A DNA stretch of 64,000 nt from a virus, in the IMG/VR virus record IMGVR_UViG_3300025108_000022, positions 38,648-102,647 of that record. One strand, 5' to 3'. The notes beneath the pieces are model-generated. The model had not been told where the DNA came from. It searched no databases and saw only the letters and a program-made list of their open reading frames with translations. Position numbers and translations under genes: made by a program. Shown piece by piece: positions 1-64,000 of this stretch (positions within the stretch are counted from its first letter, which is position 1; each line of letters opens with the position of its first letter).

Positions 1-1
1 C

Positions 2-1849
2 ATGCAATTGATGAGAGGTGGAGGTTTGGATAAAATGACAACCTTCGCCCCAATGGTTGCAGGGGGAGGACTTGCCACCCAAGAAGTGCCTCTTGGGCCA
101 ATCCATCCTCAATCACACGCTACAATTCCGCCAGTGTATTTGACAGGCGATAAAGACGCTTGGGGACATAAAATGCCAGCGACCCTCGCATTTAATTGGG
201 ACAGGGAAAACAATAGCACACGGTTTGAGGTAAAGGACAAGCCGTTTGAAACTCTTCAACGCACCGTCCATGAAGGCCATGTGGGAATGGTTCACCCTAC
301 ACATGCAGATCACGCATTGAAACCAAAGGTCAATTCAATTCCGGCTCTTGAAGTCACTGATGAAATGGGCGCACCTCCTATTCTAAATGGCGACATTTTC
401 AAAGCCGACGATTATGAACCAACGGGAGTGTTTGAGAAAGTCATTGTCCCAGCACATACTGTTTATGATTTTAGTTCAATAGACGACTTGAGAGGATTCA
501 CTGGTGATTGGGTCGTTCAAAAGAAACCCGAAGGAAAGCGTGTATTCATCCAAAAGAAAGGCGGCCATATCAAAGCCAGCAACGGAAAGGGCAGGGATGT
601 GTCTTTGCCGAAGAAGGTCAAAGAAGGCATACGCAAACAAGAAGGAGATTGCACTTTTGACGGTGTTTTGAAAGACGGCAAGTTCCGAGCCATCGATCTG
701 TTGGTGCATAAGGGCGACGACATTCACATGGAAAAATTAGAAGACAGGCTCACCATCCTTCGCACACTTTACGAAACTGACGAAGGCGTTTCATTCCCAA
801 TGCCAGCCGACTGTAAGTTCAGTGACCGTGAAGGTTTGCGGTCAAACATGGACGCACTTGGCGGAGAACTATGGCTTCGTGACTCCACCTCCACCTTTAT
901 GAAAGGAAAAGAAGCACACCATAAATGGGTTCACTACGCACCGGACGGAGATGGTGTCAAGAAAATGTATGGGCCGTTCCCATCGGTTTCTATTCGCAAC
1001 AACCGAATGGTGCTTGAATACCCCGGACACCCTGCACCGTTGGTGGTGAAGGGTGAGTGGGATGGGGAAGGTTTTGACTATCAAGGATTTGAGAAAGGTT
1101 CACGGCCACTATTGATTCACGCTGAAAGGCAAATGAATGTGTGGGGGCCAGTCGGTGTTCACTTGCTGAAATATGAAATTAGTGAAATTACACCATACCC
1201 ACCATTCATCAAGACCGCTTCTTCAACGCTTTTCAAAGCCTCCTTATTGGACACCGATGGAAAGGCGAATCCGGTTGAAGAGATACTGACTCACGCCCGA
1301 CAACACTTGACGGGTGGTGACGAAGCACTGACCCCAGCCGAATTGAAGGCTAATGTCAAAGGTTTGACCGATGAAATGCTCGATCAGTTCGGTGCCGAAT
1401 ATGGTTTAGAAGCCACTGAAAACGGAAAGTGGACTGTCAATCAAGCGATTGACGACGATATGATGGGGGAAAAGGCCATCAGTTCACCAATAGCAAGGAT
1501 AAGCGGCAGTGTTCAAGGTGGTGGCTGGGCTGGTATGATGGACGCTTATACGGCTCCAAGAGGGCCAACCGAATTACTTGACGACGAGGCAACGCCGTTT
1601 TTTGACCCAATGCAACCGGATGATGCCCAATTAGAGGGAATGCCACAGCACATCAAGATCCAAACAACAGACGGGGAGGGGGAAGAGATTGATGGGGATT
1701 TAACCCTTGAAGGCAACACTGCGACCCTGCGTTTCCCTCAAAAAACAGAACAAGAAGTCAAGGATGAGCAAGAAATTAAGGTGCCTATGGAGGATTCGGA
1801 GGGGGACGGAATGATGCCTCCCGAACCCCCTGCCGCCCCTATCGCTTAA
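2..1849 (+). CDS. Head-module protein (probably 5'-truncated) with a divergent ATP-dependent DNA ligase-like nucleotidyltransferase domain
   Basis: Motif I-like WVVQKKPEGKR, motif III-like TFDGVL, IIIa-like FRAIDLL followed by LEDRLTILR; motifs IV and V degenerate; acidic Pro-rich C-terminus; directly upstream of the prohead protease. Confidence 0.65.
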   Translation: MQLMRGGGLDKMTTFAPMVAGGGLATQEVPLGPIHPQSHATIPPVYLTGDKDAWGHKMPATLAFNWDRENNSTRFEVKDKPFETLQRTVHEGHVGMVHPTHADHALKPKVNSIPALEVTDEMGAPPILNGDIFKADDYEPTGVFEKVIVPAHTVYDFSSIDDLRGFTGDWVVQKKPEGKRVFIQKKGGHIKASNGKGRDVSLPKKVKEGIRKQEGDCTFDGVLKDGKFRAIDLLVHKGDDIHMEKLEDRLTILRTLYETDEGVSFPMPADCKFSDREGLRSNMDALGGELWLRDSTSTFMKGKEAHHKWVHYAPDGDGVKKMYGPFPSVSIRNNRMVLEYPGHPAPLVVKGEWDGEGFDYQGFEKGSRPLLIHAERQMNVWGPVGVHLLKYEISEITPYPPFIKTASSTLFKASLLDTDGKANPVEEILTHARQHLTGGDEALTPAELKANVKGLTDEMLDQFGAEYGLEATENGKWTVNQAIDDDMMGEKAISSPIARISGSVQGGGWAGMMDAYTAPRGPTELLDDEATPFFDPMQPDDAQLEGMPQHIKIQTTDGEGEEIDGDLTLEGNTATLRFPQKTEQEVKDEQEIKVPMEDSEGDGMMPPEPPAAPIA

Positions 1850-1872
1850 ATACCATGACATAAAATGGGTGA
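1846..1872 (+). promoter_or_regulatory. Putative archaeal TATA box (TTAAATA 1846-1852) and GGTGA SD (1868-1872) for the protease/capsid operon
   Basis: TATA-like element about 25 nt upstream of ATG 1877; GGTGA 4 nt before the ATG. Confidence 0.5.
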
Positions 1873-1876
1873 GATA

Positions 1877-3193
1877 ATGGCGACCACTGCAACATGGACA
1901 GCGACCGGAGCAGACTTCATTTTGAAGTCAGCAACCGGAAACGATCTTGTTATTGCTGGCTACGCTTCTGTTGACATGGTTGATAAGCAGGGAGATAGAA
2001 TCCCTGTGTCGGCTCTCAAGAAGGCATTCAACGGCTTTATGGCCGACCCAGCATACCGAAATGTGCAATTAGCGCACAGTGGTATTCAAGTGGGAGAAGT
2101 TCTTTCAAATTATACTGACAGTGAAGGCCGAGTATGGAAATCCACTGTTGATGATCACGGACTGTTTGTCGTGTGCAAGATCCGCAACGACATTGAAAAG
2201 GCCCGTGAAGTCCAAAAGCAAGTTCGCAGTGGCGAACTGCGAGCATTCTCCATTGGGGGCCAAGCGTTGTTCCGTGTTAGCAAGACTACACCGGAACACG
2301 GCACCCACCGTGAAATCACGGACATGGAATTGCATGAAATTACTTTGTGCAAAAAAGGAATAAACCCCGAAAGCACATACACCCTACTGAAAATGGACGA
2401 TGATAACATGAGCAACGAAGCAGAAACCCTAACCGAAATCCGTGACGCTTTGTCACGAATCAACAAGCAAATTGAACAACCAACATACGAAGAACCAGTA
2501 TATGCTGATGATTCGTTGGCTAAGGAAGAAGAAGCCGCAGTGGCTTACATTGACTCTCTTGAAAAGTTCGCACACCAGCAAGGCGTGAACCTTGACGGCC
2601 TACGAGATCACTTTGGACTCGGCAAGGCTTACATGGTCGGCGTTGATGGAGAGCATGGATTCGGACACCGAGGACAAGGCGACCTTTACGGAAGTGGAGA
2701 AGACGCAACCCTCGCTACTGCACCAAAACTCCCAAATGCAAAATCCAACAAGTATGTCATTAAGCAAAATGGCGTGCCGAACATGAAAATGAATGCACCG
2801 TCCGGTGGCCGAAATGTCATCAAAGGCGGATTGGATCTTTCCCCTGCCTCCCTTGAGCGTGGCTACGGTGCTTACTCCGCAATTCGTGATGAAGAAGCGG
2901 TCAAAGCACTTGTTGAGAAAGAATGGCACGACCGCTATGAAGCGGAAACCCAATCAGCCCTCAACATGCAAAAGGCCACTGATTACTCCGGCCAAATTGA
3001 GATGTTGAAGCAAGAAATCGCATCCCTACGCAACGAAACCTCCACCATAGCGAAATCCGCAGTGCCAGTTCCGGCACAGTCGGACATTCGTGTTCCGACC
3101 CATGAAGAGTTCATGGCTCTTGGAGATGGCTTGGACGGATGGCGTGCGCTTGAAGAACTCGGACAGCGTGCCCTTCATGGAGCAAACTTTTGA
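1877..3193 (+). CDS. HK97-type prohead (maturation) protease with C-terminal scaffold-like coiled-coil region
   Basis: VIAGYASVDMVDKQGDRI, LAHS (His), LRAFSIGG (Ser), LHEITLCKKGINP; acidic helical C-terminal half; immediately upstream of MCP. Confidence 0.85.
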   Translation: MATTATWTATGADFILKSATGNDLVIAGYASVDMVDKQGDRIPVSALKKAFNGFMADPAYRNVQLAHSGIQVGEVLSNYTDSEGRVWKSTVDDHGLFVVCKIRNDIEKAREVQKQVRSGELRAFSIGGQALFRVSKTTPEHGTHREITDMELHEITLCKKGINPESTYTLLKMDDDNMSNEAETLTEIRDALSRINKQIEQPTYEEPVYADDSLAKEEEAAVAYIDSLEKFAHQQGVNLDGLRDHFGLGKAYMVGVDGEHGFGHRGQGDLYGSGEDATLATAPKLPNAKSNKYVIKQNGVPNMKMNAPSGGRNVIKGGLDLSPASLERGYGAYSAIRDEEAVKALVEKEWHDRYEAETQSALNMQKATDYSGQIEMLKQEIASLRNETSTIAKSAVPVPAQSDIRVPTHEEFMALGDGLDGWRALEELGQRALHGANF

Positions 3194-3207
3194 AAGGAGA
3201 TGATTAG

Positions 3208-4374
3208 ATGAGTGGAAGCACAGGATATATTCGCACAATTGAAGACATGGAACGACTCTATTACGGAGCCGGAACAGGACAAAACGCATGGGCATACGCT
3301 GGAACCGACCTTTTGAAGTCGGACTCCCCGCTAATGTCCTCAACCGGCGGAACATACCAAGCGATCTTCGGTCGTAAAGTATGGTCGCAATTGAACCAAG
3401 AGTTCAACGCATTCTCCATCCTCCCTAAGAAACCGTGGGAGAAGAGTGGATGGCGTGTCACCACAGCAAAGCCGGACTTCGGAAAAGGCGGCGGTGTGGC
3501 TGAAAACGCAACCCTACCGGAAACCACCAAGCCGACCTTTGAGCATGTTTCAACCAAGCCAAAGACGGTTGCACACTCCTTTGACCTCTCCGAAACAGCC
3601 ATGTTCTTGGCTGACAAGGATGATGGACTGGGCGATGCACGGGCTGTTATCAAAATGGAAATGGCAAAGCACCACACAGAACACATCAACAAGATGCTTC
3701 TTCAAGATGTCAACACTGTTGCTGGAAACGACTTTGAGTCCCTTGACAGAATCACTTCTTCGTCTTTCGTTGAAAGCACAGGCTTCGGCGACATTGACGC
3801 AATCAGCAATCACAACATTTACAACCTCACCCGAAACGGTGCTGGGGCTGGATCTCAACAGTGGTATGACGCTCAAGTGGACGCAGGTGCAAACAACGGA
3901 ACTGACCGTGCTTTGACCCTCAACATTCTTGACGGAATGTTCCGACAGATTTGGGAAGCAGGAGGTCAGCCAAAGGTTATCCTCACTGGCTACGACACTC
4001 TTGAAACCATTCAGCAATTGCTCCAACCTCAACAACGATTCGTTGAGATGAAGCGTGTCGTCCCCGGCGTCAATGGCGTTAAGGGTGTTCCGGGCATTCA
4101 AGGTGGATTCATGGTCGCAACCTACAACGGTGTCCCAATCATCCCATCTAAGGATGTTCACAAGGGCACTGGCGGTTCTTCTCGCCTTTACTTCTTGGAC
4201 ACAGACTACTTGTGGTTCACCACTGCAAAGCCAACACTCTATCACGAATCGGGAATTGAAACCGGAGATCCTTTCGGTATCAACAGGCTCGGACAAATGG
4301 GAATGTTTCACACAATGGGTGAACTCATCGCATCTTTCTTCAAGGCAAGCGGAAAAATCCGTGACCTATCGTGA
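3208..4374 (+). CDS. Major capsid protein (HK97 fold)
   Basis: 388 aa after the protease; GGGVAENATLPET, KPKTVAHSFDLSE, GGFMVATYNGVPIIPSKDV and LYFLDTDYL resemble archaeal tailed-virus MCPs; GGAG SD. Confidence 0.85.
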   Translation: MSGSTGYIRTIEDMERLYYGAGTGQNAWAYAGTDLLKSDSPLMSSTGGTYQAIFGRKVWSQLNQEFNAFSILPKKPWEKSGWRVTTAKPDFGKGGGVAENATLPETTKPTFEHVSTKPKTVAHSFDLSETAMFLADKDDGLGDARAVIKMEMAKHHTEHINKMLLQDVNTVAGNDFESLDRITSSSFVESTGFGDIDAISNHNIYNLTRNGAGAGSQQWYDAQVDAGANNGTDRALTLNILDGMFRQIWEAGGQPKVILTGYDTLETIQQLLQPQQRFVEMKRVVPGVNGVKGVPGIQGGFMVATYNGVPIIPSKDVHKGTGGSSRLYFLDTDYLWFTTAKPTLYHESGIETGDPFGINRLGQMGMFHTMGELIASFFKASGKIRDLS

Positions 4375-4407
4375 TACAAAAAATGAAAAATATGGAGATG
4401 ATTTGAT

Positions 4408-4815
4408 ATGGCAAATACGAATGTAAAAGGAACCCCGACCGCACTACTTGACACCCGCCTTTGGGCTGGTAGTCCAACAGACAGCACAGCATGGCTACAA
4501 TCCCCAATCGGCTCAAACGAGGCTGTTGGGACAATGAGCATGGCTGTCATTGAACTTGTTGCTGACGATGGCGATGCCGCCACCGCCTATGACATCACAG
4601 GCAGTGGTAATGCAAGCATCATCAACCCAGTGATTGGAACTGAATTGATTGCTGTTATGAGCATCATTTCAAGTGCCGAGGAAGATGGAACAGCAGGAGC
4701 CGCTTCGGCGATCCCTGTCGCTGGAAACTTGTCAAGCCCAACAGCAATCAAGTTCACTGGTGCAGGAGCCAACGGAAAGGACACGACTTACCGAATCGCC
4801 TTCTTATACCGTTGA
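4408..4815 (+). CDS. Putative virion structural/decoration protein
   Basis: 135 aa, Ala/Gly/Thr-rich, follows MCP, SD present. Confidence 0.5.
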   Translation: MANTNVKGTPTALLDTRLWAGSPTDSTAWLQSPIGSNEAVGTMSMAVIELVADDGDAATAYDITGSGNASIINPVIGTELIAVMSIISSAEEDGTAGAASAIPVAGNLSSPTAIKFTGAGANGKDTTYRIAFLYR

Positions 4816-4836
4816 GTCGGTTAGGAGGGATTTAGC

Positions 4837-5280
4837 GTGGCAATACTACAATATGTTGGCGACAGGCCGTATGTTGAGTTCAAGGTTGGACAAAAGACAT
4901 TCGGCTTCGCAAGAGGCACAGAACGAAGTGATGTTCCCAAAGAACTTCTTGAGCGTTTCAAGGGCGACAATTTCCCACAGTGGAAAGTCATTGGCGGCGA
5001 AGAAAAGAAGTCCGAGGAAAAGACCAAGAAAATGGTTGAAGTGATCGAAGCCCCCGCTGTGGTTGAAGAAACACCAGCACCGGCACCAAAGACAGTCGCC
5101 ACTGACGAGGACAAGACCGAGCAGATGGCTGACGCTATCATTCCGCCTTTTGACACTACATGGACAAGAGCCAAAATGGTTGACTGGATGAAGTCGCAGG
5201 GTGAAAGCGTATCAAAGGCTGACACCAAAGCAATTCTCACTGAAAGGGCACATGCACTCACCTCAAAGGGTGATGAGTGA
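4837..5280 (+). CDS. Hypothetical protein with C-terminal HeH/LEM-like motif
   Basis: GTG start after GGAGG; Pro/Ala/Glu linker then WTRAKMVDWMKSQGESVSKADTKAILTERA. Confidence 0.5.
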   Translation: MAILQYVGDRPYVEFKVGQKTFGFARGTERSDVPKELLERFKGDNFPQWKVIGGEEKKSEEKTKKMVEVIEAPAVVEETPAPAPKTVATDEDKTEQMADAIIPPFDTTWTRAKMVDWMKSQGESVSKADTKAILTERAHALTSKGDE

Positions 5281-5855
5281 TGCCTCAAAGCGACCTCACC
5301 ATATTTGACGGCGAAGCCCGTTATGCAGGTCGCACCCGTGTCAATCGCATGGTCTATGAGTTCACTCAAGCGGATCTAAGCGGCCAAACAGCCGTCACCT
5401 CCGATTCTTTCGGGTTGAACGGCGAAGTTCACCAAATTATTCTTGATGTTTCGGGATCAAAATTGACAACCAACGGCAACACACAGACGACACATGGCTC
5501 AATGGCTTTAGTTATGGACATCACTACTGTTTCCGGTGCTATGATAACACCGTTTTCACCAATCACCAGTCTTGACTTCACCAATAAAACACCCGGACGC
5601 TTTTATCAATTTCAAACCAATGAAGGTGCGGCTATGGGCACACAGGAACACGCCTTGACAGTCCGACCCGGACTATCGGGACACGACACCCCTGCGGCAC
5701 CGAGAACACCCATCGTGAACGGCACACCGACAGCGATTAACAAGAACCAACCGTGGACTGGACGAGTATGTGGCAATTACAACATCATGCTTGGTTCGGC
5801 AACCGCTTGGGCGGCTGATACCGACACAATCCGTGTTATCATCATCTATTCATAA
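5277..5855 (+). CDS. Putative virion structural protein
   Basis: 192 aa, start overlaps upstream stop, beta-rich composition in head module. Confidence 0.45.
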   Translation: MMPQSDLTIFDGEARYAGRTRVNRMVYEFTQADLSGQTAVTSDSFGLNGEVHQIILDVSGSKLTTNGNTQTTHGSMALVMDITTVSGAMITPFSPITSLDFTNKTPGRFYQFQTNEGAAMGTQEHALTVRPGLSGHDTPAAPRTPIVNGTPTAINKNQPWTGRVCGNYNIMLGSATAWAADTDTIRVIIIYS

Positions 5856-5862
5856 GGAATCC

Positions 5863-5868
5863 TTTTAA
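5863..5868 (+). promoter_or_regulatory. Putative TATA box (TTTTAA)
   Basis: Short AT-rich intergenic element preceded by purine-rich AAGGAA, about 20-30 nt before ATG 5890/5899. Confidence 0.35.
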
Positions 5869-5889
5869 CAAATGACTTACACCCAAGAG

Positions 5890-6270
5890 ATGAGCAACAT
5901 GGCATTGACAATTACACGAAGCAAGCGAAACTCCATTGACGGATCACGAATCACAGCATTCCGAACCGTAGCCTTTGACAATCCATACCCTGCTGGCGGC
6001 GAACCTTTTGATGCCTCCGCTGAATGTGGCCTCAAAAGCGTTGAAGAAGTCCGAATCGGTGCAGGTTTGCCCGCAGGTTTCACAGTGCGATACGACTACG
6101 CCACCAAAAAACTCCAATTGTTCGGTGAATCCACCGAAGCATCGGGCGATGCCGTCAATCCCGGCACCAACCCAGCCGCCGAAACTCGCCCTCTTGCCGA
6201 GTTCGCAGACACTTTTGACGCAAGCGGCATTGACGCACTTGAACTTATTATCAAAGGCACACGGTCTTGA
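5890..6270 (+). CDS. Putative head decoration/structural protein
   Basis: About 125 aa, YPAGGEPFD motif, beta-rich, in head module; start uncertain (5872/5890/5899). Confidence 0.45.
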   Translation: MSNMALTITRSKRNSIDGSRITAFRTVAFDNPYPAGGEPFDASAECGLKSVEEVRIGAGLPAGFTVRYDYATKKLQLFGESTEASGDAVNPGTNPAAETRPLAEFADTFDASGIDALELIIKGTRS

Positions 6271-6293
6271 AGTCGCCGTTGGGGTGATTTCAA

Positions 6294-6626
6294 ATGCCAA
6301 GAATGGAAATTGAAGACATTGATCTCGGAGAGGTCATGGACATTGAGCGACGCCGCCAAGTCCGAATGGCCGAAATCAAACACGCATCCCGTTCATCCGT
6401 CCAAGAGGACGACAGCCCCTTTTCCGATGAAAACATGCGATACGCTACTAAAAAGCGTGTGCAAATGAGGAAAAGTGAACGAAAAGACATTCAAAACATT
6501 GGTTCGGGGACTCGTTGCACCACATGTGGTTGTTTGCACTTTTGCTGGGCACCCAAATGCGGTGCTTGCGGAAGTCCTATGACCTTCAACCTCGGCCATC
6601 ATAGCATGGGCCGGAGGGTTATTTGA
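6294..6626 (+). CDS. Zinc-ribbon protein
   Basis: C-terminal CTTC...CGAC; GGGGTGA SD. Confidence 0.6.
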   Translation: MPRMEIEDIDLGEVMDIERRRQVRMAEIKHASRSSVQEDDSPFSDENMRYATKKRVQMRKSERKDIQNIGSGTRCTTCGCLHFCWAPKCGACGSPMTFNLGHHSMGRRVI

Positions 6627-6627
6627 A

Positions 6628-8244
6628 ATGCCCCGTGCTTTTTCACCCGGCCATCGTCCCGATGCGCCACTTTATCCCGACGAATTAACCTACACCACCA
6701 TTGAGAAAGTGGCCGATTACCTACAATTGCCTTTGCCCGATCCAGTATCACTGGCTGGCGACAGTGTGATTGCTACAAATGACATCAAGTTCCCAATAAC
6801 TGGTGCCGATTATCGCAGGTGGGGGTATTCCGCAGGTGAAAAAATAGTGGTTTATGACGACGCCAACGCTATGGGCATTGAGTTCGTCATAGGGAGCATT
6901 GAGTCGGTTGGTTCAAACGGTCATATTTATTTGGTCGCACCAAAAGGAACCAGCCCATCATTCACCACAGCCAACAAAGCACAGGTTCAACATCAGTCGG
7001 CCATCACGAACAGCAAAGAACGAGGCATCAAAAAGAGCCATGTTGAAAACTTGATTCGCCAACGGCAAGACTACATTGACAAGGTGACACGCCACGCATG
7101 GCGACCACGCCTTGTCGCCGAAGAGTATGTTAATTTCACCACATTCAAACCATTCCGAAGACGATACTACACCGATTATGTGGGTGCTGTTTTCGTTAAG
7201 CGGGGTGCTATTCAGCGCATCCTCAAACTGGGTGCTTGGCAAGGGGACTATTACAGGGAGATGGCTGGGGCAAGGGTGTCCTTTAGGGTGTCCGACCACA
7301 TCGCCCTATCGGGTCAATCCATTTTGCTGTGTCCCGGTGCTAACGGTGTTGCCACACTAACCGAAGGCGACGACGCACAGACCAAGTGGAGATCTGACTT
7401 CGATCACAAATCAACCGCCGAAAACATAGGTGCCCTCGTCAATAAAGACCCAGCGTTTAACAAATCCGCTGTTCCTATTGGCACACTCACAGTGGAGTCA
7501 GCAGACTCCGCCAATGTCACCCTCAATGTGCATGAAGAGTTCTTGGCTTTGTCCAACAGCGACACTGGCGACGGGGTTGTTGAAATCAGTTCAATGCGTA
7601 GCACCGAAGGCGGTGAAAACGCAACAATCGCCATCACCCACGAATCGGCTGTGTCGTTTAACACAAGCCTCTCATCTTTGGTGTCAAGCACCGTTGCGTC
7701 AATAACCAATTCACCCGCCACATCGTTCGTGCTAAACGACGGAACCACCTTCGTTGAAGGGCATGGGTTGGTGTATATCACCAGCGGCACTACGAACAGG
7801 GTGGCTCTTTGCACACGAAATGAGAACACATTCACCATAGTCGCTGATCAATTGAACGACTTTGACGGCCAATTGCAGGTCGGCGATACTGTCAAACAGA
7901 TCCGATTCAAAAACGACATCACCGATGAAGAACGCCAAAAGTCTTGGTGGTCTATTGAAGAAAACGGAATGATTTTGTTTAACAACGAATACCCATTCTT
8001 TGAGAACCACTCCATCCGATGCTCCTACATTTACGGCGAACGGTATGTGGAGGGTTCAATCCATGAGGCTTGCACTAAACTGGTTGTTATGGATATTCTC
8101 ATGTCCGACGATTATTCGGTGATGTTCCCCGAAGGAACTCAAAGCATTGATTTGAACACAAAACACCAAAAATTAGAGGCCGAAGTCGCCAAATTGTTGG
8201 TGCCGTTTCAAGAGTCTATTGTCGTGGCGGGAATGGGTGGTTAA
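6628..8244 (+). CDS. Head-tail adaptor (head completion) protein with inserted beta domains
   Basis: N-terminal YTTIEKVADYL, LIRQRQDYIDKVTRHAW and C-terminal SYIYG...IHEACTKLVVMDIL resemble gp6/gp15-like connectors. Confidence 0.6.
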   Translation: MPRAFSPGHRPDAPLYPDELTYTTIEKVADYLQLPLPDPVSLAGDSVIATNDIKFPITGADYRRWGYSAGEKIVVYDDANAMGIEFVIGSIESVGSNGHIYLVAPKGTSPSFTTANKAQVQHQSAITNSKERGIKKSHVENLIRQRQDYIDKVTRHAWRPRLVAEEYVNFTTFKPFRRRYYTDYVGAVFVKRGAIQRILKLGAWQGDYYREMAGARVSFRVSDHIALSGQSILLCPGANGVATLTEGDDAQTKWRSDFDHKSTAENIGALVNKDPAFNKSAVPIGTLTVESADSANVTLNVHEEFLALSNSDTGDGVVEISSMRSTEGGENATIAITHESAVSFNTSLSSLVSSTVASITNSPATSFVLNDGTTFVEGHGLVYITSGTTNRVALCTRNENTFTIVADQLNDFDGQLQVGDTVKQIRFKNDITDEERQKSWWSIEENGMILFNNEYPFFENHSIRCSYIYGERYVEGSIHEACTKLVVMDILMSDDYSVMFPEGTQSIDLNTKHQKLEAEVAKLLVPFQESIVVAGMGG

Positions 8245-8245
8245 G

Positions 8246-8503
8246 GTGGAAGAAATGCTTGCGTTCCTTGAAAAACACCTCAAGAACACCGAAGATCTTC
8301 TTGCCGCTATGAAGATACAACAAGCCGCCGAACCAGCGCATTTAGAAAAATTGGAGATTTACGAGCGTGAAACACAGGACACCGATGAGCCAGTGAGTGA
8401 AGAGGATGTCAACATTGTCATGCAAGCGCATAAAGCCGCAAGCCCCTTCGCCTTAGATGTAGCGGTGGCTCACGCCAAAATGTTGGAGGGGATGCAAAAA
8501 TGA
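8246..8503 (+). CDS. Hypothetical protein
   Basis: Fills gap between neighbouring genes; ATGA overlap with the next gene. Confidence 0.45.
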   Translation: MEEMLAFLEKHLKNTEDLLAAMKIQQAAEPAHLEKLEIYERETQDTDEPVSEEDVNIVMQAHKAASPFALDVAVAHAKMLEGMQK

Positions 8504-8931
8504 CAGACGCAATTGAAGCCATTCGTGACATCATAGACAGCAATTGGTCTATTTCACCAAAACCGTCTATTTTGGACATCGCTACATTGGATGCTGGCGA
8601 AGGAAAGCGCACTCGGTTGCAGGATCACGACATCATTCGGATTTTTGAAACAGCACATAACGAAGCACAGCCCGAATTGGCTTTTGACTTTGTAAATGAA
8701 CACATCAACCTCACCATTGACATACGCACTGTGAAGAATCGGGAACGCCTAAGCGCACTCCGAGATGAAGTCCGGCGCATACTACATTTGGTGAGAAAGG
8801 GCGATAATAACACATTTGATAGGGTAATCTTCAAAACCCGCACCGACTTGTCCGACCGGAGCAAGAGGTTGTTCCGCTATACAATGCAAGCCGAATGTGT
8901 GATTTTCGCCCAACCACTACCAACCCTATGA
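8500..8931 (+). CDS. Putative tail terminator/completion protein
   Basis: 143 aa immediately upstream of tail tube; LTIDIRT...LRDEVRRIL...FRYTMQ pattern. Confidence 0.55.
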   Translation: MTDAIEAIRDIIDSNWSISPKPSILDIATLDAGEGKRTRLQDHDIIRIFETAHNEAQPELAFDFVNEHINLTIDIRTVKNRERLSALRDEVRRILHLVRKGDNNTFDRVIFKTRTDLSDRSKRLFRYTMQAECVIFAQPLPTL

Positions 8932-8942
8932 GATGATGAAAA

Positions 8943-11183
8943 ATGGCTGTAAATCAAGTATTCAAGGGCGACATTGTTGAAGTGTCGTTCGGAAAAGAAA
9001 CCGGACTGTATGGGCAAGGAACGAATGTCACTTCGGGGACTGGTGCTACTGCTGGTTGGAATACAGTGACCGCTGGCAACAACACCACCATTAGCCTCGG
9101 AGCAGGAATGTATTGGGTTGGCTTGAATGCGGCGGGAAACGCACCTCACGCCCTTATTCCCGACGGAATGCTCACAGGCGCAACGCTTAGGATTTATTCA
9201 TCGGGAAGCAACACCAATTTCAACGCAGATCACTATCCTACGACCAAGCGCACCTACTACATCACCAAAAACAGTGGAAACACAATCACTATCACCCCTG
9301 CGTTGGCAACAACAGCCGACACAACCGCAGACACAGCCGACTACTTCATCATTGACGCCAACCGTGTCCCAACACATGACCCGGCTATGGGTGAAAACGA
9401 TCAACGGGTATTAACCGACCAATTCATCGGTCTTCTCAATTCATTCACACTCCCCGAACCCGAAGTGGAGATTCGCAAACAACACATCGTCGGTATGGGC
9501 CGTGATGTGAACATTTTGACCTCCGGCAAAGAAACTCTTGCTGGCGGTTCTTTTGATGTCAACGCCCACACCCTCCGCTACTGGAAATATGCACTTGGGG
9601 GTCATACAGCACGAAGCAGGGGAGAGTTCTCAAGTATCACCGGAGCAAACACCGTATTGACTGACTTGCCTCTTAACATCAAAGACGGTGCAACAGCCGC
9701 TTATGCGGCACAGGATGTCGGAGGTGCCGCAATAGATGTGAGCATCACAGCCACCGTCGGTGCAAATGGCTTAACTGGCCTTACGGGCACTGCTGGCACA
9801 GAAGTATTCGTTGGTGCGCTTTCAGTGGCCGACCTTGACGCTGGTGAAATCACCCTCACCAATAACGCAAGTGTGAGCCACGAATCAGCACCCGTAGCAG
9901 GGCTATTCAAGGTTCTTTCAGCCGACGGAAACGATGTTTTGCTTGGCTATTATACCGCAGGTGGCGGGGCATCAGCCACACTTACAGGCTGTGCTGATAT
10001 TGATACGGGGGCATTAGCAAGGGCGAAAGCCGCCAATGTTCCGATTTACCTTCTTGCTGGCATCACAGGCAACATCACTTGCGGTGATTTGCGAGTCAAT
10101 GTCGGAGCAACAAACGCCGCCAAGTTCACAATCGGCGACTACATTCAGATCTTTGACAAGGACACAGTGGTTATACCCGGTGCCGATGTCACCGCACCAA
10201 CAGTCAACAGGCACGAAATCCGTCGTGTTATCGCTATCGGAACCGCCAACGGTGGTGACGCTGGGCAATTGTATGTTGAAGAGGCTTTTATGTTCGATCA
10301 CATCGCCGCTTCATGTGGCGTTGAAAGGCTACAATACACATACAGCGACAATGAATACAGAAGAGGAAGCCCTGCGCTTTTATCCACTGGTGAACTCAAA
10401 TATGGTGTTGAACACACTTTCTTTGGTTATTCGCATGTTCCTACATTCGCTGTTGAACAATCATTCCGTTCTTCGGATTCAACACCGGGAGCCAATCAAT
10501 TGCTTCGTGTTTTCAGTGGTTGTAAAATGGGCGACTTGAACCTTGCCGCTGACAGCGAAGGGGAATTGAAACTAAGTGGATCCTTTGAATCCACACGCAT
10601 GTTCAAAGACACTGCCTCAAAGTTCATCACACCACACCGAATGTTTGAGAATACTGCTAATACTCAAATTAAGCGAAGAGTGTCGGGTATTGCAGTGAAC
10701 GGCGAAAAGCCATATCTGTTTCAGCACATGCAATTCAGTGCCTTCGGTGCTTCGGTGCTTCGTGCCAAAACAGTGGACATAACAATCGCAAACACCAATA
10801 CAGCCCAATTTTACATTCGTGGCTCAAGTCAAACACACCTTGACGGAGATCAGGTTCAACAAGCGGCAACGCAGTTCGCATCGGAAATAACCGAAGCCGC
10901 CCGTGAATACACTTTCAAGTTCTCCGCACTTGTTGAGGATGATCGCTGGTTTGAACAATTGCGAACACGCAAGCACCACATTAACTCAAACGATTGCACG
11001 CTGACTTTGACAAAATCCGGCGCACATGCCACTCGCCAAAACGCAACAATCACACTTGAAGACTATACAGTCACGAAGGCCGAACATCCGGTGCCGGATG
11101 ATAAAGGGCCAGTCACAGCGACCGTGGAGTTCGCTGTTCGCCACTTGAAGGTGGCCGAAACTTCTCCATACTTCGTCGTTTGA
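8943..11183 (+). CDS. Major tail (tube) protein with inserted accessory domains
   Basis: EVSFGKET, LPEPEVEIRKQHIVGMGR, FSGCKMGDLNL, AAREYTFKFS, ITLEDYTV tube-like segments; position before chaperone and TMP. Confidence 0.7.
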   Translation: MAVNQVFKGDIVEVSFGKETGLYGQGTNVTSGTGATAGWNTVTAGNNTTISLGAGMYWVGLNAAGNAPHALIPDGMLTGATLRIYSSGSNTNFNADHYPTTKRTYYITKNSGNTITITPALATTADTTADTADYFIIDANRVPTHDPAMGENDQRVLTDQFIGLLNSFTLPEPEVEIRKQHIVGMGRDVNILTSGKETLAGGSFDVNAHTLRYWKYALGGHTARSRGEFSSITGANTVLTDLPLNIKDGATAAYAAQDVGGAAIDVSITATVGANGLTGLTGTAGTEVFVGALSVADLDAGEITLTNNASVSHESAPVAGLFKVLSADGNDVLLGYYTAGGGASATLTGCADIDTGALARAKAANVPIYLLAGITGNITCGDLRVNVGATNAAKFTIGDYIQIFDKDTVVIPGADVTAPTVNRHEIRRVIAIGTANGGDAGQLYVEEAFMFDHIAASCGVERLQYTYSDNEYRRGSPALLSTGELKYGVEHTFFGYSHVPTFAVEQSFRSSDSTPGANQLLRVFSGCKMGDLNLAADSEGELKLSGSFESTRMFKDTASKFITPHRMFENTANTQIKRRVSGIAVNGEKPYLFQHMQFSAFGASVLRAKTVDITIANTNTAQFYIRGSSQTHLDGDQVQQAATQFASEITEAAREYTFKFSALVEDDRWFEQLRTRKHHINSNDCTLTLTKSGAHATRQNATITLEDYTVTKAEHPVPDDKGPVTATVEFAVRHLKVAETSPYFVV

Positions 11184-11194
11184 CGAGGACAAGG

Positions 11195-11220
11195 TATATT
11201 AACAACAATGAGAAGGGTGA
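11195..11220 (+). promoter_or_regulatory. Putative TATA box (TATATTAA 11195-11202) and GGTGA SD (11216-11220)
   Basis: Same spacing as at 1846; ATG at 11226. Confidence 0.45.
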
Positions 11221-11225
11221 GAACA

Positions 11226-11582
11226 ATGGTAAGACTGACAGGATATGTGAACATCGCAGGGCGACGAGAATACTTGAATTGGACAATAGAAGGAACAAGC
11301 ATCATTGAAGGTGCTGGCCTGTCCAGTGGAGAAATCGTTGTCCATGCTGACGCTCCTGTCGCTTCACCCGCCCCTGCAACACCAGCAACACCGGAATTGG
11401 CCCCAGCGGAGCCGACATCATACGACGACATGAACAAGACCGAATTACAGGTCTTGTGTAGTCAGCGTGAACTGTCAACCGCAGGAACCAAAGCCGACTT
11501 GATTGCTCGTTTGAACGAAGGCGATGAAGCCGAACCAGCAACCGAAGGTGAAACAGATGGCGGAGAAAGCGATAGCGAGTGA
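11226..11582 (+). CDS. SAP-domain protein
   Basis: YDDMNKTELQVLCSQRELSTAGTKADLIARL matches the SAP motif; Pro/Ala linker. Confidence 0.75.
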   Translation: MVRLTGYVNIAGRREYLNWTIEGTSIIEGAGLSSGEIVVHADAPVASPAPATPATPELAPAEPTSYDDMNKTELQVLCSQRELSTAGTKADLIARLNEGDEAEPATEGETDGGESDSE

Positions 11583-11922
11583 TTTAATCACAGGCACAGA
11601 TGCAGAAGAAACGAGAGTGGAAACACCATACGGGGAAATGACCCTTTGGATCCGCCCTCTTTCTTGGGTTGATCGGCAAAAAGCACTGACGAAGTTCGTG
11701 TCCTTGTCGGCTGACGGGGACGGAAATATGGCTCCGAAAATTGACTTCGGGGGCTACTGGAAGTTCGTTCTCACGACCTGCATTGAGCGCACAGAACCCG
11801 CACTCACGACAAAGCAATTGCTGAACATTCGCCCCGAAGTCGGTGCCGCAATACAGGCTGTATTGCCTTCATTTGAGGATTTGATGGCCGGTATGGCCGG
11901 TGCAAGCGGCCCTTTGGAATAA
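11557..11922 (+). CDS. Tail assembly chaperone (lambda gpG-like)
   Basis: GGTGA SD; lies between tail tube and TMP; ends with slippery heptamer C CCT TTG. Confidence 0.7.
   Translation: MAEKAIASDLITGTDAEETRVETPYGEMTLWIRPLSWVDRQKALTKFVSLSADGDGNMAPKIDFGGYWKFVLTTCIERTEPALTTKQLLNIRPEVGAAIQAVLPSFEDLMAGMAGASGPLE
11910..11916 (+). other. Predicted -1 programmed ribosomal frameshift site (CCCTTTG)
   Basis: X XXY YYZ heptamer in correct phase; the -1 frame is open from 11910 into ORF 11946-12251. Confidence 0.75.
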
Positions 11923-12251
11923 CCCTTGATGATGTCCGTTCATTTATGAAATGGGATGGAGAGGGCGAACTGCCGATTGACGATTACAAAATACCAGTTA
12001 TTGCTGGCAACATGCCCACCTTTTTTCTCGGACATTTTTTCAAGTGTGCCCCTTCTTCATGGGATCACTTGCCACCCGAAAGAGTCGTTTTAGACTACTT
12101 CACATTGTCGGCATATAAGGAGATGGAGGCCGAACAGATGGAACAATTGAAGCGTGAGAACACCGTCGGTGCAAACAAGGGGCGGTCAGTTCGCACTACA
12201 AGTGACTCCGACTTCTTTGAGCGAATGAATGCAAAACTGGGGAGTGAGTGA
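11910..12251 (+). CDS. Tail chaperone frameshift extension (gpT-like part of gpGT)
   Basis: -1 frame reads PFGITLDDVRSFMKWDG...; no clear SD before ATG 11946; ends overlapping the TMP start. Confidence 0.65.
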   Translation, partial: PFGITLDDVRSFMKWDGEGELPIDDYKIPVIAGNMPTFFLGHFFKCAPSSWDHLPPERVVLDYFTLSAYKEMEAEQMEQLKRENTVGANKGRSVRTTSDSDFFERMNAKLGSE

Positions 12252-13822
12252 ATATGGGAGCAGTAAAGAAACTCGATCTGGAGTTCGCTGATGGTGTGTC
12301 CACCCTTGAAGCATACAGGGACGCACTGGCTATTCTCCCCGATAAAACCCGTGTTCTTTTGAAGGTCTTTGGGCCTTTAATGTCCACCTATTTGAAGGTG
12401 GATTTAGCACTTCAAAGCCTCAACAAAACCTTCGGGGATTCGTCAAAACCAATTGAAGAACTTGGCGACACTATGGAGGAAAGTGGCGACAAAGTGGAAA
12501 AAAGTGGAGGTGCTATGGGCAAGGCGGTGAGCGTTCTCAACGCCCCTTTTGTAGCACTTGGTGGCACTCTCAAACTGGTCGGAAGCATGTTCAAAAGCCT
12601 GTTGTTGGGACTATTGCCCCTCATGGGCGTCGTCATGGCCGTCACGGGTATTGTCATGTTATTTGTCGCCGCCTTTGACGCTGGCGGAGGGAAACTGAAA
12701 CAATGGCTGGCTGATTTGCCGATTATCGGGGGGATGATGGCTACAATTGAAGCGGCGATCCAAGCGGTCAAGGACATTTGGGAAACACTGAAAGCCAACC
12801 TCACTTTGCCCGAAGGGACTGACAGCGAATCATTCTTCACAGGCATTATTGACGGGATCACGATGGTTTATGAGATATTTCAAGGCTACTGGATGATGAT
12901 TATTGAACTCATCAGTGCATACATCACTGCACTGGCCGAGTCGGGGCTTCTCCAAGCCATTATTGATGCAATCGTTTCCGTTTATGATTCTTTCATGGAG
13001 GCTTGGGACATGATCATGGGTGCCTTTGGCGACGGGGGAGTGCAGAACTTCTTTGATATGGTCGTCGGCTTGTTTCAATATACAATGGACTTTTTGGTGA
13101 GTTCGGGCATATTTGCATTCATTGGTGACATTATTCAATTGGTTGGTGAAATCATCGGCACAGTGGTGTTCCTTGCGGCGGTCATTATTCGCATCGTCGT
13201 TGAAATTGTCAAGTTCGTCTATCCGTATGTCGCACCATACTACAAAATGCTGATTGCCGCATTCGGCATGATCCTCACCGTCGTCATGGGTGTTGTTCGC
13301 ACTATTATGAAACTCGTCAGTGCCTTCGTCGCACTGCTTCGTGGCGACTTTGACAAAGTGGGTGAAATCCTATACTCAATCAAGGACATTTGGGTTGATG
13401 TGTTGGACGGAGTGATAGGCTTTTTCAAAGGTTTCATCAACAACCTCATTGATTTCGCCAGCCCTGCTTTGAAACTCATAAACAAGGTCATAGGTGCCTT
13501 TAACGCCATCAATCCATTCGGTGAAATACCGGAAATTGACATTGGTGGCCTCAAACTCGCAAAGGGTGGCGTAGTCAGTGGGCCAAAGTCCGGCTATCCA
13601 GCCGAACTACACGGCACAGAAGCCGTAGTCCCACTGCCCGACGGGCGCACTATCCCAGTCACCATGCAAGGTGGGGGCGGAATGGGTGGAGAAACGACAA
13701 TCAACATCAATGTCAGCGGCGCAAGCGGCGACCCTCGCAAGATAGCACGAATGGTGGGTGATGAAGTCGGGCGTTTGTTCAAAAGCCGTTCACGCACTGG
13801 TGGTTTCAGCAGGGGGGTATGA
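12248..13822 (+). CDS. Tail tape measure protein
   Basis: Amphipathic helical repeats with spaced W/F, hydrophobic segments, C-terminal LAKGGVV...ELHGTEAVVPL and TTININVSG. Confidence 0.85.
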   Translation: MNMGAVKKLDLEFADGVSTLEAYRDALAILPDKTRVLLKVFGPLMSTYLKVDLALQSLNKTFGDSSKPIEELGDTMEESGDKVEKSGGAMGKAVSVLNAPFVALGGTLKLVGSMFKSLLLGLLPLMGVVMAVTGIVMLFVAAFDAGGGKLKQWLADLPIIGGMMATIEAAIQAVKDIWETLKANLTLPEGTDSESFFTGIIDGITMVYEIFQGYWMMIIELISAYITALAESGLLQAIIDAIVSVYDSFMEAWDMIMGAFGDGGVQNFFDMVVGLFQYTMDFLVSSGIFAFIGDIIQLVGEIIGTVVFLAAVIIRIVVEIVKFVYPYVAPYYKMLIAAFGMILTVVMGVVRTIMKLVSAFVALLRGDFDKVGEILYSIKDIWVDVLDGVIGFFKGFINNLIDFASPALKLINKVIGAFNAINPFGEIPEIDIGGLKLAKGGVVSGPKSGYPAELHGTEAVVPLPDGRTIPVTMQGGGGMGGETTININVSGASGDPRKIARMVGDEVGRLFKSRSRTGGFSRGV

Positions 13823-13825
13823 CGG

Positions 13826-15076
13826 GTGCCGAAAATACAATTGATTCGCAAAGACGGGCAAGTCATTGAACTTGATGCAACCGATATAGGCATGTCAGTG
13901 ACCCGTGGTGTTTCTGTTTGGCCGATACCGATTATCGCCACCCGTGCCGCATTAGATCTCAACGCAAACATGCTCGCTATCACCATTAACGGTGTGATCA
14001 CTGACGACACTTCAAGCACAGGCGATAACGGAGCATCCTGCGTTTTGGATTTGTCAAGACCCACTGCGGTCTGTCTTTCTTGGCATGAGCAATTGAGAAA
14101 CGAATACGGTGCTTATGTTCTCAAAGATGTGTTGCATGGAAAGGAAATCATGTTTAGCACAGCGGGGCAAATGAGCGCAGGGCTTGGAGAAAAAACTGTT
14201 TTGCGTTTTGACAAAGCGAGCAATTTTTCAAGCAGTGTCGCAACCGAGTCCGTCGTTCGTGTTGACTTGTCGGGAACAGTGAACCACACGGGCCATGTGG
14301 CTACGGCAATAAAAACAGCCTTAGATGGAGGCACTGTCAAAGTCGGAGGTGCAAACACCGCAATAAGTTCACTCTTAACCACCACTCTTTCGCTCGGTGA
14401 GCAATCCGAATTAAGCGCAAATAAACAAGGGATAGGTGCGGCTGTCAACGAAAAGGTCACGATAGCAAACCTAACGACAGGAAAGGCAGGGAACTTGCCT
14501 CTTGTCAAGCGTGGTGCCATGCCCTTCTCAACAACGGCTGACTGGTCGCACTCATTCTTCACTTCGGCATTTACAGGTGGTGTGGACGGTTCACGCAAAA
14601 GCAAGGGGGACAAGGTGCAAGACCTCCTTAACATGACAATGAATGCAAATGTCGGTGGTTTTATGGTTTCACCTCAAGCACTGACTGGTGATCTTGTTGA
14701 AATGCCGGACTCACTATCGTCTTTTGACACATCAAAATTGCTTGGAATCAGTGAATCTTCGTCTATTCGCAAATACATTGTCGGTCTTCGCATACCGTAT
14801 GAATCAATGGTGACGGCAGGGGTCAGTGGTGAGGTATTGCGCCAATTCATCATTCCTTCGGGGCCGGGAACAGATTACCCGTCCGAAGAAAATACAGAAC
14901 CATTCGATCCGACCAACACAGAAGGCGGAGAAATCACAAGACCCAACCCGTTTTTCCGACAAAAGGTTGCTATTCCGGGTGTAGTTCAAACATTTCAACC
15001 TGCATATCAAGCAGGTGATTCGGTTTGGACTTATTCGCTCGGTTTTGCCGCAGTGGAACAATTGATTGGGGTTTGA
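13826..15076 (+). CDS. Putative distal tail/baseplate hub protein
   Basis: 416 aa directly after TMP; beta-rich. Confidence 0.5.
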   Translation: MPKIQLIRKDGQVIELDATDIGMSVTRGVSVWPIPIIATRAALDLNANMLAITINGVITDDTSSTGDNGASCVLDLSRPTAVCLSWHEQLRNEYGAYVLKDVLHGKEIMFSTAGQMSAGLGEKTVLRFDKASNFSSSVATESVVRVDLSGTVNHTGHVATAIKTALDGGTVKVGGANTAISSLLTTTLSLGEQSELSANKQGIGAAVNEKVTIANLTTGKAGNLPLVKRGAMPFSTTADWSHSFFTSAFTGGVDGSRKSKGDKVQDLLNMTMNANVGGFMVSPQALTGDLVEMPDSLSSFDTSKLLGISESSSIRKYIVGLRIPYESMVTAGVSGEVLRQFIIPSGPGTDYPSEENTEPFDPTNTEGGEITRPNPFFRQKVAIPGVVQTFQPAYQAGDSVWTYSLGFAAVEQLIGV

Positions 15077-15081
15077 TATTC

Positions 15082-17973
15082 ATGCCGATCAAAAAACTGC
15101 ATTCACAGGCCATTCGTTTTAATGGTTTCACTGACGGTATTGTTGTCCCTACGGGTGCATTCCGAGAATCGGGTGTGGATTTGTATGCCGCATCGCACAC
15201 TGAAAAAACAGGATCAACCAACAAAGTTCCCTCATATAATAGCGACGACCCCAAAATAGGGAGGCGACACATACCCAACGAAGGGAACGGTCTAAACAAC
15301 ATAATTGGCCCATTCACCATAGAAGCCTTTGTCATACCCGATAAAGGAGGCATAATCGTTTCAAAGGAAAATTGCTACACATTGGAGATAGGGAGTCCAC
15401 TTGCGCCTAAATCCGCTGTGTTCACCGTGTTCACCCGAAGCACTTCGGGTGCTAAAGACGCTGTGAATGTAGCCACTTCTTTCAATTTTCCCACTTTGAA
15501 TAACCCATACAGCATATTATTGACGGATGAAGGTTTTGAAGAAGGTGTTTATCAATTCAACCCAATTGAAGATGGTGAACAAGGGCACAAGCCCCATGAT
15601 TTAGATTTGCCTTTACAGCCATTGTTGTATTTGAACGCACAGTTCACTGGAAAGGACTTGCGACTTTACATCAATGGAGATTTGGTGGCAAAGTCGGACT
15701 TTGGTGGAGAGGAAAGAACAATTCAAGCGAGTTCTTCTGATCTGTTCATAGGCGGGCGAGGGGGAGAGTTCCGAGGTGTCATTGAAAGTGTTCGGATTAG
15801 CAGGGGTGTTGTAGCACCGAAACTCCAACCATTTACTAAACAAGACAACACTATGGGGCTATGGGATTTTGAAGATGAAGACGACACCCCCAACCTGTTT
15901 TTCGCTAACCATAAGAGTCCGGCACAGGCTGATTATAGCGGGAGAGATGGAGTCGGCCAAAGTGACGGGAAAATGTCGCACCCAATGGTGTGCGTCGGTT
16001 ATGATTTCACTAATGTTGCCGTCAGCGGCAATATAACCACCCCCTTGTCATTGACAACGGGCTACGACTACGCTACTTTCAAAATCCGTGATTTTGGGGG
16101 AACCAAGCCCAGTGCTTTGGAAATGCTCGCTTCTCATATCCTATCCATACCGATTGACGACTTGCCTCTCCAATCATGGTGGAACAATGGGACTGGTGTG
16201 CTTGACATCGGGGCACATGTCACTAAAGCACGCTATCATGCTGATGGGTTGCCAGTGTCAAACTTAAACGCAATCGTCAATGCCAGCGGCACAGATCCGA
16301 ACACAGGGGTGCCGGTATCAGCATACGACTATGAGGATTTGGCACAAGACCCCGCAGGTGGTGTCAGTCTTGACCCTATGGCGAACCCAATAGAACGAAT
16401 CCGCATAATTGCTCTTGACTTCAACGCACACGCAATAGTCGTGCAAAACTCAATGCTCAAGAACGAAGATGGAGTGGCCGATGCAAAAAGTCAAGGGTTC
16501 ATTTTCGCACACCCCGATAATACGCCCATTTGGTTCACTCTCGGAAACGGGGACTTATTGATCGATTTAGGCAACGACTTGCGCCCAGCAGGACAAATGA
16601 CAAGGGCGAGGTTCACTCAAGGCCAACGATTCAAGGACAAATCGGGTTTTGGGAATGCGGCATACTTTGTCAACACCCATTCAAGGAACACAAACGAAAT
16701 GAAAAACCGCCTTCAAAACATCGGTGGTTTAACACAAAACACCGACTATCCGCCAATGACGCCTTCATTGTTGCTTTGGCTTGATGCCGACGATCCGGCC
16801 ACTATGTTGAGGGGCGATATGCAACCCCTCATGGCGGTGACTGACAACAGCAATTACCCAGTGTGGTGGAAAAGTAAAGCCCCAGCGGCACCGGATTATC
16901 ATTTTTATGGCGGAAGCATGGTTGGAAACGCATGGCGTTGGATTAAAAACAACCCAAAGGTGAACAGTCGTGGTGGCCTCCAAGCCGCCGGAATAGCCGA
17001 GCAGGTCGGTGTCACTGAAATTGACCCCGGACTGGAACAAGCGGGTGAAATAAATACAAACCTCATACCACTTACACCCACCACCACTGAAAAATCCATG
17101 TGGGTCAACGGAGAGGGTGCATTCAATCAGCCGGGGAGAGTTCCCGGTTTTGATAGTGCGAACGGGCCAGCACCAACACCTTTCGCTGTCGTTCATAATA
17201 CGGAAATTGGTGGTGTTGCGACCAACAATGGCGATTTCACATTCTATTATGTTATTACACCGCAATATGAGTCCGGCGTCTTGCATTTGTTGAAAAATGT
17301 GGCAAACACACCCGACTTTCAATTGGACAACGGAAGTGGTGTCCCATCCATAGCGTATTCAAACATCACAGCCGCACTTCACCAAGACGGAAAGCCGACA
17401 GCAGGACAACCCTGTTTAGTCGCCATCACTGTCAACGGCACTGAAAATGGCCTTTACAAAATGTGGGCGAAAGGTTCGGGTGCTGGGGCAACCCACAGTC
17501 AAGCGTTAAGCGGAACACCAAATGCCGACCTTTCGTTTTTAGATGCCACCACTGGGACAGCGGGTTTAGAATTGTTTGGTTTCTTAACGCACACACCAGC
17601 CAGTGGCGGCGGCGGTGGCGGCGGCGGTGGCGGCGGTGGCGGGGAACCCGACCCCGAACCACCCGAAGAACCCGAAGAACCCGAACCCGGAGAGATTGGC
17701 GGAGAACCCGGATTTGGCGGAGAAGACCCCTTCAACCCCACCGAACCCGGATTTGGCGGAGAAGACCCCCCGAAAGCAGACCCCTTTGACCCCTTCAACC
17801 CCCCCGGAGGTGGCGGCGGAGGCGGCGGTGCCCCTTTTGTCCCCGAATCAAATACCGCCACTGCTACCGCACCGCCGGGTTTCATAGTTCACGAAGTATT
17901 GATTTATGCTGGTTATCACGGCACTTCTATGAACGATGTGCGACAGTATGTTGAAGACAAATGGGGGATCTGA
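15082..17973 (+). CDS. Tail protein with LamG/concanavalin A-like domains and a Gly/Pro-rich loop
   Basis: FTIEAFV, LRLYINGDLV, FRGVIESVRIS, LWDFE, LLLWLDADD, HEVLIY...YVEDKWGI. Confidence 0.75.
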   Translation: MPIKKLHSQAIRFNGFTDGIVVPTGAFRESGVDLYAASHTEKTGSTNKVPSYNSDDPKIGRRHIPNEGNGLNNIIGPFTIEAFVIPDKGGIIVSKENCYTLEIGSPLAPKSAVFTVFTRSTSGAKDAVNVATSFNFPTLNNPYSILLTDEGFEEGVYQFNPIEDGEQGHKPHDLDLPLQPLLYLNAQFTGKDLRLYINGDLVAKSDFGGEERTIQASSSDLFIGGRGGEFRGVIESVRISRGVVAPKLQPFTKQDNTMGLWDFEDEDDTPNLFFANHKSPAQADYSGRDGVGQSDGKMSHPMVCVGYDFTNVAVSGNITTPLSLTTGYDYATFKIRDFGGTKPSALEMLASHILSIPIDDLPLQSWWNNGTGVLDIGAHVTKARYHADGLPVSNLNAIVNASGTDPNTGVPVSAYDYEDLAQDPAGGVSLDPMANPIERIRIIALDFNAHAIVVQNSMLKNEDGVADAKSQGFIFAHPDNTPIWFTLGNGDLLIDLGNDLRPAGQMTRARFTQGQRFKDKSGFGNAAYFVNTHSRNTNEMKNRLQNIGGLTQNTDYPPMTPSLLLWLDADDPATMLRGDMQPLMAVTDNSNYPVWWKSKAPAAPDYHFYGGSMVGNAWRWIKNNPKVNSRGGLQAAGIAEQVGVTEIDPGLEQAGEINTNLIPLTPTTTEKSMWVNGEGAFNQPGRVPGFDSANGPAPTPFAVVHNTEIGGVATNNGDFTFYYVITPQYESGVLHLLKNVANTPDFQLDNGSGVPSIAYSNITAALHQDGKPTAGQPCLVAITVNGTENGLYKMWAKGSGAGATHSQALSGTPNADLSFLDATTGTAGLELFGFLTHTPASGGGGGGGGGGGGGEPDPEPPEEPEEPEPGEIGGEPGFGGEDPFNPTEPGFGGEDPPKADPFDPFNPPGGGGGGGGAPFVPESNTATATAPPGFIVHEVLIYAGYHGTSMNDVRQYVEDKWGI
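17605..17829 (+). repeat. Low-complexity GGC/GGT tracts, EP repeats and a 27-nt direct repeat
   Basis: Poly-Gly tracts flank EPDPEPPEEPEEPEP; GAACCCGGATTTGGCGGAGAAGACCCC at 17704-17730 and 17743-17769. Confidence 0.9.
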
Positions 17974-17975
17974 AT

Positions 17976-20900
17976 ATGCCCGAAGAGGACAATTACCCCA
18001 ACCCAAGTCTTGGACTGGGCGAAGAAGCCATTAACGGAATTGACAAAGAGCCAGTGAACCATTTCGCAGGGTGTTCGGGTGTCACTTCGTATAATCGTGT
18101 GAAAGGGCACTTTTTCCTTGCGAGTTTGCCTCAACCACAGGATGAAACCATAACAAGGACTGTTCAAGGACTCGCTGATCGATTTGAAACCACTCACGAA
18201 GACCCTTCGGTGGCGTCAATTGTGTCAATGAACGCCAATGTTCAAATCACTGAAACCGTATATCAAGGTGAAGTATTGAATGTCATTGACAAAAGCAATA
18301 TGGCTACATTGACTCAATCGTTAAGCCCGAACCATAAGCAATCCGCCATCGTGGTGCAAGGCGGCTACGGCTACAATAACAACCTTGCACATGCTTCATC
18401 AACAGCCGACTCCATTATCGCAATCGGCCTTGACGACATACGCCCCTTTGCGCTGAAAGGACTTGATGTTGAACACACTGCGTTATTTGACGCAACCAAC
18501 CCAACCAAACCAACCAACCAAGAATATGTCCGGCATTTGACCCCGGAAAAAGAATCAAGGGTCGCTTCAATAGAAATCCCTTTGGCGTTGCGACAACAGG
18601 GATTACCACCAAGAGTTTTGGTGCATTATAGTGCTATTGATCTGACCGGAGAAGTCGTTGCCGCATGGAAAGGAGATACGAGAGCAGGTATTACTATTCT
18701 TAATCAAACATACAATTACAAGAACGCTTTAGCAAACCTTGACAATACCCATAACGACCTCAAAGGCATTGACGGTATGGATAAAAAAGGGTGGCTTGTC
18801 GTTGAAAAAACAGTCCCCGACTCCAACATGGTTTATCCCGATACTTCGCTTCCTAATGCCGCACCCACATTCCGCACACTCGCCAATTGGCTGAAAGAGC
18901 CGTTCACAGCGGCTCAAAAAGCAAGCGGGGCGCAAACGGCATGGGATTCGCTGACAGTGACGGCACCGGGCGGTATTGTTTCGGTGCCAGCGGGAGGGGC
19001 AAATCGTTCACTGCAAGATCACTCAATGAGAGTGAATCCAACCGGAGGGGAAACACATTCACCTTTCATCAATCTTGAAAATTGCGCTCACACTTTGGTT
19101 CAAAACGGTGCCTTATCACCATCACCCGGCATTTCAAAAAGTATTGACAATGGCTACGGCATACCCGTTGCACAGCACGGAACACGGAGTCCTATGTCAA
19201 AGAGTGAAGGTGTGTATCACACCTTTTCAGTTTTGGCTGGCGGGGGAGCCGACAAAACCAATGCCACTTCAATTCAAGCACTTGGTATCACTTCATCGGC
19301 GGCGACATTTGAGCAGTATGAAATCATTGACAATAAAACCGAAAATGACAGGCAATTGCTTCTTGTCCAGCCGAAAAACAAGAGCAGGACAGGTGTGTTG
19401 GGTGATATTGGATTGACGAATGATATTGAAAAACATACTTGTAAAATTGAACTCGTTTCTATGCGTGGGCGTGTTGAAGAAATCGCCCCTAACAGCGACA
19501 GTGAAGGCGGCGGAGGCGTTGTTATTCGTGGTCGCTCACAAATGATGGATGTTTCAGATCGTGTCGCTGAAAGGGATTTTAGCCTTGCTGAAGGATTTGC
19601 TTTGAAGGAGATTGGCGACCTCGGCTCTCCTACGGTCAGCCTCACTATGGGCGGATTGGGGCAGGGTGGCATTGACATCGCCCCGACCCGAACTGAACAC
19701 TCTTTCTTGCCAGTATGGAAAGACAAGGTGATTGGCTCAAACAACCCGTCTGTGCGGAATGATCGACAAACCTCCACCTATTATGCTTCAACCCGTGCGC
19801 TGGTTGAATTGCCACTATTCCCATCAATGTTTTATGATGTTGAGCAACGGCTTGCTGATAGTGAAAGTAAGCGTAGTCCCCTGCCCTCAACCAAGTCCAC
19901 TGAATTGATAATTGACGCTACAATGACAGCCAAAAATCGTCCCCAAATGAAGGACTACGAGAACCGAAACGCCATTGATTGGGGCATGAAGAATGTCGTT
20001 TCGTCGTTAAAGGTCAATGATGCTGATTTGGTTTCGGGGAAAACATGGATCCGAGCCATGCGTGAGAGTTCAGCGACATTCACCCGCCCCGACGACAATG
20101 CCGATGACAAAGCGTGCATTTTGGGCGGGAGTGGAGGCAACAGCGCATTCTTATATTCGGGTTCATACATTTCAGTGGATAGTGTGTTGCCGTTCATATT
20201 GAATGAAGAAGGGGGATTCACTGGGACTTCAATAAACAACGCTTCGTCCACATACAACACTGCAACACAAGGGCAAGCCTTCTCCAATATGGGGTTTGTA
20301 GTCACCATTGGTGAGGGTATTATCAGTGAAAGGGGCATACGATTTCATATTCACAGGGCGCAATTGATAAACGGTGAACACCGTCTGTATTTTGACGCAT
20401 TTCACCACTTTGACGATGATGGGCTGACTTATACTGAACTCAAAAACATAATCACGACTGGCTTGCCAGTGACTATGGGTTGCTGGCTCACTGACGCCCC
20501 CAATGCCTACGCTGGGACGGGCACTGCTGGAAACAACGCCACTTTCGCCGTCCTCAATGCCACAGCAAGCACCGACAACGCTACAATGGCGCAGAACTTC
20601 ATTGAGCCGCTGGAAAAGACATTTGCACTTGGGCGAACCACCACAAACGGTGTGACCGTGCGTAGTGGAATACAAATTGACCCCAGCGATCCAACCGGCG
20701 CAACCATTCTTATTCACGACGGCCCGACGATGGAGGGCTTTACCTTTGATCCCGGAAATTATCTGTATGGTGCTGGGAGTATGCCTCTTGTCCCGCCAGT
20801 GGAATGTCGTTCCGGCCATTTGTCATTGAAAGGCAAGCGCAACGACAACACATTGGACTGGGTTCGTCCTATGCGCCTTAATTTGGGCGACATAGGGGGT

Positions 20901-23063
20901 GCTGGTTCAGTCAGCAAGTTTGAAGAGGCTGTTGACGAACTCATCCGAAGAATCAATCAAGCCGGACATCCCAAAGCCAAGAATAGCAACGGAGGGAGTG
21001 CCTTTAATCCACCTTCACTGTTCACCACAGACGCCGGAATATACACCGTCACTTCAACCGATACAGGTTCGCACATGGGCTATGTGAGAGCCTTTTTGGG
21101 ACAACAGGTTGAGAGCCGAACTGGCGAAAAGGGTCTTTCAGTGGTTATCCACTGCACTGTTCCCGGTGCCACAGGTCGTGATTTTGCAGTATGGATCAAC
21201 AACAATACCCCATATCCATATCGGCCTATCCAAGCCGTCGGTCATGGTGGGCTTGTAGCGTCCAATAGCCTTTCTTACCAAGCAAGTTCCTTTGCCGCAC
21301 CACTGCCTTTGGGTATGGATGGAGAAACGCATGTCCCAATAACCACATTTCAAGGAGGTGTTCATGGAGCCGTGACTGACGCTGACGGGAACCTCCGTCA
21401 ATATAGCGGAATAGGGCGAGAGTTTGCATTCAACACAGTCGCCCTGCCTCAATTTGAAGATGGCGACCTTATACCCGATTATGACCCCGAAGCCCAACCG
21501 ACTCTCATGGTTCAGCGTAAAGCACTGGACATAATATACAGAATCAACCGGAAAATAAGCCGACAGAACAAGGGATTGATTTTGGTTGACGACAAACACT
21601 TAGGTGAGTTTGATGCAGTGGTTTCCGGCCCCGACAACATTTCAAACAGCAAAGTTTCGGGGGTTGGATCTTGTATGGGGCTGTTCAATTGCCAACCACT
21701 GGATAAGACGCTCGGCAAAAAATGGAAAGAATTGTTTTATGACAGCAGTGGCAAATTGAAAGAGGTGCCAATCAAATTGCTGAACCCGTTGATTGACGCA
21801 AACGCCATTCTATTCTTCGGTGGAGGGCACACTGGCGTCACCTTTGATGTCAGCGACGGCACAGACAACGATTACAGCGACTTTTACACTCACCATTATG
21901 CAAAGGGGCCGACTGGGTATAGTGGTTTTCAAAACCTACAAGAAGTGCAAACATCGGCGGCTGTGCTTGATTTCACCAAATTGAAGAACGCTGATACGGT
22001 GAACGAGAACACATATCGTGGACTCCATCACAGCAAATCCATTGTTGAAACGGGTGTCGTGCCAGCGGAGGGATTATTGGATAAAGAAACAGATGGTTGC
22101 CTTTGGTATGTCCGAATGAACGAACCTGCGTTGTATGCTGATCATGGCGCAAGCGGCAAGGAATTGGCTCTTGACGCAATACACGGTGTGAAATTAAAGG
22201 CGTTTGGCGACTTTGCGAATCAAGCACTTTTGGCGGGGCCAGCAACAGGAGATCCCGAATCAAAGGGCATTGACTTTCACGGGCACAGTGATGCAGGACT
22301 CATTTCACTTCATAAAATTGAAACATTAACCAACCCCGGTGGCCTCCCCACAGTCGCCTCGCTTGTGCCGCTGAAAAGCAACATGTTCGGTGCTTTTGGC
22401 TCATACGATGCCGCAAACGACGGGGCATATTCATTCTCATTCTTTTTCAATTCCGGCGACGCTACGGGGGGTGCTTGGAGTGGTGTTCACTATGGCAACG
22501 GCCCTGTGGTTCACGGTATTGACAGCACGACACGGGGATTCGGTGTTTCAGTCAATTCAAAACAGGGGAACTCAAATAGCGTTATGGACTTCTCAATAAC
22601 GACATTCGTTCATACCGACATTGGGAACGGTAGCGTCACATATCAAATCACCAGCGATGTTCAAGCAAACCAACCAAAAGATGCTTGGTATCATGTAGTG
22701 GTGTCAAGGGCGTCGGGTGCCTCACAGCCACTAATTTACATTAACGGAATTGCAGTGAATGGGACAGGGGCGTCATTCATTAACCAAGTCGCTCTTTCAT
22801 CGGCACCACACCTTCCTTTGGGCGTCGGTGTGGGATCTGCTTTGGGTGGTGGATATTACGGAAAAGCAAACAATATGTTGACTATTGGTGCCGGTTTGTT
22901 GCCGTGGACACCACCTACAAATTATCACCACGGAAAGAACGACCCAGCCTCCGCAAATGCGCCTGTTTATTTCAACGGTGCCCTAAGTGAAATCGCTATG
23001 TGGAATAAGGCACTCACACCCACCGAAGTCGCAACACTCTATAATGCGAGAACCGTGTGGTGA
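17976..23063 (+). CDS. Large tail protein (about 1695 aa) with C-terminal LamG domain
   Basis: C-terminal WYHVVVS...IYINGI...YFNGALSEIAMWNKALTPTEVATLYN; internal MRGRVEEI...VVIRGRS hub-like segment. Confidence 0.7.
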   Translation: MPEEDNYPNPSLGLGEEAINGIDKEPVNHFAGCSGVTSYNRVKGHFFLASLPQPQDETITRTVQGLADRFETTHEDPSVASIVSMNANVQITETVYQGEVLNVIDKSNMATLTQSLSPNHKQSAIVVQGGYGYNNNLAHASSTADSIIAIGLDDIRPFALKGLDVEHTALFDATNPTKPTNQEYVRHLTPEKESRVASIEIPLALRQQGLPPRVLVHYSAIDLTGEVVAAWKGDTRAGITILNQTYNYKNALANLDNTHNDLKGIDGMDKKGWLVVEKTVPDSNMVYPDTSLPNAAPTFRTLANWLKEPFTAAQKASGAQTAWDSLTVTAPGGIVSVPAGGANRSLQDHSMRVNPTGGETHSPFINLENCAHTLVQNGALSPSPGISKSIDNGYGIPVAQHGTRSPMSKSEGVYHTFSVLAGGGADKTNATSIQALGITSSAATFEQYEIIDNKTENDRQLLLVQPKNKSRTGVLGDIGLTNDIEKHTCKIELVSMRGRVEEIAPNSDSEGGGGVVIRGRSQMMDVSDRVAERDFSLAEGFALKEIGDLGSPTVSLTMGGLGQGGIDIAPTRTEHSFLPVWKDKVIGSNNPSVRNDRQTSTYYASTRALVELPLFPSMFYDVEQRLADSESKRSPLPSTKSTELIIDATMTAKNRPQMKDYENRNAIDWGMKNVVSSLKVNDADLVSGKTWIRAMRESSATFTRPDDNADDKACILGGSGGNSAFLYSGSYISVDSVLPFILNEEGGFTGTSINNASSTYNTATQGQAFSNMGFVVTIGEGIISERGIRFHIHRAQLINGEHRLYFDAFHHFDDDGLTYTELKNIITTGLPVTMGCWLTDAPNAYAGTGTAGNNATFAVLNATASTDNATMAQNFIEPLEKTFALGRTTTNGVTVRSGIQIDPSDPTGATILIHDGPTMEGFTFDPGNYLYGAGSMPLVPPVECRSGHLSLKGKRNDNTLDWVRPMRLNLGDIGGAGSVSKFEEAVDELIRRINQAGHPKAKNSNGGSAFNPPSLFTTDAGIYTVTSTDTGSHMGYVRAFLGQQVESRTGEKGLSVVIHCTVPGATGRDFAVWINNNTPYPYRPIQAVGHGGLVASNSLSYQASSFAAPLPLGMDGETHVPITTFQGGVHGAVTDADGNLRQYSGIGREFAFNTVALPQFEDGDLIPDYDPEAQPTLMVQRKALDIIYRINRKISRQNKGLILVDDKHLGEFDAVVSGPDNISNSKVSGVGSCMGLFNCQPLDKTLGKKWKELFYDSSGKLKEVPIKLLNPLIDANAILFFGGGHTGVTFDVSDGTDNDYSDFYTHHYAKGPTGYSGFQNLQEVQTSAAVLDFTKLKNADTVNENTYRGLHHSKSIVETGVVPAEGLLDKETDGCLWYVRMNEPALYADHGASGKELALDAIHGVKLKAFGDFANQALLAGPATGDPESKGIDFHGHSDAGLISLHKIETLTNPGGLPTVASLVPLKSNMFGAFGSYDAANDGAYSFSFFFNSGDATGGAWSGVHYGNGPVVHGIDSTTRGFGVSVNSKQGNSNSVMDFSITTFVHTDIGNGSVTYQITSDVQANQPKDAWYHVVVSRASGASQPLIYINGIAVNGTGASFINQVALSSAPHLPLGVGVGSALGGGYYGKANNMLTIGAGLLPWTPPTNYHHGKNDPASANAPVYFNGALSEIAMWNKALTPTEVATLYNARTVW

Positions 23064-23067
23064 TAAC

Positions 23068-26000
23068 ATGGCGGAGGTGCTGTCCTATGCGAAGCGGGAA
23101 TATCCCGCCGCCTTGACTCCTATTGGTTCCGACAATGGAACCCCTGCGAGTGGGTATTTCAGCCTTCACTTTACCTATCCCGATACGGCCTATGAAGACC
23201 CTACATCCATGACTTTCGCAAAGGATGGAGTCAACCAATTGGGAATCAATTACATGATCAGAACCCCGCTGGCTGGTGATGCAACCAACGCCGCATCAAT
23301 TGACAGTCCGGGTGAGGATGCACGCAACGGAACAAACACTGTTGTCATTGACCTCAAACGAGCCGCCGAAGCACACGCCGCATCAATCGCCGCAGGGGCA
23401 GTTATGCCCGCCAAAACCTTTGATTTGGGCACAGAAGAAGCGGCACGACTCATCGCCGCTACAATCAATTCAACACGCAACCGTCAAATCGGCGCACACT
23501 CTAATTCTCGTTATTTGCGGGCACGATATGTGAAAATGAGTGGGAGCAAGCAATACGGTGGTTGGTATTCAACAACACTTGGCCGTGGTCGGCTTTTGGG
23601 CTTTGAGAACGGACAGCGAATTGGGAGTGGAACGACATATTTGAAGCCAAACGGCAATTTTGCGACGAACCTGCATGAAATAAACACAAATGTTGGGGTC
23701 GGTGGCTATCTCTTGCCCAATGAACACCTATACACCACCGACAACCGATATATTGGACAGATCCTTGAAATCAGTGGCACTCGCATTCGGTTCTATGAAC
23801 CAATCAAGGTGAACTTGACGGCTACCGATAGATTGAGAGGCGGCTGGCTACGCCTGTTGCAGTTTGGAACCACGACTAAGAGAAACACAGTAGCCGAGCA
23901 GTTTAACCATAACATCATGCCGACCGACATGCCAAAGCGTGGCACTATTGTCGGCAATCCAAACACGACACTCCAAGACAGTGCCAGTGCCCCTGTCAGC
24001 AATTACACCTTAACCTATGACGGCTGGGAAATTGTCAATGATAACGAAGTTCAATTCAACATCACCAAAGTGGAGTCAACGAGTGCGGTAAAGGACATCA
24101 CCGACTCCATTGTCACAGACCCCACCCAACCTACATGGTTCGTGAACAACGACACAGAAGAACAACACACGGTTGTTGTTTCGTGGGAAATAGATGCCCC
24201 GACTGGTGGCGGCTATTGGGGCACGGCCAACGGTGGCCCTGTCGTTCAAGGACTCGGTGCCTCCCTCCCTGTTTGGTATTTGACGGCCAAACCAATGGAC
24301 GGCGGGAACATGGGCTTGCCAGCCGCAAACGCTGATTCACGGGGTGCCAGCCCTTCAACACATACGACAGGACATGGGTATAGCCGGTTCTCCATTGAAG
24401 GACTTAATTCATGCTCACTGCCCGACATGCCGCCACCCGACAAGCCGTTTAACGGCCCAGTGGTCGCAGGTTCAACCGAAGCCGATCCGTTTCAGTGGAC
24501 TGGACTAAACGACGCTTTGAATGCACACCAAGAGGACAACCTGTTAATCACTAAAAACGAGTTCGGAACTCAAATGGACGACGGAGGGCCGTTTCAAACC
24601 AATTGTATGGTTTCAACAAACGCTACACTCACCGGAGGAACCACGGTTAAAGCCCTCACACCAGCGACTAAGATTTCAGCCCATTTCAACGACGGTGATG
24701 TCATTTATGCCCCCGACGGGACTCCTTTAGGAACAATTGCCGAAGGGGGCGTCGCCGAAACCACCAGCACAGAACTGACTGTCATTGGCCCTAAAAATGT
24801 TGACAGTGGGGTGCGTGTTGATCATGGTTTTGGGCACACATTGAACGGCGATCCACCGCTTGGTGGAAACCGTTGCTACAACGCCTTCTTTTACTATGCG
24901 TGGGCACATGCAATCAATTCGTTAAGCACTTTGCGAACAGGGGGAGCCGCACCGAACTCCTATTATGAACCCGGAGATGAAATCACCGACAAATCCGACA
25001 ATTTGATTGGCACAGTCCCTATTTGTCGGACTGTCAAGCGTCAAGCACCGGGGGCGGGCGGAATTGTTGGTTCTCTTGTGCATATTGCCGACGGAAACGA
25101 TTTGTTTTCGGACGCAAACAGGGACATAAAATCCTTCACCGTTGACACCAACGACCCGAACTTGATTTATCATGTTGGTGAAAAATTGTATGCCGAGGAT
25201 ATTTATTACAAAACCACGGTGACGACGCAACCCACACCAGCGGGCGAACTGTTGCTTGCTATTGCCGGAGGTGATCCGACATCAGCCGGATATGACGGAA
25301 CACGAATTAAACCACACGATAGGATTTACCTAAAAACCGTCGGGAATAGCATGGACTTGATTGGAACTGTAAAGGCTGTTGATGCAGGAATGATTACACT
25401 AAAGGAGGCGTCAGTGACTCCTTGTGGCGTAAATGAAGAACTCTATGTTCACTCTTACATTGGGACTATCAAAAGTATGCAGGAAACACAGCATAAAACA
25501 AGCGTGCATGGGTTCCTTAGCGGCACGGTCGCCATCAATTCAACGACAACATTGAACTTCTCAACCAATGACACCACTGTATTCACACGACGGGTATTGC
25601 CCGGTTCAAAATTGGAAAACGGTGTTGGGAGCCTTATCGGAACGGTCAGTTCTGTGGGGGACAGGGAAATTACACTTGAAGCCAATAACGCCATCCCTCT
25701 TACCGCTAACAGCATTCTCCATGTTCGGGGGAACAGCGAATGGGCAATTGAATTGGAAGATAAATTGCACTTTGACAACGGGGCAGGACATGAGTTCTTT
25801 AACGATGTAGCGAACACCACCGCAACAGGTCAATTTAGGCTAATTGACAATTTGAAATTGAGAGCCGAGTCTGTCAGTGCCCAAAGCATCACAGTTTCGG
25901 ACGCTGGGGATTCGTCCCTTTCGGGCACTATCCTACGAGCCATCACGAATGATGAACGCCTATTCAGCCCTGCGGTGAATTATGAGGCTGGTGTCAATAA

Positions 26001-29000
26001 TCAAGGTGCCCTTAACACCCCAGCACAGGGCTGGGCATACACAACATCACACCATAATGACGGCAACAATACCGGCTCTCGCCACCTCGTTGTCAAATCA
26101 ACCGCTGGTGTGAAGAGTATTGACAACGAAGCCTACGGTGGAGCGTTGATGATGAACTATGCCGACCAAAATAGTGGGAACTCCGCAACATTGATTGGTT
26201 CGGATGGAAAAGAATACGGCACGATTGCGGGAGTATTGGATGAACGGGTTGTCACCGTTGGAGCGACAACCTACACCTACTCACGGATCTTATTGGCTAC
26301 ATGTGTTGCGGATATTCCCGAAGGAACCATTCTTCATCGGGCGGCACCAACCCTCACTCTCACCTCTCCAATTAGCGGAAACAACCTTTATCACGGCCAA
26401 ATGCTGTTCAAAGGAAAGGACATTAACAAGTGGCAAGTCGCTCTTGAAAACGGGCATAAAATCAACAGCCGTTTCCCTAAATGGAATAACGCATACGGTG
26501 ATCAGCACGAAGAAATTACAAGCCTCACCAATTCCGATGTTGTATTGAATAAGGCCATCGTCAAAAACGGACTAAAGAGTGAAGTCAGCACTATTACTGC
26601 CTCCACTGTCGCTCATACAGGCTCACAGGGGTATGTGCATAGACCATTCCGAACGGTGCGGGCTGTCAACACCGAACGGGTCAAAGGATTGCACATTCCC
26701 AATGAAGCGATGGTTTGGGAGAACATAGAACTGGTGGACGACACTGGTGCTGAATTGACTCTTGAAGGCGGCTCTCCGTTTGGGACTGTGATAAAAGACT
26801 ACAATTACAAACAAAACCGCATCGATCCTAAAACAAACACTGCCTCTTCGTTGCCTTCAACACCCGGCAGTGGTCTTGAACCGAACTTGGAAATCCAATT
26901 GCCATCACAAGATGAAATACCGGGCAACATCATTGTCCGTAGTGGGCACGACCGTGTGCAAGCATGGCGACACCTTTCATGGGGCATGGGTGGCCTAAGC
27001 ATCCCTCGTCCCGATGAACCGGGTGTTATTGAGGCAAACCAAAGTCCATTCACTTCTGTGGCGAATCCAAACCTACAACACACCACAGCCGGAGAAGCCA
27101 CGCAGTTTGACACAAACGACAGGGTTCTCCACTTTCACCCAGTGCGTATTTTGCACGACACCCTCACCTCTCAATTCGGCCTCTCATTGAACAACACACC
27201 CGGCGCAGTGCCCAGTGGTTCAACACGAATGTTTGCGGCACACCGCCTTTCCGATCACACCGAGCGTGGTTCAGTATTGCCCGAAACCCAAAACGGGGCA
27301 GTTCAAGCCAGCAACATACACGCTCACCACCGCATTCGCTTTGGTCGTCAAGGACACCACTTTGTTTCACCTATCACCATACGAGGAACGCCGATGTCCC
27401 TTCGTCGTCAATTGCACAGATCTCATGGTTCAGCGTATTCGTTGATGTTTGAAGCGGAAACGGAAAACAAGCACTTTGGTTTTCAATCGGGACATAATGA
27501 CAGCGACGCAAACACATTCTATTTGGACACGATGGAGGTTAAATCGGGTAATGAAAACACTGGGTCGTTCAACGCAGATGGCCTACCACACGCCGAAATT
27601 GAGAACAACGGCTTGCCAAATCACCACCGATACTTCAACACCGCCCCAAATGACGGCTATGATGTTCTTTTAGCACCCGGTCAAGAGCATACAATGACCG
27701 AAGGCGGAATGGAGCAAGCCCACTTTGTAGCCTCAAATCACGGAAAGGAAGTAAGCAATTTTGGTGGTTATGGGAATGCAGGGCATAGTGCCACAGTGGC
27801 TTTAGAATTAGCAAGTTCAAGGGTTGTCAATAACCGCTTTACGGCTGGCGAAGAGTTCACCCTCAACGGGTTCTTTGTCAACCAATACTTGCTCATGGGC
27901 GGTCGCCCAAGACCAGCACTACGCTCACTCCCACACGAAAGAAGCCAAGTCGATCCATACGGCTACACCTACAACGGACACCCAGCAGGGTGGCATCAGC
28001 CCCGTGTCGGGACGGAACTGGCTACAACCCCCCCTCTTATCGCCCACGACCCCGAAATGGTGAATGCTTCGGCCACTCCTGTTCCTATCGTTGAAAGTCC
28101 ATCCAACGACCAATCACACTTTACGCAAGTTTCGGAACACAACGACCTTGCGCTGGTTTCAGCCAGCAACACGAACTCCGGTGCTACGCCCGACGCATTC
28201 CTTTGCACATGGCTGGCCGAATACAGCCACCCTGCACTGTTCGGCACAAGCCGTGAGCAATACATGACATTCCGATACCGGACAGCCGGTATGCCGAAAG
28301 CCGTCAACAACCCAGCGGTTCGTGGTTTGATGTTGAGAAACGCACATTCAATCGGTTCTCAAACGACAGGGACACCAAAGGTCGCTATGCCGTTTGAACG
28401 CCTTTATGCTTTTCAATGGCTACAAAATTATGGCTACAATGGACTGAACGCAGGAGGTCATGGGACTAATTGGGGGACAAGAGCCGCCAGTGCTGTCCTC
28501 ATGGGGCACTCCACTATCCGAGAGCCGCACGGAACTCTTGAACTGCGACCAAATTATGTGTATCATGCGTATGGAAGGCGGAAAAGTCGTGGTGAAGGTA
28601 TTGGGGATGGACTCAACCCATACAAGGTCGTTTCAAGAACCATACTGGATCAAGGAGGAACCAATTCGCAAGTTTGGAACGAAGTCACCACCGTTGAGAA
28701 CGCTATGGTTGCTGTGGATTGGAGCCGCCGATTGCCTGTGCGAGCATGGGGGTTCCGAACAGGCAGTGATGCACTGAATATGCTTGCTGGCGACCCTGCT
28801 GAAACACTCACCACTCAACAAAAAATACAAGCCTCCGGTCGTTTTGATGGAGGAAAACATGACACCATGAATACACTGCCTGTGGGCAACGACTGGCAAA
28901 CACTGTCGGCCTATACGGGCGTTGAGCGAACAGTGCCGATTGGTGTTGTTATGAGCGAACATACGAACGAAGGGTATGACCTTGAAGGCTTCACACGCCT

Positions 29001-32000
29001 CTCCAACAAAGCGTGGGAGAAGGGTGAGAATCCGGCAGGTATGGGTCGTGTATTGGGTATGGAGGATGTTGGGCTTGTTAAGCCAAATGCTCTCCCAGCG
29101 GGTCTTGTTCACTCTCACCGAACCGATTTCACCACTGTGACGGGAACTTCGGCTAAGTTCCTTCATGCTAAATCACTGAACACTGGTTCAGATCCTATCA
29201 TTGGCTTGAATCATCATAGTGGGGATGCCACTTTGGCCGCAGGTTCGGTTGAGGCTGTCAGTCAATCCAGTGCGTTTGGGGGTGGAAGCACCTTTATTCA
29301 CCATAAAGGGAACAACCTACACCTTAACGCTCATCCTGTTGATCATAAGGTCAGCAGTGGGGATTTGACGCATTATCCATCACATGGCTGGGGCCGTTCT
29401 TTGAATATGAAGAATAAAAACGAAGCGGAAAGAGGAACTATGCCTATCCCGCTATCGGAAATCGCAGACCACCGACAAGTGCAATCCGACCTGTCCCCTC
29501 GTTTGGGTATGGTTGTTGAAACCGAAAGTGAGCGAACCACAGGAAAGAACGAGGAATACATCGTCACCAGCACCAAAGCCGTGTCTTTGCACAGCGACTT
29601 GGCTATCGGCCAACAGTTCCCATTAACCCCATCATGGGTTCAGCAAACAAAGTGGACAAAGTATGCTCAAGGGGGCGAAACAGCCGCCACTGGGCCGGAT
29701 AATACATACGGTTCGCCGTTAGCACCAAACCAAATAGACCAAATGCCGCAGTGGAGTTTAGGCAGGGAAACGCTCTTTGACGCTCCTGCTAATTCCGACA
29801 GCGTGCGTATGTTTGACAGCAAAGGTGTTCAAGACCACTGGGCTGTTCGTGGTTGTGGCGATTTGCCAGCATGGGGCGGTGTGTATATTCTCCGTAAAAC
29901 ATGGCTTGAGCGACCCGAAAACGACAACAACCGTCGGAGTGTCATGCCTTATGATGCTGACGACCCCCTACATTCCCAAAACCCTGCGCCCGTGAATACT
30001 GTGGATCAACCTGTTCGTAAAACAGCCGACTACATCATGCGTATGGTTCGCCCTCTCAAAACATTCGGCTTTTCAACACGAAGGGACTGGGACAACGAAG
30101 ATCATTTCACTCAAGACGGGTGGCTCTTAGGGGCGTATAACACCCTCACAGTCAGTGATAAAGCGCACCAGCCGTTCACCCGTGACAAACGATACGGTAT
30201 GTTTGAGTTAAACCAAAGCAAAATGCCCGGAACACTTGAGCCTATCACATCCCGTGTTGATACTGCACCTACAATGGCTTGGCCCGACGCTAACGACAGG
30301 GATGTCACTTGGCACTTGATACCGAGCGCAAATATGCTTCAACATTTCAAGTCCGATGCCGCAAGAAGGGACGGAGAAGGAACATTGGTTCCTTCAATTG
30401 ACCCCCGATACTCACAGACGACGCATCCGGGTGGAAAGCATGTAGTATCGCAGACTGAAACCCAATTCACCACTCAATCCAATTTGGCTATGATGGATCC
30501 GTATAACCGAAGAGGTGCTGATGAAAAGGTTGTCAAGGAACAAGCGGATTTGGCTATGACAACACTCGGCCCCAAACAAAAAATATCAATTGATGGGGGT
30601 TCTTACATGTATGTCAAGGACGCAACAGTGTTCCCTGCTACTGGAACGCTTGTTATCATCGGCCTCACGGGACAATTGACATACACTGCAAGGGATGAGC
30701 AAAGACTGACGATTTCAACCGATCCCTCGCTATCAACAGGCGAGTGTCACAGCACACCCGACCTTGCTGGGTATGAGGTTTATTTCGGCAAAAACGGTGC
30801 TTCAACAGCGGCCACAGTCGCCAACATCCACCCATCAAAACACTCGCTTGTAGTCGCCCCATCGTTCGTGGACAACGCTGTGTCAATGGGTCTTTCACTG
30901 CCGGATAAATGGGACGCTACTGACAGCACAGATACCCAAACATTCAGCCCCAACATCGCTTATCGGGGAATCGGGCATTATGAGCCATCGGATTTCAACA
31001 TGCTAACACCCCAGCGTTTCGTGCTAAACGACGGGGCAAAAGAAGGAGTCATTTCGTATGCTAAAAGACCGGGAACTGGTGGTTTAAGCACAGTTTATGT
31101 TGACGGAAAGGCACTTGCCGTTGATTATTGCCCTCCATATTTGATTGATGCGGTGAAGAAAAAGTGGCGTATCGCAGGAGCCGATGTGGTTTCCGGTGAA
31201 GGGCTTTGGCAAAAGAACATACTCAAGTTCCGCAATATCAATGGTGACTCGTTGTCCGGCGGAGGCATGTCGTTGGGGTTCGTTCGCTTAGGGCATAGCA
31301 TGGGTGTCGGAGTCCGAACCACAGATGCCGCTTTGATGCTTCTAAACGACATCGGAAAATCGCTTCCGGGTGCAGATCTCATTTCCTATGAAAGCACCAT
31401 TGAACCAACGAGGAAAGACACTGGCTTGTATGACTACGGCGACACAGTGGCTACTTTGGGTTATATCACACGGTTCAAGAATGAAATGGCTCTTTCAGCG
31501 GCACTGAACGCCCATCCTTCTTTGCTATCCGGTGTTGATCACAGCAGTGTATTCGTCAGCAGGGATGCAAGAGGAATAGGTGTCCTTGACACAATCCGTT
31601 CTTTGTCGCAAATGGACGGGCGACAATTGTTGCTGGATGAAACAGGGCGGATTCTTTACACTGGGAGTGTATTCGTTGGTCGTGATAAGAAGGTGGGTTC
31701 ATCCAGTGGCCCTCAAACGATTGAGGTTTCTTCAATGCTTGAAATGGCTAACCATGTTATCGTTGAAGGTGATAAAATCGCCGAAAACGAACGAGTTCGT
31801 GGTGAAGTCAAGGACTTAGAAAAGGCCAAGAAAATGGGTGGCGAAGGCAACGAAGAAGGATTATTACGCACGGCTACTCAAATTGTTCCGGGGCTGAAAG
31901 AACCAAGCCTTGCTTTGCGTATGGCAAAACAATTTATGAATCGCACAGAATCGGGTGCCTCTATGTTGCGAATCGGTGGCCTTGTCAAAGCAAGCCATAT

Positions 32001-32634
32001 CCAGCCCGGTGAAATCATCAATGTTGATTTTTCTAATGAAGGCGTAAAAGGACAGTTTGCTGTATTTGAATCAACGACCAACAGCACCACAGGTTTCACG
32101 GATTTGGTGATAGGTCAATATGAAAAGGGCATAGAGGGTATTCTTGCCGATCTGTTGTCCTCCACTGCCGCAACCTCGCAAGAAGACCCATCCCGTTTGA
32201 AAGAGCGCACTGAAATATCATTGAGTGGGTCAATCCGTTTGGTTGCCGCCAGCCGTGTGAGAACTCGTCTTGTCAACAACACCCGCCTTATCATCGGCGG
32301 TCGCTGGCGAAGCGGTTCCGTGAACACGCCGTTGGGTGCAATTGGACTCAAAGGTGGTGCTACTGGTGTTATCAAGAACGGGGCGATAAACGCTACATCA
32401 ACGACCGCTGTGGTTGTTGACGGGTTTGATGCGACCACACGCTTTGCGGCAGGGGATAGAGTCTATACTCTCGCTGACGCCTATGTGGGCTTAGTTCAGT
32501 CTGTTTCAGCAACGCAAATCACGCTGACGGCCAATAACGCCGTAGCCATCGCTGACAACACGGAATTGAGAGTAAAGACAAAGAGGGCCGACCCTGTGGG
32601 TCATTCTAAGTCGGTCTTTTACGAGGTGAGATGA
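23068..32634 (+). CDS. Giant tail-tip/host-recognition protein (about 3188 aa)
   Basis: 9.6-kb uninterrupted ORF in tail module; repeated GDxIY...IGTV modules; C-terminal ANHVIVEG...IQPGEIINV...DLVIGQY hub-like region. Confidence 0.7.
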   Translation: MAEVLSYAKREYPAALTPIGSDNGTPASGYFSLHFTYPDTAYEDPTSMTFAKDGVNQLGINYMIRTPLAGDATNAASIDSPGEDARNGTNTVVIDLKRAAEAHAASIAAGAVMPAKTFDLGTEEAARLIAATINSTRNRQIGAHSNSRYLRARYVKMSGSKQYGGWYSTTLGRGRLLGFENGQRIGSGTTYLKPNGNFATNLHEINTNVGVGGYLLPNEHLYTTDNRYIGQILEISGTRIRFYEPIKVNLTATDRLRGGWLRLLQFGTTTKRNTVAEQFNHNIMPTDMPKRGTIVGNPNTTLQDSASAPVSNYTLTYDGWEIVNDNEVQFNITKVESTSAVKDITDSIVTDPTQPTWFVNNDTEEQHTVVVSWEIDAPTGGGYWGTANGGPVVQGLGASLPVWYLTAKPMDGGNMGLPAANADSRGASPSTHTTGHGYSRFSIEGLNSCSLPDMPPPDKPFNGPVVAGSTEADPFQWTGLNDALNAHQEDNLLITKNEFGTQMDDGGPFQTNCMVSTNATLTGGTTVKALTPATKISAHFNDGDVIYAPDGTPLGTIAEGGVAETTSTELTVIGPKNVDSGVRVDHGFGHTLNGDPPLGGNRCYNAFFYYAWAHAINSLSTLRTGGAAPNSYYEPGDEITDKSDNLIGTVPICRTVKRQAPGAGGIVGSLVHIADGNDLFSDANRDIKSFTVDTNDPNLIYHVGEKLYAEDIYYKTTVTTQPTPAGELLLAIAGGDPTSAGYDGTRIKPHDRIYLKTVGNSMDLIGTVKAVDAGMITLKEASVTPCGVNEELYVHSYIGTIKSMQETQHKTSVHGFLSGTVAINSTTTLNFSTNDTTVFTRRVLPGSKLENGVGSLIGTVSSVGDREITLEANNAIPLTANSILHVRGNSEWAIELEDKLHFDNGAGHEFFNDVANTTATGQFRLIDNLKLRAESVSAQSITVSDAGDSSLSGTILRAITNDERLFSPAVNYEAGVNNQGALNTPAQGWAYTTSHHNDGNNTGSRHLVVKSTAGVKSIDNEAYGGALMMNYADQNSGNSATLIGSDGKEYGTIAGVLDERVVTVGATTYTYSRILLATCVADIPEGTILHRAAPTLTLTSPISGNNLYHGQMLFKGKDINKWQVALENGHKINSRFPKWNNAYGDQHEEITSLTNSDVVLNKAIVKNGLKSEVSTITASTVAHTGSQGYVHRPFRTVRAVNTERVKGLHIPNEAMVWENIELVDDTGAELTLEGGSPFGTVIKDYNYKQNRIDPKTNTASSLPSTPGSGLEPNLEIQLPSQDEIPGNIIVRSGHDRVQAWRHLSWGMGGLSIPRPDEPGVIEANQSPFTSVANPNLQHTTAGEATQFDTNDRVLHFHPVRILHDTLTSQFGLSLNNTPGAVPSGSTRMFAAHRLSDHTERGSVLPETQNGAVQASNIHAHHRIRFGRQGHHFVSPITIRGTPMSLRRQLHRSHGSAYSLMFEAETENKHFGFQSGHNDSDANTFYLDTMEVKSGNENTGSFNADGLPHAEIENNGLPNHHRYFNTAPNDGYDVLLAPGQEHTMTEGGMEQAHFVASNHGKEVSNFGGYGNAGHSATVALELASSRVVNNRFTAGEEFTLNGFFVNQYLLMGGRPRPALRSLPHERSQVDPYGYTYNGHPAGWHQPRVGTELATTPPLIAHDPEMVNASATPVPIVESPSNDQSHFTQVSEHNDLALVSASNTNSGATPDAFLCTWLAEYSHPALFGTSREQYMTFRYRTAGMPKAVNNPAVRGLMLRNAHSIGSQTTGTPKVAMPFERLYAFQWLQNYGYNGLNAGGHGTNWGTRAASAVLMGHSTIREPHGTLELRPNYVYHAYGRRKSRGEGIGDGLNPYKVVSRTILDQGGTNSQVWNEVTTVENAMVAVDWSRRLPVRAWGFRTGSDALNMLAGDPAETLTTQQKIQASGRFDGGKHDTMNTLPVGNDWQTLSAYTGVERTVPIGVVMSEHTNEGYDLEGFTRLSNKAWEKGENPAGMGRVLGMEDVGLVKPNALPAGLVHSHRTDFTTVTGTSAKFLHAKSLNTGSDPIIGLNHHSGDATLAAGSVEAVSQSSAFGGGSTFIHHKGNNLHLNAHPVDHKVSSGDLTHYPSHGWGRSLNMKNKNEAERGTMPIPLSEIADHRQVQSDLSPRLGMVVETESERTTGKNEEYIVTSTKAVSLHSDLAIGQQFPLTPSWVQQTKWTKYAQGGETAATGPDNTYGSPLAPNQIDQMPQWSLGRETLFDAPANSDSVRMFDSKGVQDHWAVRGCGDLPAWGGVYILRKTWLERPENDNNRRSVMPYDADDPLHSQNPAPVNTVDQPVRKTADYIMRMVRPLKTFGFSTRRDWDNEDHFTQDGWLLGAYNTLTVSDKAHQPFTRDKRYGMFELNQSKMPGTLEPITSRVDTAPTMAWPDANDRDVTWHLIPSANMLQHFKSDAARRDGEGTLVPSIDPRYSQTTHPGGKHVVSQTETQFTTQSNLAMMDPYNRRGADEKVVKEQADLAMTTLGPKQKISIDGGSYMYVKDATVFPATGTLVIIGLTGQLTYTARDEQRLTISTDPSLSTGECHSTPDLAGYEVYFGKNGASTAATVANIHPSKHSLVVAPSFVDNAVSMGLSLPDKWDATDSTDTQTFSPNIAYRGIGHYEPSDFNMLTPQRFVLNDGAKEGVISYAKRPGTGGLSTVYVDGKALAVDYCPPYLIDAVKKKWRIAGADVVSGEGLWQKNILKFRNINGDSLSGGGMSLGFVRLGHSMGVGVRTTDAALMLLNDIGKSLPGADLISYESTIEPTRKDTGLYDYGDTVATLGYITRFKNEMALSAALNAHPSLLSGVDHSSVFVSRDARGIGVLDTIRSLSQMDGRQLLLDETGRILYTGSVFVGRDKKVGSSSGPQTIEVSSMLEMANHVIVEGDKIAENERVRGEVKDLEKAKKMGGEGNEEGLLRTATQIVPGLKEPSLALRMAKQFMNRTESGASMLRIGGLVKASHIQPGEIINVDFSNEGVKGQFAVFESTTNSTTGFTDLVIGQYEKGIEGILADLLSSTAATSQEDPSRLKERTEISLSGSIRLVAASRVRTRLVNNTRLIIGGRWRSGSVNTPLGAIGLKGGATGVIKNGAINATSTTAVVVDGFDATTRFAAGDRVYTLADAYVGLVQSVSATQITLTANNAVAIADNTELRVKTKRADPVGHSKSVFYEVR

Positions 32635-32975
32635 TGCCAATACTTGATGGAATAAAAGCAAAATTAGCAGATCACTTACAAACACTTGTCAGCCAAATGA
32701 GTCTTGGAACTTCGGGCGGTCAAGCGTCACGAAGGGACAGCGGGACAGGAAATGTAGCCATGACAACAACGCCTGTCGTGCAAAGAGTGGACGACAGAAC
32801 CATTTCAGCAAATGCAATTTTCACAACGGAAATGATTTCTTCAAACGATGTCAAAGAAGTGGTGTTGCATGGTGCAACCCCCCTTGACAACCCCGCCTTT
32901 AGGGCTTCCTTTGTTCCGATCAATAAGAATACAACAAACGAGATTCGTATTGATGTCGTCATGGAGGTGCGATAG
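32631..32975 (+). CDS. Small tail/baseplate protein
   Basis: MSLGTSG...VKEVVL...FVPINKNTTNEIRIDV resembles tail-fibre-associated proteins. Confidence 0.5.
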   Translation: MMPILDGIKAKLADHLQTLVSQMSLGTSGGQASRRDSGTGNVAMTTTPVVQRVDDRTISANAIFTTEMISSNDVKEVVLHGATPLDNPAFRASFVPINKNTTNEIRIDVVMEVR

Positions 32976-34105
32976 TGGGAACAACAGGAATAACAGAAGG
33001 GCATGAAAAAACAGGCACAGGGGCGTCTTGGCAAGCCGACGGATTAAGGGATAGCGATGTGCTTTCATCGGCCACACTAACCAATTTCGTGGAGCGAGGA
33101 ATAGGCAACGGTGTTATCCCAATCAACCTTACAAATTACGGAGCCGACGCTGGGGGTTCTGATCGCAACAACCCCATTGTCGGGAACTGTGTCGTTCGTC
33201 CCAACAGTGGTGGAGCAACGAACTCTATTTTCGTTGATGCTGGGGTTGTATGCCTTGATGGTGTCTTTTACAGCGTAGGCAGTGGAACCGCATTTGATAT
33301 TGACACGAATGCTTACTACAACAGCCGTTTCAATGCTGGCGGTATGGTTTTGCCAAGTGGCTCAAATCAAGAGTGTTGGGTTCTTGTCATTGTTGATCCC
33401 GAATTGAATGGGACAAACAACATCGGTCTTGTTTGTGGGCCTATTGTGGATGTCACCACTGGTCTTTATCCTCAAATGCCTTATTCACACTTAGTGAAGC
33501 AATCGGTCGTTTTAGCGGCTATGAGAATCACATACGCCAGCCCGTTGAATGTAGCGGCGATTGAAGACAAGCGCATGTTCATTCGTGGTGGCCCTATGCC
33601 TTTGACTACTTTGGTTAAATCGGACGGGACACCCACAGACCCAATTAACGACTACGGCACCAGCCCCTCCTTGACGGCAGGAACCTTGCCCGAAACCGGA
33701 CTTGGTGTGTTTTATGCGAGAGATCCACTTGGACATCAACCAGCCCTTGCTTTACCACATGGTGCAGGACAAACCCACCTCTTTTATCAATCGGATATTG
33801 CGGTCGGTGCTGGTGCTGGTGGTTCGTATCAAATCACTCCTGTTCACAGAATTGAAAAGCAAATCCTATCGGTCGGTGGTGGGGCTGGGGCTTTAACGGC
33901 TCTCGCTTGCACACCCCTCGCCAGTGCCACAGGTGCGGCCAACACTCATTTAATCAGTATTTTGTGGACAAACGCCGACGGGTCAAGCACGAAGGCTTGG
34001 GTGGAAAATGTTCACTACACTGTCAGCGGCAAGGTTGTGAGCGTCACGGCGGTGGCGGCGGTGCCGGGTTCGGCTGAAATCACATACACTCATGCGGGGT
34101 ATTGA
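32975..34105 (+). CDS. Putative tail fibre/minor tail protein
   Basis: GTG start after GGAGGTG; VDAGVVCLDG and VVLAAMRI...IEDKRMF N-terminal fibre-like domain. Confidence 0.5.
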   Translation: MGTTGITEGHEKTGTGASWQADGLRDSDVLSSATLTNFVERGIGNGVIPINLTNYGADAGGSDRNNPIVGNCVVRPNSGGATNSIFVDAGVVCLDGVFYSVGSGTAFDIDTNAYYNSRFNAGGMVLPSGSNQECWVLVIVDPELNGTNNIGLVCGPIVDVTTGLYPQMPYSHLVKQSVVLAAMRITYASPLNVAAIEDKRMFIRGGPMPLTTLVKSDGTPTDPINDYGTSPSLTAGTLPETGLGVFYARDPLGHQPALALPHGAGQTHLFYQSDIAVGAGAGGSYQITPVHRIEKQILSVGGGAGALTALACTPLASATGAANTHLISILWTNADGSSTKAWVENVHYTVSGKVVSVTAVAAVPGSAEITYTHAGY

Positions 34106-34106
34106 G

Positions 34107-34331
34107 ATGGGCAGTTTGGACTTGCTCGGATCGAGGAACAAATACCGTGCTAAGGTCACGCAGGATTGTCCCGGCTGTGGCGACGGCGTTCTTGCTTTAC
34201 GCATCAATGGCTTCTATGCAGGGAGCCGAGAAAGGATATTTTTATGGGAATGTCCTGCGTGCGGTGAACTATGGCGGCACGCACGACCGAGGTTGAAGCC
34301 CGTGCCGCAGATGTCGGATTCGGCGTCTTGA
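34107..34331 (+). CDS. Zinc-ribbon protein
   Basis: CPGC...WECPACGELW. Confidence 0.55.
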   Translation: MGSLDLLGSRNKYRAKVTQDCPGCGDGVLALRINGFYAGSRERIFLWECPACGELWRHARPRLKPVPQMSDSAS

Positions 34332-34546
34332 AAGGAAAGTTTCAAGGATATTCAAAGAACCCTTTGGCTGGTCGTGCTGAACGACAGGCTAAAAGAAGGG
34401 CGTGGGGAGTTTCCCGCAAAAACAAATCTAAGCGAACGGCCAACAGATACAAGCGATCTAAGAAGCGTGGGAGTGGTTCGGGCGCAAGACCTAAAATGCG
34501 TCGCTCTTTAGGTGCAGGTGGACAGCGACCAACGAGGGATAGATGA
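34271..34546 (+). CDS. Very basic Arg/Lys-rich small protein (possible DNA-condensing core protein)
   Basis: GGTGA before ATG; 25 K/R and 2 acidic residues in the last 70 aa; alternative TTG start at 34328. Confidence 0.55.
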   Translation: MAARTTEVEARAADVGFGVLKGKFQGYSKNPLAGRAERQAKRRAWGVSRKNKSKRTANRYKRSKKRGSGSGARPKMRRSLGAGGQRPTRDR

Positions 34547-34704
34547 TGATTTGGAGTTTGACATTTGCGATAATAACAGTGGTGTGTATTTTTTTGATTT
34601 ATGAGGTATTCAACCTTGTCCAAATACCACCCGAAAACGACGGTGACGAAGAGGCTGAACGCCAAGCAATTATCGCTTCAATGTCCCGTCAGCATTTGAG
34701 GTGA
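34543..34704 (+). CDS. 53-aa single-pass membrane protein (not in ORF track)
   Basis: MMIWSLTFAIITVVCIFLIYEVFNLVQIPPENDGDEEAERQAIIASMSRQHLR; overlaps both neighbours (ATGA, GTGA). Confidence 0.6.
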   Translation: MMIWSLTFAIITVVCIFLIYEVFNLVQIPPENDGDEEAERQAIIASMSRQHLR

Positions 34705-36089
34705 AGCGTTTGTTAAATAGCCCCGAAGCATTCGATCAAGCGTGGTCGATCATGAAGGGCATTGTTTTCAACGGTCAGTATTTTGAGGATATTGACGAAA
34801 TGGATCCTATGGTGGTTGAAGCCCTTCGCATGTTTAACCAAGACAAAGAAGCCAACCCTTTGCCCGAACCACCGTTTCAAGCAAAGGGGCGCATAGGGAA
34901 ACCGTTCAAGGCCATGAGGGATGCTCGTTTGGCGGGCATAGACCATCAACCTATTTTTGACGCTATGCCGGGATTCACCGATTCCGAGAACAACATGCTC
35001 TCAACCTTCATCAATTGGGAGGGCGGAAAAACGAGCGAAATGCCAAAGTTCCGTGCGATGGCTCGGCATTTGGGCGATTGGGAACGACCAGTGGAGCCAA
35101 TGACGGGAAGTGGGTCTTTCGTGTTGGGTATGAATCGGGGAACGGGGTTGATGAATGACATGAACCCCGACATCGTGAATGTTCACCAACAGGCAAAGAG
35201 AGGTTTGGGTGATGTAGCAATTCCTCAATCCCAAGAGGCTCATAACACAGCCATTGACGCTATGAACGCTATTCGTGAAAGAAGGGATGTTGACGGCGAA
35301 GAACTTTCGCAACAAGAACTCACTGACCTTGCTCGGCTGTTTGTGGGCAACAACCTGTCTTCTTACCGAACTGATTGGCGAGGGGTGGACTGGGCTGGGC
35401 GCACAGAAGTCAACGAGAAGGGCAAAACGGTGCCGATGGGAGGGTTTGATGGGGACTACGCTGTCCCTTATACAGAAGGCCGTGTTCCCTATCAGTCTTG
35501 GCGTGATAACAACGAAGAGGTTGAGCGTCTATTCCAATTGACAGAACAACAACAAGGCAAGACTCTCAAAGACAGGGCGAATGCGGCTGGACTGACTGAC
35601 GCTGAACGCAAAAAGGTTGGCAATTGGCGGGCTTTCCCTCACCATGCTGGTTCAATCAACCTTAACTCCTATGCTCCACGCTACAAAGGGGTGGACATCC
35701 GACACGGCGACGCTTTTGACCTCCACGAATTGTTGCGACCGACTGATTTGTTGTATCTAGATCCGCCGTATATTGGCCGTGATATGGATTATGGGGCGAC
35801 CTCATTACAGCGTCAAGGAAGAACATACGACGATTTCCAAAGAAAAATCCTGCAAATGGGTCGTGAACACGAAGGCCCATCCATCCTATCCAATTACATG
35901 TATGCGAAGGATCAACATCAGCCCCTTGAACAATACATCAAGGATGTCATAGATTCCGGCTACACTATTTTCCCGTGGCTACGCTCACCGAAAGCAAACA
36001 ATTTCCCACAGGTGGAGATGTTCGGATTGAAAGGGATTGAAGGGCCGATACCCGGTTTAGCACGAAGCACCCAAACCAAATTGTATTGA
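34701..36089 (+). CDS. Dam-family (alpha-class) DNA adenine methyltransferase
   Basis: FINWEGGK, VEPMTGSGS (motif I), MNDMNPDIVN, LLYLDPPY (motif IV), ILSN; start may be TTG 34710 after GAGGTGA. Confidence 0.85.
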   Translation: MKRLLNSPEAFDQAWSIMKGIVFNGQYFEDIDEMDPMVVEALRMFNQDKEANPLPEPPFQAKGRIGKPFKAMRDARLAGIDHQPIFDAMPGFTDSENNMLSTFINWEGGKTSEMPKFRAMARHLGDWERPVEPMTGSGSFVLGMNRGTGLMNDMNPDIVNVHQQAKRGLGDVAIPQSQEAHNTAIDAMNAIRERRDVDGEELSQQELTDLARLFVGNNLSSYRTDWRGVDWAGRTEVNEKGKTVPMGGFDGDYAVPYTEGRVPYQSWRDNNEEVERLFQLTEQQQGKTLKDRANAAGLTDAERKKVGNWRAFPHHAGSINLNSYAPRYKGVDIRHGDAFDLHELLRPTDLLYLDPPYIGRDMDYGATSLQRQGRTYDDFQRKILQMGREHEGPSILSNYMYAKDQHQPLEQYIKDVIDSGYTIFPWLRSPKANNFPQVEMFGLKGIEGPIPGLARSTQTKLY

Positions 36090-36317
36090 TTATTTGCGGT
36101 ATTGGCGAATCCACTGATCCATCAAATCGTTGAAACGATGTGGCTTTTCCGCTTTATCGGGGTCGGGTGGTTGAGGTTCCATCAAATACATTTGGACTTT
36201 GCGACCACACATTTTACAACAAGGCTTTCGCATAGCACTGGTGAACATTTTATGATTCTCACCGTCCGTGCCAAAACACCCGCCGGAGCGACATTCCCAC
36301 CATTTACCCATGCTCAT
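36090..36317 (-). CDS. Small Zn-finger-like protein
   Basis: WECRSGGC...CCKMCG; abuts the convergent MTase stop. Confidence 0.5.
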   Translation of the reverse strand: MSMGKWWECRSGGCFGTDGENHKMFTSAMRKPCCKMCGRKVQMYLMEPQPPDPDKAEKPHRFNDLMDQWIRQYRK

Positions 36318-36883
36318 TCCTCTTCGTCAGTGATAGGCCACGAAACATCGGCATAAGGCTTCTTTCCGGTTTTCGTGTCAAGGAAACGAACTCGCTTGTT
36401 CTTTTTCACAGCATGATACAGATCATAGCACATCATAGCGTCTTCAATGGCCCACCTTGCACAGTTTATGTGCTGACCTTTCATCCATGAAACACCTTTC
36501 CTCATTCGTGAAATCAGTTCAACAGGGAGGCTACGCACCCCGTTCCAGCGAGCAAGATCATACAAGTCAAACCGCTTGCCTTCGTTTTGGAGAACAGGGG
36601 CACTGGCCTTTTTTACGGCTCTCAACACATCAAAGGTGCCCTCACGGAACTTGCCGTGCAGGTTATGGCCGACCGCTTCATTAAGTATGTCATAATCAAA
36701 GGATTCAATGTCCCTCAATTCAACCTTGAGGGATTTTTCACTCATTGAAATGTCGGTATAAACGATGGCCTTTTGCCCATCCCATGTGGCGATTAGCAGG
36801 GGTTTCAGTTCACCCCGCCATCCATCATCCTCAAGGGCTGTGTCAAACAACACGGCAATTCCCATCATACTCAAGCACCCCAT
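36314..36883 (-). CDS. DEDD/RNase H-like 3'-5' exonuclease-fold protein (divergent)
   Basis: VGHNL...FDVL (ExoII-like), LYDLARWNG, WAIEDAMMCYDLY (ExoIII-like). Confidence 0.5.
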   Translation of the reverse strand: MGCLSMMGIAVLFDTALEDDGWRGELKPLLIATWDGQKAIVYTDISMSEKSLKVELRDIESFDYDILNEAVGHNLHGKFREGTFDVLRAVKKASAPVLQNEGKRFDLYDLARWNGVRSLPVELISRMRKGVSWMKGQHINCARWAIEDAMMCYDLYHAVKKNKRVRFLDTKTGKKPYADVSWPITDEEE

Positions 36884-38409
36884 TTGAAGGCGACATAATT
36901 CCTGCCGCCCTTTCCTTGCTTAACGATTTCAACCTGCCCGCCTTTCCTTAATGCCTTAAATCGGCGTTCAGCAGTGATGTCGGCAACGGACTGTTGAGCC
37001 GCATAGACCTTGAGCAGATCTGATTGCATAACACGCTCAACGCCGTCTTTTTCGCTGGTATATTTCTTGCACATGCTTGCCGCCTTTGTCCATGAAGCAC
37101 GCTCCGCAGTGACCTTCTTCTTATCCTTGACGGACTCCTTCTGTTCAAGCCAAATGGTGAGGTTATGTAGGTTGTCAAAAATGATTTCACTTGCCATCAT
37201 AATGTGGTCTTCTGTGATTTGATCTTCACGCATGAGAACGGCAATCAAGTTTGCGAAAATCATGGTGTAGTTCTCAATGTTTGGGAGGAACGACAAGGCT
37301 GTTTCTCTCACGGCCTCGCTGGCTATATTGTTCACCAGCCCGTAGTAGTCGTCCACCGCATTGAGTAATGCTGGGTGATAACCAGCCGATACAGTGAATA
37401 TGTCGTGTGCGTGGCGCATAGCGGCTTGTTCCCTTTCCCCTTCGGGAATGCGCCTCCACACTTCATCACGCTCTATGCGGCGTTCTTCTATTTCCCCATC
37501 TTCGTTGCGAATCTCCACAGTTTCCCATGTTATGCCCATAGCGTCAAACAGACGGTTCTTCATCAGATCGACGGAACCCTGCAAGTATTCAGCGAGTGTC
37601 CCGTAGTCCATGATTCGCTCGTCAGTTCGCATGTATGCACCACCGACACGATGTTCGCTGGTGGTTTGTCGCTGTTCACTGGTGATGTCGTTTTGAAACA
37701 GGAACACACGCTGAAAGAAACCTTTGTCCAGCACATGCGCCATGATGTCCTTTGGTGGATAGGTTGTCATCCAAAGTGATACCCCCGATGGAGTCCTCAC
37801 ATCGCCACCAACAAGGTGCTTTACGAGGATGTTAGTTCTTGACCCCAATGGAGCCATCGCTTGTTGGAGGTATAGGATTTTGTCGGAGAAGTGGGCTTTG
37901 GAGTCGTTGAGTAGGATGGACGCTTCGTCAAAGAGAAGCGTCTTGTAGCCGTTTAGAAGGCCGGGAACGGTAATGTGGTTGACTTCACCCGTTGGACGCC
38001 CATTGTCGTCCACTACGGGCGTTTGTTGGACTGTTCCGATGAGTTTAGCGTCCGACCCTGCTGTGAAGGTGTCGCTCTCAATGCCACATGCCTCAAGCAA
38101 CCGATCAGTGAACTCCCATGCGATGGACTTTCCTGTTCTTGATTGTTGAATCCAATAGGTGTGAACACGACAGTCAATGTAGGTGCCGTGTATAGGGACT
38201 CTCATGTATGGGGCACATAACTGTCCCATGACGAAAAAGAAGGACAACAAACCAGCGTATTCATTGAAGAATGACACAGTGTTAAACCGTTCAATGTAGC
38301 CACGAATGAACGCTGATCCATCGTTGTCACTGCTGACGACGGCATAATCATCCCACTGTCGCTGTTGCGCCATCATGTCGTTCATGTCGCTGTTAATTGA
38401 TACTGTCAT
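36871..38409 (-). CDS. AAA+ (MCM-like) replicative helicase candidate
   Basis: Walker A QQSRTGKS, Walker B LLFDEAS, KGFFQR (Arg-finger-like), C-terminal winged-helix-like region. Confidence 0.6.
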   Translation of the reverse strand: MTVSINSDMNDMMAQQRQWDDYAVVSSDNDGSAFIRGYIERFNTVSFFNEYAGLLSFFFVMGQLCAPYMRVPIHGTYIDCRVHTYWIQQSRTGKSIAWEFTDRLLEACGIESDTFTAGSDAKLIGTVQQTPVVDDNGRPTGEVNHITVPGLLNGYKTLLFDEASILLNDSKAHFSDKILYLQQAMAPLGSRTNILVKHLVGGDVRTPSGVSLWMTTYPPKDIMAHVLDKGFFQRVFLFQNDITSEQRQTTSEHRVGGAYMRTDERIMDYGTLAEYLQGSVDLMKNRLFDAMGITWETVEIRNEDGEIEERRIERDEVWRRIPEGEREQAAMRHAHDIFTVSAGYHPALLNAVDDYYGLVNNIASEAVRETALSFLPNIENYTMIFANLIAVLMREDQITEDHIMMASEIIFDNLHNLTIWLEQKESVKDKKKVTAERASWTKAASMCKKYTSEKDGVERVMQSDLLKVYAAQQSVADITAERRFKALRKGGQVEIVKQGKGGRNYVAFKWGA

Positions 38410-38448
38410 GCTTTTGCCTCCGTTGGAATTGTCCCTATCATTATCCCC

Positions 38449-38456
38449 TATATCAA
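38449..38456 (-). promoter_or_regulatory. Putative TATA box (TTGATATA on minus strand)
   Basis: In the 50-nt intergenic gap upstream of the helicase gene, which also has a GGAGG SD. Confidence 0.35.
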
Positions 38457-38459
38457 GAC

Positions 38460-39167
38460 TTAGGCATTGGTAATTTTGACTCTCTCTTTCACCACAGCCG
38501 ACTCGCTGTTTAGTGCCTCAACAATGGACTTAGCACGGACTTTGCCAATGCCTTCAAGTTTCATCAGTTCTTTCACAGAAGCCCCAGCAATTTCAGCGAT
38601 TGACCCGAAAGAAGACAGCAAACGCTTTGCGATAGCCTCACTACATCCGATACCACGGAGTCCGTCAATCCGTATATCCTCGCTTGAGGTGCGACGGAGT
38701 GTGCGGTATGTGCTAATGCTCCCAAGAGTGCCGTCCTTTTCACATCGTTTCACGATCCAGTAGGCGGCGGCGGAGGGAGTAGGGAATTGCATGATTGTTA
38801 AGTCAAAGTCAACATCAAGTCTTGACAATGAACCTAAGAACTGCGCTTGAATGCGGGCGTATGGTGTCCTGTTGCCTCTTCGCTTGAGGCTTGCCACATA
38901 GGCGTCCAGTTTGCCATGAATAACCAATATCATGCGGTTGTAGTTCTCATCCATGTTCTCCAATTGGTGAGCAAGGTGTCCACTTTGGAGGGATTGCATG
39001 TAGTCGGCAATACTCTTAGCCTCAATGCCGATTTGACCGTAGCAGTAGTCCGTGATCAAGTTTTGGTTAAGTTCCCACTTGATTTTTGCCTTGTCGGCTT
39101 GTTTTTTGACGGCTTCTTCAAGGCCAGATCGTTCACGATTGTCAATGTATAGGATTTTTTCAACCAT
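38460..39167 (-). CDS. ERCC4/XPF-family structure-specific nuclease with HhH motifs
   Basis: IDNRE, IGIEAKSIADY...SLQSGHL, C-terminal GIGCSEAIAKRLL and LEGIGKVRA. Confidence 0.85.
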   Translation of the reverse strand: MVEKILYIDNRERSGLEEAVKKQADKAKIKWELNQNLITDYCYGQIGIEAKSIADYMQSLQSGHLAHQLENMDENYNRMILVIHGKLDAYVASLKRRGNRTPYARIQAQFLGSLSRLDVDFDLTIMQFPTPSAAAYWIVKRCEKDGTLGSISTYRTLRRTSSEDIRIDGLRGIGCSEAIAKRLLSSFGSIAEIAGASVKELMKLEGIGKVRAKSIVEALNSESAVVKERVKITNA

Positions 39168-39253
39168 TCAATCACCTTTCAATACTTCGGGATGTCGCTT
39201 TCGCAGTGCAGTGAAACAGCGGTGGCAAAGACGGTGTATTGGATGCACGGTTT

Positions 39254-39610
39254 TCACTCCTTTGGCGCACCCTCGGCACCTGTATTTTGCTTTGACATGA
39301 TTAGTTCTTCCAGCCGTGCCCGGTTGAGCAGGTCGGTGACGAGTAAGGCCCATTTTGGGTCTGCCGTCATAGCGACTATTTGGCCTTGTTGGCATACTTC
39401 AAAGGCACCCTCCATAGTTTCACTCAAACGGAATCCCCAGTCGGGTTCTTCAAACCCGAAGTCCTTCCAAGTGAATTGGTTTTGCATGGCTTGGACTTCT
39501 TCAAAATCCTTCTCCATGCCTTTCACTTTTGCTTGCATCTCGGCCACTTTTTTTGCTCGTATTTTTTCAATGTCTTTTTCGTCGCTCATCCAATTCCACT
39601 CCGGCTTCAT
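39254..39610 (-). CDS. Hypothetical protein
   Basis: 118-aa coiled-coil-like ORF in operon order. Confidence 0.45.
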   Translation of the reverse strand: MKPEWNWMSDEKDIEKIRAKKVAEMQAKVKGMEKDFEEVQAMQNQFTWKDFGFEEPDWGFRLSETMEGAFEVCQQGQIVAMTADPKWALLVTDLLNRARLEELIMSKQNTGAEGAPKE

Positions 39611-39732
39611 TCCTCTTCCCCAGTTAGATCTTTAATCACCTTTCCGCTTATGCACGATGGGCACTTGCGGAATCCGGCTCTTGCTAAGTTTTTACATTTT
39701 CTGTCGGCACATAGCCTTGTTGTTAATCGCAT
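39607..39732 (-). CDS. 41-aa Zn-finger micro-protein (not in ORF track)
   Basis: MRLTTRLCADRKCKNLARAGFRKCPSCISGKVIKDLTGEEE; GAGG SD; ATGA overlap. Confidence 0.5.
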   Translation of the reverse strand: MRLTTRLCADRKCKNLARAGFRKCPSCISGKVIKDLTGEEE

Positions 39733-39816
39733 CTCATTCCTCTCCATTTTCGTATTTCCAATTGGATTCTGTTTTGACATTTTCCAATTGAAAAATTGAT
39801 TTTCTAATTGGATAAT

Positions 39817-40890
39817 TCATACTCCGCCACTCCTGTCATAGAACGGGCAACGACCGATACAATACCCCTTTTGGTGAAGGGTTCGGCACGATGGTGATTT
39901 GTAGTAGCGATCCACATTATGGTTGATGTATGATACGGTGATGTCCTCTTTGTAGTCCGACCAATCCAAGTCCCGAATGAACGACACGATGGTGTCTTTG
40001 ATGCTACGGTTGGTGGTTGGCGATGAACGAGGGGGTCTTGCGAAGGAGCGTAGCCTGTCCTGCAAATACATGGCAAGATACACTCTCGCTTCGTGAGTAG
40101 GGTTGCTCCCCTTTTCACAGGCGGCTGACGCCAAGCAGGGGAGGATAGTGAGGTTGCCGACCTTCTTCATGTCCACATCCACAGGGTCAGCCTCAAATGG
40201 TGCATCGGGATCTCGCTTCTTGGTCTTGATAACCATACCTTTCGTGCCGTATGGCTTCATGCCCCCATGAGGCTCGTCGGCTTTGGCTATGACTGACGGC
40301 CAACCTGCTTCAAGGTCTTCGGTTGTCAGCGGCATACCCCATAGCCCCCGTTTGAAATTGTATGTGTTAGGAATGCGAATGTGCCTGTCGGGTCGGAATG
40401 AAACCACTGGATCGAGAGTGGACAAGTCCCACTTCTTAACCCAGCCGTCAATCATTTTACGACCAGTGAGCAAGAAGTCACCGAGTTCAATTGAAGTCGG
40501 TTCGTATGTTTTGTCAAGGCTGACCCAAATATGAACACCGCCTCCGGTGAACCACATAGCGTGCCGCCAGTCGTTTGACACAAGGTGCTGATGAAGCGCA
40601 TAGACTTCTTTGAAGCACCTGTCGCCCGCTTGGGCGGCTGATACACTCTCTTTCATGGCTCGTTCATAGTCCATGTCAATGACGAAGTGTGGGATCACAG
40701 CCGTGTTGTATTCACCACGGTTCCCTTTCGTCTTTAATTGACGGAAACCATAGACCGTAGTGGTGAGGTTGTCAGCACCGTTCGTGGCGGCGACATAGCG
40801 TTGCAGTTCGTCCATGTTATGCACCACTTTCCGCTTTCGCATATCCACCTCACGGGGAAAATGTCGGAACATGTGGGTGCTTCGTGTCAT
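39817..40890 (-). CDS. Archaeo-eukaryotic primase, PriS catalytic domain fused to PriL-like Fe-S domain
   Basis: FVIDMDY, FTGGGVHIW, RHIRIPNTYN; C-terminal LPCL...HEARVYL...SPSC...GYCIGRC. Confidence 0.85.
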   Translation of the reverse strand: MTRSTHMFRHFPREVDMRKRKVVHNMDELQRYVAATNGADNLTTTVYGFRQLKTKGNRGEYNTAVIPHFVIDMDYERAMKESVSAAQAGDRCFKEVYALHQHLVSNDWRHAMWFTGGGVHIWVSLDKTYEPTSIELGDFLLTGRKMIDGWVKKWDLSTLDPVVSFRPDRHIRIPNTYNFKRGLWGMPLTTEDLEAGWPSVIAKADEPHGGMKPYGTKGMVIKTKKRDPDAPFEADPVDVDMKKVGNLTILPCLASAACEKGSNPTHEARVYLAMYLQDRLRSFARPPRSSPTTNRSIKDTIVSFIRDLDWSDYKEDITVSYINHNVDRYYKSPSCRTLHQKGYCIGRCPFYDRSGGV

Positions 40891-40899
40891 AATACTCAC
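40877..40899. repeat. Direct repeat copy 1 flanking beta-MTase (21/23 identical to 42205-42227)
   Basis: GTGCTTCGTGTCATAATACTCAC vs GTGCTTCGTGTCATATTGCTCAC. Confidence 0.9.
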
Positions 40900-42218
40900 C
40901 ATTCAAAGAGCGACCTTTGCGCCCGAAGGACACGCACTTTTTGTTCCTCTATTTCAACCCAATGTGAAATCCGATGGCGAGCGATGCCGATGTATTCTTC
41001 TTCACGCTCAATGCCAATGAAATTGAAGCCCTCCACATTCGCCGCAATACCAGTAGTTCCACTCCCCATGAACGGATCTAAGACGACTCCGTTGGGAGGC
41101 GTGACGAGTCGGCATAGGTATTTCATCAAATTAACGGGCTTAACCGTTGGGTGTATGTTTTTTCGGTATTCAACTTTGTTGTGTAAAGACGAAGGCTTCG
41201 CTTCGTCGTTTTCGTGCTTGAAATCCTCACTCCCACGCTTCAATTCGGCTTTTGCTTGATTGCTCCACGCAACAAGTTGCGGTTCTTTGTCTTCCAAACC
41301 AAAGTCCTTTTCCGCTTTGCTCGCTTTAGCGCAGTAAAAGAATCGGGCGGCTGAACCATTTCCCATCTCGGTGCGAACCCCGTTGTCCACATTCCCCCAT
41401 CCCCCTTCGTAATGTTCACCCATAGCCACATTGGACTTCTTTGGGAACGCACCACCATTGGATTGAGGGAACAGGTTCACGACTTCATCCGAGCCATCGT
41501 GAATGAAATTGGCGGGGAATCTCCCTAAAGCGTGTTGATCCTGTGCTTCTTTGTTGTCTTTCATGCCAAAATTGACAACGGCATTCTCCCTGTTGTTGCT
41601 ACCAATGGATAATTTCTCGTTGGTGGCTATTCGGCAACCGTCAATGTTCAAACCGCCTGTGCCATGCTCAAGCACATTCTCAACGATAGTGCCGATAAGG
41701 GGCTTGCGGGCGACCACGATAGGCTCATGGGCAGGTTTGAGGGATGAACCCCACCCCTCCCATTTTTTCGCTTCGTCGGTTTGTGGGTTCTCCGCTGTTT
41801 TCTCTTTCATTTGAAATCCCAATGGCCCTTTCACTGTTCGTGATGAAGGGAGGACTTCTCCCTCAACATAGCGACCCGCTTTTTTGTCAATGTTCTTACT
41901 GACGGACTGACTTTTTGGGAAGCCCGACCCATAGACCCACATGATTTGATCACGGATTTCAAAGCCAGCGTCCTCTATGTTCACGGCCATGCGGTGATAT
42001 GTGCGAGAACCAGCAAATGATAGCAAATATCCTCCCGGTTTCAATACTCGGAAAGCCTCTTTCCACATCTCAACCGAAGGCACATCGTAGTCCCACTTCT
42101 TGCCCATGAAGGACAGTCCGTATGGTGGATCGGTGACGATTGAGTCAACGCTGTTATCCTCCATTTTCTCAAGTATAGCGATACAATCTCCGTGTATTAG
42201 TTCTGTGCTTCGTGTCAT
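40896..42218 (-). CDS. Beta-class N6-adenine/N4-cytosine DNA methyltransferase
   Basis: LIHGDC, DSIVTDPPY, HPTVKPV, VLDPFMGSGTTG, FIGIERE. Confidence 0.92.
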   Translation of the reverse strand: MTRSTELIHGDCIAILEKMEDNSVDSIVTDPPYGLSFMGKKWDYDVPSVEMWKEAFRVLKPGGYLLSFAGSRTYHRMAVNIEDAGFEIRDQIMWVYGSGFPKSQSVSKNIDKKAGRYVEGEVLPSSRTVKGPLGFQMKEKTAENPQTDEAKKWEGWGSSLKPAHEPIVVARKPLIGTIVENVLEHGTGGLNIDGCRIATNEKLSIGSNNRENAVVNFGMKDNKEAQDQHALGRFPANFIHDGSDEVVNLFPQSNGGAFPKKSNVAMGEHYEGGWGNVDNGVRTEMGNGSAARFFYCAKASKAEKDFGLEDKEPQLVAWSNQAKAELKRGSEDFKHENDEAKPSSLHNKVEYRKNIHPTVKPVNLMKYLCRLVTPPNGVVLDPFMGSGTTGIAANVEGFNFIGIEREEEYIGIARHRISHWVEIEEQKVRVLRAQRSLFEW

Positions 42219-42227
42219 ATTGCTCAC
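42205..42227. repeat. Direct repeat copy 2 flanking beta-MTase
   Basis: See 40877-40899. Confidence 0.9.
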
Positions 42228-43165
42228 TCCAAGTGTGTTTGATAACGAGGACAGAACTCTTTGAGAGCGCACCACGGGTCGCAAATTGAGTATTGGCGAC
42301 CGGGTGCAATAAGTGGGAACATGCTGATGTCGCCGTCGCCCTTGTAGCGTCGGTGCATACGGACGAGGTTTTGCATATCAGCCATCATCAAGCCCAGTTC
42401 TTTGACACGAACTGCCTCCACCAAGCGGAACATTTCAGCGTCTTCGGTATCGGTGCCCTTGACACCCTTAGTGTGATCCCACCCCCAGTGGGTGATTTGT
42501 GCCGAAGGGTCAGCCTTTCGCAACGCCCACACATAAAACGCCATTTCCTTTCTCATAGCCTCGTATTTGTATTTGGCTTCTTTCCAAGCACCTGTCTTGA
42601 GTTCGTGAATGTGTAGTGTCCCGTCGGGGTTAGTGTAAATGCGGTCAATAAAACCGTTGATATGTATGCGTTGGGGTTGTCCGTCAACCTTAATTTCAAC
42701 CACGCAATCAATCTCCATCTCGTTGCCAGTCGGCAGGAAGTGTTCGGGGTCGCTGTTGTTGAAGCGGTCAATCTCCTTCACACGGAAACGGTCAATGTGC
42801 AGATCTTCATCCAAAAAGAACGAATCCTGTGCCGAACGGATTTCCTTTGAAGTGGGGAAGCACTCACGGAAATAGCCATCAAGGTCAGTTTCGGCACTTG
42901 CCTTTTCAATATCCACCCTGTCATAGAATCCTTCAACAGCGTCGTGGACATTGGTGCCCCGTAGCATGTTGTCGTTCTGTGGTTCCTTCATACCAACGAT
43001 TCGTTTTAGGCCGTATTGTTGAGCGCAAAAGGTGGACTCGCCCAGCGAGGACTTGCTCATACGGAGAATGATGTTGTCGGGCATACCGGGGTGCCAATCA
43101 TAACATGAGAACAAGTCCTCATGGTTCGGCACAGGGTATGGGCGTGGTGGCTTATGGGTAATCAT
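42224..43165 (-). CDS. Cas4-like PD-(D/E)XK exonuclease (solo, replication-associated)
   Basis: N-terminal Cys (FCAQQY), RGTNVHD, GFIDRI, IHELKTG, EMAFY, C-terminal CDPWCALKEFCP. Confidence 0.8.
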   Translation of the reverse strand: MITHKPPRPYPVPNHEDLFSCYDWHPGMPDNIILRMSKSSLGESTFCAQQYGLKRIVGMKEPQNDNMLRGTNVHDAVEGFYDRVDIEKASAETDLDGYFRECFPTSKEIRSAQDSFFLDEDLHIDRFRVKEIDRFNNSDPEHFLPTGNEMEIDCVVEIKVDGQPQRIHINGFIDRIYTNPDGTLHIHELKTGAWKEAKYKYEAMRKEMAFYVWALRKADPSAQITHWGWDHTKGVKGTDTEDAEMFRLVEAVRVKELGLMMADMQNLVRMHRRYKGDGDISMFPLIAPGRQYSICDPWCALKEFCPRYQTHLE

Positions 43166-44122
43166 TCACCACCACTCCTTTGGTTCGGGCTGTTCGTCTT
43201 TCTTGACCCATTCAAATTGCTCAAGGACTGACTTGTTTCCGGGGTCATTGATTTCGCATGACATGGCATCGTCGCTGTGTAGTTCCTCTTCCCCTCCCCA
43301 CATTTCAACAATACCCTGTTGATCGTCGTGGTAAATGCTCACCGCATCACAGGAATTGCATTCAAATGGCCGTCGGCCTTCGGGCACGAATCCATCGGCG
43401 AACTTCTGTTCCATTTCAGCAAGGGTGTTGTATTGGTTCATCCCGTGCTTCATTGGGGAAACCTTTCGGCTTTCCTCGTCCCAGTGCTTGGCTTGCGCCC
43501 ATAGATCTGGATATTTTTTCCATAGAACATACCACGATGAAGTGGGTTGTTTGATGCAGTGAAAGCACCCCAAGCGTTGAAAATTGACATACAATGGGTT
43601 CACCATGTCAAGTTTGTCAAGGTATTTGAAAGCGTCTTCTTCTGTCCAGCCCCACTCAATGAGAGGATAACGAATGCCGTCCTCCTTTGCGGTCTTTGAC
43701 ACACGCCTCTTCTCGTCTATGGCGATACCGACATACTTGATCGTGCATTCCTTAGTCGCCCGTTGAAGAGGATAGAGTTTGGCTTCTCTCGCCCAGTAGC
43801 AAGGATAAACGATGAGGGGTGCCCCACGAACATTTCCTTCGTTTTTGCCCCTCGTCACCTTGCCATAGAACCACTCGTTCCATGACTTCTTTGAGAACAC
43901 ATGTTCAATGTGCAATCCTTTTTCGGGGTATTTTTCTTGAATGTATTTTTCAACATGCTTGATGTAGTCGTAAAGTTCGGGGAACTCAAAACCAGTGTCA
44001 GCGAATACAATGCGGTGAATCGGATAGTTTGGATCGTCCAGTTCAAGCATCCTCAATAACATAGCCGTTGAATCCTTTCCGCCGCTGAACGACACCATCG
44101 CAATATCCTGTTTCTCTTCCAT
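43166..44122 (-). CDS. PAPS reductase/DndC-like PP-loop protein
   Basis: VSFSGGKDSTAML, FADTGFEFPE, RYPLIEWGW, RLGCFHC. Confidence 0.85.
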   Translation of the reverse strand: MEEKQDIAMVSFSGGKDSTAMLLRMLELDDPNYPIHRIVFADTGFEFPELYDYIKHVEKYIQEKYPEKGLHIEHVFSKKSWNEWFYGKVTRGKNEGNVRGAPLIVYPCYWAREAKLYPLQRATKECTIKYVGIAIDEKRRVSKTAKEDGIRYPLIEWGWTEEDAFKYLDKLDMVNPLYVNFQRLGCFHCIKQPTSSWYVLWKKYPDLWAQAKHWDEESRKVSPMKHGMNQYNTLAEMEQKFADGFVPEGRRPFECNSCDAVSIYHDDQQGIVEMWGGEEELHSDDAMSCEINDPGNKSVLEQFEWVKKDEQPEPKEWW

Positions 44123-44125
44123 GTT

Positions 44126-46405
44126 TTACCACCACTCTTGAGGCTTTGAGCCATCTGCCGTCGGCTGTCGCCAACCCATCGCCTCAAAGATGAGGGAAAC
44201 GGGGGCTATAATTTGCTTTTCTATCACAGCCGTGAAATCTATGTCTAATTCTTCAAGTTCTTCGGGGGTTCGGTATGCTTCGATCCCCTTTGTAGTGTAT
44301 GTGTGGGGGACACCATCGCCCTTCTCAAATCGGTTGTCGGGGTTCAGTCGGTTGTATGCCTTAGCGGCTCCTTGAAACCCACCCTGCTGTCCGTATTTTT
44401 CCGGCTTCTTGCCTAAGCGAGAGCGCATAACAAGAGCCTCACGCTTCACCACAGTTCGCACGCCGGAAATCCATGTGTTCACCAAATCCCGAATGTCGTC
44501 TTCACTGGCGTCCTCACGGCAAACGGCCTCAAAGGCCACTTCTTGAATGCGTTTGGTGATCTGTGCGGCATTGGACTTCTTCATCTCAAAGCCAGTGCAG
44601 TGTAGTCCCTGCTTCGGCCATATCACCCAGCCGAAGTTCCTGTTCTTCTTGGCGGCAACCCATGACTTCATCAGTTTCTCATACTCCACCACGAATCGCT
44701 CGCTGTTGAACTCTTTCTGTATCGTTCGTGTTAAGGCATCGGCTATCTCATGGCCGTCGTTGTCGCCGATTCCGATGTATGCGCTGTCGGTGTGTCCGGC
44801 CAATGGCTCATAGCCCATCTCTTCGCACACATCCATGAGGCGTGAAACCAGTGATCGACCAACATAGGTGATAGTAGCGGCAACAGTTCTGTGTGCTTCA
44901 CCATGACCTGTGTGTCCCATGAGGCCATATACGCTGGCGGCGGCACGCTTGAAGGCTAATTGCAGTGTGTTGAAGCCAGCGTATTCCGATGAACCCGGTT
45001 CGTGCTTCTTCATCTCGGCCTTCGCTTCGTTGCGAGCATCGGCCAGATCCATTTGCAGTTGGGGCAATACCCCAACCCTCTCTTGACTCCAATGTGTGCC
45101 GTTGCCGACCGCACGGGTATTCTCCCCTGCTTCGTGCCGAAGCATTTCGGGACTGATGTTGTCAGCCCGCTGAATCTCGGCATACATGGCACGATAGTCA
45201 AAGACAGCGACATTGTTATGTCGGCCTGTTTTCGGCTCGGCTACAAAGCCACCGCCGTATGAATCGCCAGTTCCCTTCTTGTATGTCCCTGTGGGTGCCG
45301 CCCATGTCGCCCTTCGGCGTAGCAATCCTCTTGCGAAGCGGCTCACTGTAAATACAGAACCAAACGATACGCCACAGACTCGTTGTAAAGCCATGAAGAA
45401 TCGGGTGACATGATATTCCCTGTCAAGGCGATCTGTGAGTAAAACATCAGCACGGTGATAGTGCAGGAAATCCTCAAAATGGTTGAGCCAAAGGTCGTGA
45501 TGTGATATTCCTTTGGTGTCTATCTTCCATAATTCGGGGTTATCGGGGAACGCCACCTTGCCAACAGCACCCAGTCGTCGGTCGGACAATTGACCGTTTC
45601 CTGCGTCCCGCCACACACGCTCAAAGCCGTGGTTCCTGTCAGCGAGGTCAACGGTCATGCGACCGGGTATCACTTGAGTCCCGTCGTCATAGACTCCACT
45701 GCGTGGGAGGTGGATCATTGGTGGTGAAGTGCTGAACTCCGAGAGAGGCGACATCCAGTCAAAGCCAATGTCATGGTGTTTGTAGCGTTCATACATTTTA
45801 GGCCAGTCGGCACGGTTGCCCGACCATGTGGTGATAAGGTCGGGATCTAATTCCTCAAACGCCAATGCAAATGCTTCAAGCATTTCCTTCTCGGAACGGT
45901 ATGGGTTGAGGACACCCTCATAGGTTGGATGCCAAGACCACTGCTGGACAACCTCACCGTTCGTGGTGAAGCCCATAGCAGTGAGTTCTCCTTGCTCGTT
46001 CCATTCAAGGTCAAAGCCACCAGCCCGAACCATGTTCGGGAACCAGTCGGGAATATCCTGCGGATCAATGCTGTCAATAGCATACCTGTCGGGGAAGTGA
46101 ATGTCAGCCTCCCATGTTTCGTCGCAAAGTTCTCGCATAGGTTTGACATCTTTCGGACTCGGTGCGACAATTGAAATCAATTCCCTGCCGTCCAAAGACT
46201 TGGCCGTCCTTTCACCAGCATACCAGCCAACGAACCGTTCGTCAAATAACTCGGTGATTCGTGGTGTATCGCTGTCAGCGGCCACATAGAAGTATGGTCG
46301 GAATGTCCCATCGTGAGCCTCCATCACCACACCGTTTTCATCACGGTATCGCAAATAGATCGAAGGGCACTCCGAATCATCGGTTTCGTATGTTTGGATA
46401 ATCAC
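44126..46405 (-). CDS. polB: Family B DNA polymerase
   Basis: FRPYFY, ExoI FDLEW, ExoII WSGNRADW, ExoIII YHRAD; polymerase motifs VFDYRAMYAE, KRAAASVYG, AGHTDS, KKNRN, GFEMKKS. Confidence 0.92.
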   Translation of the reverse strand: MIIQTYETDDSECPSIYLRYRDENGVVMEAHDGTFRPYFYVAADSDTPRITELFDERFVGWYAGERTAKSLDGRELISIVAPSPKDVKPMRELCDETWEADIHFPDRYAIDSIDPQDIPDWFPNMVRAGGFDLEWNEQGELTAMGFTTNGEVVQQWSWHPTYEGVLNPYRSEKEMLEAFALAFEELDPDLITTWSGNRADWPKMYERYKHHDIGFDWMSPLSEFSTSPPMIHLPRSGVYDDGTQVIPGRMTVDLADRNHGFERVWRDAGNGQLSDRRLGAVGKVAFPDNPELWKIDTKGISHHDLWLNHFEDFLHYHRADVLLTDRLDREYHVTRFFMALQRVCGVSFGSVFTVSRFARGLLRRRATWAAPTGTYKKGTGDSYGGGFVAEPKTGRHNNVAVFDYRAMYAEIQRADNISPEMLRHEAGENTRAVGNGTHWSQERVGVLPQLQMDLADARNEAKAEMKKHEPGSSEYAGFNTLQLAFKRAAASVYGLMGHTGHGEAHRTVAATITYVGRSLVSRLMDVCEEMGYEPLAGHTDSAYIGIGDNDGHEIADALTRTIQKEFNSERFVVEYEKLMKSWVAAKKNRNFGWVIWPKQGLHCTGFEMKKSNAAQITKRIQEVAFEAVCREDASEDDIRDLVNTWISGVRTVVKREALVMRSRLGKKPEKYGQQGGFQGAAKAYNRLNPDNRFEKGDGVPHTYTTKGIEAYRTPEELEELDIDFTAVIEKQIIAPVSLIFEAMGWRQPTADGSKPQEWW

Positions 46406-47202
46406 GCCGATGCCCCGCCTTCTTCTTGGCGGGGAGCGATAACGGCTGTTGTTCCAAAATCACCGTCGGGTGATTCGTGGCGAATGAGCAAGGGGCTGTC
46501 GTTGCCTCCGTGCAAATAGACAGTCCCATTCCCCGGCATAGCCTTGAGAGCGTCCATTAGCCACTTTCCAAACCAATTGAGAACACCTTCGCTTTCATCA
46601 GCGAGGTTGTTTGTCAATGGTTCAAGTGTTGATTCCATGCGGATTGAATCACGCTTGACGCTAAGGGTCAGCCCAGCGACATTTGATTCAAGACAGAATA
46701 GCGCACCGTTCTGTATGGATTTCCCAGTGTTTCGCATTTGTTGAAAACGCTGTCCTTCAAACGATTGAGCGAAGGTCAGTTCACCCGAACCGAACTTGTT
46801 GAAGTCGTTGGCTCTTGAATCATCAATCAGTTTCACGACTTGTTCAACGCCAGCCTGTGAAGAGGCCGAATTGACCGACGGCATAGTGAAGGAAGTGCTT
46901 GAGCCAGCGACATGGATCTTGCCATCGTCGTGAAGAACAATTTTCACTTCTTCGTTTCCAATGCCACATTCCTTGATGAGTGAAGTGAAGGTGGATAATT
47001 GGCCGAGCGCAATTGACCCAGCGTCAACACATCCCTCTCCTTCACGGAAAGAAGTGTGCCGTTGAATGAAATACGCTTTGTCAAGAGTTCCTGCGGAACC
47101 CAAGCCTTCTTCACTGACATTGACGACCAAATCATCCATGCCCTCAAAGCCCTTGAGGAAACCCAGCAGGTTGTGTTGAAGCATACGGAAGCCGACCATC
47201 AA
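46402..47202 (-). CDS. PCNA-like sliding clamp
   Basis: About 266 aa adjacent to PolB; C-terminal DSPLLI...TAVIAPR typical of PCNA. Confidence 0.7.
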   Translation of the reverse strand: MMVGFRMLQHNLLGFLKGFEGMDDLVVNVSEEGLGSAGTLDKAYFIQRHTSFREGEGCVDAGSIALGQLSTFTSLIKECGIGNEEVKIVLHDDGKIHVAGSSTSFTMPSVNSASSQAGVEQVVKLIDDSRANDFNKFGSGELTFAQSFEGQRFQQMRNTGKSIQNGALFCLESNVAGLTLSVKRDSIRMESTLEPLTNNLADESEGVLNWFGKWLMDALKAMPGNGTVYLHGGNDSPLLIRHESPDGDFGTTAVIAPRQEEGGASA

Positions 47203-48401
47203 GCATCACCTCTTGGGACATTGAAGTCGCCAGCGGAGATCTTAGGCCATCCATGCCAAACACCACCGTCGTCGTTCCTCTCAAAGAGCAGGACACGACC
47301 CGACGCTTGGAGTGAAGTGCGGTCAGCGATAATCACAGCGTAGCCACGGACAACACCAGTGAGTTCACCGGATTCGTTGCGTTCCTCTTCAAGTTCAGTG
47401 TGAATGACTTGTTGCAGGTGCCCTTCTGTGCCCTTGAGCCACTTCGGGGTGTCTTGCCCAGCAAGTTCGTTGCCCGACGAGTCGTAGCCCGGTTTCATGT
47501 GGGTAATGACATAGCAGTGAACGCCACCACGACATAGTTCACGGAGAGCGACCATAGCCGTTTGATAGCGAGTAGCACGAATGTTCCAATTGAAGCGGCC
47601 AATTTGAGTGGTGGCCTTCTTGCCCGAAACAGCGATACCGTCAACACCAAGATCCAAATCATCAACCTTCATGCAGGTTTCAGTGATATGTAGCCAATGG
47701 TCGGCTCCATCAAACACCACAGTCTTGAGGTATGGTTTTGGCATCTTGCCGTGTTCAGCGAAGTATTCATTCTGTGCCTCCATTTGAGCCTGTGCGGTCT
47801 TGAGGATGTCCACAGTTTGTTGAAATGTTGCTGGGAAATCGTATGGGACACGACTGTCACCATAATTGAATACCCACGGATTGAGAACGACGAGGTTTTC
47901 AGCCTTGTCAGCGTGGTGAGCCGCCTTCGTAGTTTCCCCACCGAGATCGAAGTCCAAGTGCCAAATCTCGGCACCGTTTTTGACTTCTTGTGGAGTGAGG
48001 CTGTCAAGCACCATACCAGTCTTGCCGGTCTTTGGTGCCCCTGCGATACCACACATAACGAATGCGGGTGGTGCCTTGATAACACGACGAGCGTTGCGAA
48101 TCATGTTAGCAATTGTCGGGTTGACTCTTGACAGGTGGTTTGCGGTGGCCGGTGGAGAAGGCTTCTTGGCCTTCTTTGGAGCAGGTGCGGGTGGTGCCTC
48201 ATCAACAGGTTCCTCCATCTCCGGTTCTTCGTGTTGAACAACAGGTGCTTCATCAACCAGTGCCTCAATAGGAATGTCTTTCATTTCCTTCTTCGGTGCA
48301 GGTTTTGGTGCTGGGGTCTTCTTAGATCCGCCAGCCTTCTTGGTCGGTGGTTCGTAATTGCCCTTCTTTTCCTTGAAGCCGTCTAAGAATCCTGTTCCCA
48401 T
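47199..48401 (-). CDS. RecA-superfamily ATPase (RadA/Sak4-like recombinase)
   Basis: Walker A GAPKTGKT, LDFDLG, Walker B TVVFDG, YVITH; Lys/Pro-rich disordered N-terminus. Confidence 0.7.
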   Translation of the reverse strand: MGTGFLDGFKEKKGNYEPPTKKAGGSKKTPAPKPAPKKEMKDIPIEALVDEAPVVQHEEPEMEEPVDEAPPAPAPKKAKKPSPPATANHLSRVNPTIANMIRNARRVIKAPPAFVMCGIAGAPKTGKTGMVLDSLTPQEVKNGAEIWHLDFDLGGETTKAAHHADKAENLVVLNPWVFNYGDSRVPYDFPATFQQTVDILKTAQAQMEAQNEYFAEHGKMPKPYLKTVVFDGADHWLHITETCMKVDDLDLGVDGIAVSGKKATTQIGRFNWNIRATRYQTAMVALRELCRGGVHCYVITHMKPGYDSSGNELAGQDTPKWLKGTEGHLQQVIHTELEEERNESGELTGVVRGYAVIIADRTSLQASGRVLLFERNDDGGVWHGWPKISAGDFNVPRGDA

Positions 48402-49741
48402 CAGTAATCACCTCCGGCACTGAAACCGTCAAGGTTGCCCAAATCGTTGCTGGACGCACTTGGCTTCTTTGCAGGAATTGACTTGTGAGGGACGGCATAG
48501 ATACCGTGTGCTTGCACCTTGACGACTTCATCGCCGTCTTGGTTGGTGTAAGACTCGGTGCGACCGACAACCCAAACACGGGAACCCTTTGCGAATGGGA
48601 GCCATTCGCCCGCCTTGAGGACGGAGAGAGCGTTGTGGTTTTCCTTTACCGTTCCCGACACACCAATGCCGATACGGGCGTTGGGGTTTTCACGGCGGAG
48701 AACTTGAGTGCTGATAGACAACCAGTAATCACGGCCTGTTGGATCCCATTGGGACTCACGGCCTTCGTGGTTGATGTCCATAACACCACCAACGATGCAG
48801 ACCATTGGGCCGTCATAGCGTTGGACACCGTTGCGGTCAGTGTATGACTCACGGCGGTTGTCAAGGTGGTGTGAGAGCAAATCCTTCACATTCACTGCGG
48901 CGTCGCCAGTAGTGGTGAGGTATTGTTCCGGCTTGAAGAGGTTGGTTGCAGTGTCCCGCTTCTTTCCTTCGGGCACCCAGTCCAAACCATAGGTCGCACT
49001 GGTGTTGCTGATGGAGAGTGTTGGGCCAGCCCCGTTGTAGCCTTCGGGGTCAAAGTTCCCCTTGACGGTGATCGGTTGCCACAGGTTCCAGTCGTGCGTA
49101 GCACCTTCAAAGGCACCCTCAACAGTGATGAGCATTGGGCCTTCTTCAAGGAACTTGTCTTTGGAGTTCCCATTGAACGCCCAAATGGACTTCATGGCCG
49201 TAGCACGCTGTGGGGTGTTGTCAGCCTTGAGCATACAGATTGAAAGTTTCTCGTTGAGAGGGATAACCCAGTTCGGGTTCTCGTCAGCCGAGTCCTTTGA
49301 CACGAATGTCCCAGTGCTGTGTTCGGCTCGCCAAACACCGTCAGCACGGAAAGCACGACCAATACCGACTTTGTTGCCGTTGTATTGGAAACCGTTGTTG
49401 ATTGCACCCGACAGGTCAGCAGTGGCGATGTCAATTGCCGCCTCACGCTTGCGCTTCATCAAGTCAAAGCGTCGGTCAAATCCGATGAACATACCGACCC
49501 ATTCTTCGCCAGATCCGCCACCGCCACCGCCACTTGGGCGGTTAGCGCACACGAACATGTCAGCGAAGTCGTTGTAGTCGTCGTCGTCCAAGCCTTGCGC
49601 TGAACCACCACTGGCTTCCCACATGTCGGGGAATGTTTCGTTCATCCACGAACCAAATGAGGCAAGTGCTTCTTCCGCACCCACACCAAGTATTTTAGCC
49701 GCTTCATCAATGCAATTGTTTCCGATTTCTCTTTCGCTCAT
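48401..49741 (-). CDS. Putative RPA/SSB-like OB-fold ssDNA-binding protein
   Basis: Between RFC and recombinase; OB-like C-terminus (KGSRVWVVGRT...VQAHGIY), acidic aromatic tail. Confidence 0.5.
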   Translation of the reverse strand: MSEREIGNNCIDEAAKILGVGAEEALASFGSWMNETFPDMWEASGGSAQGLDDDDYNDFADMFVCANRPSGGGGGGSGEEWVGMFIGFDRRFDLMKRKREAAIDIATADLSGAINNGFQYNGNKVGIGRAFRADGVWRAEHSTGTFVSKDSADENPNWVIPLNEKLSICMLKADNTPQRATAMKSIWAFNGNSKDKFLEEGPMLITVEGAFEGATHDWNLWQPITVKGNFDPEGYNGAGPTLSISNTSATYGLDWVPEGKKRDTATNLFKPEQYLTTTGDAAVNVKDLLSHHLDNRRESYTDRNGVQRYDGPMVCIVGGVMDINHEGRESQWDPTGRDYWLSISTQVLRRENPNARIGIGVSGTVKENHNALSVLKAGEWLPFAKGSRVWVVGRTESYTNQDGDEVVKVQAHGIYAVPHKSIPAKKPSASSNDLGNLDGFSAGGDY

Positions 49742-49745
49742 ATAA

Positions 49746-50708
49746 TCAACCTCTTTGTTTGTAATCCCCAGTCATAGCATGGAGGAATAGGAGATCACTG
49801 GCTGTCCAGTCGGGGCTTCTTGCCGCCCACTGTCCCAGTATCATAAGGTGCTTCATCGCCGTAGCGGTGTCCACCGTATCGTCTTTGTATGCCGAGAGGA
49901 TTGCTTGGTGCATACCCTCAATTATTTCATCACGGGACATACCGTGCGTGTTGACAAGCGATTCCGCACTGTCAATTAAGTCGGAGTGAGGGCCAGCGAG
50001 AATGCCCTTGTAATAGGACTGTGCTGGCTCAAAGTCAGTGAGTGTCAAATTGATGAGGGCGTCCTCATCGGTTGGATCGATGGTTTGCATGGCTTTCAAA
50101 CAAGCCCGCATATCGCCTTTGTATTTCGTGATAAGCGACGGGAGAGCCGCAACCCACGCATCGGGGAAGTTCTCTTCACCAATCACACGACCGAGGAAAC
50201 CTTCGGCATCGCCTATCTCCAACGGGTTGAAGGAATAGGCAGGGAGTCTTGAACGGAGAGCAGGGATAATACGACCAATACGGTTGCATGTGAGAATCCA
50301 AAGCACATGGGTGCCCGTTTCCTCAATCAATTGGCGCATAGCGTCCTGTGCGTCTTTGGTGAGTCCATCGGCCTCATCAAGAAGAATGACCTTGAAGTCG
50401 TGGCCGACAGCCTTCTGTTCAGCGAGGCTCTTGAGCCTATCACGAACAAACCCAATGCCTCTATCATCGGAGGCGTTGAACACATGAAAGTTATTGGCGA
50501 AGGCATCACCCAGCAGATCCTTAGCGATAGCACGGCCACCGCTGGTTTTACCAGTTCCCGGTTTGCCGAAGAATATGACTCCACCACAGCGTAGTGTGTA
50601 TTTATTTTGAGCGTGGACAACCCATGTCGGAACATCGGCCTTCAATTGCTCAAGGCCGACCATTCCTTGTAGTGTGTCGGGTCGGTGGGTTTTCCATAAC
50701 TGTGTCAT
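49746..50708 (-). CDS. rfcS: Replication factor C small subunit (clamp loader)
   Basis: WKTHRP, GKPGTGKT, FNASDDRGI, LLDEADGLTKDAQDAMR, ALRSR, GDMR. Confidence 0.92.
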   Translation of the reverse strand: MTQLWKTHRPDTLQGMVGLEQLKADVPTWVVHAQNKYTLRCGGVIFFGKPGTGKTSGGRAIAKDLLGDAFANNFHVFNASDDRGIGFVRDRLKSLAEQKAVGHDFKVILLDEADGLTKDAQDAMRQLIEETGTHVLWILTCNRIGRIIPALRSRLPAYSFNPLEIGDAEGFLGRVIGEENFPDAWVAALPSLITKYKGDMRACLKAMQTIDPTDEDALINLTLTDFEPAQSYYKGILAGPHSDLIDSAESLVNTHGMSRDEIIEGMHQAILSAYKDDTVDTATAMKHLMILGQWAARSPDWTASDLLFLHAMTGDYKQRG

Positions 50709-50749
50709 AATATCACGCTCGGTGGGTTTCAAGCCAACAGGGGCTTGGG

Positions 50750-50763
50750 TATAAAAGGTTCGG
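50750..50763 (-). promoter_or_regulatory. Putative BRE-TATA promoter (CCGAACC-TTTTATA on minus strand)
   Basis: Intergenic, upstream of rfcS and the replication operon. Confidence 0.5.
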
Positions 50764-50765
50764 TG

Positions 50766-51344
50766 TCATTGGTTTAGCCCCCAATGGGATAAGGTCATAG
50801 CCGCAGTGTCCTGTTCAGCCGCTTTTTTCAATAGCGTGTCTTTATCATGGATGATGTGTTCCCAATCCTTCTCGATCAGGTGAGGAAGAACCGCCATAAC
50901 ATTGGACTCAACGGCGACAATTGGTTCAAACCATTCGGCTTCGCTTGGCCTTAGACCAAATACAGCAAGTAGGCGGTTCGGCACAGCCTTTGGGCGTTTG
51001 CTTGGGAACTTGATTCTCCGTTGGCTCGTCCCATCCTTTGACAAAGCAAGTATTGAAAGTGAAATGTCGTCGTTTTCCTTCATCAACAATTCACGACCAA
51101 CAAACATTACCGCTGGATCGTATGGGTATGTAGCCAACATTGTGTCAAGCATAAATCGTGGGCTGGACTTCACCTTGTTCAGTGCCTCTCGCACAGCGAT
51201 TCTGTCGTAGTCGTTCGTCCACATGCGTAAAGCATCAAACAATCCTATTTTCCGATCATCAAGAATAATGTCATAGGCATTCGGGCATACCTCAAACCAG
51301 TCGTTCGTGATAAGTTCCTCGTCTTCAAACAGATTCATTTTCAA
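50766..51344 (-). CDS. Hypothetical protein, possible truncated clamp-loader large subunit
   Basis: Adjacent to rfcS; helical; C-terminal AMTLSHW resembles a PIP box. Confidence 0.35.
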   Translation of the reverse strand: MKMNLFEDEELITNDWFEVCPNAYDIILDDRKIGLFDALRMWTNDYDRIAVREALNKVKSSPRFMLDTMLATYPYDPAVMFVGRELLMKENDDISLSILALSKDGTSQRRIKFPSKRPKAVPNRLLAVFGLRPSEAEWFEPIVAVESNVMAVLPHLIEKDWEHIIHDKDTLLKKAAEQDTAAMTLSHWGLNQ

Positions 51345-51693
51345 GCACCTCCAATATATTCTCTATGTCCTCATGCGTTGTTGCTTCGGGCAGACTCCCG
51401 ACATGGCGCAAGACGGCCAAAAAACCTTCGGGTTCTTTTGTGAATAGGCGATACGGTTTCAAGAGCCTCATAAGCCGTGTCAAATGTTGGGGTTTAGTGT
51501 AGCGGTTTTGGGCTGGCAAGCCGTTCTCCCGCAGGAATATAGTGACCTCGGCTGGTATTGTTTTGCGACCGAACAGATCGCATTCGGGGCGAATGTCATA
51601 TCCTGTTTGGTTCTTCGTGGTGAGGCGTGAGGAAATACGGAACCTTGCGTTCTTAGCAATTAGCAACAAAAGAATGTCCTGTTCACTCAACAT
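51325..51693 (-). CDS. Degenerate LAGLIDADG-fold protein
   Basis: ARFRISS...TGYDIRPECDL and LLKPYRL...EGF...THEDIENIL resemble single-motif LAGLIDADG proteins; motif helix reads LLLLIAKNA with no acidic residue. Confidence 0.45.
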   Translation of the reverse strand: MLSEQDILLLLIAKNARFRISSRLTTKNQTGYDIRPECDLFGRKTIPAEVTIFLRENGLPAQNRYTKPQHLTRLMRLLKPYRLFTKEPEGFLAVLRHVGSLPEATTHEDIENILEVLENESV

Positions 51694-53140
51694 GTTCTTC
51701 ACCCACTAAGTATTCAACCTCTTCAACAGGCACAACATCGGACAGCCCTGCGCTTGGTGCTAAACCCGTGATAACACCTTGAATGTGTATTCCTCGCTCG
51801 TCATAGTCAGCGAAGTGGATCTCAACCTCAACAAATGTGGGTGCTTTCATGTCAACCCGTGAGCCTTCAACCGCTGTCCCTGCTTTGGTGAGGCGAGCCA
51901 GTTTCTTTTCCATGTGAGGCTCCGCTGTGATAGTGCCGACTTCATAATAGGCATCTATGCCATCACGGGCGGCAACACGCCAGCCGTTCAGCACCAATCC
52001 CCGTGCGGGTTCATGTCGCCACACACCAGCCACTAAACGGAATATCTCTCCTGTGTGCTTCGTGCTGAACAGCACGACTTCATCGTTCGCACTGGTGAAT
52101 GTGAGTTTGGATTCGGGGTTATGTATGAACACCACTCCGTTCTTCGGGGACAGTTTCTTTATCGCTCTCATGTTCTCCACTGAACGGGTGTCTTTGACAA
52201 GAAGATCTGAAACATGGTCGTCAATGTATTGTCGCCTCTTGCTTCGTGTCCATTCATGGGCGTCGGCTCCTTCAAGCGTGAGTATGTCGCACACCTTGAG
52301 AGGAAAGTCGTCTTGCGGTGTGTGTTCAACCACATAGATACCGGCCTCAAGGCAGGACGCCAATTGCGTGGTGTCAATTTCCTGCACCTCAACCCCATGT
52401 GGGTCATAGGCAACCGAGCCAATTGTTTCATTCATGTGTAGCGTCAGTCGTTCGCCACGAATGACCTCAAGTTCAGCGGTTTTGCTGTTGAACGGCAAAT
52501 CCTCTCCCCGATGTCGTCGGGGGAGTGGGAGAATGACAGGGTTTCCTGTGCTTGGGACACCGATGAGTTCAGCACCCGCAATCACCTTCTCGGCGACAGC
52601 ACGGATCGATGAGAACATTGACTCTTGCATCAATCGCTGGGTCGGCATACCGTAGCATTGACCGAGAGCCTTGAGTATGTCCCTTCGCTTGAAGGGGTTG
52701 GCTGTTCGTGTCAAACGAAGGATGAACCAGTATGAATCACGGGGATGGGAACGCTTGAGGACTATACGAATGATCATCGCACGCACCCTGTTGTCGTCGG
52801 CGTTGAGAATATCCTGCATTCGCTGATATGCGAAACCAAATGTCATGGTGGTTTCCGCATCGGTCTTCACCAATTTTGAAAGTTCAGCGACAATATCGGG
52901 GTCGTCAACCGCCTCTTCGGGGTAAAGGTCAGTGAGGTGATAGAACACCTCACGCAGATCCTCATCGGTCAGTTTCCTGTCAATGCGGCTGTCCTCATAG
53001 AAGAAGTCAATGAGTTCGGGTATTTGTTTAGGGGAGAGTTTGAACGCTGATTCAGCGACGATGGCTGGCCTTCGCACACCATTGTATGCCTGTCTGCAAC
53101 AGGCGGCAATATGGCGAAAGTTCGTATCACGCATGTTCAT
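51683..53140 (-). CDS. ATP-dependent DNA ligase-like protein lacking the catalytic lysine
   Basis: Helical N-domain, motif I region LEVIRGERLTLH, VCDILTL, OB domain YEVGTI...PTFVEVE. Confidence 0.65.
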   Translation of the reverse strand: MNMRDTNFRHIAACCRQAYNGVRRPAIVAESAFKLSPKQIPELIDFFYEDSRIDRKLTDEDLREVFYHLTDLYPEEAVDDPDIVAELSKLVKTDAETTMTFGFAYQRMQDILNADDNRVRAMIIRIVLKRSHPRDSYWFILRLTRTANPFKRRDILKALGQCYGMPTQRLMQESMFSSIRAVAEKVIAGAELIGVPSTGNPVILPLPRRHRGEDLPFNSKTAELEVIRGERLTLHMNETIGSVAYDPHGVEVQEIDTTQLASCLEAGIYVVEHTPQDDFPLKVCDILTLEGADAHEWTRSKRRQYIDDHVSDLLVKDTRSVENMRAIKKLSPKNGVVFIHNPESKLTFTSANDEVVLFSTKHTGEIFRLVAGVWRHEPARGLVLNGWRVAARDGIDAYYEVGTITAEPHMEKKLARLTKAGTAVEGSRVDMKAPTFVEVEIHFADYDERGIHIQGVITGLAPSAGLSDVVPVEEVEYLVGEEHVE

Positions 53141-53436
53141 TCCTCTTCCTTTGCGATAATGTCGTCCATTATTCTCTCATGCGAGTCAAACAAAAGGCAC
53201 GACCAGTGCTTGAGAAGTGTCGGTTCATCACACCGGAACACATGACTGAAATGGTGAGTCAAAGCGTTCCTCTTATAGATCGAATCGTCTTCATAGGTGA
53301 GAGTATAGACATACAAGCCCTTCCCGTTTGGGTATTCGTCAGTGGTGATGTTGATTACCTCACATTGGGTCATTCGTGCTACATCACCAGTGTGATTGTT
53401 CGCCCATCGGTCGCCAATTTCAAATCCTGCTGTCAT
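53137..53436 (-). CDS. Hypothetical protein
   Basis: 99 aa, ATGA-coupled on both sides. Confidence 0.5.
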   Translation of the reverse strand: MTAGFEIGDRWANNHTGDVARMTQCEVINITTDEYPNGKGLYVYTLTYEDDSIYKRNALTHHFSHVFRCDEPTLLKHWSCLLFDSHERIMDDIIAKEEE

Positions 53437-53900
53437 TCCTCACCATCTCCTTCGTCAAAATATGCTGGATCGACGGTCTTATCACGCCATGCGCTCACGA
53501 AGTCGTCCCATGCGGCTTGGTCGGGATAAAGGCGCATAATCTCTATTTTGTAGCCCCATATCCAGCGTCGCATCTCCCTTCTCCGGTCAAGCGGCAAGAC
53601 CTCAACGGACTTGCCCCACAGTTTCTTGGTGGCTCGCTTGACAGCCTTAATACCGACACGGTTGCCCGACAGTTTAGCACAAATGTATAGGCAATCCACC
53701 AGCAGTGGACGGGGCGCACGCCCCACCTTGCCGACGACCTGTTCCCATAGTGCAAATGCGTCCTCTTGAATGGTGGTGAGTAAATCACCAGTGTTTTGAT
53801 CGTGAACCCGCCAGCCTTGCTCCGGCAGTTCGTGGACAAGGGCCAGCAATTCAAAGCGTTTGATGTCAAACCACGGTTCTGTGTATGCACGCACCATCAT
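53433..53900 (-). CDS. TFB/TFIIB-like single cyclin-repeat protein
   Basis: GRAPRPLLVDCLYICAKLSGNRVGIKAV matches the TFB repeat pattern GRxPxxxAAAxLYIAxR. Confidence 0.55.
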   Translation of the reverse strand: MMVRAYTEPWFDIKRFELLALVHELPEQGWRVHDQNTGDLLTTIQEDAFALWEQVVGKVGRAPRPLLVDCLYICAKLSGNRVGIKAVKRATKKLWGKSVEVLPLDRRREMRRWIWGYKIEIMRLYPDQAAWDDFVSAWRDKTVDPAYFDEGDGEE

Positions 53901-54217
53901 TCACCACCTCGCTTAAGAGTTTCAGCAACGGGTTGCATTTTATCATCAACCTTGTCAAACAGATCTGAAATGTTGTCCTTGTGGAGTAGTTCATTGAGCC
54001 TGTCCCTCAATTCAAGTGCTTCTTCTTCTGTCAAGTAAAAGCCCTTCTTAGTGTAGCCGACATGGCCGTTCCTTGAGGGGGCCACACGATTAACACGGAT
54101 GTTCATTATTCTTTCATCACGGGTGTCTTGTGTCAAAATGTGGACTTCTTCGCCAGCAGTGAATGTGGTTTGGATAGTCGCATGGTGGACTTGGTTGTAG
54201 CGGTTCTCGTTGCTCAC
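53897..54217 (-). CDS. PC4-like ssDNA-binding/transcription cofactor
   Basis: IMNIR...YTKKGFYLTEEEALEL resembles PC4 VDIR...PTKKGISL. Confidence 0.6.
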   Translation of the reverse strand: MSNENRYNQVHHATIQTTFTAGEEVHILTQDTRDERIMNIRVNRVAPSRNGHVGYTKKGFYLTEEEALELRDRLNELLHKDNISDLFDKVDDKMQPVAETLKRGGE

Positions 54218-54564
54218 ATTCCCACCTTCTTGTAAAGTGTGTTTCTCACCACATCGTCTTGGATGAGGATGATCTCATTGTTGCGGAATGTGTCTTGGAT
54301 CTCTTCAATGGCCTTTGCGACACTGCGGCGGAAACCTTCGGGTTCATCGTCGTCAGCCTCAAGGGCTTCAATGTCGGCACGCAATTCATCCAATTGACCG
54401 GGTATGTTTTTGGCTTCGGCCTTCACCACCTTCTCGTTCAAGCGAATGATGTCCTTTTCTTGCTCGGCGATGTATTCGTTCATCTCCTGCATTTGAGCCA
54501 TGAGGTTTCTCACAGCCTTCTCAAGTTTCTCTTGGCGTTCGGAGAGGTATTCTTCAACCATCAC
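54214..54564 (-). CDS. Coiled-coil hypothetical protein
   Basis: 116 aa, heptad-rich. Confidence 0.5.
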   Translation of the reverse strand: MMVEEYLSERQEKLEKAVRNLMAQMQEMNEYIAEQEKDIIRLNEKVVKAEAKNIPGQLDELRADIEALEADDDEPEGFRRSVAKAIEEIQDTFRNNEIILIQDDVVRNTLYKKVGM

Positions 54565-55322
54565 TCGCTCACCTGCCCGAATGAATCAATGAAAGAAGGT
54601 GGGTGGCCTGTTGCGACAACAACAGGGCTTACATTGTCCACTGATAGTTCAGTCGTTGGTGGTGAACCAGCAGGGGATGGGATTTCCGCTGTGTCGGTGT
54701 TCGCCTCCATTGGCGTGGAATGTGGATCTAGAGGTATTGGTATGACCTCCATGCTGGTGTGAGTAGCACCTGCTGTGGTGCCGACGAATGTGGTCTTGAG
54801 TTCAGCCATCCATTCAGCCACTTCAACAGCGTGCTTCAATGGAGGGGCGACCTTCTTGTCAAAGGTGAACTTGCCGTCCTTGACGGTCATGCCAGCGGTG
54901 AGTGCGTCTTTGACCTCGGTGAGTGCTTTGTCGGCAACCTTGCCGTTGAGCATACCCACCAGTTTGTCAAGGAGGATTTCAGCAATAAGAGTCGGAGGGA
55001 CATTCCCAGTCTTGACCTTATCAGCCAGTCCGACATCGTTGCGATAGCCGTTGCCGAGAGTCTTTTTGTTCTCGTCGCAGGGTTGGAGCATTAAGCACAT
55101 AACACCGGGGACTTCAATGTCAATGGTTGGATTAGCGACAGCGTTTGGCTTGCCGTCGTTTTCCTTGCGTTCATCGGCTGTCAGTAGTTTGCCACGACGA
55201 GCCAAGAACTCGGACTCAAGTGCTGTGCCGAAGTCCCGAACGGATGCGCCGACACCAGCGAGGTTGTCGATCTGCTCATCGGAGAGTCCTTCAACGAATG
55301 ATTTGAAACGCTTCTTGCTCAT
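54561..55322 (-). CDS. Hypothetical protein
   Basis: 253 aa from ATG 55322 (ATGA overlap). Confidence 0.55.
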   Translation of the reverse strand: MSKKRFKSFVEGLSDEQIDNLAGVGASVRDFGTALESEFLARRGKLLTADERKENDGKPNAVANPTIDIEVPGVMCLMLQPCDENKKTLGNGYRNDVGLADKVKTGNVPPTLIAEILLDKLVGMLNGKVADKALTEVKDALTAGMTVKDGKFTFDKKVAPPLKHAVEVAEWMAELKTTFVGTTAGATHTSMEVIPIPLDPHSTPMEANTDTAEIPSPAGSPPTTELSVDNVSPVVVATGHPPSFIDSFGQVSE

Positions 55323-55480
55323 TGGGAATCCCCCGTGAATAAATCGCCAACATGATAACATGTTTGACAGCGGGGTTCGGATTGAAGCACCATCGCCAGC
55401 GGGGCGATAGTCGGGTCGGTTGGGTTAATCATTGTTGGTCGGCCACAGCCGACACACTTAGGCAGGTTTTGGTTGCTCAT
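55319..55480 (-). CDS. 53-aa Zn-finger micro-protein (not in ORF track), probably leaderless
   Basis: MSNQNLPKCVGCGRP...PRCQTCYHV; ATG 22 nt after the TATA-like element. Confidence 0.55.
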   Translation of the reverse strand: MSNQNLPKCVGCGRPTMINPTDPTIAPLAMVLQSEPRCQTCYHVGDLFTGDSQ

Positions 55481-55502
55481 GGCCTATCCACACAGGGTAG
55501 CC

Positions 55503-55517
55503 TATATGAACCCTTTG
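55503..55517 (-). promoter_or_regulatory. Putative BRE-TATA promoter (CAAAGGG-TTCATATA on minus strand)
   Basis: Intergenic, correct distance to ATG 55480. Confidence 0.5.
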
Positions 55518-55518
55518 T

Positions 55519-56178
55519 TCATTCCTCTTCGGAATCAGTGAATAGATCTTGTTGAGCAAAAGCCGCTTCAATCGGCGGTGCGGGGTATTCGTCCTCATCC
55601 TGTGCAATAGACAGCATTTCCTGTGCTTGCATTTTAGCCAGCACTGCTGTGTCGTTCACCACATTCAGCACACCAGCGTGCGGGTGGGGGATGATTATAT
55701 CGCAATTAGGATTCATACAGTCGCCTGTCGGCGATACCAGCACACGGGTTTCCCCAGCGTTCTCGCCGAGTAAAGAATAGATCATGCCGCACGGGCAAGC
55801 CCACACCTTTCCGATGTGTTCAATGCGTGGTTCGTGTTCTTGAATAGCCATTTTCTCCATGTCGGCGGTTTCAACCCTGTTGCTCACCACGAACCATCCA
55901 ATTTGGTCGGCTAAGTAGCGAATCCAGTCGTGTTTATTCCACACGCTGACACCGATTTTATCGGGCAACATATCAGCATGGATCTCGGTGAGAGTCAGTT
56001 CCCGTTCTCCTGTCCGGCGATAGCGTCCGACATTCGGCATATCCCAAATGCCTCCCACGATTCCTCGTTCTTCGTCACCAATGACGAGGGATTGCCAAAG
56101 GCGCATAGCCCATATAGCATCCTCTTGAGAAGGCAGGGGGAGAGGGCCAATGTCCAATTCCTCCGGCTGGGTCATCAT
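55519..56178 (-). CDS. Hypothetical protein with Cys motif
   Basis: 219 aa from ATG 56178 after GGAGGG; WACPCG...CMNPNC. Confidence 0.55.
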   Translation of the reverse strand: MMTQPEELDIGPLPLPSQEDAIWAMRLWQSLVIGDEERGIVGGIWDMPNVGRYRRTGERELTLTEIHADMLPDKIGVSVWNKHDWIRYLADQIGWFVVSNRVETADMEKMAIQEHEPRIEHIGKVWACPCGMIYSLLGENAGETRVLVSPTGDCMNPNCDIIIPHPHAGVLNVVNDTAVLAKMQAQEMLSIAQDEDEYPAPPIEAAFAQQDLFTDSEEE

Positions 56179-56339
56179 TCTCCCTCCTTTGTGATAAGGC
56201 GTAGCGTGTGCCACACCCAGCGTCCACATTGTTTGCACTTCGCTCTCGGCGTTTGTCCGAGATCTGGATGCTCGCCGTCTTTCCAGCGGAACATCGGGCC
56301 TTCGCAATCGGGGCATGATAATTCGGTTATGTCGATCAT
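56175..56339 (-). CDS. 54-aa Zn-ribbon protein
   Basis: CPDC...CKQC; ATGA overlaps. Confidence 0.55.
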   Translation of the reverse strand: MIDITELSCPDCEGPMFRWKDGEHPDLGQTPRAKCKQCGRWVWHTLRLITKEGE

Positions 56340-56617
56340 TCTTCTTCCTCTCCTTCCGGTGCCTTGTGGCGAACCTTGAGTTTGTAATATGTGTCGGTTG
56401 AGCGCATGTATGTGATGTCCTTTTTCTCCCAATACCAGCGATCACGGGGCGTGTAAAAACCCTGTTCCTTGAGAACCTTCTGTGCGCTTTGAAGGGTTTC
56501 CCTTTCGTTCTCCCCTTCGTATTGCACCAGTGCTTCGTGCCAACCAGCACGGTCGGGGCCGACGATTGACATTAGGAACTCTCTATCGGGATTCGCTGGA
56601 TCAGTCCAAAGAATCAT
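56336..56617 (-). CDS. Hypothetical protein
   Basis: 93 aa, translationally coupled. Confidence 0.5.
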   Translation of the reverse strand: MILWTDPANPDREFLMSIVGPDRAGWHEALVQYEGENERETLQSAQKVLKEQGFYTPRDRWYWEKKDITYMRSTDTYYKLKVRHKAPEGEEEE

Positions 56618-56979
56618 TCCGATACCCCCAGTGCTTCGTCACTAAGCAACAGTATTTTGCGCCGTGCGATTTTTGAACGGTATTTGAATCCGAACGGAAC
56701 TTCAACCGCTTCACCACGAAGGATCTTCAATTCCTCAATGTGCGAATGAGCCTCACGGACGGCGTGATCGATAACACCCAGTGCTTCGGCACGCTCAACG
56801 CCGTTCATTTCGGCGTATTGCGTAGTGCCGAGAAGCATTCCTCGGTCTGCGTGTAGTTCCTGTATGATTGACCGCCAATCACCAGCCTTGCGGCGATAGT
56901 GGCGTTCAGCCGACATGAAGTCGTCGTTGTATTTGGCAAGGATTTCCTTTGAGCGTTTCGTCACGAACAACCACCTCAC
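56614..56979 (-). CDS. Hypothetical protein
   Basis: 121 aa, GTGA overlap. Confidence 0.5.
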   Translation of the reverse strand: MRWLFVTKRSKEILAKYNDDFMSAERHYRRKAGDWRSIIQELHADRGMLLGTTQYAEMNGVERAEALGVIDHAVREAHSHIEELKILRGEAVEVPFGFKYRSKIARRKILLLSDEALGVSE

Positions 56980-57656
56980 TGTTGTAGTAGTGTGAGGATT
57001 TCAAGCGTTTCTTTACCGTTCAAGAAGGCGTCAATTTTTGCCTTCCTGTCTTGGAGTTTGCGAATATCCTCAACCAGTGCATTCTGTTTGCGGATTAGAT
57101 CTTTCATTTCTTCGGTTGCGGCGACGAGTTCGCTGTCGGTCTTTCGTGATAGTTCATTGATAGAACCCAGCGGGTGCTGAATCTTCTTGATGGGGTTTGC
57201 TTGCCCTGCCTTCGGTCTGTATGCGTATGGGTCATGTGGATCGTTGTATGGCTCATACGGCGGAGTTTTTTGTCGTGGGTTGGGGAAGTATTCAGTGCGA
57301 TAGTGGCGTGGTGCATCGGTCAGCGTCTTCCCTTCCCCTGCTTTACCACGAACGACCTTCTTGCTCTTCCTCTTAGGCGTCGTCGTTCCGGCGAACTTTC
57401 GGAACTCACGGCGGAGTGCCGCCTTGATCGATGCGTTGTGTGGTTTTCGCTGATAGCGTGGGTGCTTGTATGCGGCGAACCCTGCTTCAACAACAGCGGC
57501 CTCCCATTCTTTGGCTCCCATTTCCTTTCCTCGCAAAATGGCTTTTGCTTTGTTGGTAATGAAATTGCGGATCTGCAAAAGGTCGCAGGGTGTTCGTTTT
57601 TTGCGGGTTGCTTTGTCGGCCATATCATCACCATTGGGTTTGGGGTATTTAATCAA
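56976..57656 (-). CDS. Basic hypothetical protein with C-terminal coiled coil
   Basis: 226 aa, Lys/Arg-rich. Confidence 0.5.
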   Translation of the reverse strand: MIKYPKPNGDDMADKATRKKRTPCDLLQIRNFITNKAKAILRGKEMGAKEWEAAVVEAGFAAYKHPRYQRKPHNASIKAALRREFRKFAGTTTPKRKSKKVVRGKAGEGKTLTDAPRHYRTEYFPNPRQKTPPYEPYNDPHDPYAYRPKAGQANPIKKIQHPLGSINELSRKTDSELVAATEEMKDLIRKQNALVEDIRKLQDRKAKIDAFLNGKETLEILTLLQQ

Positions 57657-58156
57657 CGGTCGGTTTCCTCTTCACAACCCCGACTGTTCGCCACGAAGTG
57701 CAAGAGCAAGTCAAGCATTTCGGGCGGTGAATCGTGATGAAAGCGGTGGTCTTCAACCTCGTCGGCAATCGCAACCATCATCCTATCCACTCGTTCGTGG
57801 GTAAAGACTGGGCCAGCGTTCGCTCGGAAGAATGTTTGAATCCGCTTCATCATTTCCTCAAAGTCCTTCTCCAGATCATCATCTCCCCACAGGGGTGTAG
57901 TGCCGTCGTTAATGAATAATTCAACCGTGCTGTCGCCGTCAACACCCATAGCGTCAGCCAGCGAAGTCGGCTCCTGCTTCTTCACAAAGGAGTAGCACGA
58001 TGCCTTGTGCGGGCACGCTGGGTCGCCACAGCGACACACACGGCCTTGCCGTCGTTCCTCGTCAATCATGGCCTCGGTTTCGTCGTAGTATGCTGGGCAA
58101 ACGCCTCGGTGTGAACCACCGCATTTACCGCACTCATGGCCTCCGTAGCGACCCAT
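57653..58156 (-). CDS. Hypothetical protein with Cys/His-rich N-terminus
   Basis: CGKCGGSH..C and CRCGDPACPHKASC. Confidence 0.5.
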   Translation of the reverse strand: MGRYGGHECGKCGGSHRGVCPAYYDETEAMIDEERRQGRVCRCGDPACPHKASCYSFVKKQEPTSLADAMGVDGDSTVELFINDGTTPLWGDDDLEKDFEEMMKRIQTFFRANAGPVFTHERVDRMMVAIADEVEDHRFHHDSPPEMLDLLLHFVANSRGCEEETDR

Positions 58157-58311
58157 CAAGCATCACCATCACAGTCGCAATTGCACGCCCAGCACTGGCC
58201 GCACGGGCCACCGCATGTGTCAGATCCAGTATTCATTTCACCACAGGATTTGCATTTCCTGTCCTTCGTGGTGTAGTATGGGTCTTCGTCCATAGGAATG
58301 TCAGCGGTCAT
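58156..58311 (-). CDS. 51-aa Cys-rich micro-protein (not in ORF track)
   Basis: MTADIPMDEDPYYTTKDRKCKSCGEMNTGSDTCGGPCGQCWACNCDCDGDA; coupled to both neighbours. Confidence 0.55.
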   Translation of the reverse strand: MTADIPMDEDPYYTTKDRKCKSCGEMNTGSDTCGGPCGQCWACNCDCDGDA

Positions 58312-58577
58312 TCAAACACCACCTGTTCAAGAAAGAACTCTCCCTCGTTCGTGTCAAATTGCGTGATACAATTAGACTCAAGGAACTCTTTGATGGTTTG
58401 AGGGCCACCCCAACCTCGCCCTTCGGCTTGGCATTTTAGGTTGAACTCAACCTGCTTCTTGATTTTACCTCGCAGGTATTTCTCCGCATCGGCGTATCGC
58501 TTGAACAGTGCGACAGGCGGGGCATACTTTTGGGTGTAGCCTGATCCAGCCGTCTTGATAACAACCCAACGCTTCAT
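58308..58577 (-). CDS. Hypothetical protein
   Basis: 89 aa, operon order. Confidence 0.45.
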   Translation of the reverse strand: MKRWVVIKTAGSGYTQKYAPPVALFKRYADAEKYLRGKIKKQVEFNLKCQAEGRGWGGPQTIKEFLESNCITQFDTNEGEFFLEQVVFE

Positions 58578-58769
58578 TCAAAACGCCCTCCCTTTGGATA
58601 GGGTGTCAATGTCGTCAATGGTAATTTCATCGATCAACACACGGAAAATGAACTCCCTGTATGGGCGGCTGGCATTGTAGCACAAACCATGCAACAGGAG
58701 TGTCAATTCGTTGTTCAATTCCTCATCGGTCGCTGTTTCAAGATCTATGTTTTTCGTTTTTTCAGTCAT
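58578..58769 (-). CDS. Hypothetical protein
   Basis: 63 aa from ATG 58769 after GGTGA. Confidence 0.45.
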   Translation of the reverse strand: MTEKTKNIDLETATDEELNNELTLLLHGLCYNASRPYREFIFRVLIDEITIDDIDTLSKGRAF

Positions 58770-59293
58770 ACTATCACCGCCTCCATGTTTCGCCACCAAT
58801 TAGGGGCAGGAGTTCCCTTGTCCCAGCGAGCAAAGCGTTGCTTGTCATGGAAGTAAAAGTCCCTGTATGCTTGAACACGGTCGGGTTGTTTGTATTCATC
58901 GGGCATAGCCAGCGGCACTGGTGTCATTTGACCGCCAGTCAAGTCGGGAATGTGTTCAGCCATTTGTCGCAAATGACGGATGGCGTCAGTGCAACCGTGT
59001 TCCTTGCCGTAGCGGATCTGGTTTTGCTTAAGTAGCGACTCGGCCAGTTCACACAGCCATTCGTAGTTCGCCCGTGTCAAGCCGACCCACAGCGTGCTGG
59101 GGTGGTGCGGGTGAGCCTTGCCCGAATAGGGGGTCTTGCCGTCGGCACGCATAGGCATGAGGTCAGCGGAGCCTGTGTGCTTGAAGAGAGCCGTTGAGAG
59201 CATCTGTGCGGCCTCAACAATCATTTTCATGTGCTTGTCGCAGTGCATGATTCCCGCCAGCCAAGCCAGCCTGTGGAGAAAGAATATGTTCAT
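58766..59293 (-). CDS. Pyrimidine dimer DNA glycosylase/endonuclease V (DenV-like) family protein
   Basis: MNIFFL, HCDKH..KMIVEAAQMLST, HPSTLW, NYEWL, YGKEH, PLAMPDEYK, AYRDFY..DK. Confidence 0.8.
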   Translation of the reverse strand: MNIFFLHRLAWLAGIMHCDKHMKMIVEAAQMLSTALFKHTGSADLMPMRADGKTPYSGKAHPHHPSTLWVGLTRANYEWLCELAESLLKQNQIRYGKEHGCTDAIRHLRQMAEHIPDLTGGQMTPVPLAMPDEYKQPDRVQAYRDFYFHDKQRFARWDKGTPAPNWWRNMEAVIV

Positions 59294-60699
59294 TGTATCA
59301 CCTCGTTTGTTTGTGTTGAATCACCCACAGACACACAGTCAGCGGGGACAACCTTGAGCCGAACTGCTTGGCTAAGAAGGTATTCTTTGGAGCATCGTGG
59401 ATCGAAGCGTGCCCGTGTCTTGCGGTGAAGCGCACAGCGTAAATCCTCCACGCTGATGTCCTCCCATGTGAGGGTTGGCTTGGGTTCCTCCGGCTGGGGG
59501 ATGGTGGCCTTCTCCTTGTCAGCGAACGGCTTCACTGTGTGCATGTTGCGTGATAGGTATTCGTCCATGCGAACCAGCCCCTCCCAGCGAGCGTCGCTGG
59601 TGGGGTTGTCCCAATTGTATGGGTTCCAGTCGGCTTTACAATCCCCAAGAATCACTTCATACCACGCTTCCTCCTTCGTGGTGAGTAGCGAGGTGGAGAG
59701 GGAGTCGTGAGTCAGTATTGAATTGAACACATGCTCGGTGGCTTCACGCCAGCAACCCATGTTCAGATCTGTGAACTTGCTGTTATCATCAAAAGTGTCG
59801 TCGCCGTGAACTTCCCAGCAACGGGTGATAATCGCTTTGATGTATCGCTTGGCGTGCGAGCGTTCCTTCTTCACCAATTCCTGTGGAGTCGGCTCGGCTT
59901 TTGGTGTTGAAGCATGGGGCTGGAAGAATCTGTTAATGCGAAGTGGTTCGTTGTTGTTCAATTTGTTCTCAATGATGCGCTGAACTTTCTTGCTGGGGCC
60001 GTAGCCTTTGTTGCTGGCGTAGCCCATGTTGAACGGGTTGCATTCCTTCTCGGTGAGGCCAAACCACGGTTGCATCAGTTTGAGCATCATGCGGTTGAAC
60101 ATGATGTCGTGTGGGCGTCGCTTGCCGTTCCTGCCGTGGTGTTCTTTGTAGTGTGTCAATTGGAACACATGGATCATCTCATGGAGTAGCACTTTGAGGG
60201 CACGGGCAGTGGCCTCTCCTTCATCACCATTGACTGACATGGTGATACCGTATTTGGGGCCACCCCGTGCGCTCTTGGTTCGTGCGTCTTTGGCGAACTG
60301 GATTCTGATCGAGCCACGCTGGCGAACACGCTTGATGGATTGGCGAGCCTGTGTCTTGTCAGTCTTTCGCCACAAATCACGGGCACATTCGTTGGTGACG
60401 GTGGCGATGTGCTTTTGATTGGTTCGGGTTCTGTATGACGGCCTCTCTCCTTCACGGGTGGCGTATTCAAACGCCTCATGGGCGATTGCTCCTATGTCCG
60501 TGTTCATGCACACATGGCGTGCAAAGTCCATGATGTTGATTCGCTGATCTGGATTTGCTGGGTGCTTCAATCTGTATTTGTCAATGTCATACCACTGGGT
60601 CGTCATTCGCTTGTCCTCATGTGAATTAGGGGTCGGGCGTATATCAACATGCTTGCCGAATATCCTCTCTATCTCTTGAATTAGATTTGGCATGTTCAT
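59290..60699 (-). CDS. SprT-like zinc metallopeptidase domain protein
   Basis: VLLHEMIH...RRPHDIMF (HExxH plus downstream His); start ATG 60699 after AGGAGG. Confidence 0.65.
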   Translation of the reverse strand: MNMPNLIQEIERIFGKHVDIRPTPNSHEDKRMTTQWYDIDKYRLKHPANPDQRINIMDFARHVCMNTDIGAIAHEAFEYATREGERPSYRTRTNQKHIATVTNECARDLWRKTDKTQARQSIKRVRQRGSIRIQFAKDARTKSARGGPKYGITMSVNGDEGEATARALKVLLHEMIHVFQLTHYKEHHGRNGKRRPHDIMFNRMMLKLMQPWFGLTEKECNPFNMGYASNKGYGPSKKVQRIIENKLNNNEPLRINRFFQPHASTPKAEPTPQELVKKERSHAKRYIKAIITRCWEVHGDDTFDDNSKFTDLNMGCWREATEHVFNSILTHDSLSTSLLTTKEEAWYEVILGDCKADWNPYNWDNPTSDARWEGLVRMDEYLSRNMHTVKPFADKEKATIPQPEEPKPTLTWEDISVEDLRCALHRKTRARFDPRCSKEYLLSQAVRLKVVPADCVSVGDSTQTNEVIQ

Positions 60700-60971
60700 G
60701 CCTCCTTTTGCTGGATGAGTCCTTCGGCACGAATCACCTGTGTGATTTCCTGTGGCCGTTGTCCTGTGAATGTGAATGTTCCTGTTTCGTGATGAATAAC
60801 CCACGAAGAACGGGGGTGAAAAACGCCGTCGTAGCGACGCTGTGGTGGACGATAATGGATCAGTGATGGTGGAGAGCCTGTGGCTTGCTTGATGGCTTGC
60901 CACAGCATACGCACCTTGCGCTGTCCCTGCTTGGGCGATTCCTCGTAGCGTGCTTCAATGAACCCTGTCAT
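60696..60971 (-). CDS. Hypothetical protein
   Basis: 91 aa after GGAGG. Confidence 0.45.
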   Translation of the reverse strand: MTGFIEARYEESPKQGQRKVRMLWQAIKQATGSPPSLIHYRPPQRRYDGVFHPRSSWVIHHETGTFTFTGQRPQEITQVIRAEGLIQQKEA

Positions 60972-61261
60972 GCTTCGTCCTCCGCTGTGTTGATGAGGAC
61001 AGTGAACTCCACGCCGTTTTCCCGTAATAGTCGCATCACGGTTTGTGGTGTAGCACCAGCCAAAGACCAGTCCAAGAACCATGTCTTAGCAGATGGCTGG
61101 CCTTGCTTGATAGCAAAACCAGTGTCAAAGGATATGCCGTTCTCTTGAAGGTGTTCATGCACCTTAGCCATGCGAGGCGTGTGCAATTCCTCTTGCTGGA
61201 TTCGCACTTCAAAGGAGAGCAGATCTGCGGTGCTTCCCACAGGTTGCGGTGAATCACTCAT
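60968..61261 (-). CDS. Hypothetical protein
   Basis: 97 aa, coupled. Confidence 0.45.
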   Translation of the reverse strand: MSDSPQPVGSTADLLSFEVRIQQEELHTPRMAKVHEHLQENGISFDTGFAIKQGQPSAKTWFLDWSLAGATPQTVMRLLRENGVEFTVLINTAEDEA

Positions 61262-61446
61262 TGAACTCCCTCCCCGTCCACATCGTCCATCGTGGCTGGT
61301 CGGATGTCAAGACCCCACGGGGACTCACAGCCCCCACAGAAGAGAACAGGCGTGTTGCCCGATGGTTGATAGATTTTCAGTCGTTCGCCACAGCCTTTAC
61401 AGCATGGGTATTCGTTGAATCCGTGAATCGTCCACTGTTTGCTCAT
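61258..61446 (-). CDS. Zn-finger micro-protein
   Basis: CCKGC...FCGGC. Confidence 0.5.
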   Translation of the reverse strand: MSKQWTIHGFNEYPCCKGCGERLKIYQPSGNTPVLFCGGCESPWGLDIRPATMDDVDGEGVQ

Positions 61447-61985
61447 GCGCTCACCTCGTTCGGTGTGCAACCGTAGCGGATCTGGTCAATCAATATGTCA
61501 ATGCGCTTGTCCTCGTCCTCTCGTTCGTGGTCGTAAATGCACCACACAGCATAGACTGTGCTTGAACCGAGGTCAGCGTCGTCTATGATGTATTGAGAGG
61601 GCTTCTCGTCATACTGGGAGAGTCCTGTCATGTATGCGAATCGGTCAGCACTGTCAAGTGGGACAACAATGCGTGATGAACCCACAGCGAATGGTGGAGA
61701 GGCATTCGTGTATTCCTCTCTCCAATTTTTCCTTTCCTGTTCAGTCAGTCGTTCAACGCAAATCGTGGAGCCATGAATGTCCTTCATCATCACTTCACGA
61801 TTGTTGGCCTTTTGGTGCATGTCCTTGAGCATGTTTTCCCAGCCAGCAATCGTGTTGTTGATCTGCTGGTATTGGTCTTCGGTCAGTTCTCCTGTCGCCT
61901 TCATGGCGTGTGCTGAACAGCACGCCGCCTCAAGGTCGGATAGCGTTTGACTCATCTCGTCAGTCATTCGTGTTGAATCGCTCAT
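61443..61985 (-). CDS. Hypothetical protein
   Basis: 180 aa bounded by the 17-nt repeats. Confidence 0.55.
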   Translation of the reverse strand: MSDSTRMTDEMSQTLSDLEAACCSAHAMKATGELTEDQYQQINNTIAGWENMLKDMHQKANNREVMMKDIHGSTICVERLTEQERKNWREEYTNASPPFAVGSSRIVVPLDSADRFAYMTGLSQYDEKPSQYIIDDADLGSSTVYAVWCIYDHEREDEDKRIDILIDQIRYGCTPNEVSA

Positions 61986-62089
61986 GCGCTCACCTCCACC
62001 ACTTCAAAGAATCCTTTCCATTCCTCAAGCAAGATCTTGAGTTCTGTTTCGTTTAGGTTTTCATGCCAATTGATTTCGTATTTTTTCAT
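61982..62089 (-). CDS. 35-aa hypothetical micro-protein
   Basis: MKKYEINW...EVSA; GGAGG SD; ATGA overlaps. Confidence 0.45.
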   Translation of the reverse strand: MKKYEINWHENLNETELKILLEEWKGFFEVVEVSA

Positions 62090-62199
62090 GCTGATTCCTC
62101 CTTGTTGTAGCAATCCGATGAACAGTATGTTGCACCAGTATGCGGAGTCAGTGGTTTGTAGCAAACAACACAGTTCCCAAGTTCGGGTTTGAATGTCAT
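62086..62199 (-). CDS. 37-aa Zn-finger micro-protein (not in ORF track)
   Basis: MTFKPELGNCVVCYKPLTPHTGATYCSSDCYNKEESA. Confidence 0.55.
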   Translation of the reverse strand: MTFKPELGNCVVCYKPLTPHTGATYCSSDCYNKEESA

Positions 62200-62411
62200 G
62201 CTGATTCCTCCAAGCGGTTTTGCCAGTGCTTGACACCAGCGTCGTCCACATTGTATGAACTCATTCCTGCAAGGCAGATCGTGAGTTCATTCTTTGTATG
62301 CTGGGCGATACCACAGCCACAGAAGCGGCAAATGTCGCCTTCGGTCGGTTCCTTGAACTTCACCACATCAAGTGGGAGCAGTGCGTATTTTTTTCTATAA
62401 GAGTCGGTCAT
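62196..62411 (-). CDS. Small Cys/His protein
   Basis: 71 aa; CRFCGC...H...C; ends EESA. Confidence 0.45.
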   Translation of the reverse strand: MTDSYRKKYALLPLDVVKFKEPTEGDICRFCGCGIAQHTKNELTICLAGMSSYNVDDAGVKHWQNRLEESA

Positions 62412-62451
62412 TTTGATTCCCCGTTGTTCAGTCCACACAGTCCGGCCTATA

Positions 62452-62832
62452 TCAAGCCTCGCAATACCCATGCTTGAGCAATTTGGCGTGCCGATAATGG
62501 TTGTCCATGTCCTTTGCTGTCCACATTTGACACGGTGTAATGACGACCTCTTGTGGGTGTGGATCGTTGGAGTCCTTGAGCGTGCATTGATAGCCAGCCA
62601 TGACAACCTTCTTGACTCGTTGTGCCGTCGCTGGCGAGTCTGCTGGGAACTCCCAACCATTGTGGTTAAAGTCCCCATTGTCTGTGTCAAAGCGCAGGGC
62701 ACCATGATAGCCCAAGTCCTCGTCGTCGCCAGCAAAGCGTCCACGGAGGACGAACAAATACTTGCGTGCCGCATCCCATGTGCTGAAACACTGGATGCCG
62801 TAGCCGTCGCTGATGGTGAAGATCTGCCTCAT
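62452..62832 (-). CDS. Hypothetical protein
   Basis: 126 aa from ATG 62832. Confidence 0.45.
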   Translation of the reverse strand: MRQIFTISDGYGIQCFSTWDAARKYLFVLRGRFAGDDEDLGYHGALRFDTDNGDFNHNGWEFPADSPATAQRVKKVVMAGYQCTLKDSNDPHPQEVVITPCQMWTAKDMDNHYRHAKLLKHGYCEA

Positions 62833-63137
62833 GCTGATTCCTCCATTTGGCGTTCCTCTTCGGCAATCCATTCATCAGCAACCTCTCGGTGCTTTGCGGT
62901 CAATTGCCAAGCACCACCGGGCATAGTGATTGTTTCACCGGGGAGTTCAATGACATGATCGACCCTCTCCAAGTAGCCAGCATGACCCAGCCACCAGTTC
63001 AAATCCTTCATGGTTGAGCCGTGATTGACGCACTGTTGCCAGTGCCCCAGCACAGCGGCCTCAAAGGCACGCAAGCGTGCGACTTCGTTGATTGAAGGCA
63101 CATCACCAGTGTTCAGATCTGCGTTGTCGCTCATCAA
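62829..63137 (-). CDS. Hypothetical protein
   Basis: 102 aa; ends EESA. Confidence 0.45.
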   Translation of the reverse strand: MMSDNADLNTGDVPSINEVARLRAFEAAVLGHWQQCVNHGSTMKDLNWWLGHAGYLERVDHVIELPGETITMPGGAWQLTAKHREVADEWIAEEERQMEESA

Positions 63138-63460
63138 ACCTCGCCTCCTTCAAAGCCAGCCGTGAGGCCAGCAGTTCGTGGCAAACGGTGGGTTTCCTGC
63201 GCTTCGGAGTCAGCCAGTCGGCGAGCCATGCGCTCGTCCATCGCTCGCTGGGATTCGTAGCCCAGTGCTTCGGCACGGGCTTCACAGCGAGGACAGTATC
63301 GTGTTGGGTGCGACCATATTCCTGCCTGTGTGCGAATGGATTCACGCTGGGCGTCAAGCATCTCGCTGATGTATGCGTCAGCGTCAACGGCGAACACATG
63401 ACGATCACATGCGGAAGCACCACATTGGATGTGGATCGAACCGACGATGCTCAAGCCCAT
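63134..63460 (-). CDS. Hypothetical Zn-binding protein
   Basis: CGASAC...YCPRC. Confidence 0.45.
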   Translation of the reverse strand: MGLSIVGSIHIQCGASACDRHVFAVDADAYISEMLDAQRESIRTQAGIWSHPTRYCPRCEARAEALGYESQRAMDERMARRLADSEAQETHRLPRTAGLTAGFEGGEV

Positions 63461-63873
63461 TCCTCCTTGAAGGACGCACTGCCGAAGGCACCACTGGCCT
63501 CAACATCGTCATTAACGACATCAAGTTCAATGGTGAAGTCCTCGGCGACAATGGTGGTGTTGTCGTCGGTGGTTGGTGGTGAAACGCTGGGTTCCTGTGC
63601 CGCCAGTTCCTCCGCTGATGGTTCACCGACACCGACCTCAAGTCGGCGTAGATCGTGCTTGATTTGGGTTGCTTTGATTGCTTGAACATCCCACTTGGCG
63701 ACCTCTCGCATTTCAGTGAGAAGGGCGTTGTAGTCCTCTTCACGGCACGGCTTTGTGTCCTTGATGAACTGGGTGTAGTCAGCGGCGAAACGCTCGCCAC
63801 CAGCGGCCACACAGGCCACCATTCCGCCAGCCTTCATGCCGGGTGGGAGTGGTGTGTATGGCAAGATGCCCAC
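63451..63873 (-). CDS. Hypothetical acidic protein
   Basis: 140 aa, operon order. Confidence 0.45.
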   Translation of the reverse strand: MGILPYTPLPPGMKAGGMVACVAAGGERFAADYTQFIKDTKPCREEDYNALLTEMREVAKWDVQAIKATQIKHDLRRLEVGVGEPSAEELAAQEPSVSPPTTDDNTTIVAEDFTIELDVVNDDVEASGAFGSASFKEEWA

Positions 63874-64000
63874 GATTCGTGCTGGCTTGCTGGCGAAGTT
63901 CTCGGCGTGTCGCTTCTTGATGAGTTCACCAAGTGTGCCGGTGAGTGCTGACCCAGCGTCATTGAGGACAGCAGGGACTCGGCGAAAGCAGATCTGGACT

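What the first reader, a model, noticed from the sequence alone, without database searches (positions are those of the whole stretch)
61441..62844. Early-region genes are delimited by identical 16-17-nt SD/stop/start junction repeats, forming an apparently integrase-free cassette array
Seen: GAGGTGAGCGCATGAGC (minus strand) brackets exactly one gene (61443-61985). GGAGGAATCAGCATGA occurs three times and brackets a 37-aa Zn finger and a two-gene block. Five genes therefore end EESA* or EVSA*. The identity extends through the spacer, beyond what an SD needs. Inference: with the two replication-module cassettes, this suggests a general gene-shuffling system in which translational-coupling junctions double as recombination sites, so any gain or loss stays expressed. 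The RecA/Sak4-like ATPase plus SSB (47199-49741) is a candidate catalyst. I do not know of a description of this in archaeal viruses but cannot search.
Basis: partly seen in the sequence, partly recalled or inferred. Interest (0 to 1): 0.8.

Follow-up and report, generated by a model that had tools for sequence, protein, structure and literature searches.

The report
Gene-junction repeats that shuffle viral genes
In this uncultured marine tailed virus, probably of archaea, the short stretch that ends one small gene and starts the next is repeated between unrelated genes, and related viruses have gained, lost, swapped and moved whole genes at these stretches; this is a clean natural example of an old idea about how virus genomes become mosaics.

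Summary
On the minus strand, a 16-mer (ribosome-binding site, 7-nt spacer, ATGA stop/start overlap) occurs three times (62086, 62196, 62829). A 17-mer occurs twice (61441, 61980). Together they bracket gene F (37 aa), the D-E pair and gene H (180 aa). Identical spacers greatly exceed what SD plus ATGA constraints predict: 4 identical pairs against 0.04 expected, 0 of 20000 shuffles.

Fourteen related contigs show a hyperplastic early region.
- F is absent in three relatives, which keep a single copy of the 16-mer.
- 67 of 88 homology ends lie within 20 nt of a start codon (10.6% expected).
- Genes E and O sit in other positions in some relatives.
- The same spacer ends seven unrelated gene families.
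- Hybrid gene tails and N-termini mark crossovers inside short homologies.
- The methylase and PAPS-reductase-like genes are also exact cassettes with one-copy empty sites.

I found no integrase, no homing nuclease and no attC-like hairpin. The 400-aa protein has a RecA/Rad51 fold.

Best reading: short-homology recombination at coupling junctions, not a dedicated site-specific system. The closest known cases are T4-type PeSL shuffling and the "linker" hypothesis. This scan has reported similar junction repeats on other DNA. Verdict: a new variant of a known kind.

The parts
62829..62844 (-). 16-nt junction repeat, copy 1 (end of gene C, SD, spacer, ATGA start of D)
   Evidence: Exact match; C>D junction in the gene model.
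62196..62211 (-). 16-nt junction repeat, copy 2 (end of E, start of F)
   Evidence: Exact match. E keeps this tail in L148, L149 and L154, where other genes follow it.
62086..62101 (-). 16-nt junction repeat, copy 3 (end of F, start of G)
   Evidence: Exact match. L148, L149 and L150 have E joined directly to G. L148 and L149 keep one exact copy of the 16-mer; L150's copy has one mismatch.
61980..61996 (-). 17-nt junction repeat, copy 1 (end of G, start of H)
   Evidence: Exact match. It co-varies with the H tail across relatives.
61441..61457 (-). 17-nt junction repeat, copy 2 (end of H, start of I)
   Evidence: Exact match. The same H tail precedes x1 in L146 and u3 in L152.
62086..62199 (-). 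Gene F, 37-aa zinc-finger-like cassette, found only in the window
   Evidence: ORF; weak zf-HIT hit, E 0.004; absent from L148, L149 and L150.
61443..61985 (-). Gene H, 180 aa, no known family; a unit found in several contexts
   Evidence: 95.7% identical to L146 over exactly 61998-61442, with non-homologous flanks. Contexts: G>H>I, E>H>x1, u2>H>u3, B>H>u4.
62196..62832 (-). Genes D (126 aa) and E (71 aa), the two-gene block between 16-mer copies 1 and 2; the only uncoupled junction (40-nt gap) lies between them
   Evidence: E occurs without D in L154 and L143.
62829..63134 (-). Gene C (101 aa), a cassette absent from L146, L147 and L152
   Evidence: In L148, C is bracketed by a 17-nt identical junction repeat.
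60696..60718 (-). Hybrid tail of gene K at the K>L junction: footprint of loss of the zinc-ribbon gene x4
   Evidence: The window's K ends with the tail that x4 carries in L112, L113 and L149. The crossover lies in a 6-nt patch just before the SD. L152 shows an independent second deletion joint.
61232..61261 (-). Hybrid N-terminus of gene J (x1-like first codons joined to the J body): footprint of loss of x1-x2
   Evidence: L149 and L150 carry I>x1>x2>J; the crossover lies in an 8-nt shared patch in the first codons.
58308..58577 (-). Gene O (89 aa), translocated in a relative
   Evidence: In L149 it lies between J and K with its own tail. It is absent from the N>P junction of L146, L150, L112, L113 and L153.
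40896..42218 (-). N6/N4 DNA methylase cassette. Flanking direct repeats: perfect 15-mers at 42205-42219 and 40877-40891, about 24 nt in all, covering the SD, the start and the first four codons
   Evidence: Pfam N6_N4_Mtase. Exact empty sites with one repeat copy in L119, L117 and L118; other inserts at the same site in L116, L123 and L132.
43166..44122 (-). PAPS-reductase-like cassette ending in a copy of the PolB tail (10-mers at 44128-44137 and 43168-43177)
   Evidence: PHROG 424. Absent in L123, L128, L129 and L132, where PolB is followed directly by the Cas4-like gene.
47199..48401 (-). RecA/Rad51-fold P-loop ATPase (Sak4-type), candidate recombinase
   Evidence: Walker A motif. AF2 model pLDDT 82.7. 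Foldseek top hits are RAD51 paralogues, RAD51, RecA and RadA, E about 1e-8. 17 of 40 homologues hit PF13479.
48401..49741 (-).
   Evidence: No Pfam, PHROG, NCBIfam or PDB hit. Only a sub-threshold language-model neighbour with SSB (0.81).
42224..43165 (-). Cas4/PD-(D/E)XK-like exonuclease, possible resection function
   Evidence: PHROG exonuclease families; weak Cas4/AddB hits.
38460..39167 (-). ERCC4 (XPF/Hef-type) nuclease with helix-hairpin-helix domain, possible flap removal
   Evidence: Pfam ERCC4 3.9e-15 and HHH_5 4e-11.

Best explanation
The minus-strand early region is a hyperplastic string of small, translationally coupled genes. Nearly every gene ends in a junction made of a GGAGG-type ribosome-binding site, a 7-8-nt spacer and an ATGA stop/start overlap. 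Many junctions are followed by similar first codons (Met-Ser-Asp).

These junctions are short patches of DNA homology shared by unrelated genes. Recombination between two patches has two outcomes. Within one genome it deletes the gene between them. Between co-infecting relatives it inserts, replaces or moves a gene. Because the crossover lies inside the junction, every product keeps an intact upstream tail, a ribosome-binding site and a start, so the new arrangement stays expressed.

The process is general short-homology recombination: single-strand annealing, relaxed homologous recombination or template switching. It is probably helped by the virus's own RecA/Rad51-fold ATPase, Cas4-like exonuclease and ERCC4 flap nuclease. 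It is not site-specific recombination.

Shown here: the repeats, their non-random excess, the breakpoints, the one-copy empty sites, the hybrid tails, the absence of an integrase, and the RecA fold.

Inferred: that homology causes the events rather than merely surviving selection, and which enzymes act.
For: 1. Repeats are exact and far above SD+ATGA expectation.

2. Gene maps of 14 relatives show combinatorial presence, absence and order of small genes. 67 of 88 homology ends lie within 20 nt of a start codon, against 10.6% expected.

3. Filled sites and one-copy empty sites:
- F: window versus L148, L149 and L150.
- x2: bracketed by an identical 17-mer in L152; absent in L146, which keeps x2's tail on x1.
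- C: bracketed by a 17-mer in L148; absent in L146, L147 and L152.
- Methylase: absent in L119, L117 and L118.
- PAPS-like gene: absent in L123, L128, L129 and L132.

4. Crossover footprints. K carries x4's tail and J carries x1's first codons in the window. Two different K>L deletion joints exist, one in the window and one in L152.

5. One spacer sits on the tails of 7 unrelated gene families at 9 distinct gene pairs. The motif is read in different frames (LEESA, WRNDE, WRNQA), so it is conserved as DNA or RNA, not as peptide.

6. G and H tails co-vary between genomes.

7. The nearest relative changes gene by gene: H is 95.7% identical to L146 while its neighbours are 83-87%.

8. No integrase, transposase or homing nuclease domains. 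No hairpin at the junctions. RecA/Rad51 fold for 47199-48401. ERCC4 and Cas4-like nucleases present.
Against: - The evidence is comparative and correlational. No recombination event was observed directly.
- Breakpoint counts are not independent events, because relatives share ancestry.
- Several events show only 4-8 nt of shared sequence at the flanks (O, x5, C in the window). Selection for intact coupled genes would enforce much of that by itself.
- Junctions flanking one gene are only modestly more alike than non-adjacent junctions (12.4 versus 11.6 of 25 positions, p = 0.003; runs >=12 nt in 3.4% versus 1.1%, p = 0.06).
- No empty site (G joined to I) was found for the H-bracketing 17-mer itself.
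- Sixteen nt is below the efficient length reported for Red-beta-type annealing (about 30 bp, PMC3945230).
Confidence: 0.7

Rival explanations
1. Homology-independent (illegitimate) recombination occurs everywhere. Selection keeps only products with intact, coupled genes. Junction similarity is a by-product of SD and ATGA constraints (the Hendrix-type view of phage mosaicism).
For: Some events share only ATGA or 5-8 nt at their flanks (O, x5, C). Tails mostly travel with their own gene (J, O, K, x2 keep their tails in different contexts). The adjacent-versus-non-adjacent difference in junction similarity is modest.
Against: Identical 7-nt spacers exceed the constrained null about 100-fold. The same spacer sits on 7 unrelated gene families. 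15-17-nt perfect flanks surround F, H, C (L148), x2 (L152) and the methylase, with one-copy empty sites. Hybrid tails place crossovers in shared patches.
Confidence: 0.13
2. The identical junctions are kept by selection for an RNA-level function in early genes, such as an optimal re-initiation site or the target of an early translational repressor or RNase (as RegA and RegB act on T4 early messages). Recombination there is incidental.
For: The motif is confined to the early region. It is conserved regardless of reading frame. Part of the 17-mer is an extended SD match (sequence; one search shows many extended SD matches of the same kind).
Against: E's tail differs in L146, L147, L143 and L150 without loss of the gene, so the exact sequence is not required. 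This reading does not explain the one-copy empty sites, the hybrid tails or the co-variation of the two H flanks. It can coexist with the main explanation.
Confidence: 0.1
3. A dedicated site-specific cassette system (integron-like), with an unrecognised recombinase that cuts at the 16-mer.
For: One-orientation array of promoterless small genes, each with a conserved 3' element. Single-gene gain and loss.
Against: No tyrosine or serine recombinase or transposase domain in any ORF scanned. No hairpin or inverted repeat at the junctions. Crossover points vary: before the SD, in the SD, at ATGA, and in the first codons. Junction sequences are diverse.
Confidence: 0.04
4. Assembly artefact: metagenome assemblers joined different strains at the repeats.
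For: All the sequences are metagenomic contigs.
Against: The repeats are 16-17 nt, shorter than usual assembly k-mers. The same arrangements recur in independent samples: E>G in L148, L149 and L150; E>H>x1 in L146 and L147; K>x4>L in five contigs.
Confidence: 0.02

Closest known systems
PeSL (promoter-early stem-loop) cassettes in hyperplastic regions of T4-type phages (Arbiol et al. 2010, PMC2839356; Comeau et al. 2014, PMC4122927)
   Same: A short conserved expression signal is repeated at the borders of small non-essential ORFans. Close relatives differ by single genes flanked by two copies where the other genome has one copy. Recombination between copies is proposed to delete, insert and move genes while supplying their expression signals. 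No integrase is involved.
   Different: PeSLs are about 100-bp intergenic promoter-plus-terminator modules, that is, transcription signals. Here the element is 16-24 nt, lies inside coding sequence (the last codons of the upstream gene), and supplies translation signals (SD, stop/start overlap). No stem-loop is present. Mini-circles were shown for PeSLs and were not testable here. The host domain is probably Archaea.
Linker / boundary-sequence hypothesis of modular phage evolution (Susskind and Botstein 1978; boundary sequences in lambdoid phages, Clark et al. 2001; both recalled from my own knowledge, not read here)
   Same: Short conserved sequences at gene borders are proposed as sites of homologous exchange between otherwise unrelated modules.
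   Different: In lambdoid phages such sequences are sporadic and their role is disputed. Here one junction family recurs on at least seven unrelated genes, with filled and empty alleles among close relatives.
Relaxed homologous recombination by phage recombinases (Martinsohn et al. 2008, PMC2327257; De Paepe et al. 2014, PMC3945230)
   Same: Phage-encoded annealing or RecA-like recombinases create mosaics from short, diverged homologies. This virus encodes a RecA-fold, Sak4-type ATPase.
   Different: Those experiments used Rad52-like proteins and homologies of tens to hundreds of bp in E. coli phages. Activity on 16-nt patches, and activity of this protein, are untested.
Integron gene-cassette arrays
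   Same: One-orientation array of promoterless genes, each with a conserved 3' element. Single-cassette gain and loss.
   Different: No IntI, no attI, no attC hairpin. Crossover positions vary. Expression is by translational coupling rather than from a common promoter alone.

Membership tests
Integron | IntI tyrosine recombinase next to the array | tested here: not met
   No Phage_integrase or other recombinase domain in the ORFs of >=150 aa scanned on both strands, nor in the small early genes. The 3215-aa ORF (22987-32634) was not scanned.
Integron | attC: imperfect inverted repeat that folds as a single-strand hairpin at the 3' end of each cassette | tested here: not met
   81-nt windows around the five repeats fold no better than shuffles (z = -0.35, -1.96, -0.95, +1.0, -0.72).
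Integron | Array of promoterless cassettes in one orientation with single-cassette polymorphism | tested here: met
PeSL-type modular shuffling | Conserved repeated motif at ORFan borders, with two copies around a gene and one copy at the empty site in a close relative | tested here: met
   F (window versus L148, L149, L150), x2 (L152 versus L146), methylase (window versus L119, L117, L118).
PeSL-type modular shuffling | The motif is an early promoter plus a stem-loop terminator | tested here: not met
   The motif is SD + spacer + ATGA inside coding sequence. No stem-loop. No promoter-like or terminator-like site at the repeats (the scan does not cover archaeal promoters).
PeSL-type modular shuffling | Excised mini-circles carrying one motif copy | not testable with these tools
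Homing-endonuclease-driven gene mobility | HNH, GIY-YIG or LAGLIDADG nuclease encoded in or beside the mobile gene | tested here: not met
   No such domain in window genes B-K and O, or in cassettes x1, x2, x4, x5, x7, x9, u1, u3, u4 and u7 of relatives.
Sak4 / AAA_24 RecA-like recombinases (for 47199-48401) | RecA-fold P-loop core | tested here: met
   AF2 pLDDT 82.7. Foldseek top hits are RAD51 paralogues, RAD51, DMC1, RadA and RecA, E about 1e-8 to 1e-7, TM 0.40-0.55 on the target. Walker A motif GxxxxGKT.
Sak4 / AAA_24 RecA-like recombinases (for 47199-48401) | Match to Pfam PF13479 | tested here: inconclusive
   The protein itself has no Pfam hit. 17 of 40 profile-search homologues match PF13479, best E 4e-10.
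Sak4 / AAA_24 RecA-like recombinases (for 47199-48401) | Single-strand annealing stimulated by a cognate SSB | not testable with these tools
   Biochemical property. The neighbouring 446-aa protein has no SSB hit.

The most novel reading that the evidence does not exclude
The junctions are not just accidental homology. They are a maintained, standardised connector: a 3' tail carrying SD, spacer and ATGA, plus a common Met-Ser-Asp start. It lets this lineage of marine, probably archaeal, viruses plug any small gene into any coupled junction. Excised one-junction circles or co-infection would act as the vehicle, and the virus's RecA-fold ATPase, Cas4-like and ERCC4 nucleases would act as the machinery. 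That would be a translation-level, integrase-free counterpart of integron cassettes.
Probability: 0.2. Interest if true: 0.8.

Novelty: new variant of a known kind. Interest (0 to 1): 0.58.

Why it matters
Whether phage mosaics arise by homology-guided exchange at short border sequences, or by random joining followed by selection, has been argued for decades.

This lineage offers an unusually clean natural data set:
- a family of 16-17-nt coupling junctions on unrelated genes;
- more than a dozen gene-precise gains, losses, swaps and moves among contigs that are about 80-96% identical;
- filled and one-copy empty alleles;
- hybrid tails that locate the crossovers.

It extends the PeSL idea from transcription signals to translation signals, and probably from bacterial to archaeal viruses. 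It also gives a simple rule for annotation: identical gene tails or first codons on unrelated small genes mark recombination seams, not protein motifs. Such junctions could serve as natural standard connectors for building coupled operons.

Tried and rejected
- **DNA search of 60000-64000 against named phages:** no match.
- **Gene H in IMG/VR:** no relative.
- **The 16-mer in IMG/VR:** only single, unrelated hits; not useful for finding relatives.
- **No whole genome is held for the window**.
- **First crude gene caller:** it mis-called D/E and was replaced by a codon-usage model.
- **First structure prediction of the 400-aa protein** (7-sequence alignment): failed, pLDDT 41.6. Sequence and profile searches of PDB, and Pfam scans of those 7 proteins, gave nothing. 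The 40-sequence alignment worked.
- **The 446-aa "SSB":** no support beyond one sub-threshold neighbour.
- **C-terminal peptide motif (EESA) as a tag:** rejected, because the same DNA motif is read in other frames.
- **Paralogy of the cassettes:** rejected, because all-against-all blastp joins none of C, E, F, G and H.
- **attC-like hairpins:** rejected.
- **Homing nucleases:** rejected.
Full report
**What the window is.** It is a tailed-virus contig. Late genes lie on the plus strand up to about 36 kb: prohead protease S78, an HK97-type capsid protein and large fibre-like proteins. One long minus-strand gene string runs from 64000 down to 36300. It holds the early genes, an SprT-like protein, an RFC-type clamp loader, family B polymerase, a PAPS-reductase-like gene, a Cas4-like nuclease, an N6/N4 methylase and an ERCC4-HhH nuclease. 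No whole genome is held for it. It has no DNA match among named phages. Its polymerase is closest, at about 24% identity, to those of haloarchaeal tailed viruses. All relatives come from marine metagenomes. A virus of marine archaea (magrovirus-like; PMC5434244 describes such viruses) is plausible but inferred.

**Observation.** All five repeat copies are exact and at the stated places. A codon-usage plus SD gene model gives a chain of genes A to W. In it, 29 of 41 starts overlap the previous stop as ATGA. The 17-mer brackets gene H. The 16-mer brackets gene F and the D-E pair. C, E, F, G and H end in EESA or EVSA. Identity through the spacer is not explained by SD and ATGA. Among the ten junctions with the same SD spacing, four pairs have identical 7-nt spacers, against 0.042 expected by column shuffling (0 of 20000). 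A codon-usage null gives 1.5e-4 per pair. Part of the 17-mer is an extended SD match, so its free content is only about six bases. The 16-mer triple has no such excuse.

**Relatives.** I obtained fourteen related stretches:
- nine marine metagenome contigs found with gene H (L146-L154);
- two IMG/VR contigs found with the SprT-like gene (L112, L113);
- three more distant 64-86-kb contigs (L143-L145).

Gene maps show a hyperplastic region.

| Contig | Gene order |
|---|---|
| Window | A B C D E F G H I J K L |
| L146 | A x7 B D E H x1 J K x4 L |
| L148 | A B C D E G H |
| L149 | E G H I x1 x2 J O K x4 L |
| L152 | A x7 B D u2 H u3 x1 x2 x5 K L |
| L154 | A B H u4 E u5 x1 J K |

Gene order changes as well as gene content. 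E follows H in L154. O lies between J and K in L149 but after N in the window. In the pairwise alignments, 67 of 88 internal homology ends lie within 20 nt of a start codon, where 10.6% is expected. These ends are not independent events. Even so, nearly every junction from A to R is a breakpoint in at least one relative.

**Filled and empty sites.** F is present only in the window. L148, L149 and L150 join E directly to G; L148 and L149 keep one exact copy of the 16-mer, and L150's copy has one mismatch. Identical junction repeats also bracket genes in relatives:
- C in L148 (17 nt);
- x2 in L152 (17 nt);
- u4-E in L154 (16 nt);
- a three-gene block in L143 (16 nt).

L146 lacks x2 and carries x2's tail on x1.

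**Crossover footprints**:
- The window's K ends with the tail that the zinc-ribbon gene x4 carries in five relatives. This is a deletion joint in a 6-nt patch just upstream of the SD.
- L152 lost the same gene through a different joint in the SD.
- The window's J starts with x1's first codons joined to the J body through an 8-nt patch. This marks loss of x1-x2.
- H and x1 share their first nine codons.

**Same pattern in the replication module.** Earlier notes on this window (e1-6021240, e1-6021241) proposed this, and I tested it. The methylase is flanked by a repeat of about 24 nt, 15 of them perfect, covering the SD, the start and the first four codons. It is exactly absent, with one repeat copy, in L119, L117 and L118. 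Other inserts replace it in L116, L123 and L132. The PAPS-reductase-like gene ends in a copy of the PolB tail. It is absent in L123, L128, L129 and L132, where PolB directly precedes the Cas4-like gene.

**Nature of the shared element.** One spacer sits on the tails of seven unrelated gene families at nine distinct gene pairs. The motif is read in different frames (LEESA, WRNDE, WRNQA), so it is conserved as nucleic acid and not as a peptide. The tails of G and H co-vary between genomes: one form in the window and L150, another in L148 and L149. H is 95.7% identical between the window and L146 over exactly the interval between the two 17-mers, while the neighbouring genes are absent or 83-87% identical. 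The nearest relative therefore changes gene by gene. On the other hand, tails mostly travel with their own gene. Some events share only ATGA or 5-8 nt. Adjacent junctions are only modestly more alike than non-adjacent ones.

**Machinery.** I found no integrase, transposase or homing nuclease domain in the window or in the relatives' cassettes, and no hairpin at the junctions. The 400-aa protein at 47199-48401 has a Walker A motif. Modelled with a 40-sequence alignment (pLDDT 82.7), it matches RAD51 paralogues, RAD51, RadA and RecA best. Of its 40 homologues, 17 hit PF13479, the Sak4-type family. The 446-aa neighbour cannot be called an SSB on the present evidence. A Cas4-like exonuclease and an ERCC4-HhH nuclease are present. 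Together these could carry out resection, annealing and flap removal, but that is inference.

**Conclusion.** The repeats are real and non-random, and they mark the seams of gene-precise gain, loss, swap and translocation. The best reading is short-homology recombination at translational-coupling junctions, which keeps every product expressed. This is analogous to PeSL-mediated shuffling in T4-type phages (PMC2839356) and to the old linker hypothesis, but it acts at translation signals and probably in an archaeal virus. It is not an integron-like site-specific system. This scan has reported similar junction repeats on other DNA. I did not test those reports, and they neither raise nor lower the present scores.

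Noticed in passing
window 47199-48401 (-): A protein with no Pfam, PHROG or NCBIfam hit is a RecA/Rad51-fold ATPase with a disordered, Lys/Pro-rich N-terminus of about 100 aa. 115 homologues are in the 50% representative library.
   Followed up: yes
window 38460-39167 (-): ERCC4 (XPF/Hef-type) nuclease with HhH2 domain, a typically archaeal/eukaryotic repair nuclease, encoded by the virus.
   Followed up: partly
window 62412-62451 (-) and the same place in L146-L152: The D>E junction is the only uncoupled junction in the early array. It is a 39-40-nt gap with a weak SD, conserved in all relatives that have D. D and E mostly travel together.
   Followed up: no
starts of H, J and C (window); x1, u2, u3, u4, u7 (relatives): Many unrelated small genes begin Met-Ser-Asp(-Ser) with near-identical DNA, so the shared junction extends 6-27 nt into the downstream gene.
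   Followed up: partly
L150:340-355: One base change in E's 16-mer creates an earlier stop, so E ends 2 nt before G's start instead of overlapping it. The exact junction sequence is therefore not obligatory.
   Followed up: no
L150:5202-5236 versus window 59289-59323: In L150 gene P carries a 35-nt copy of the SprT-like gene's tail in front of an extra 169-aa gene (u1). This is a junction copied to a second site together with a gene.
   Followed up: no
L143 (G001:C1:37000-45000): The 64-kb relative lacks the whole SprT-like to P block: K is followed by a unique gene and then Q.
   Followed up: no
L153:1871-3276: The SprT-like gene is called as two pieces (272 + 142 aa) in this contig. This is a possible frameshift or assembly error.
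   Followed up: no
window 22987-32634 (+): A 3215-aa ORF in the late region, presumably a fibre or tail protein. It was not scanned against Pfam.
   Followed up: no
window 34701-36089 (+) and 40896-42218 (-): Two DNA methylases, one D12-class Dam-like and one N6/N4 type. The second is a polymorphic cassette.
   Followed up: partly
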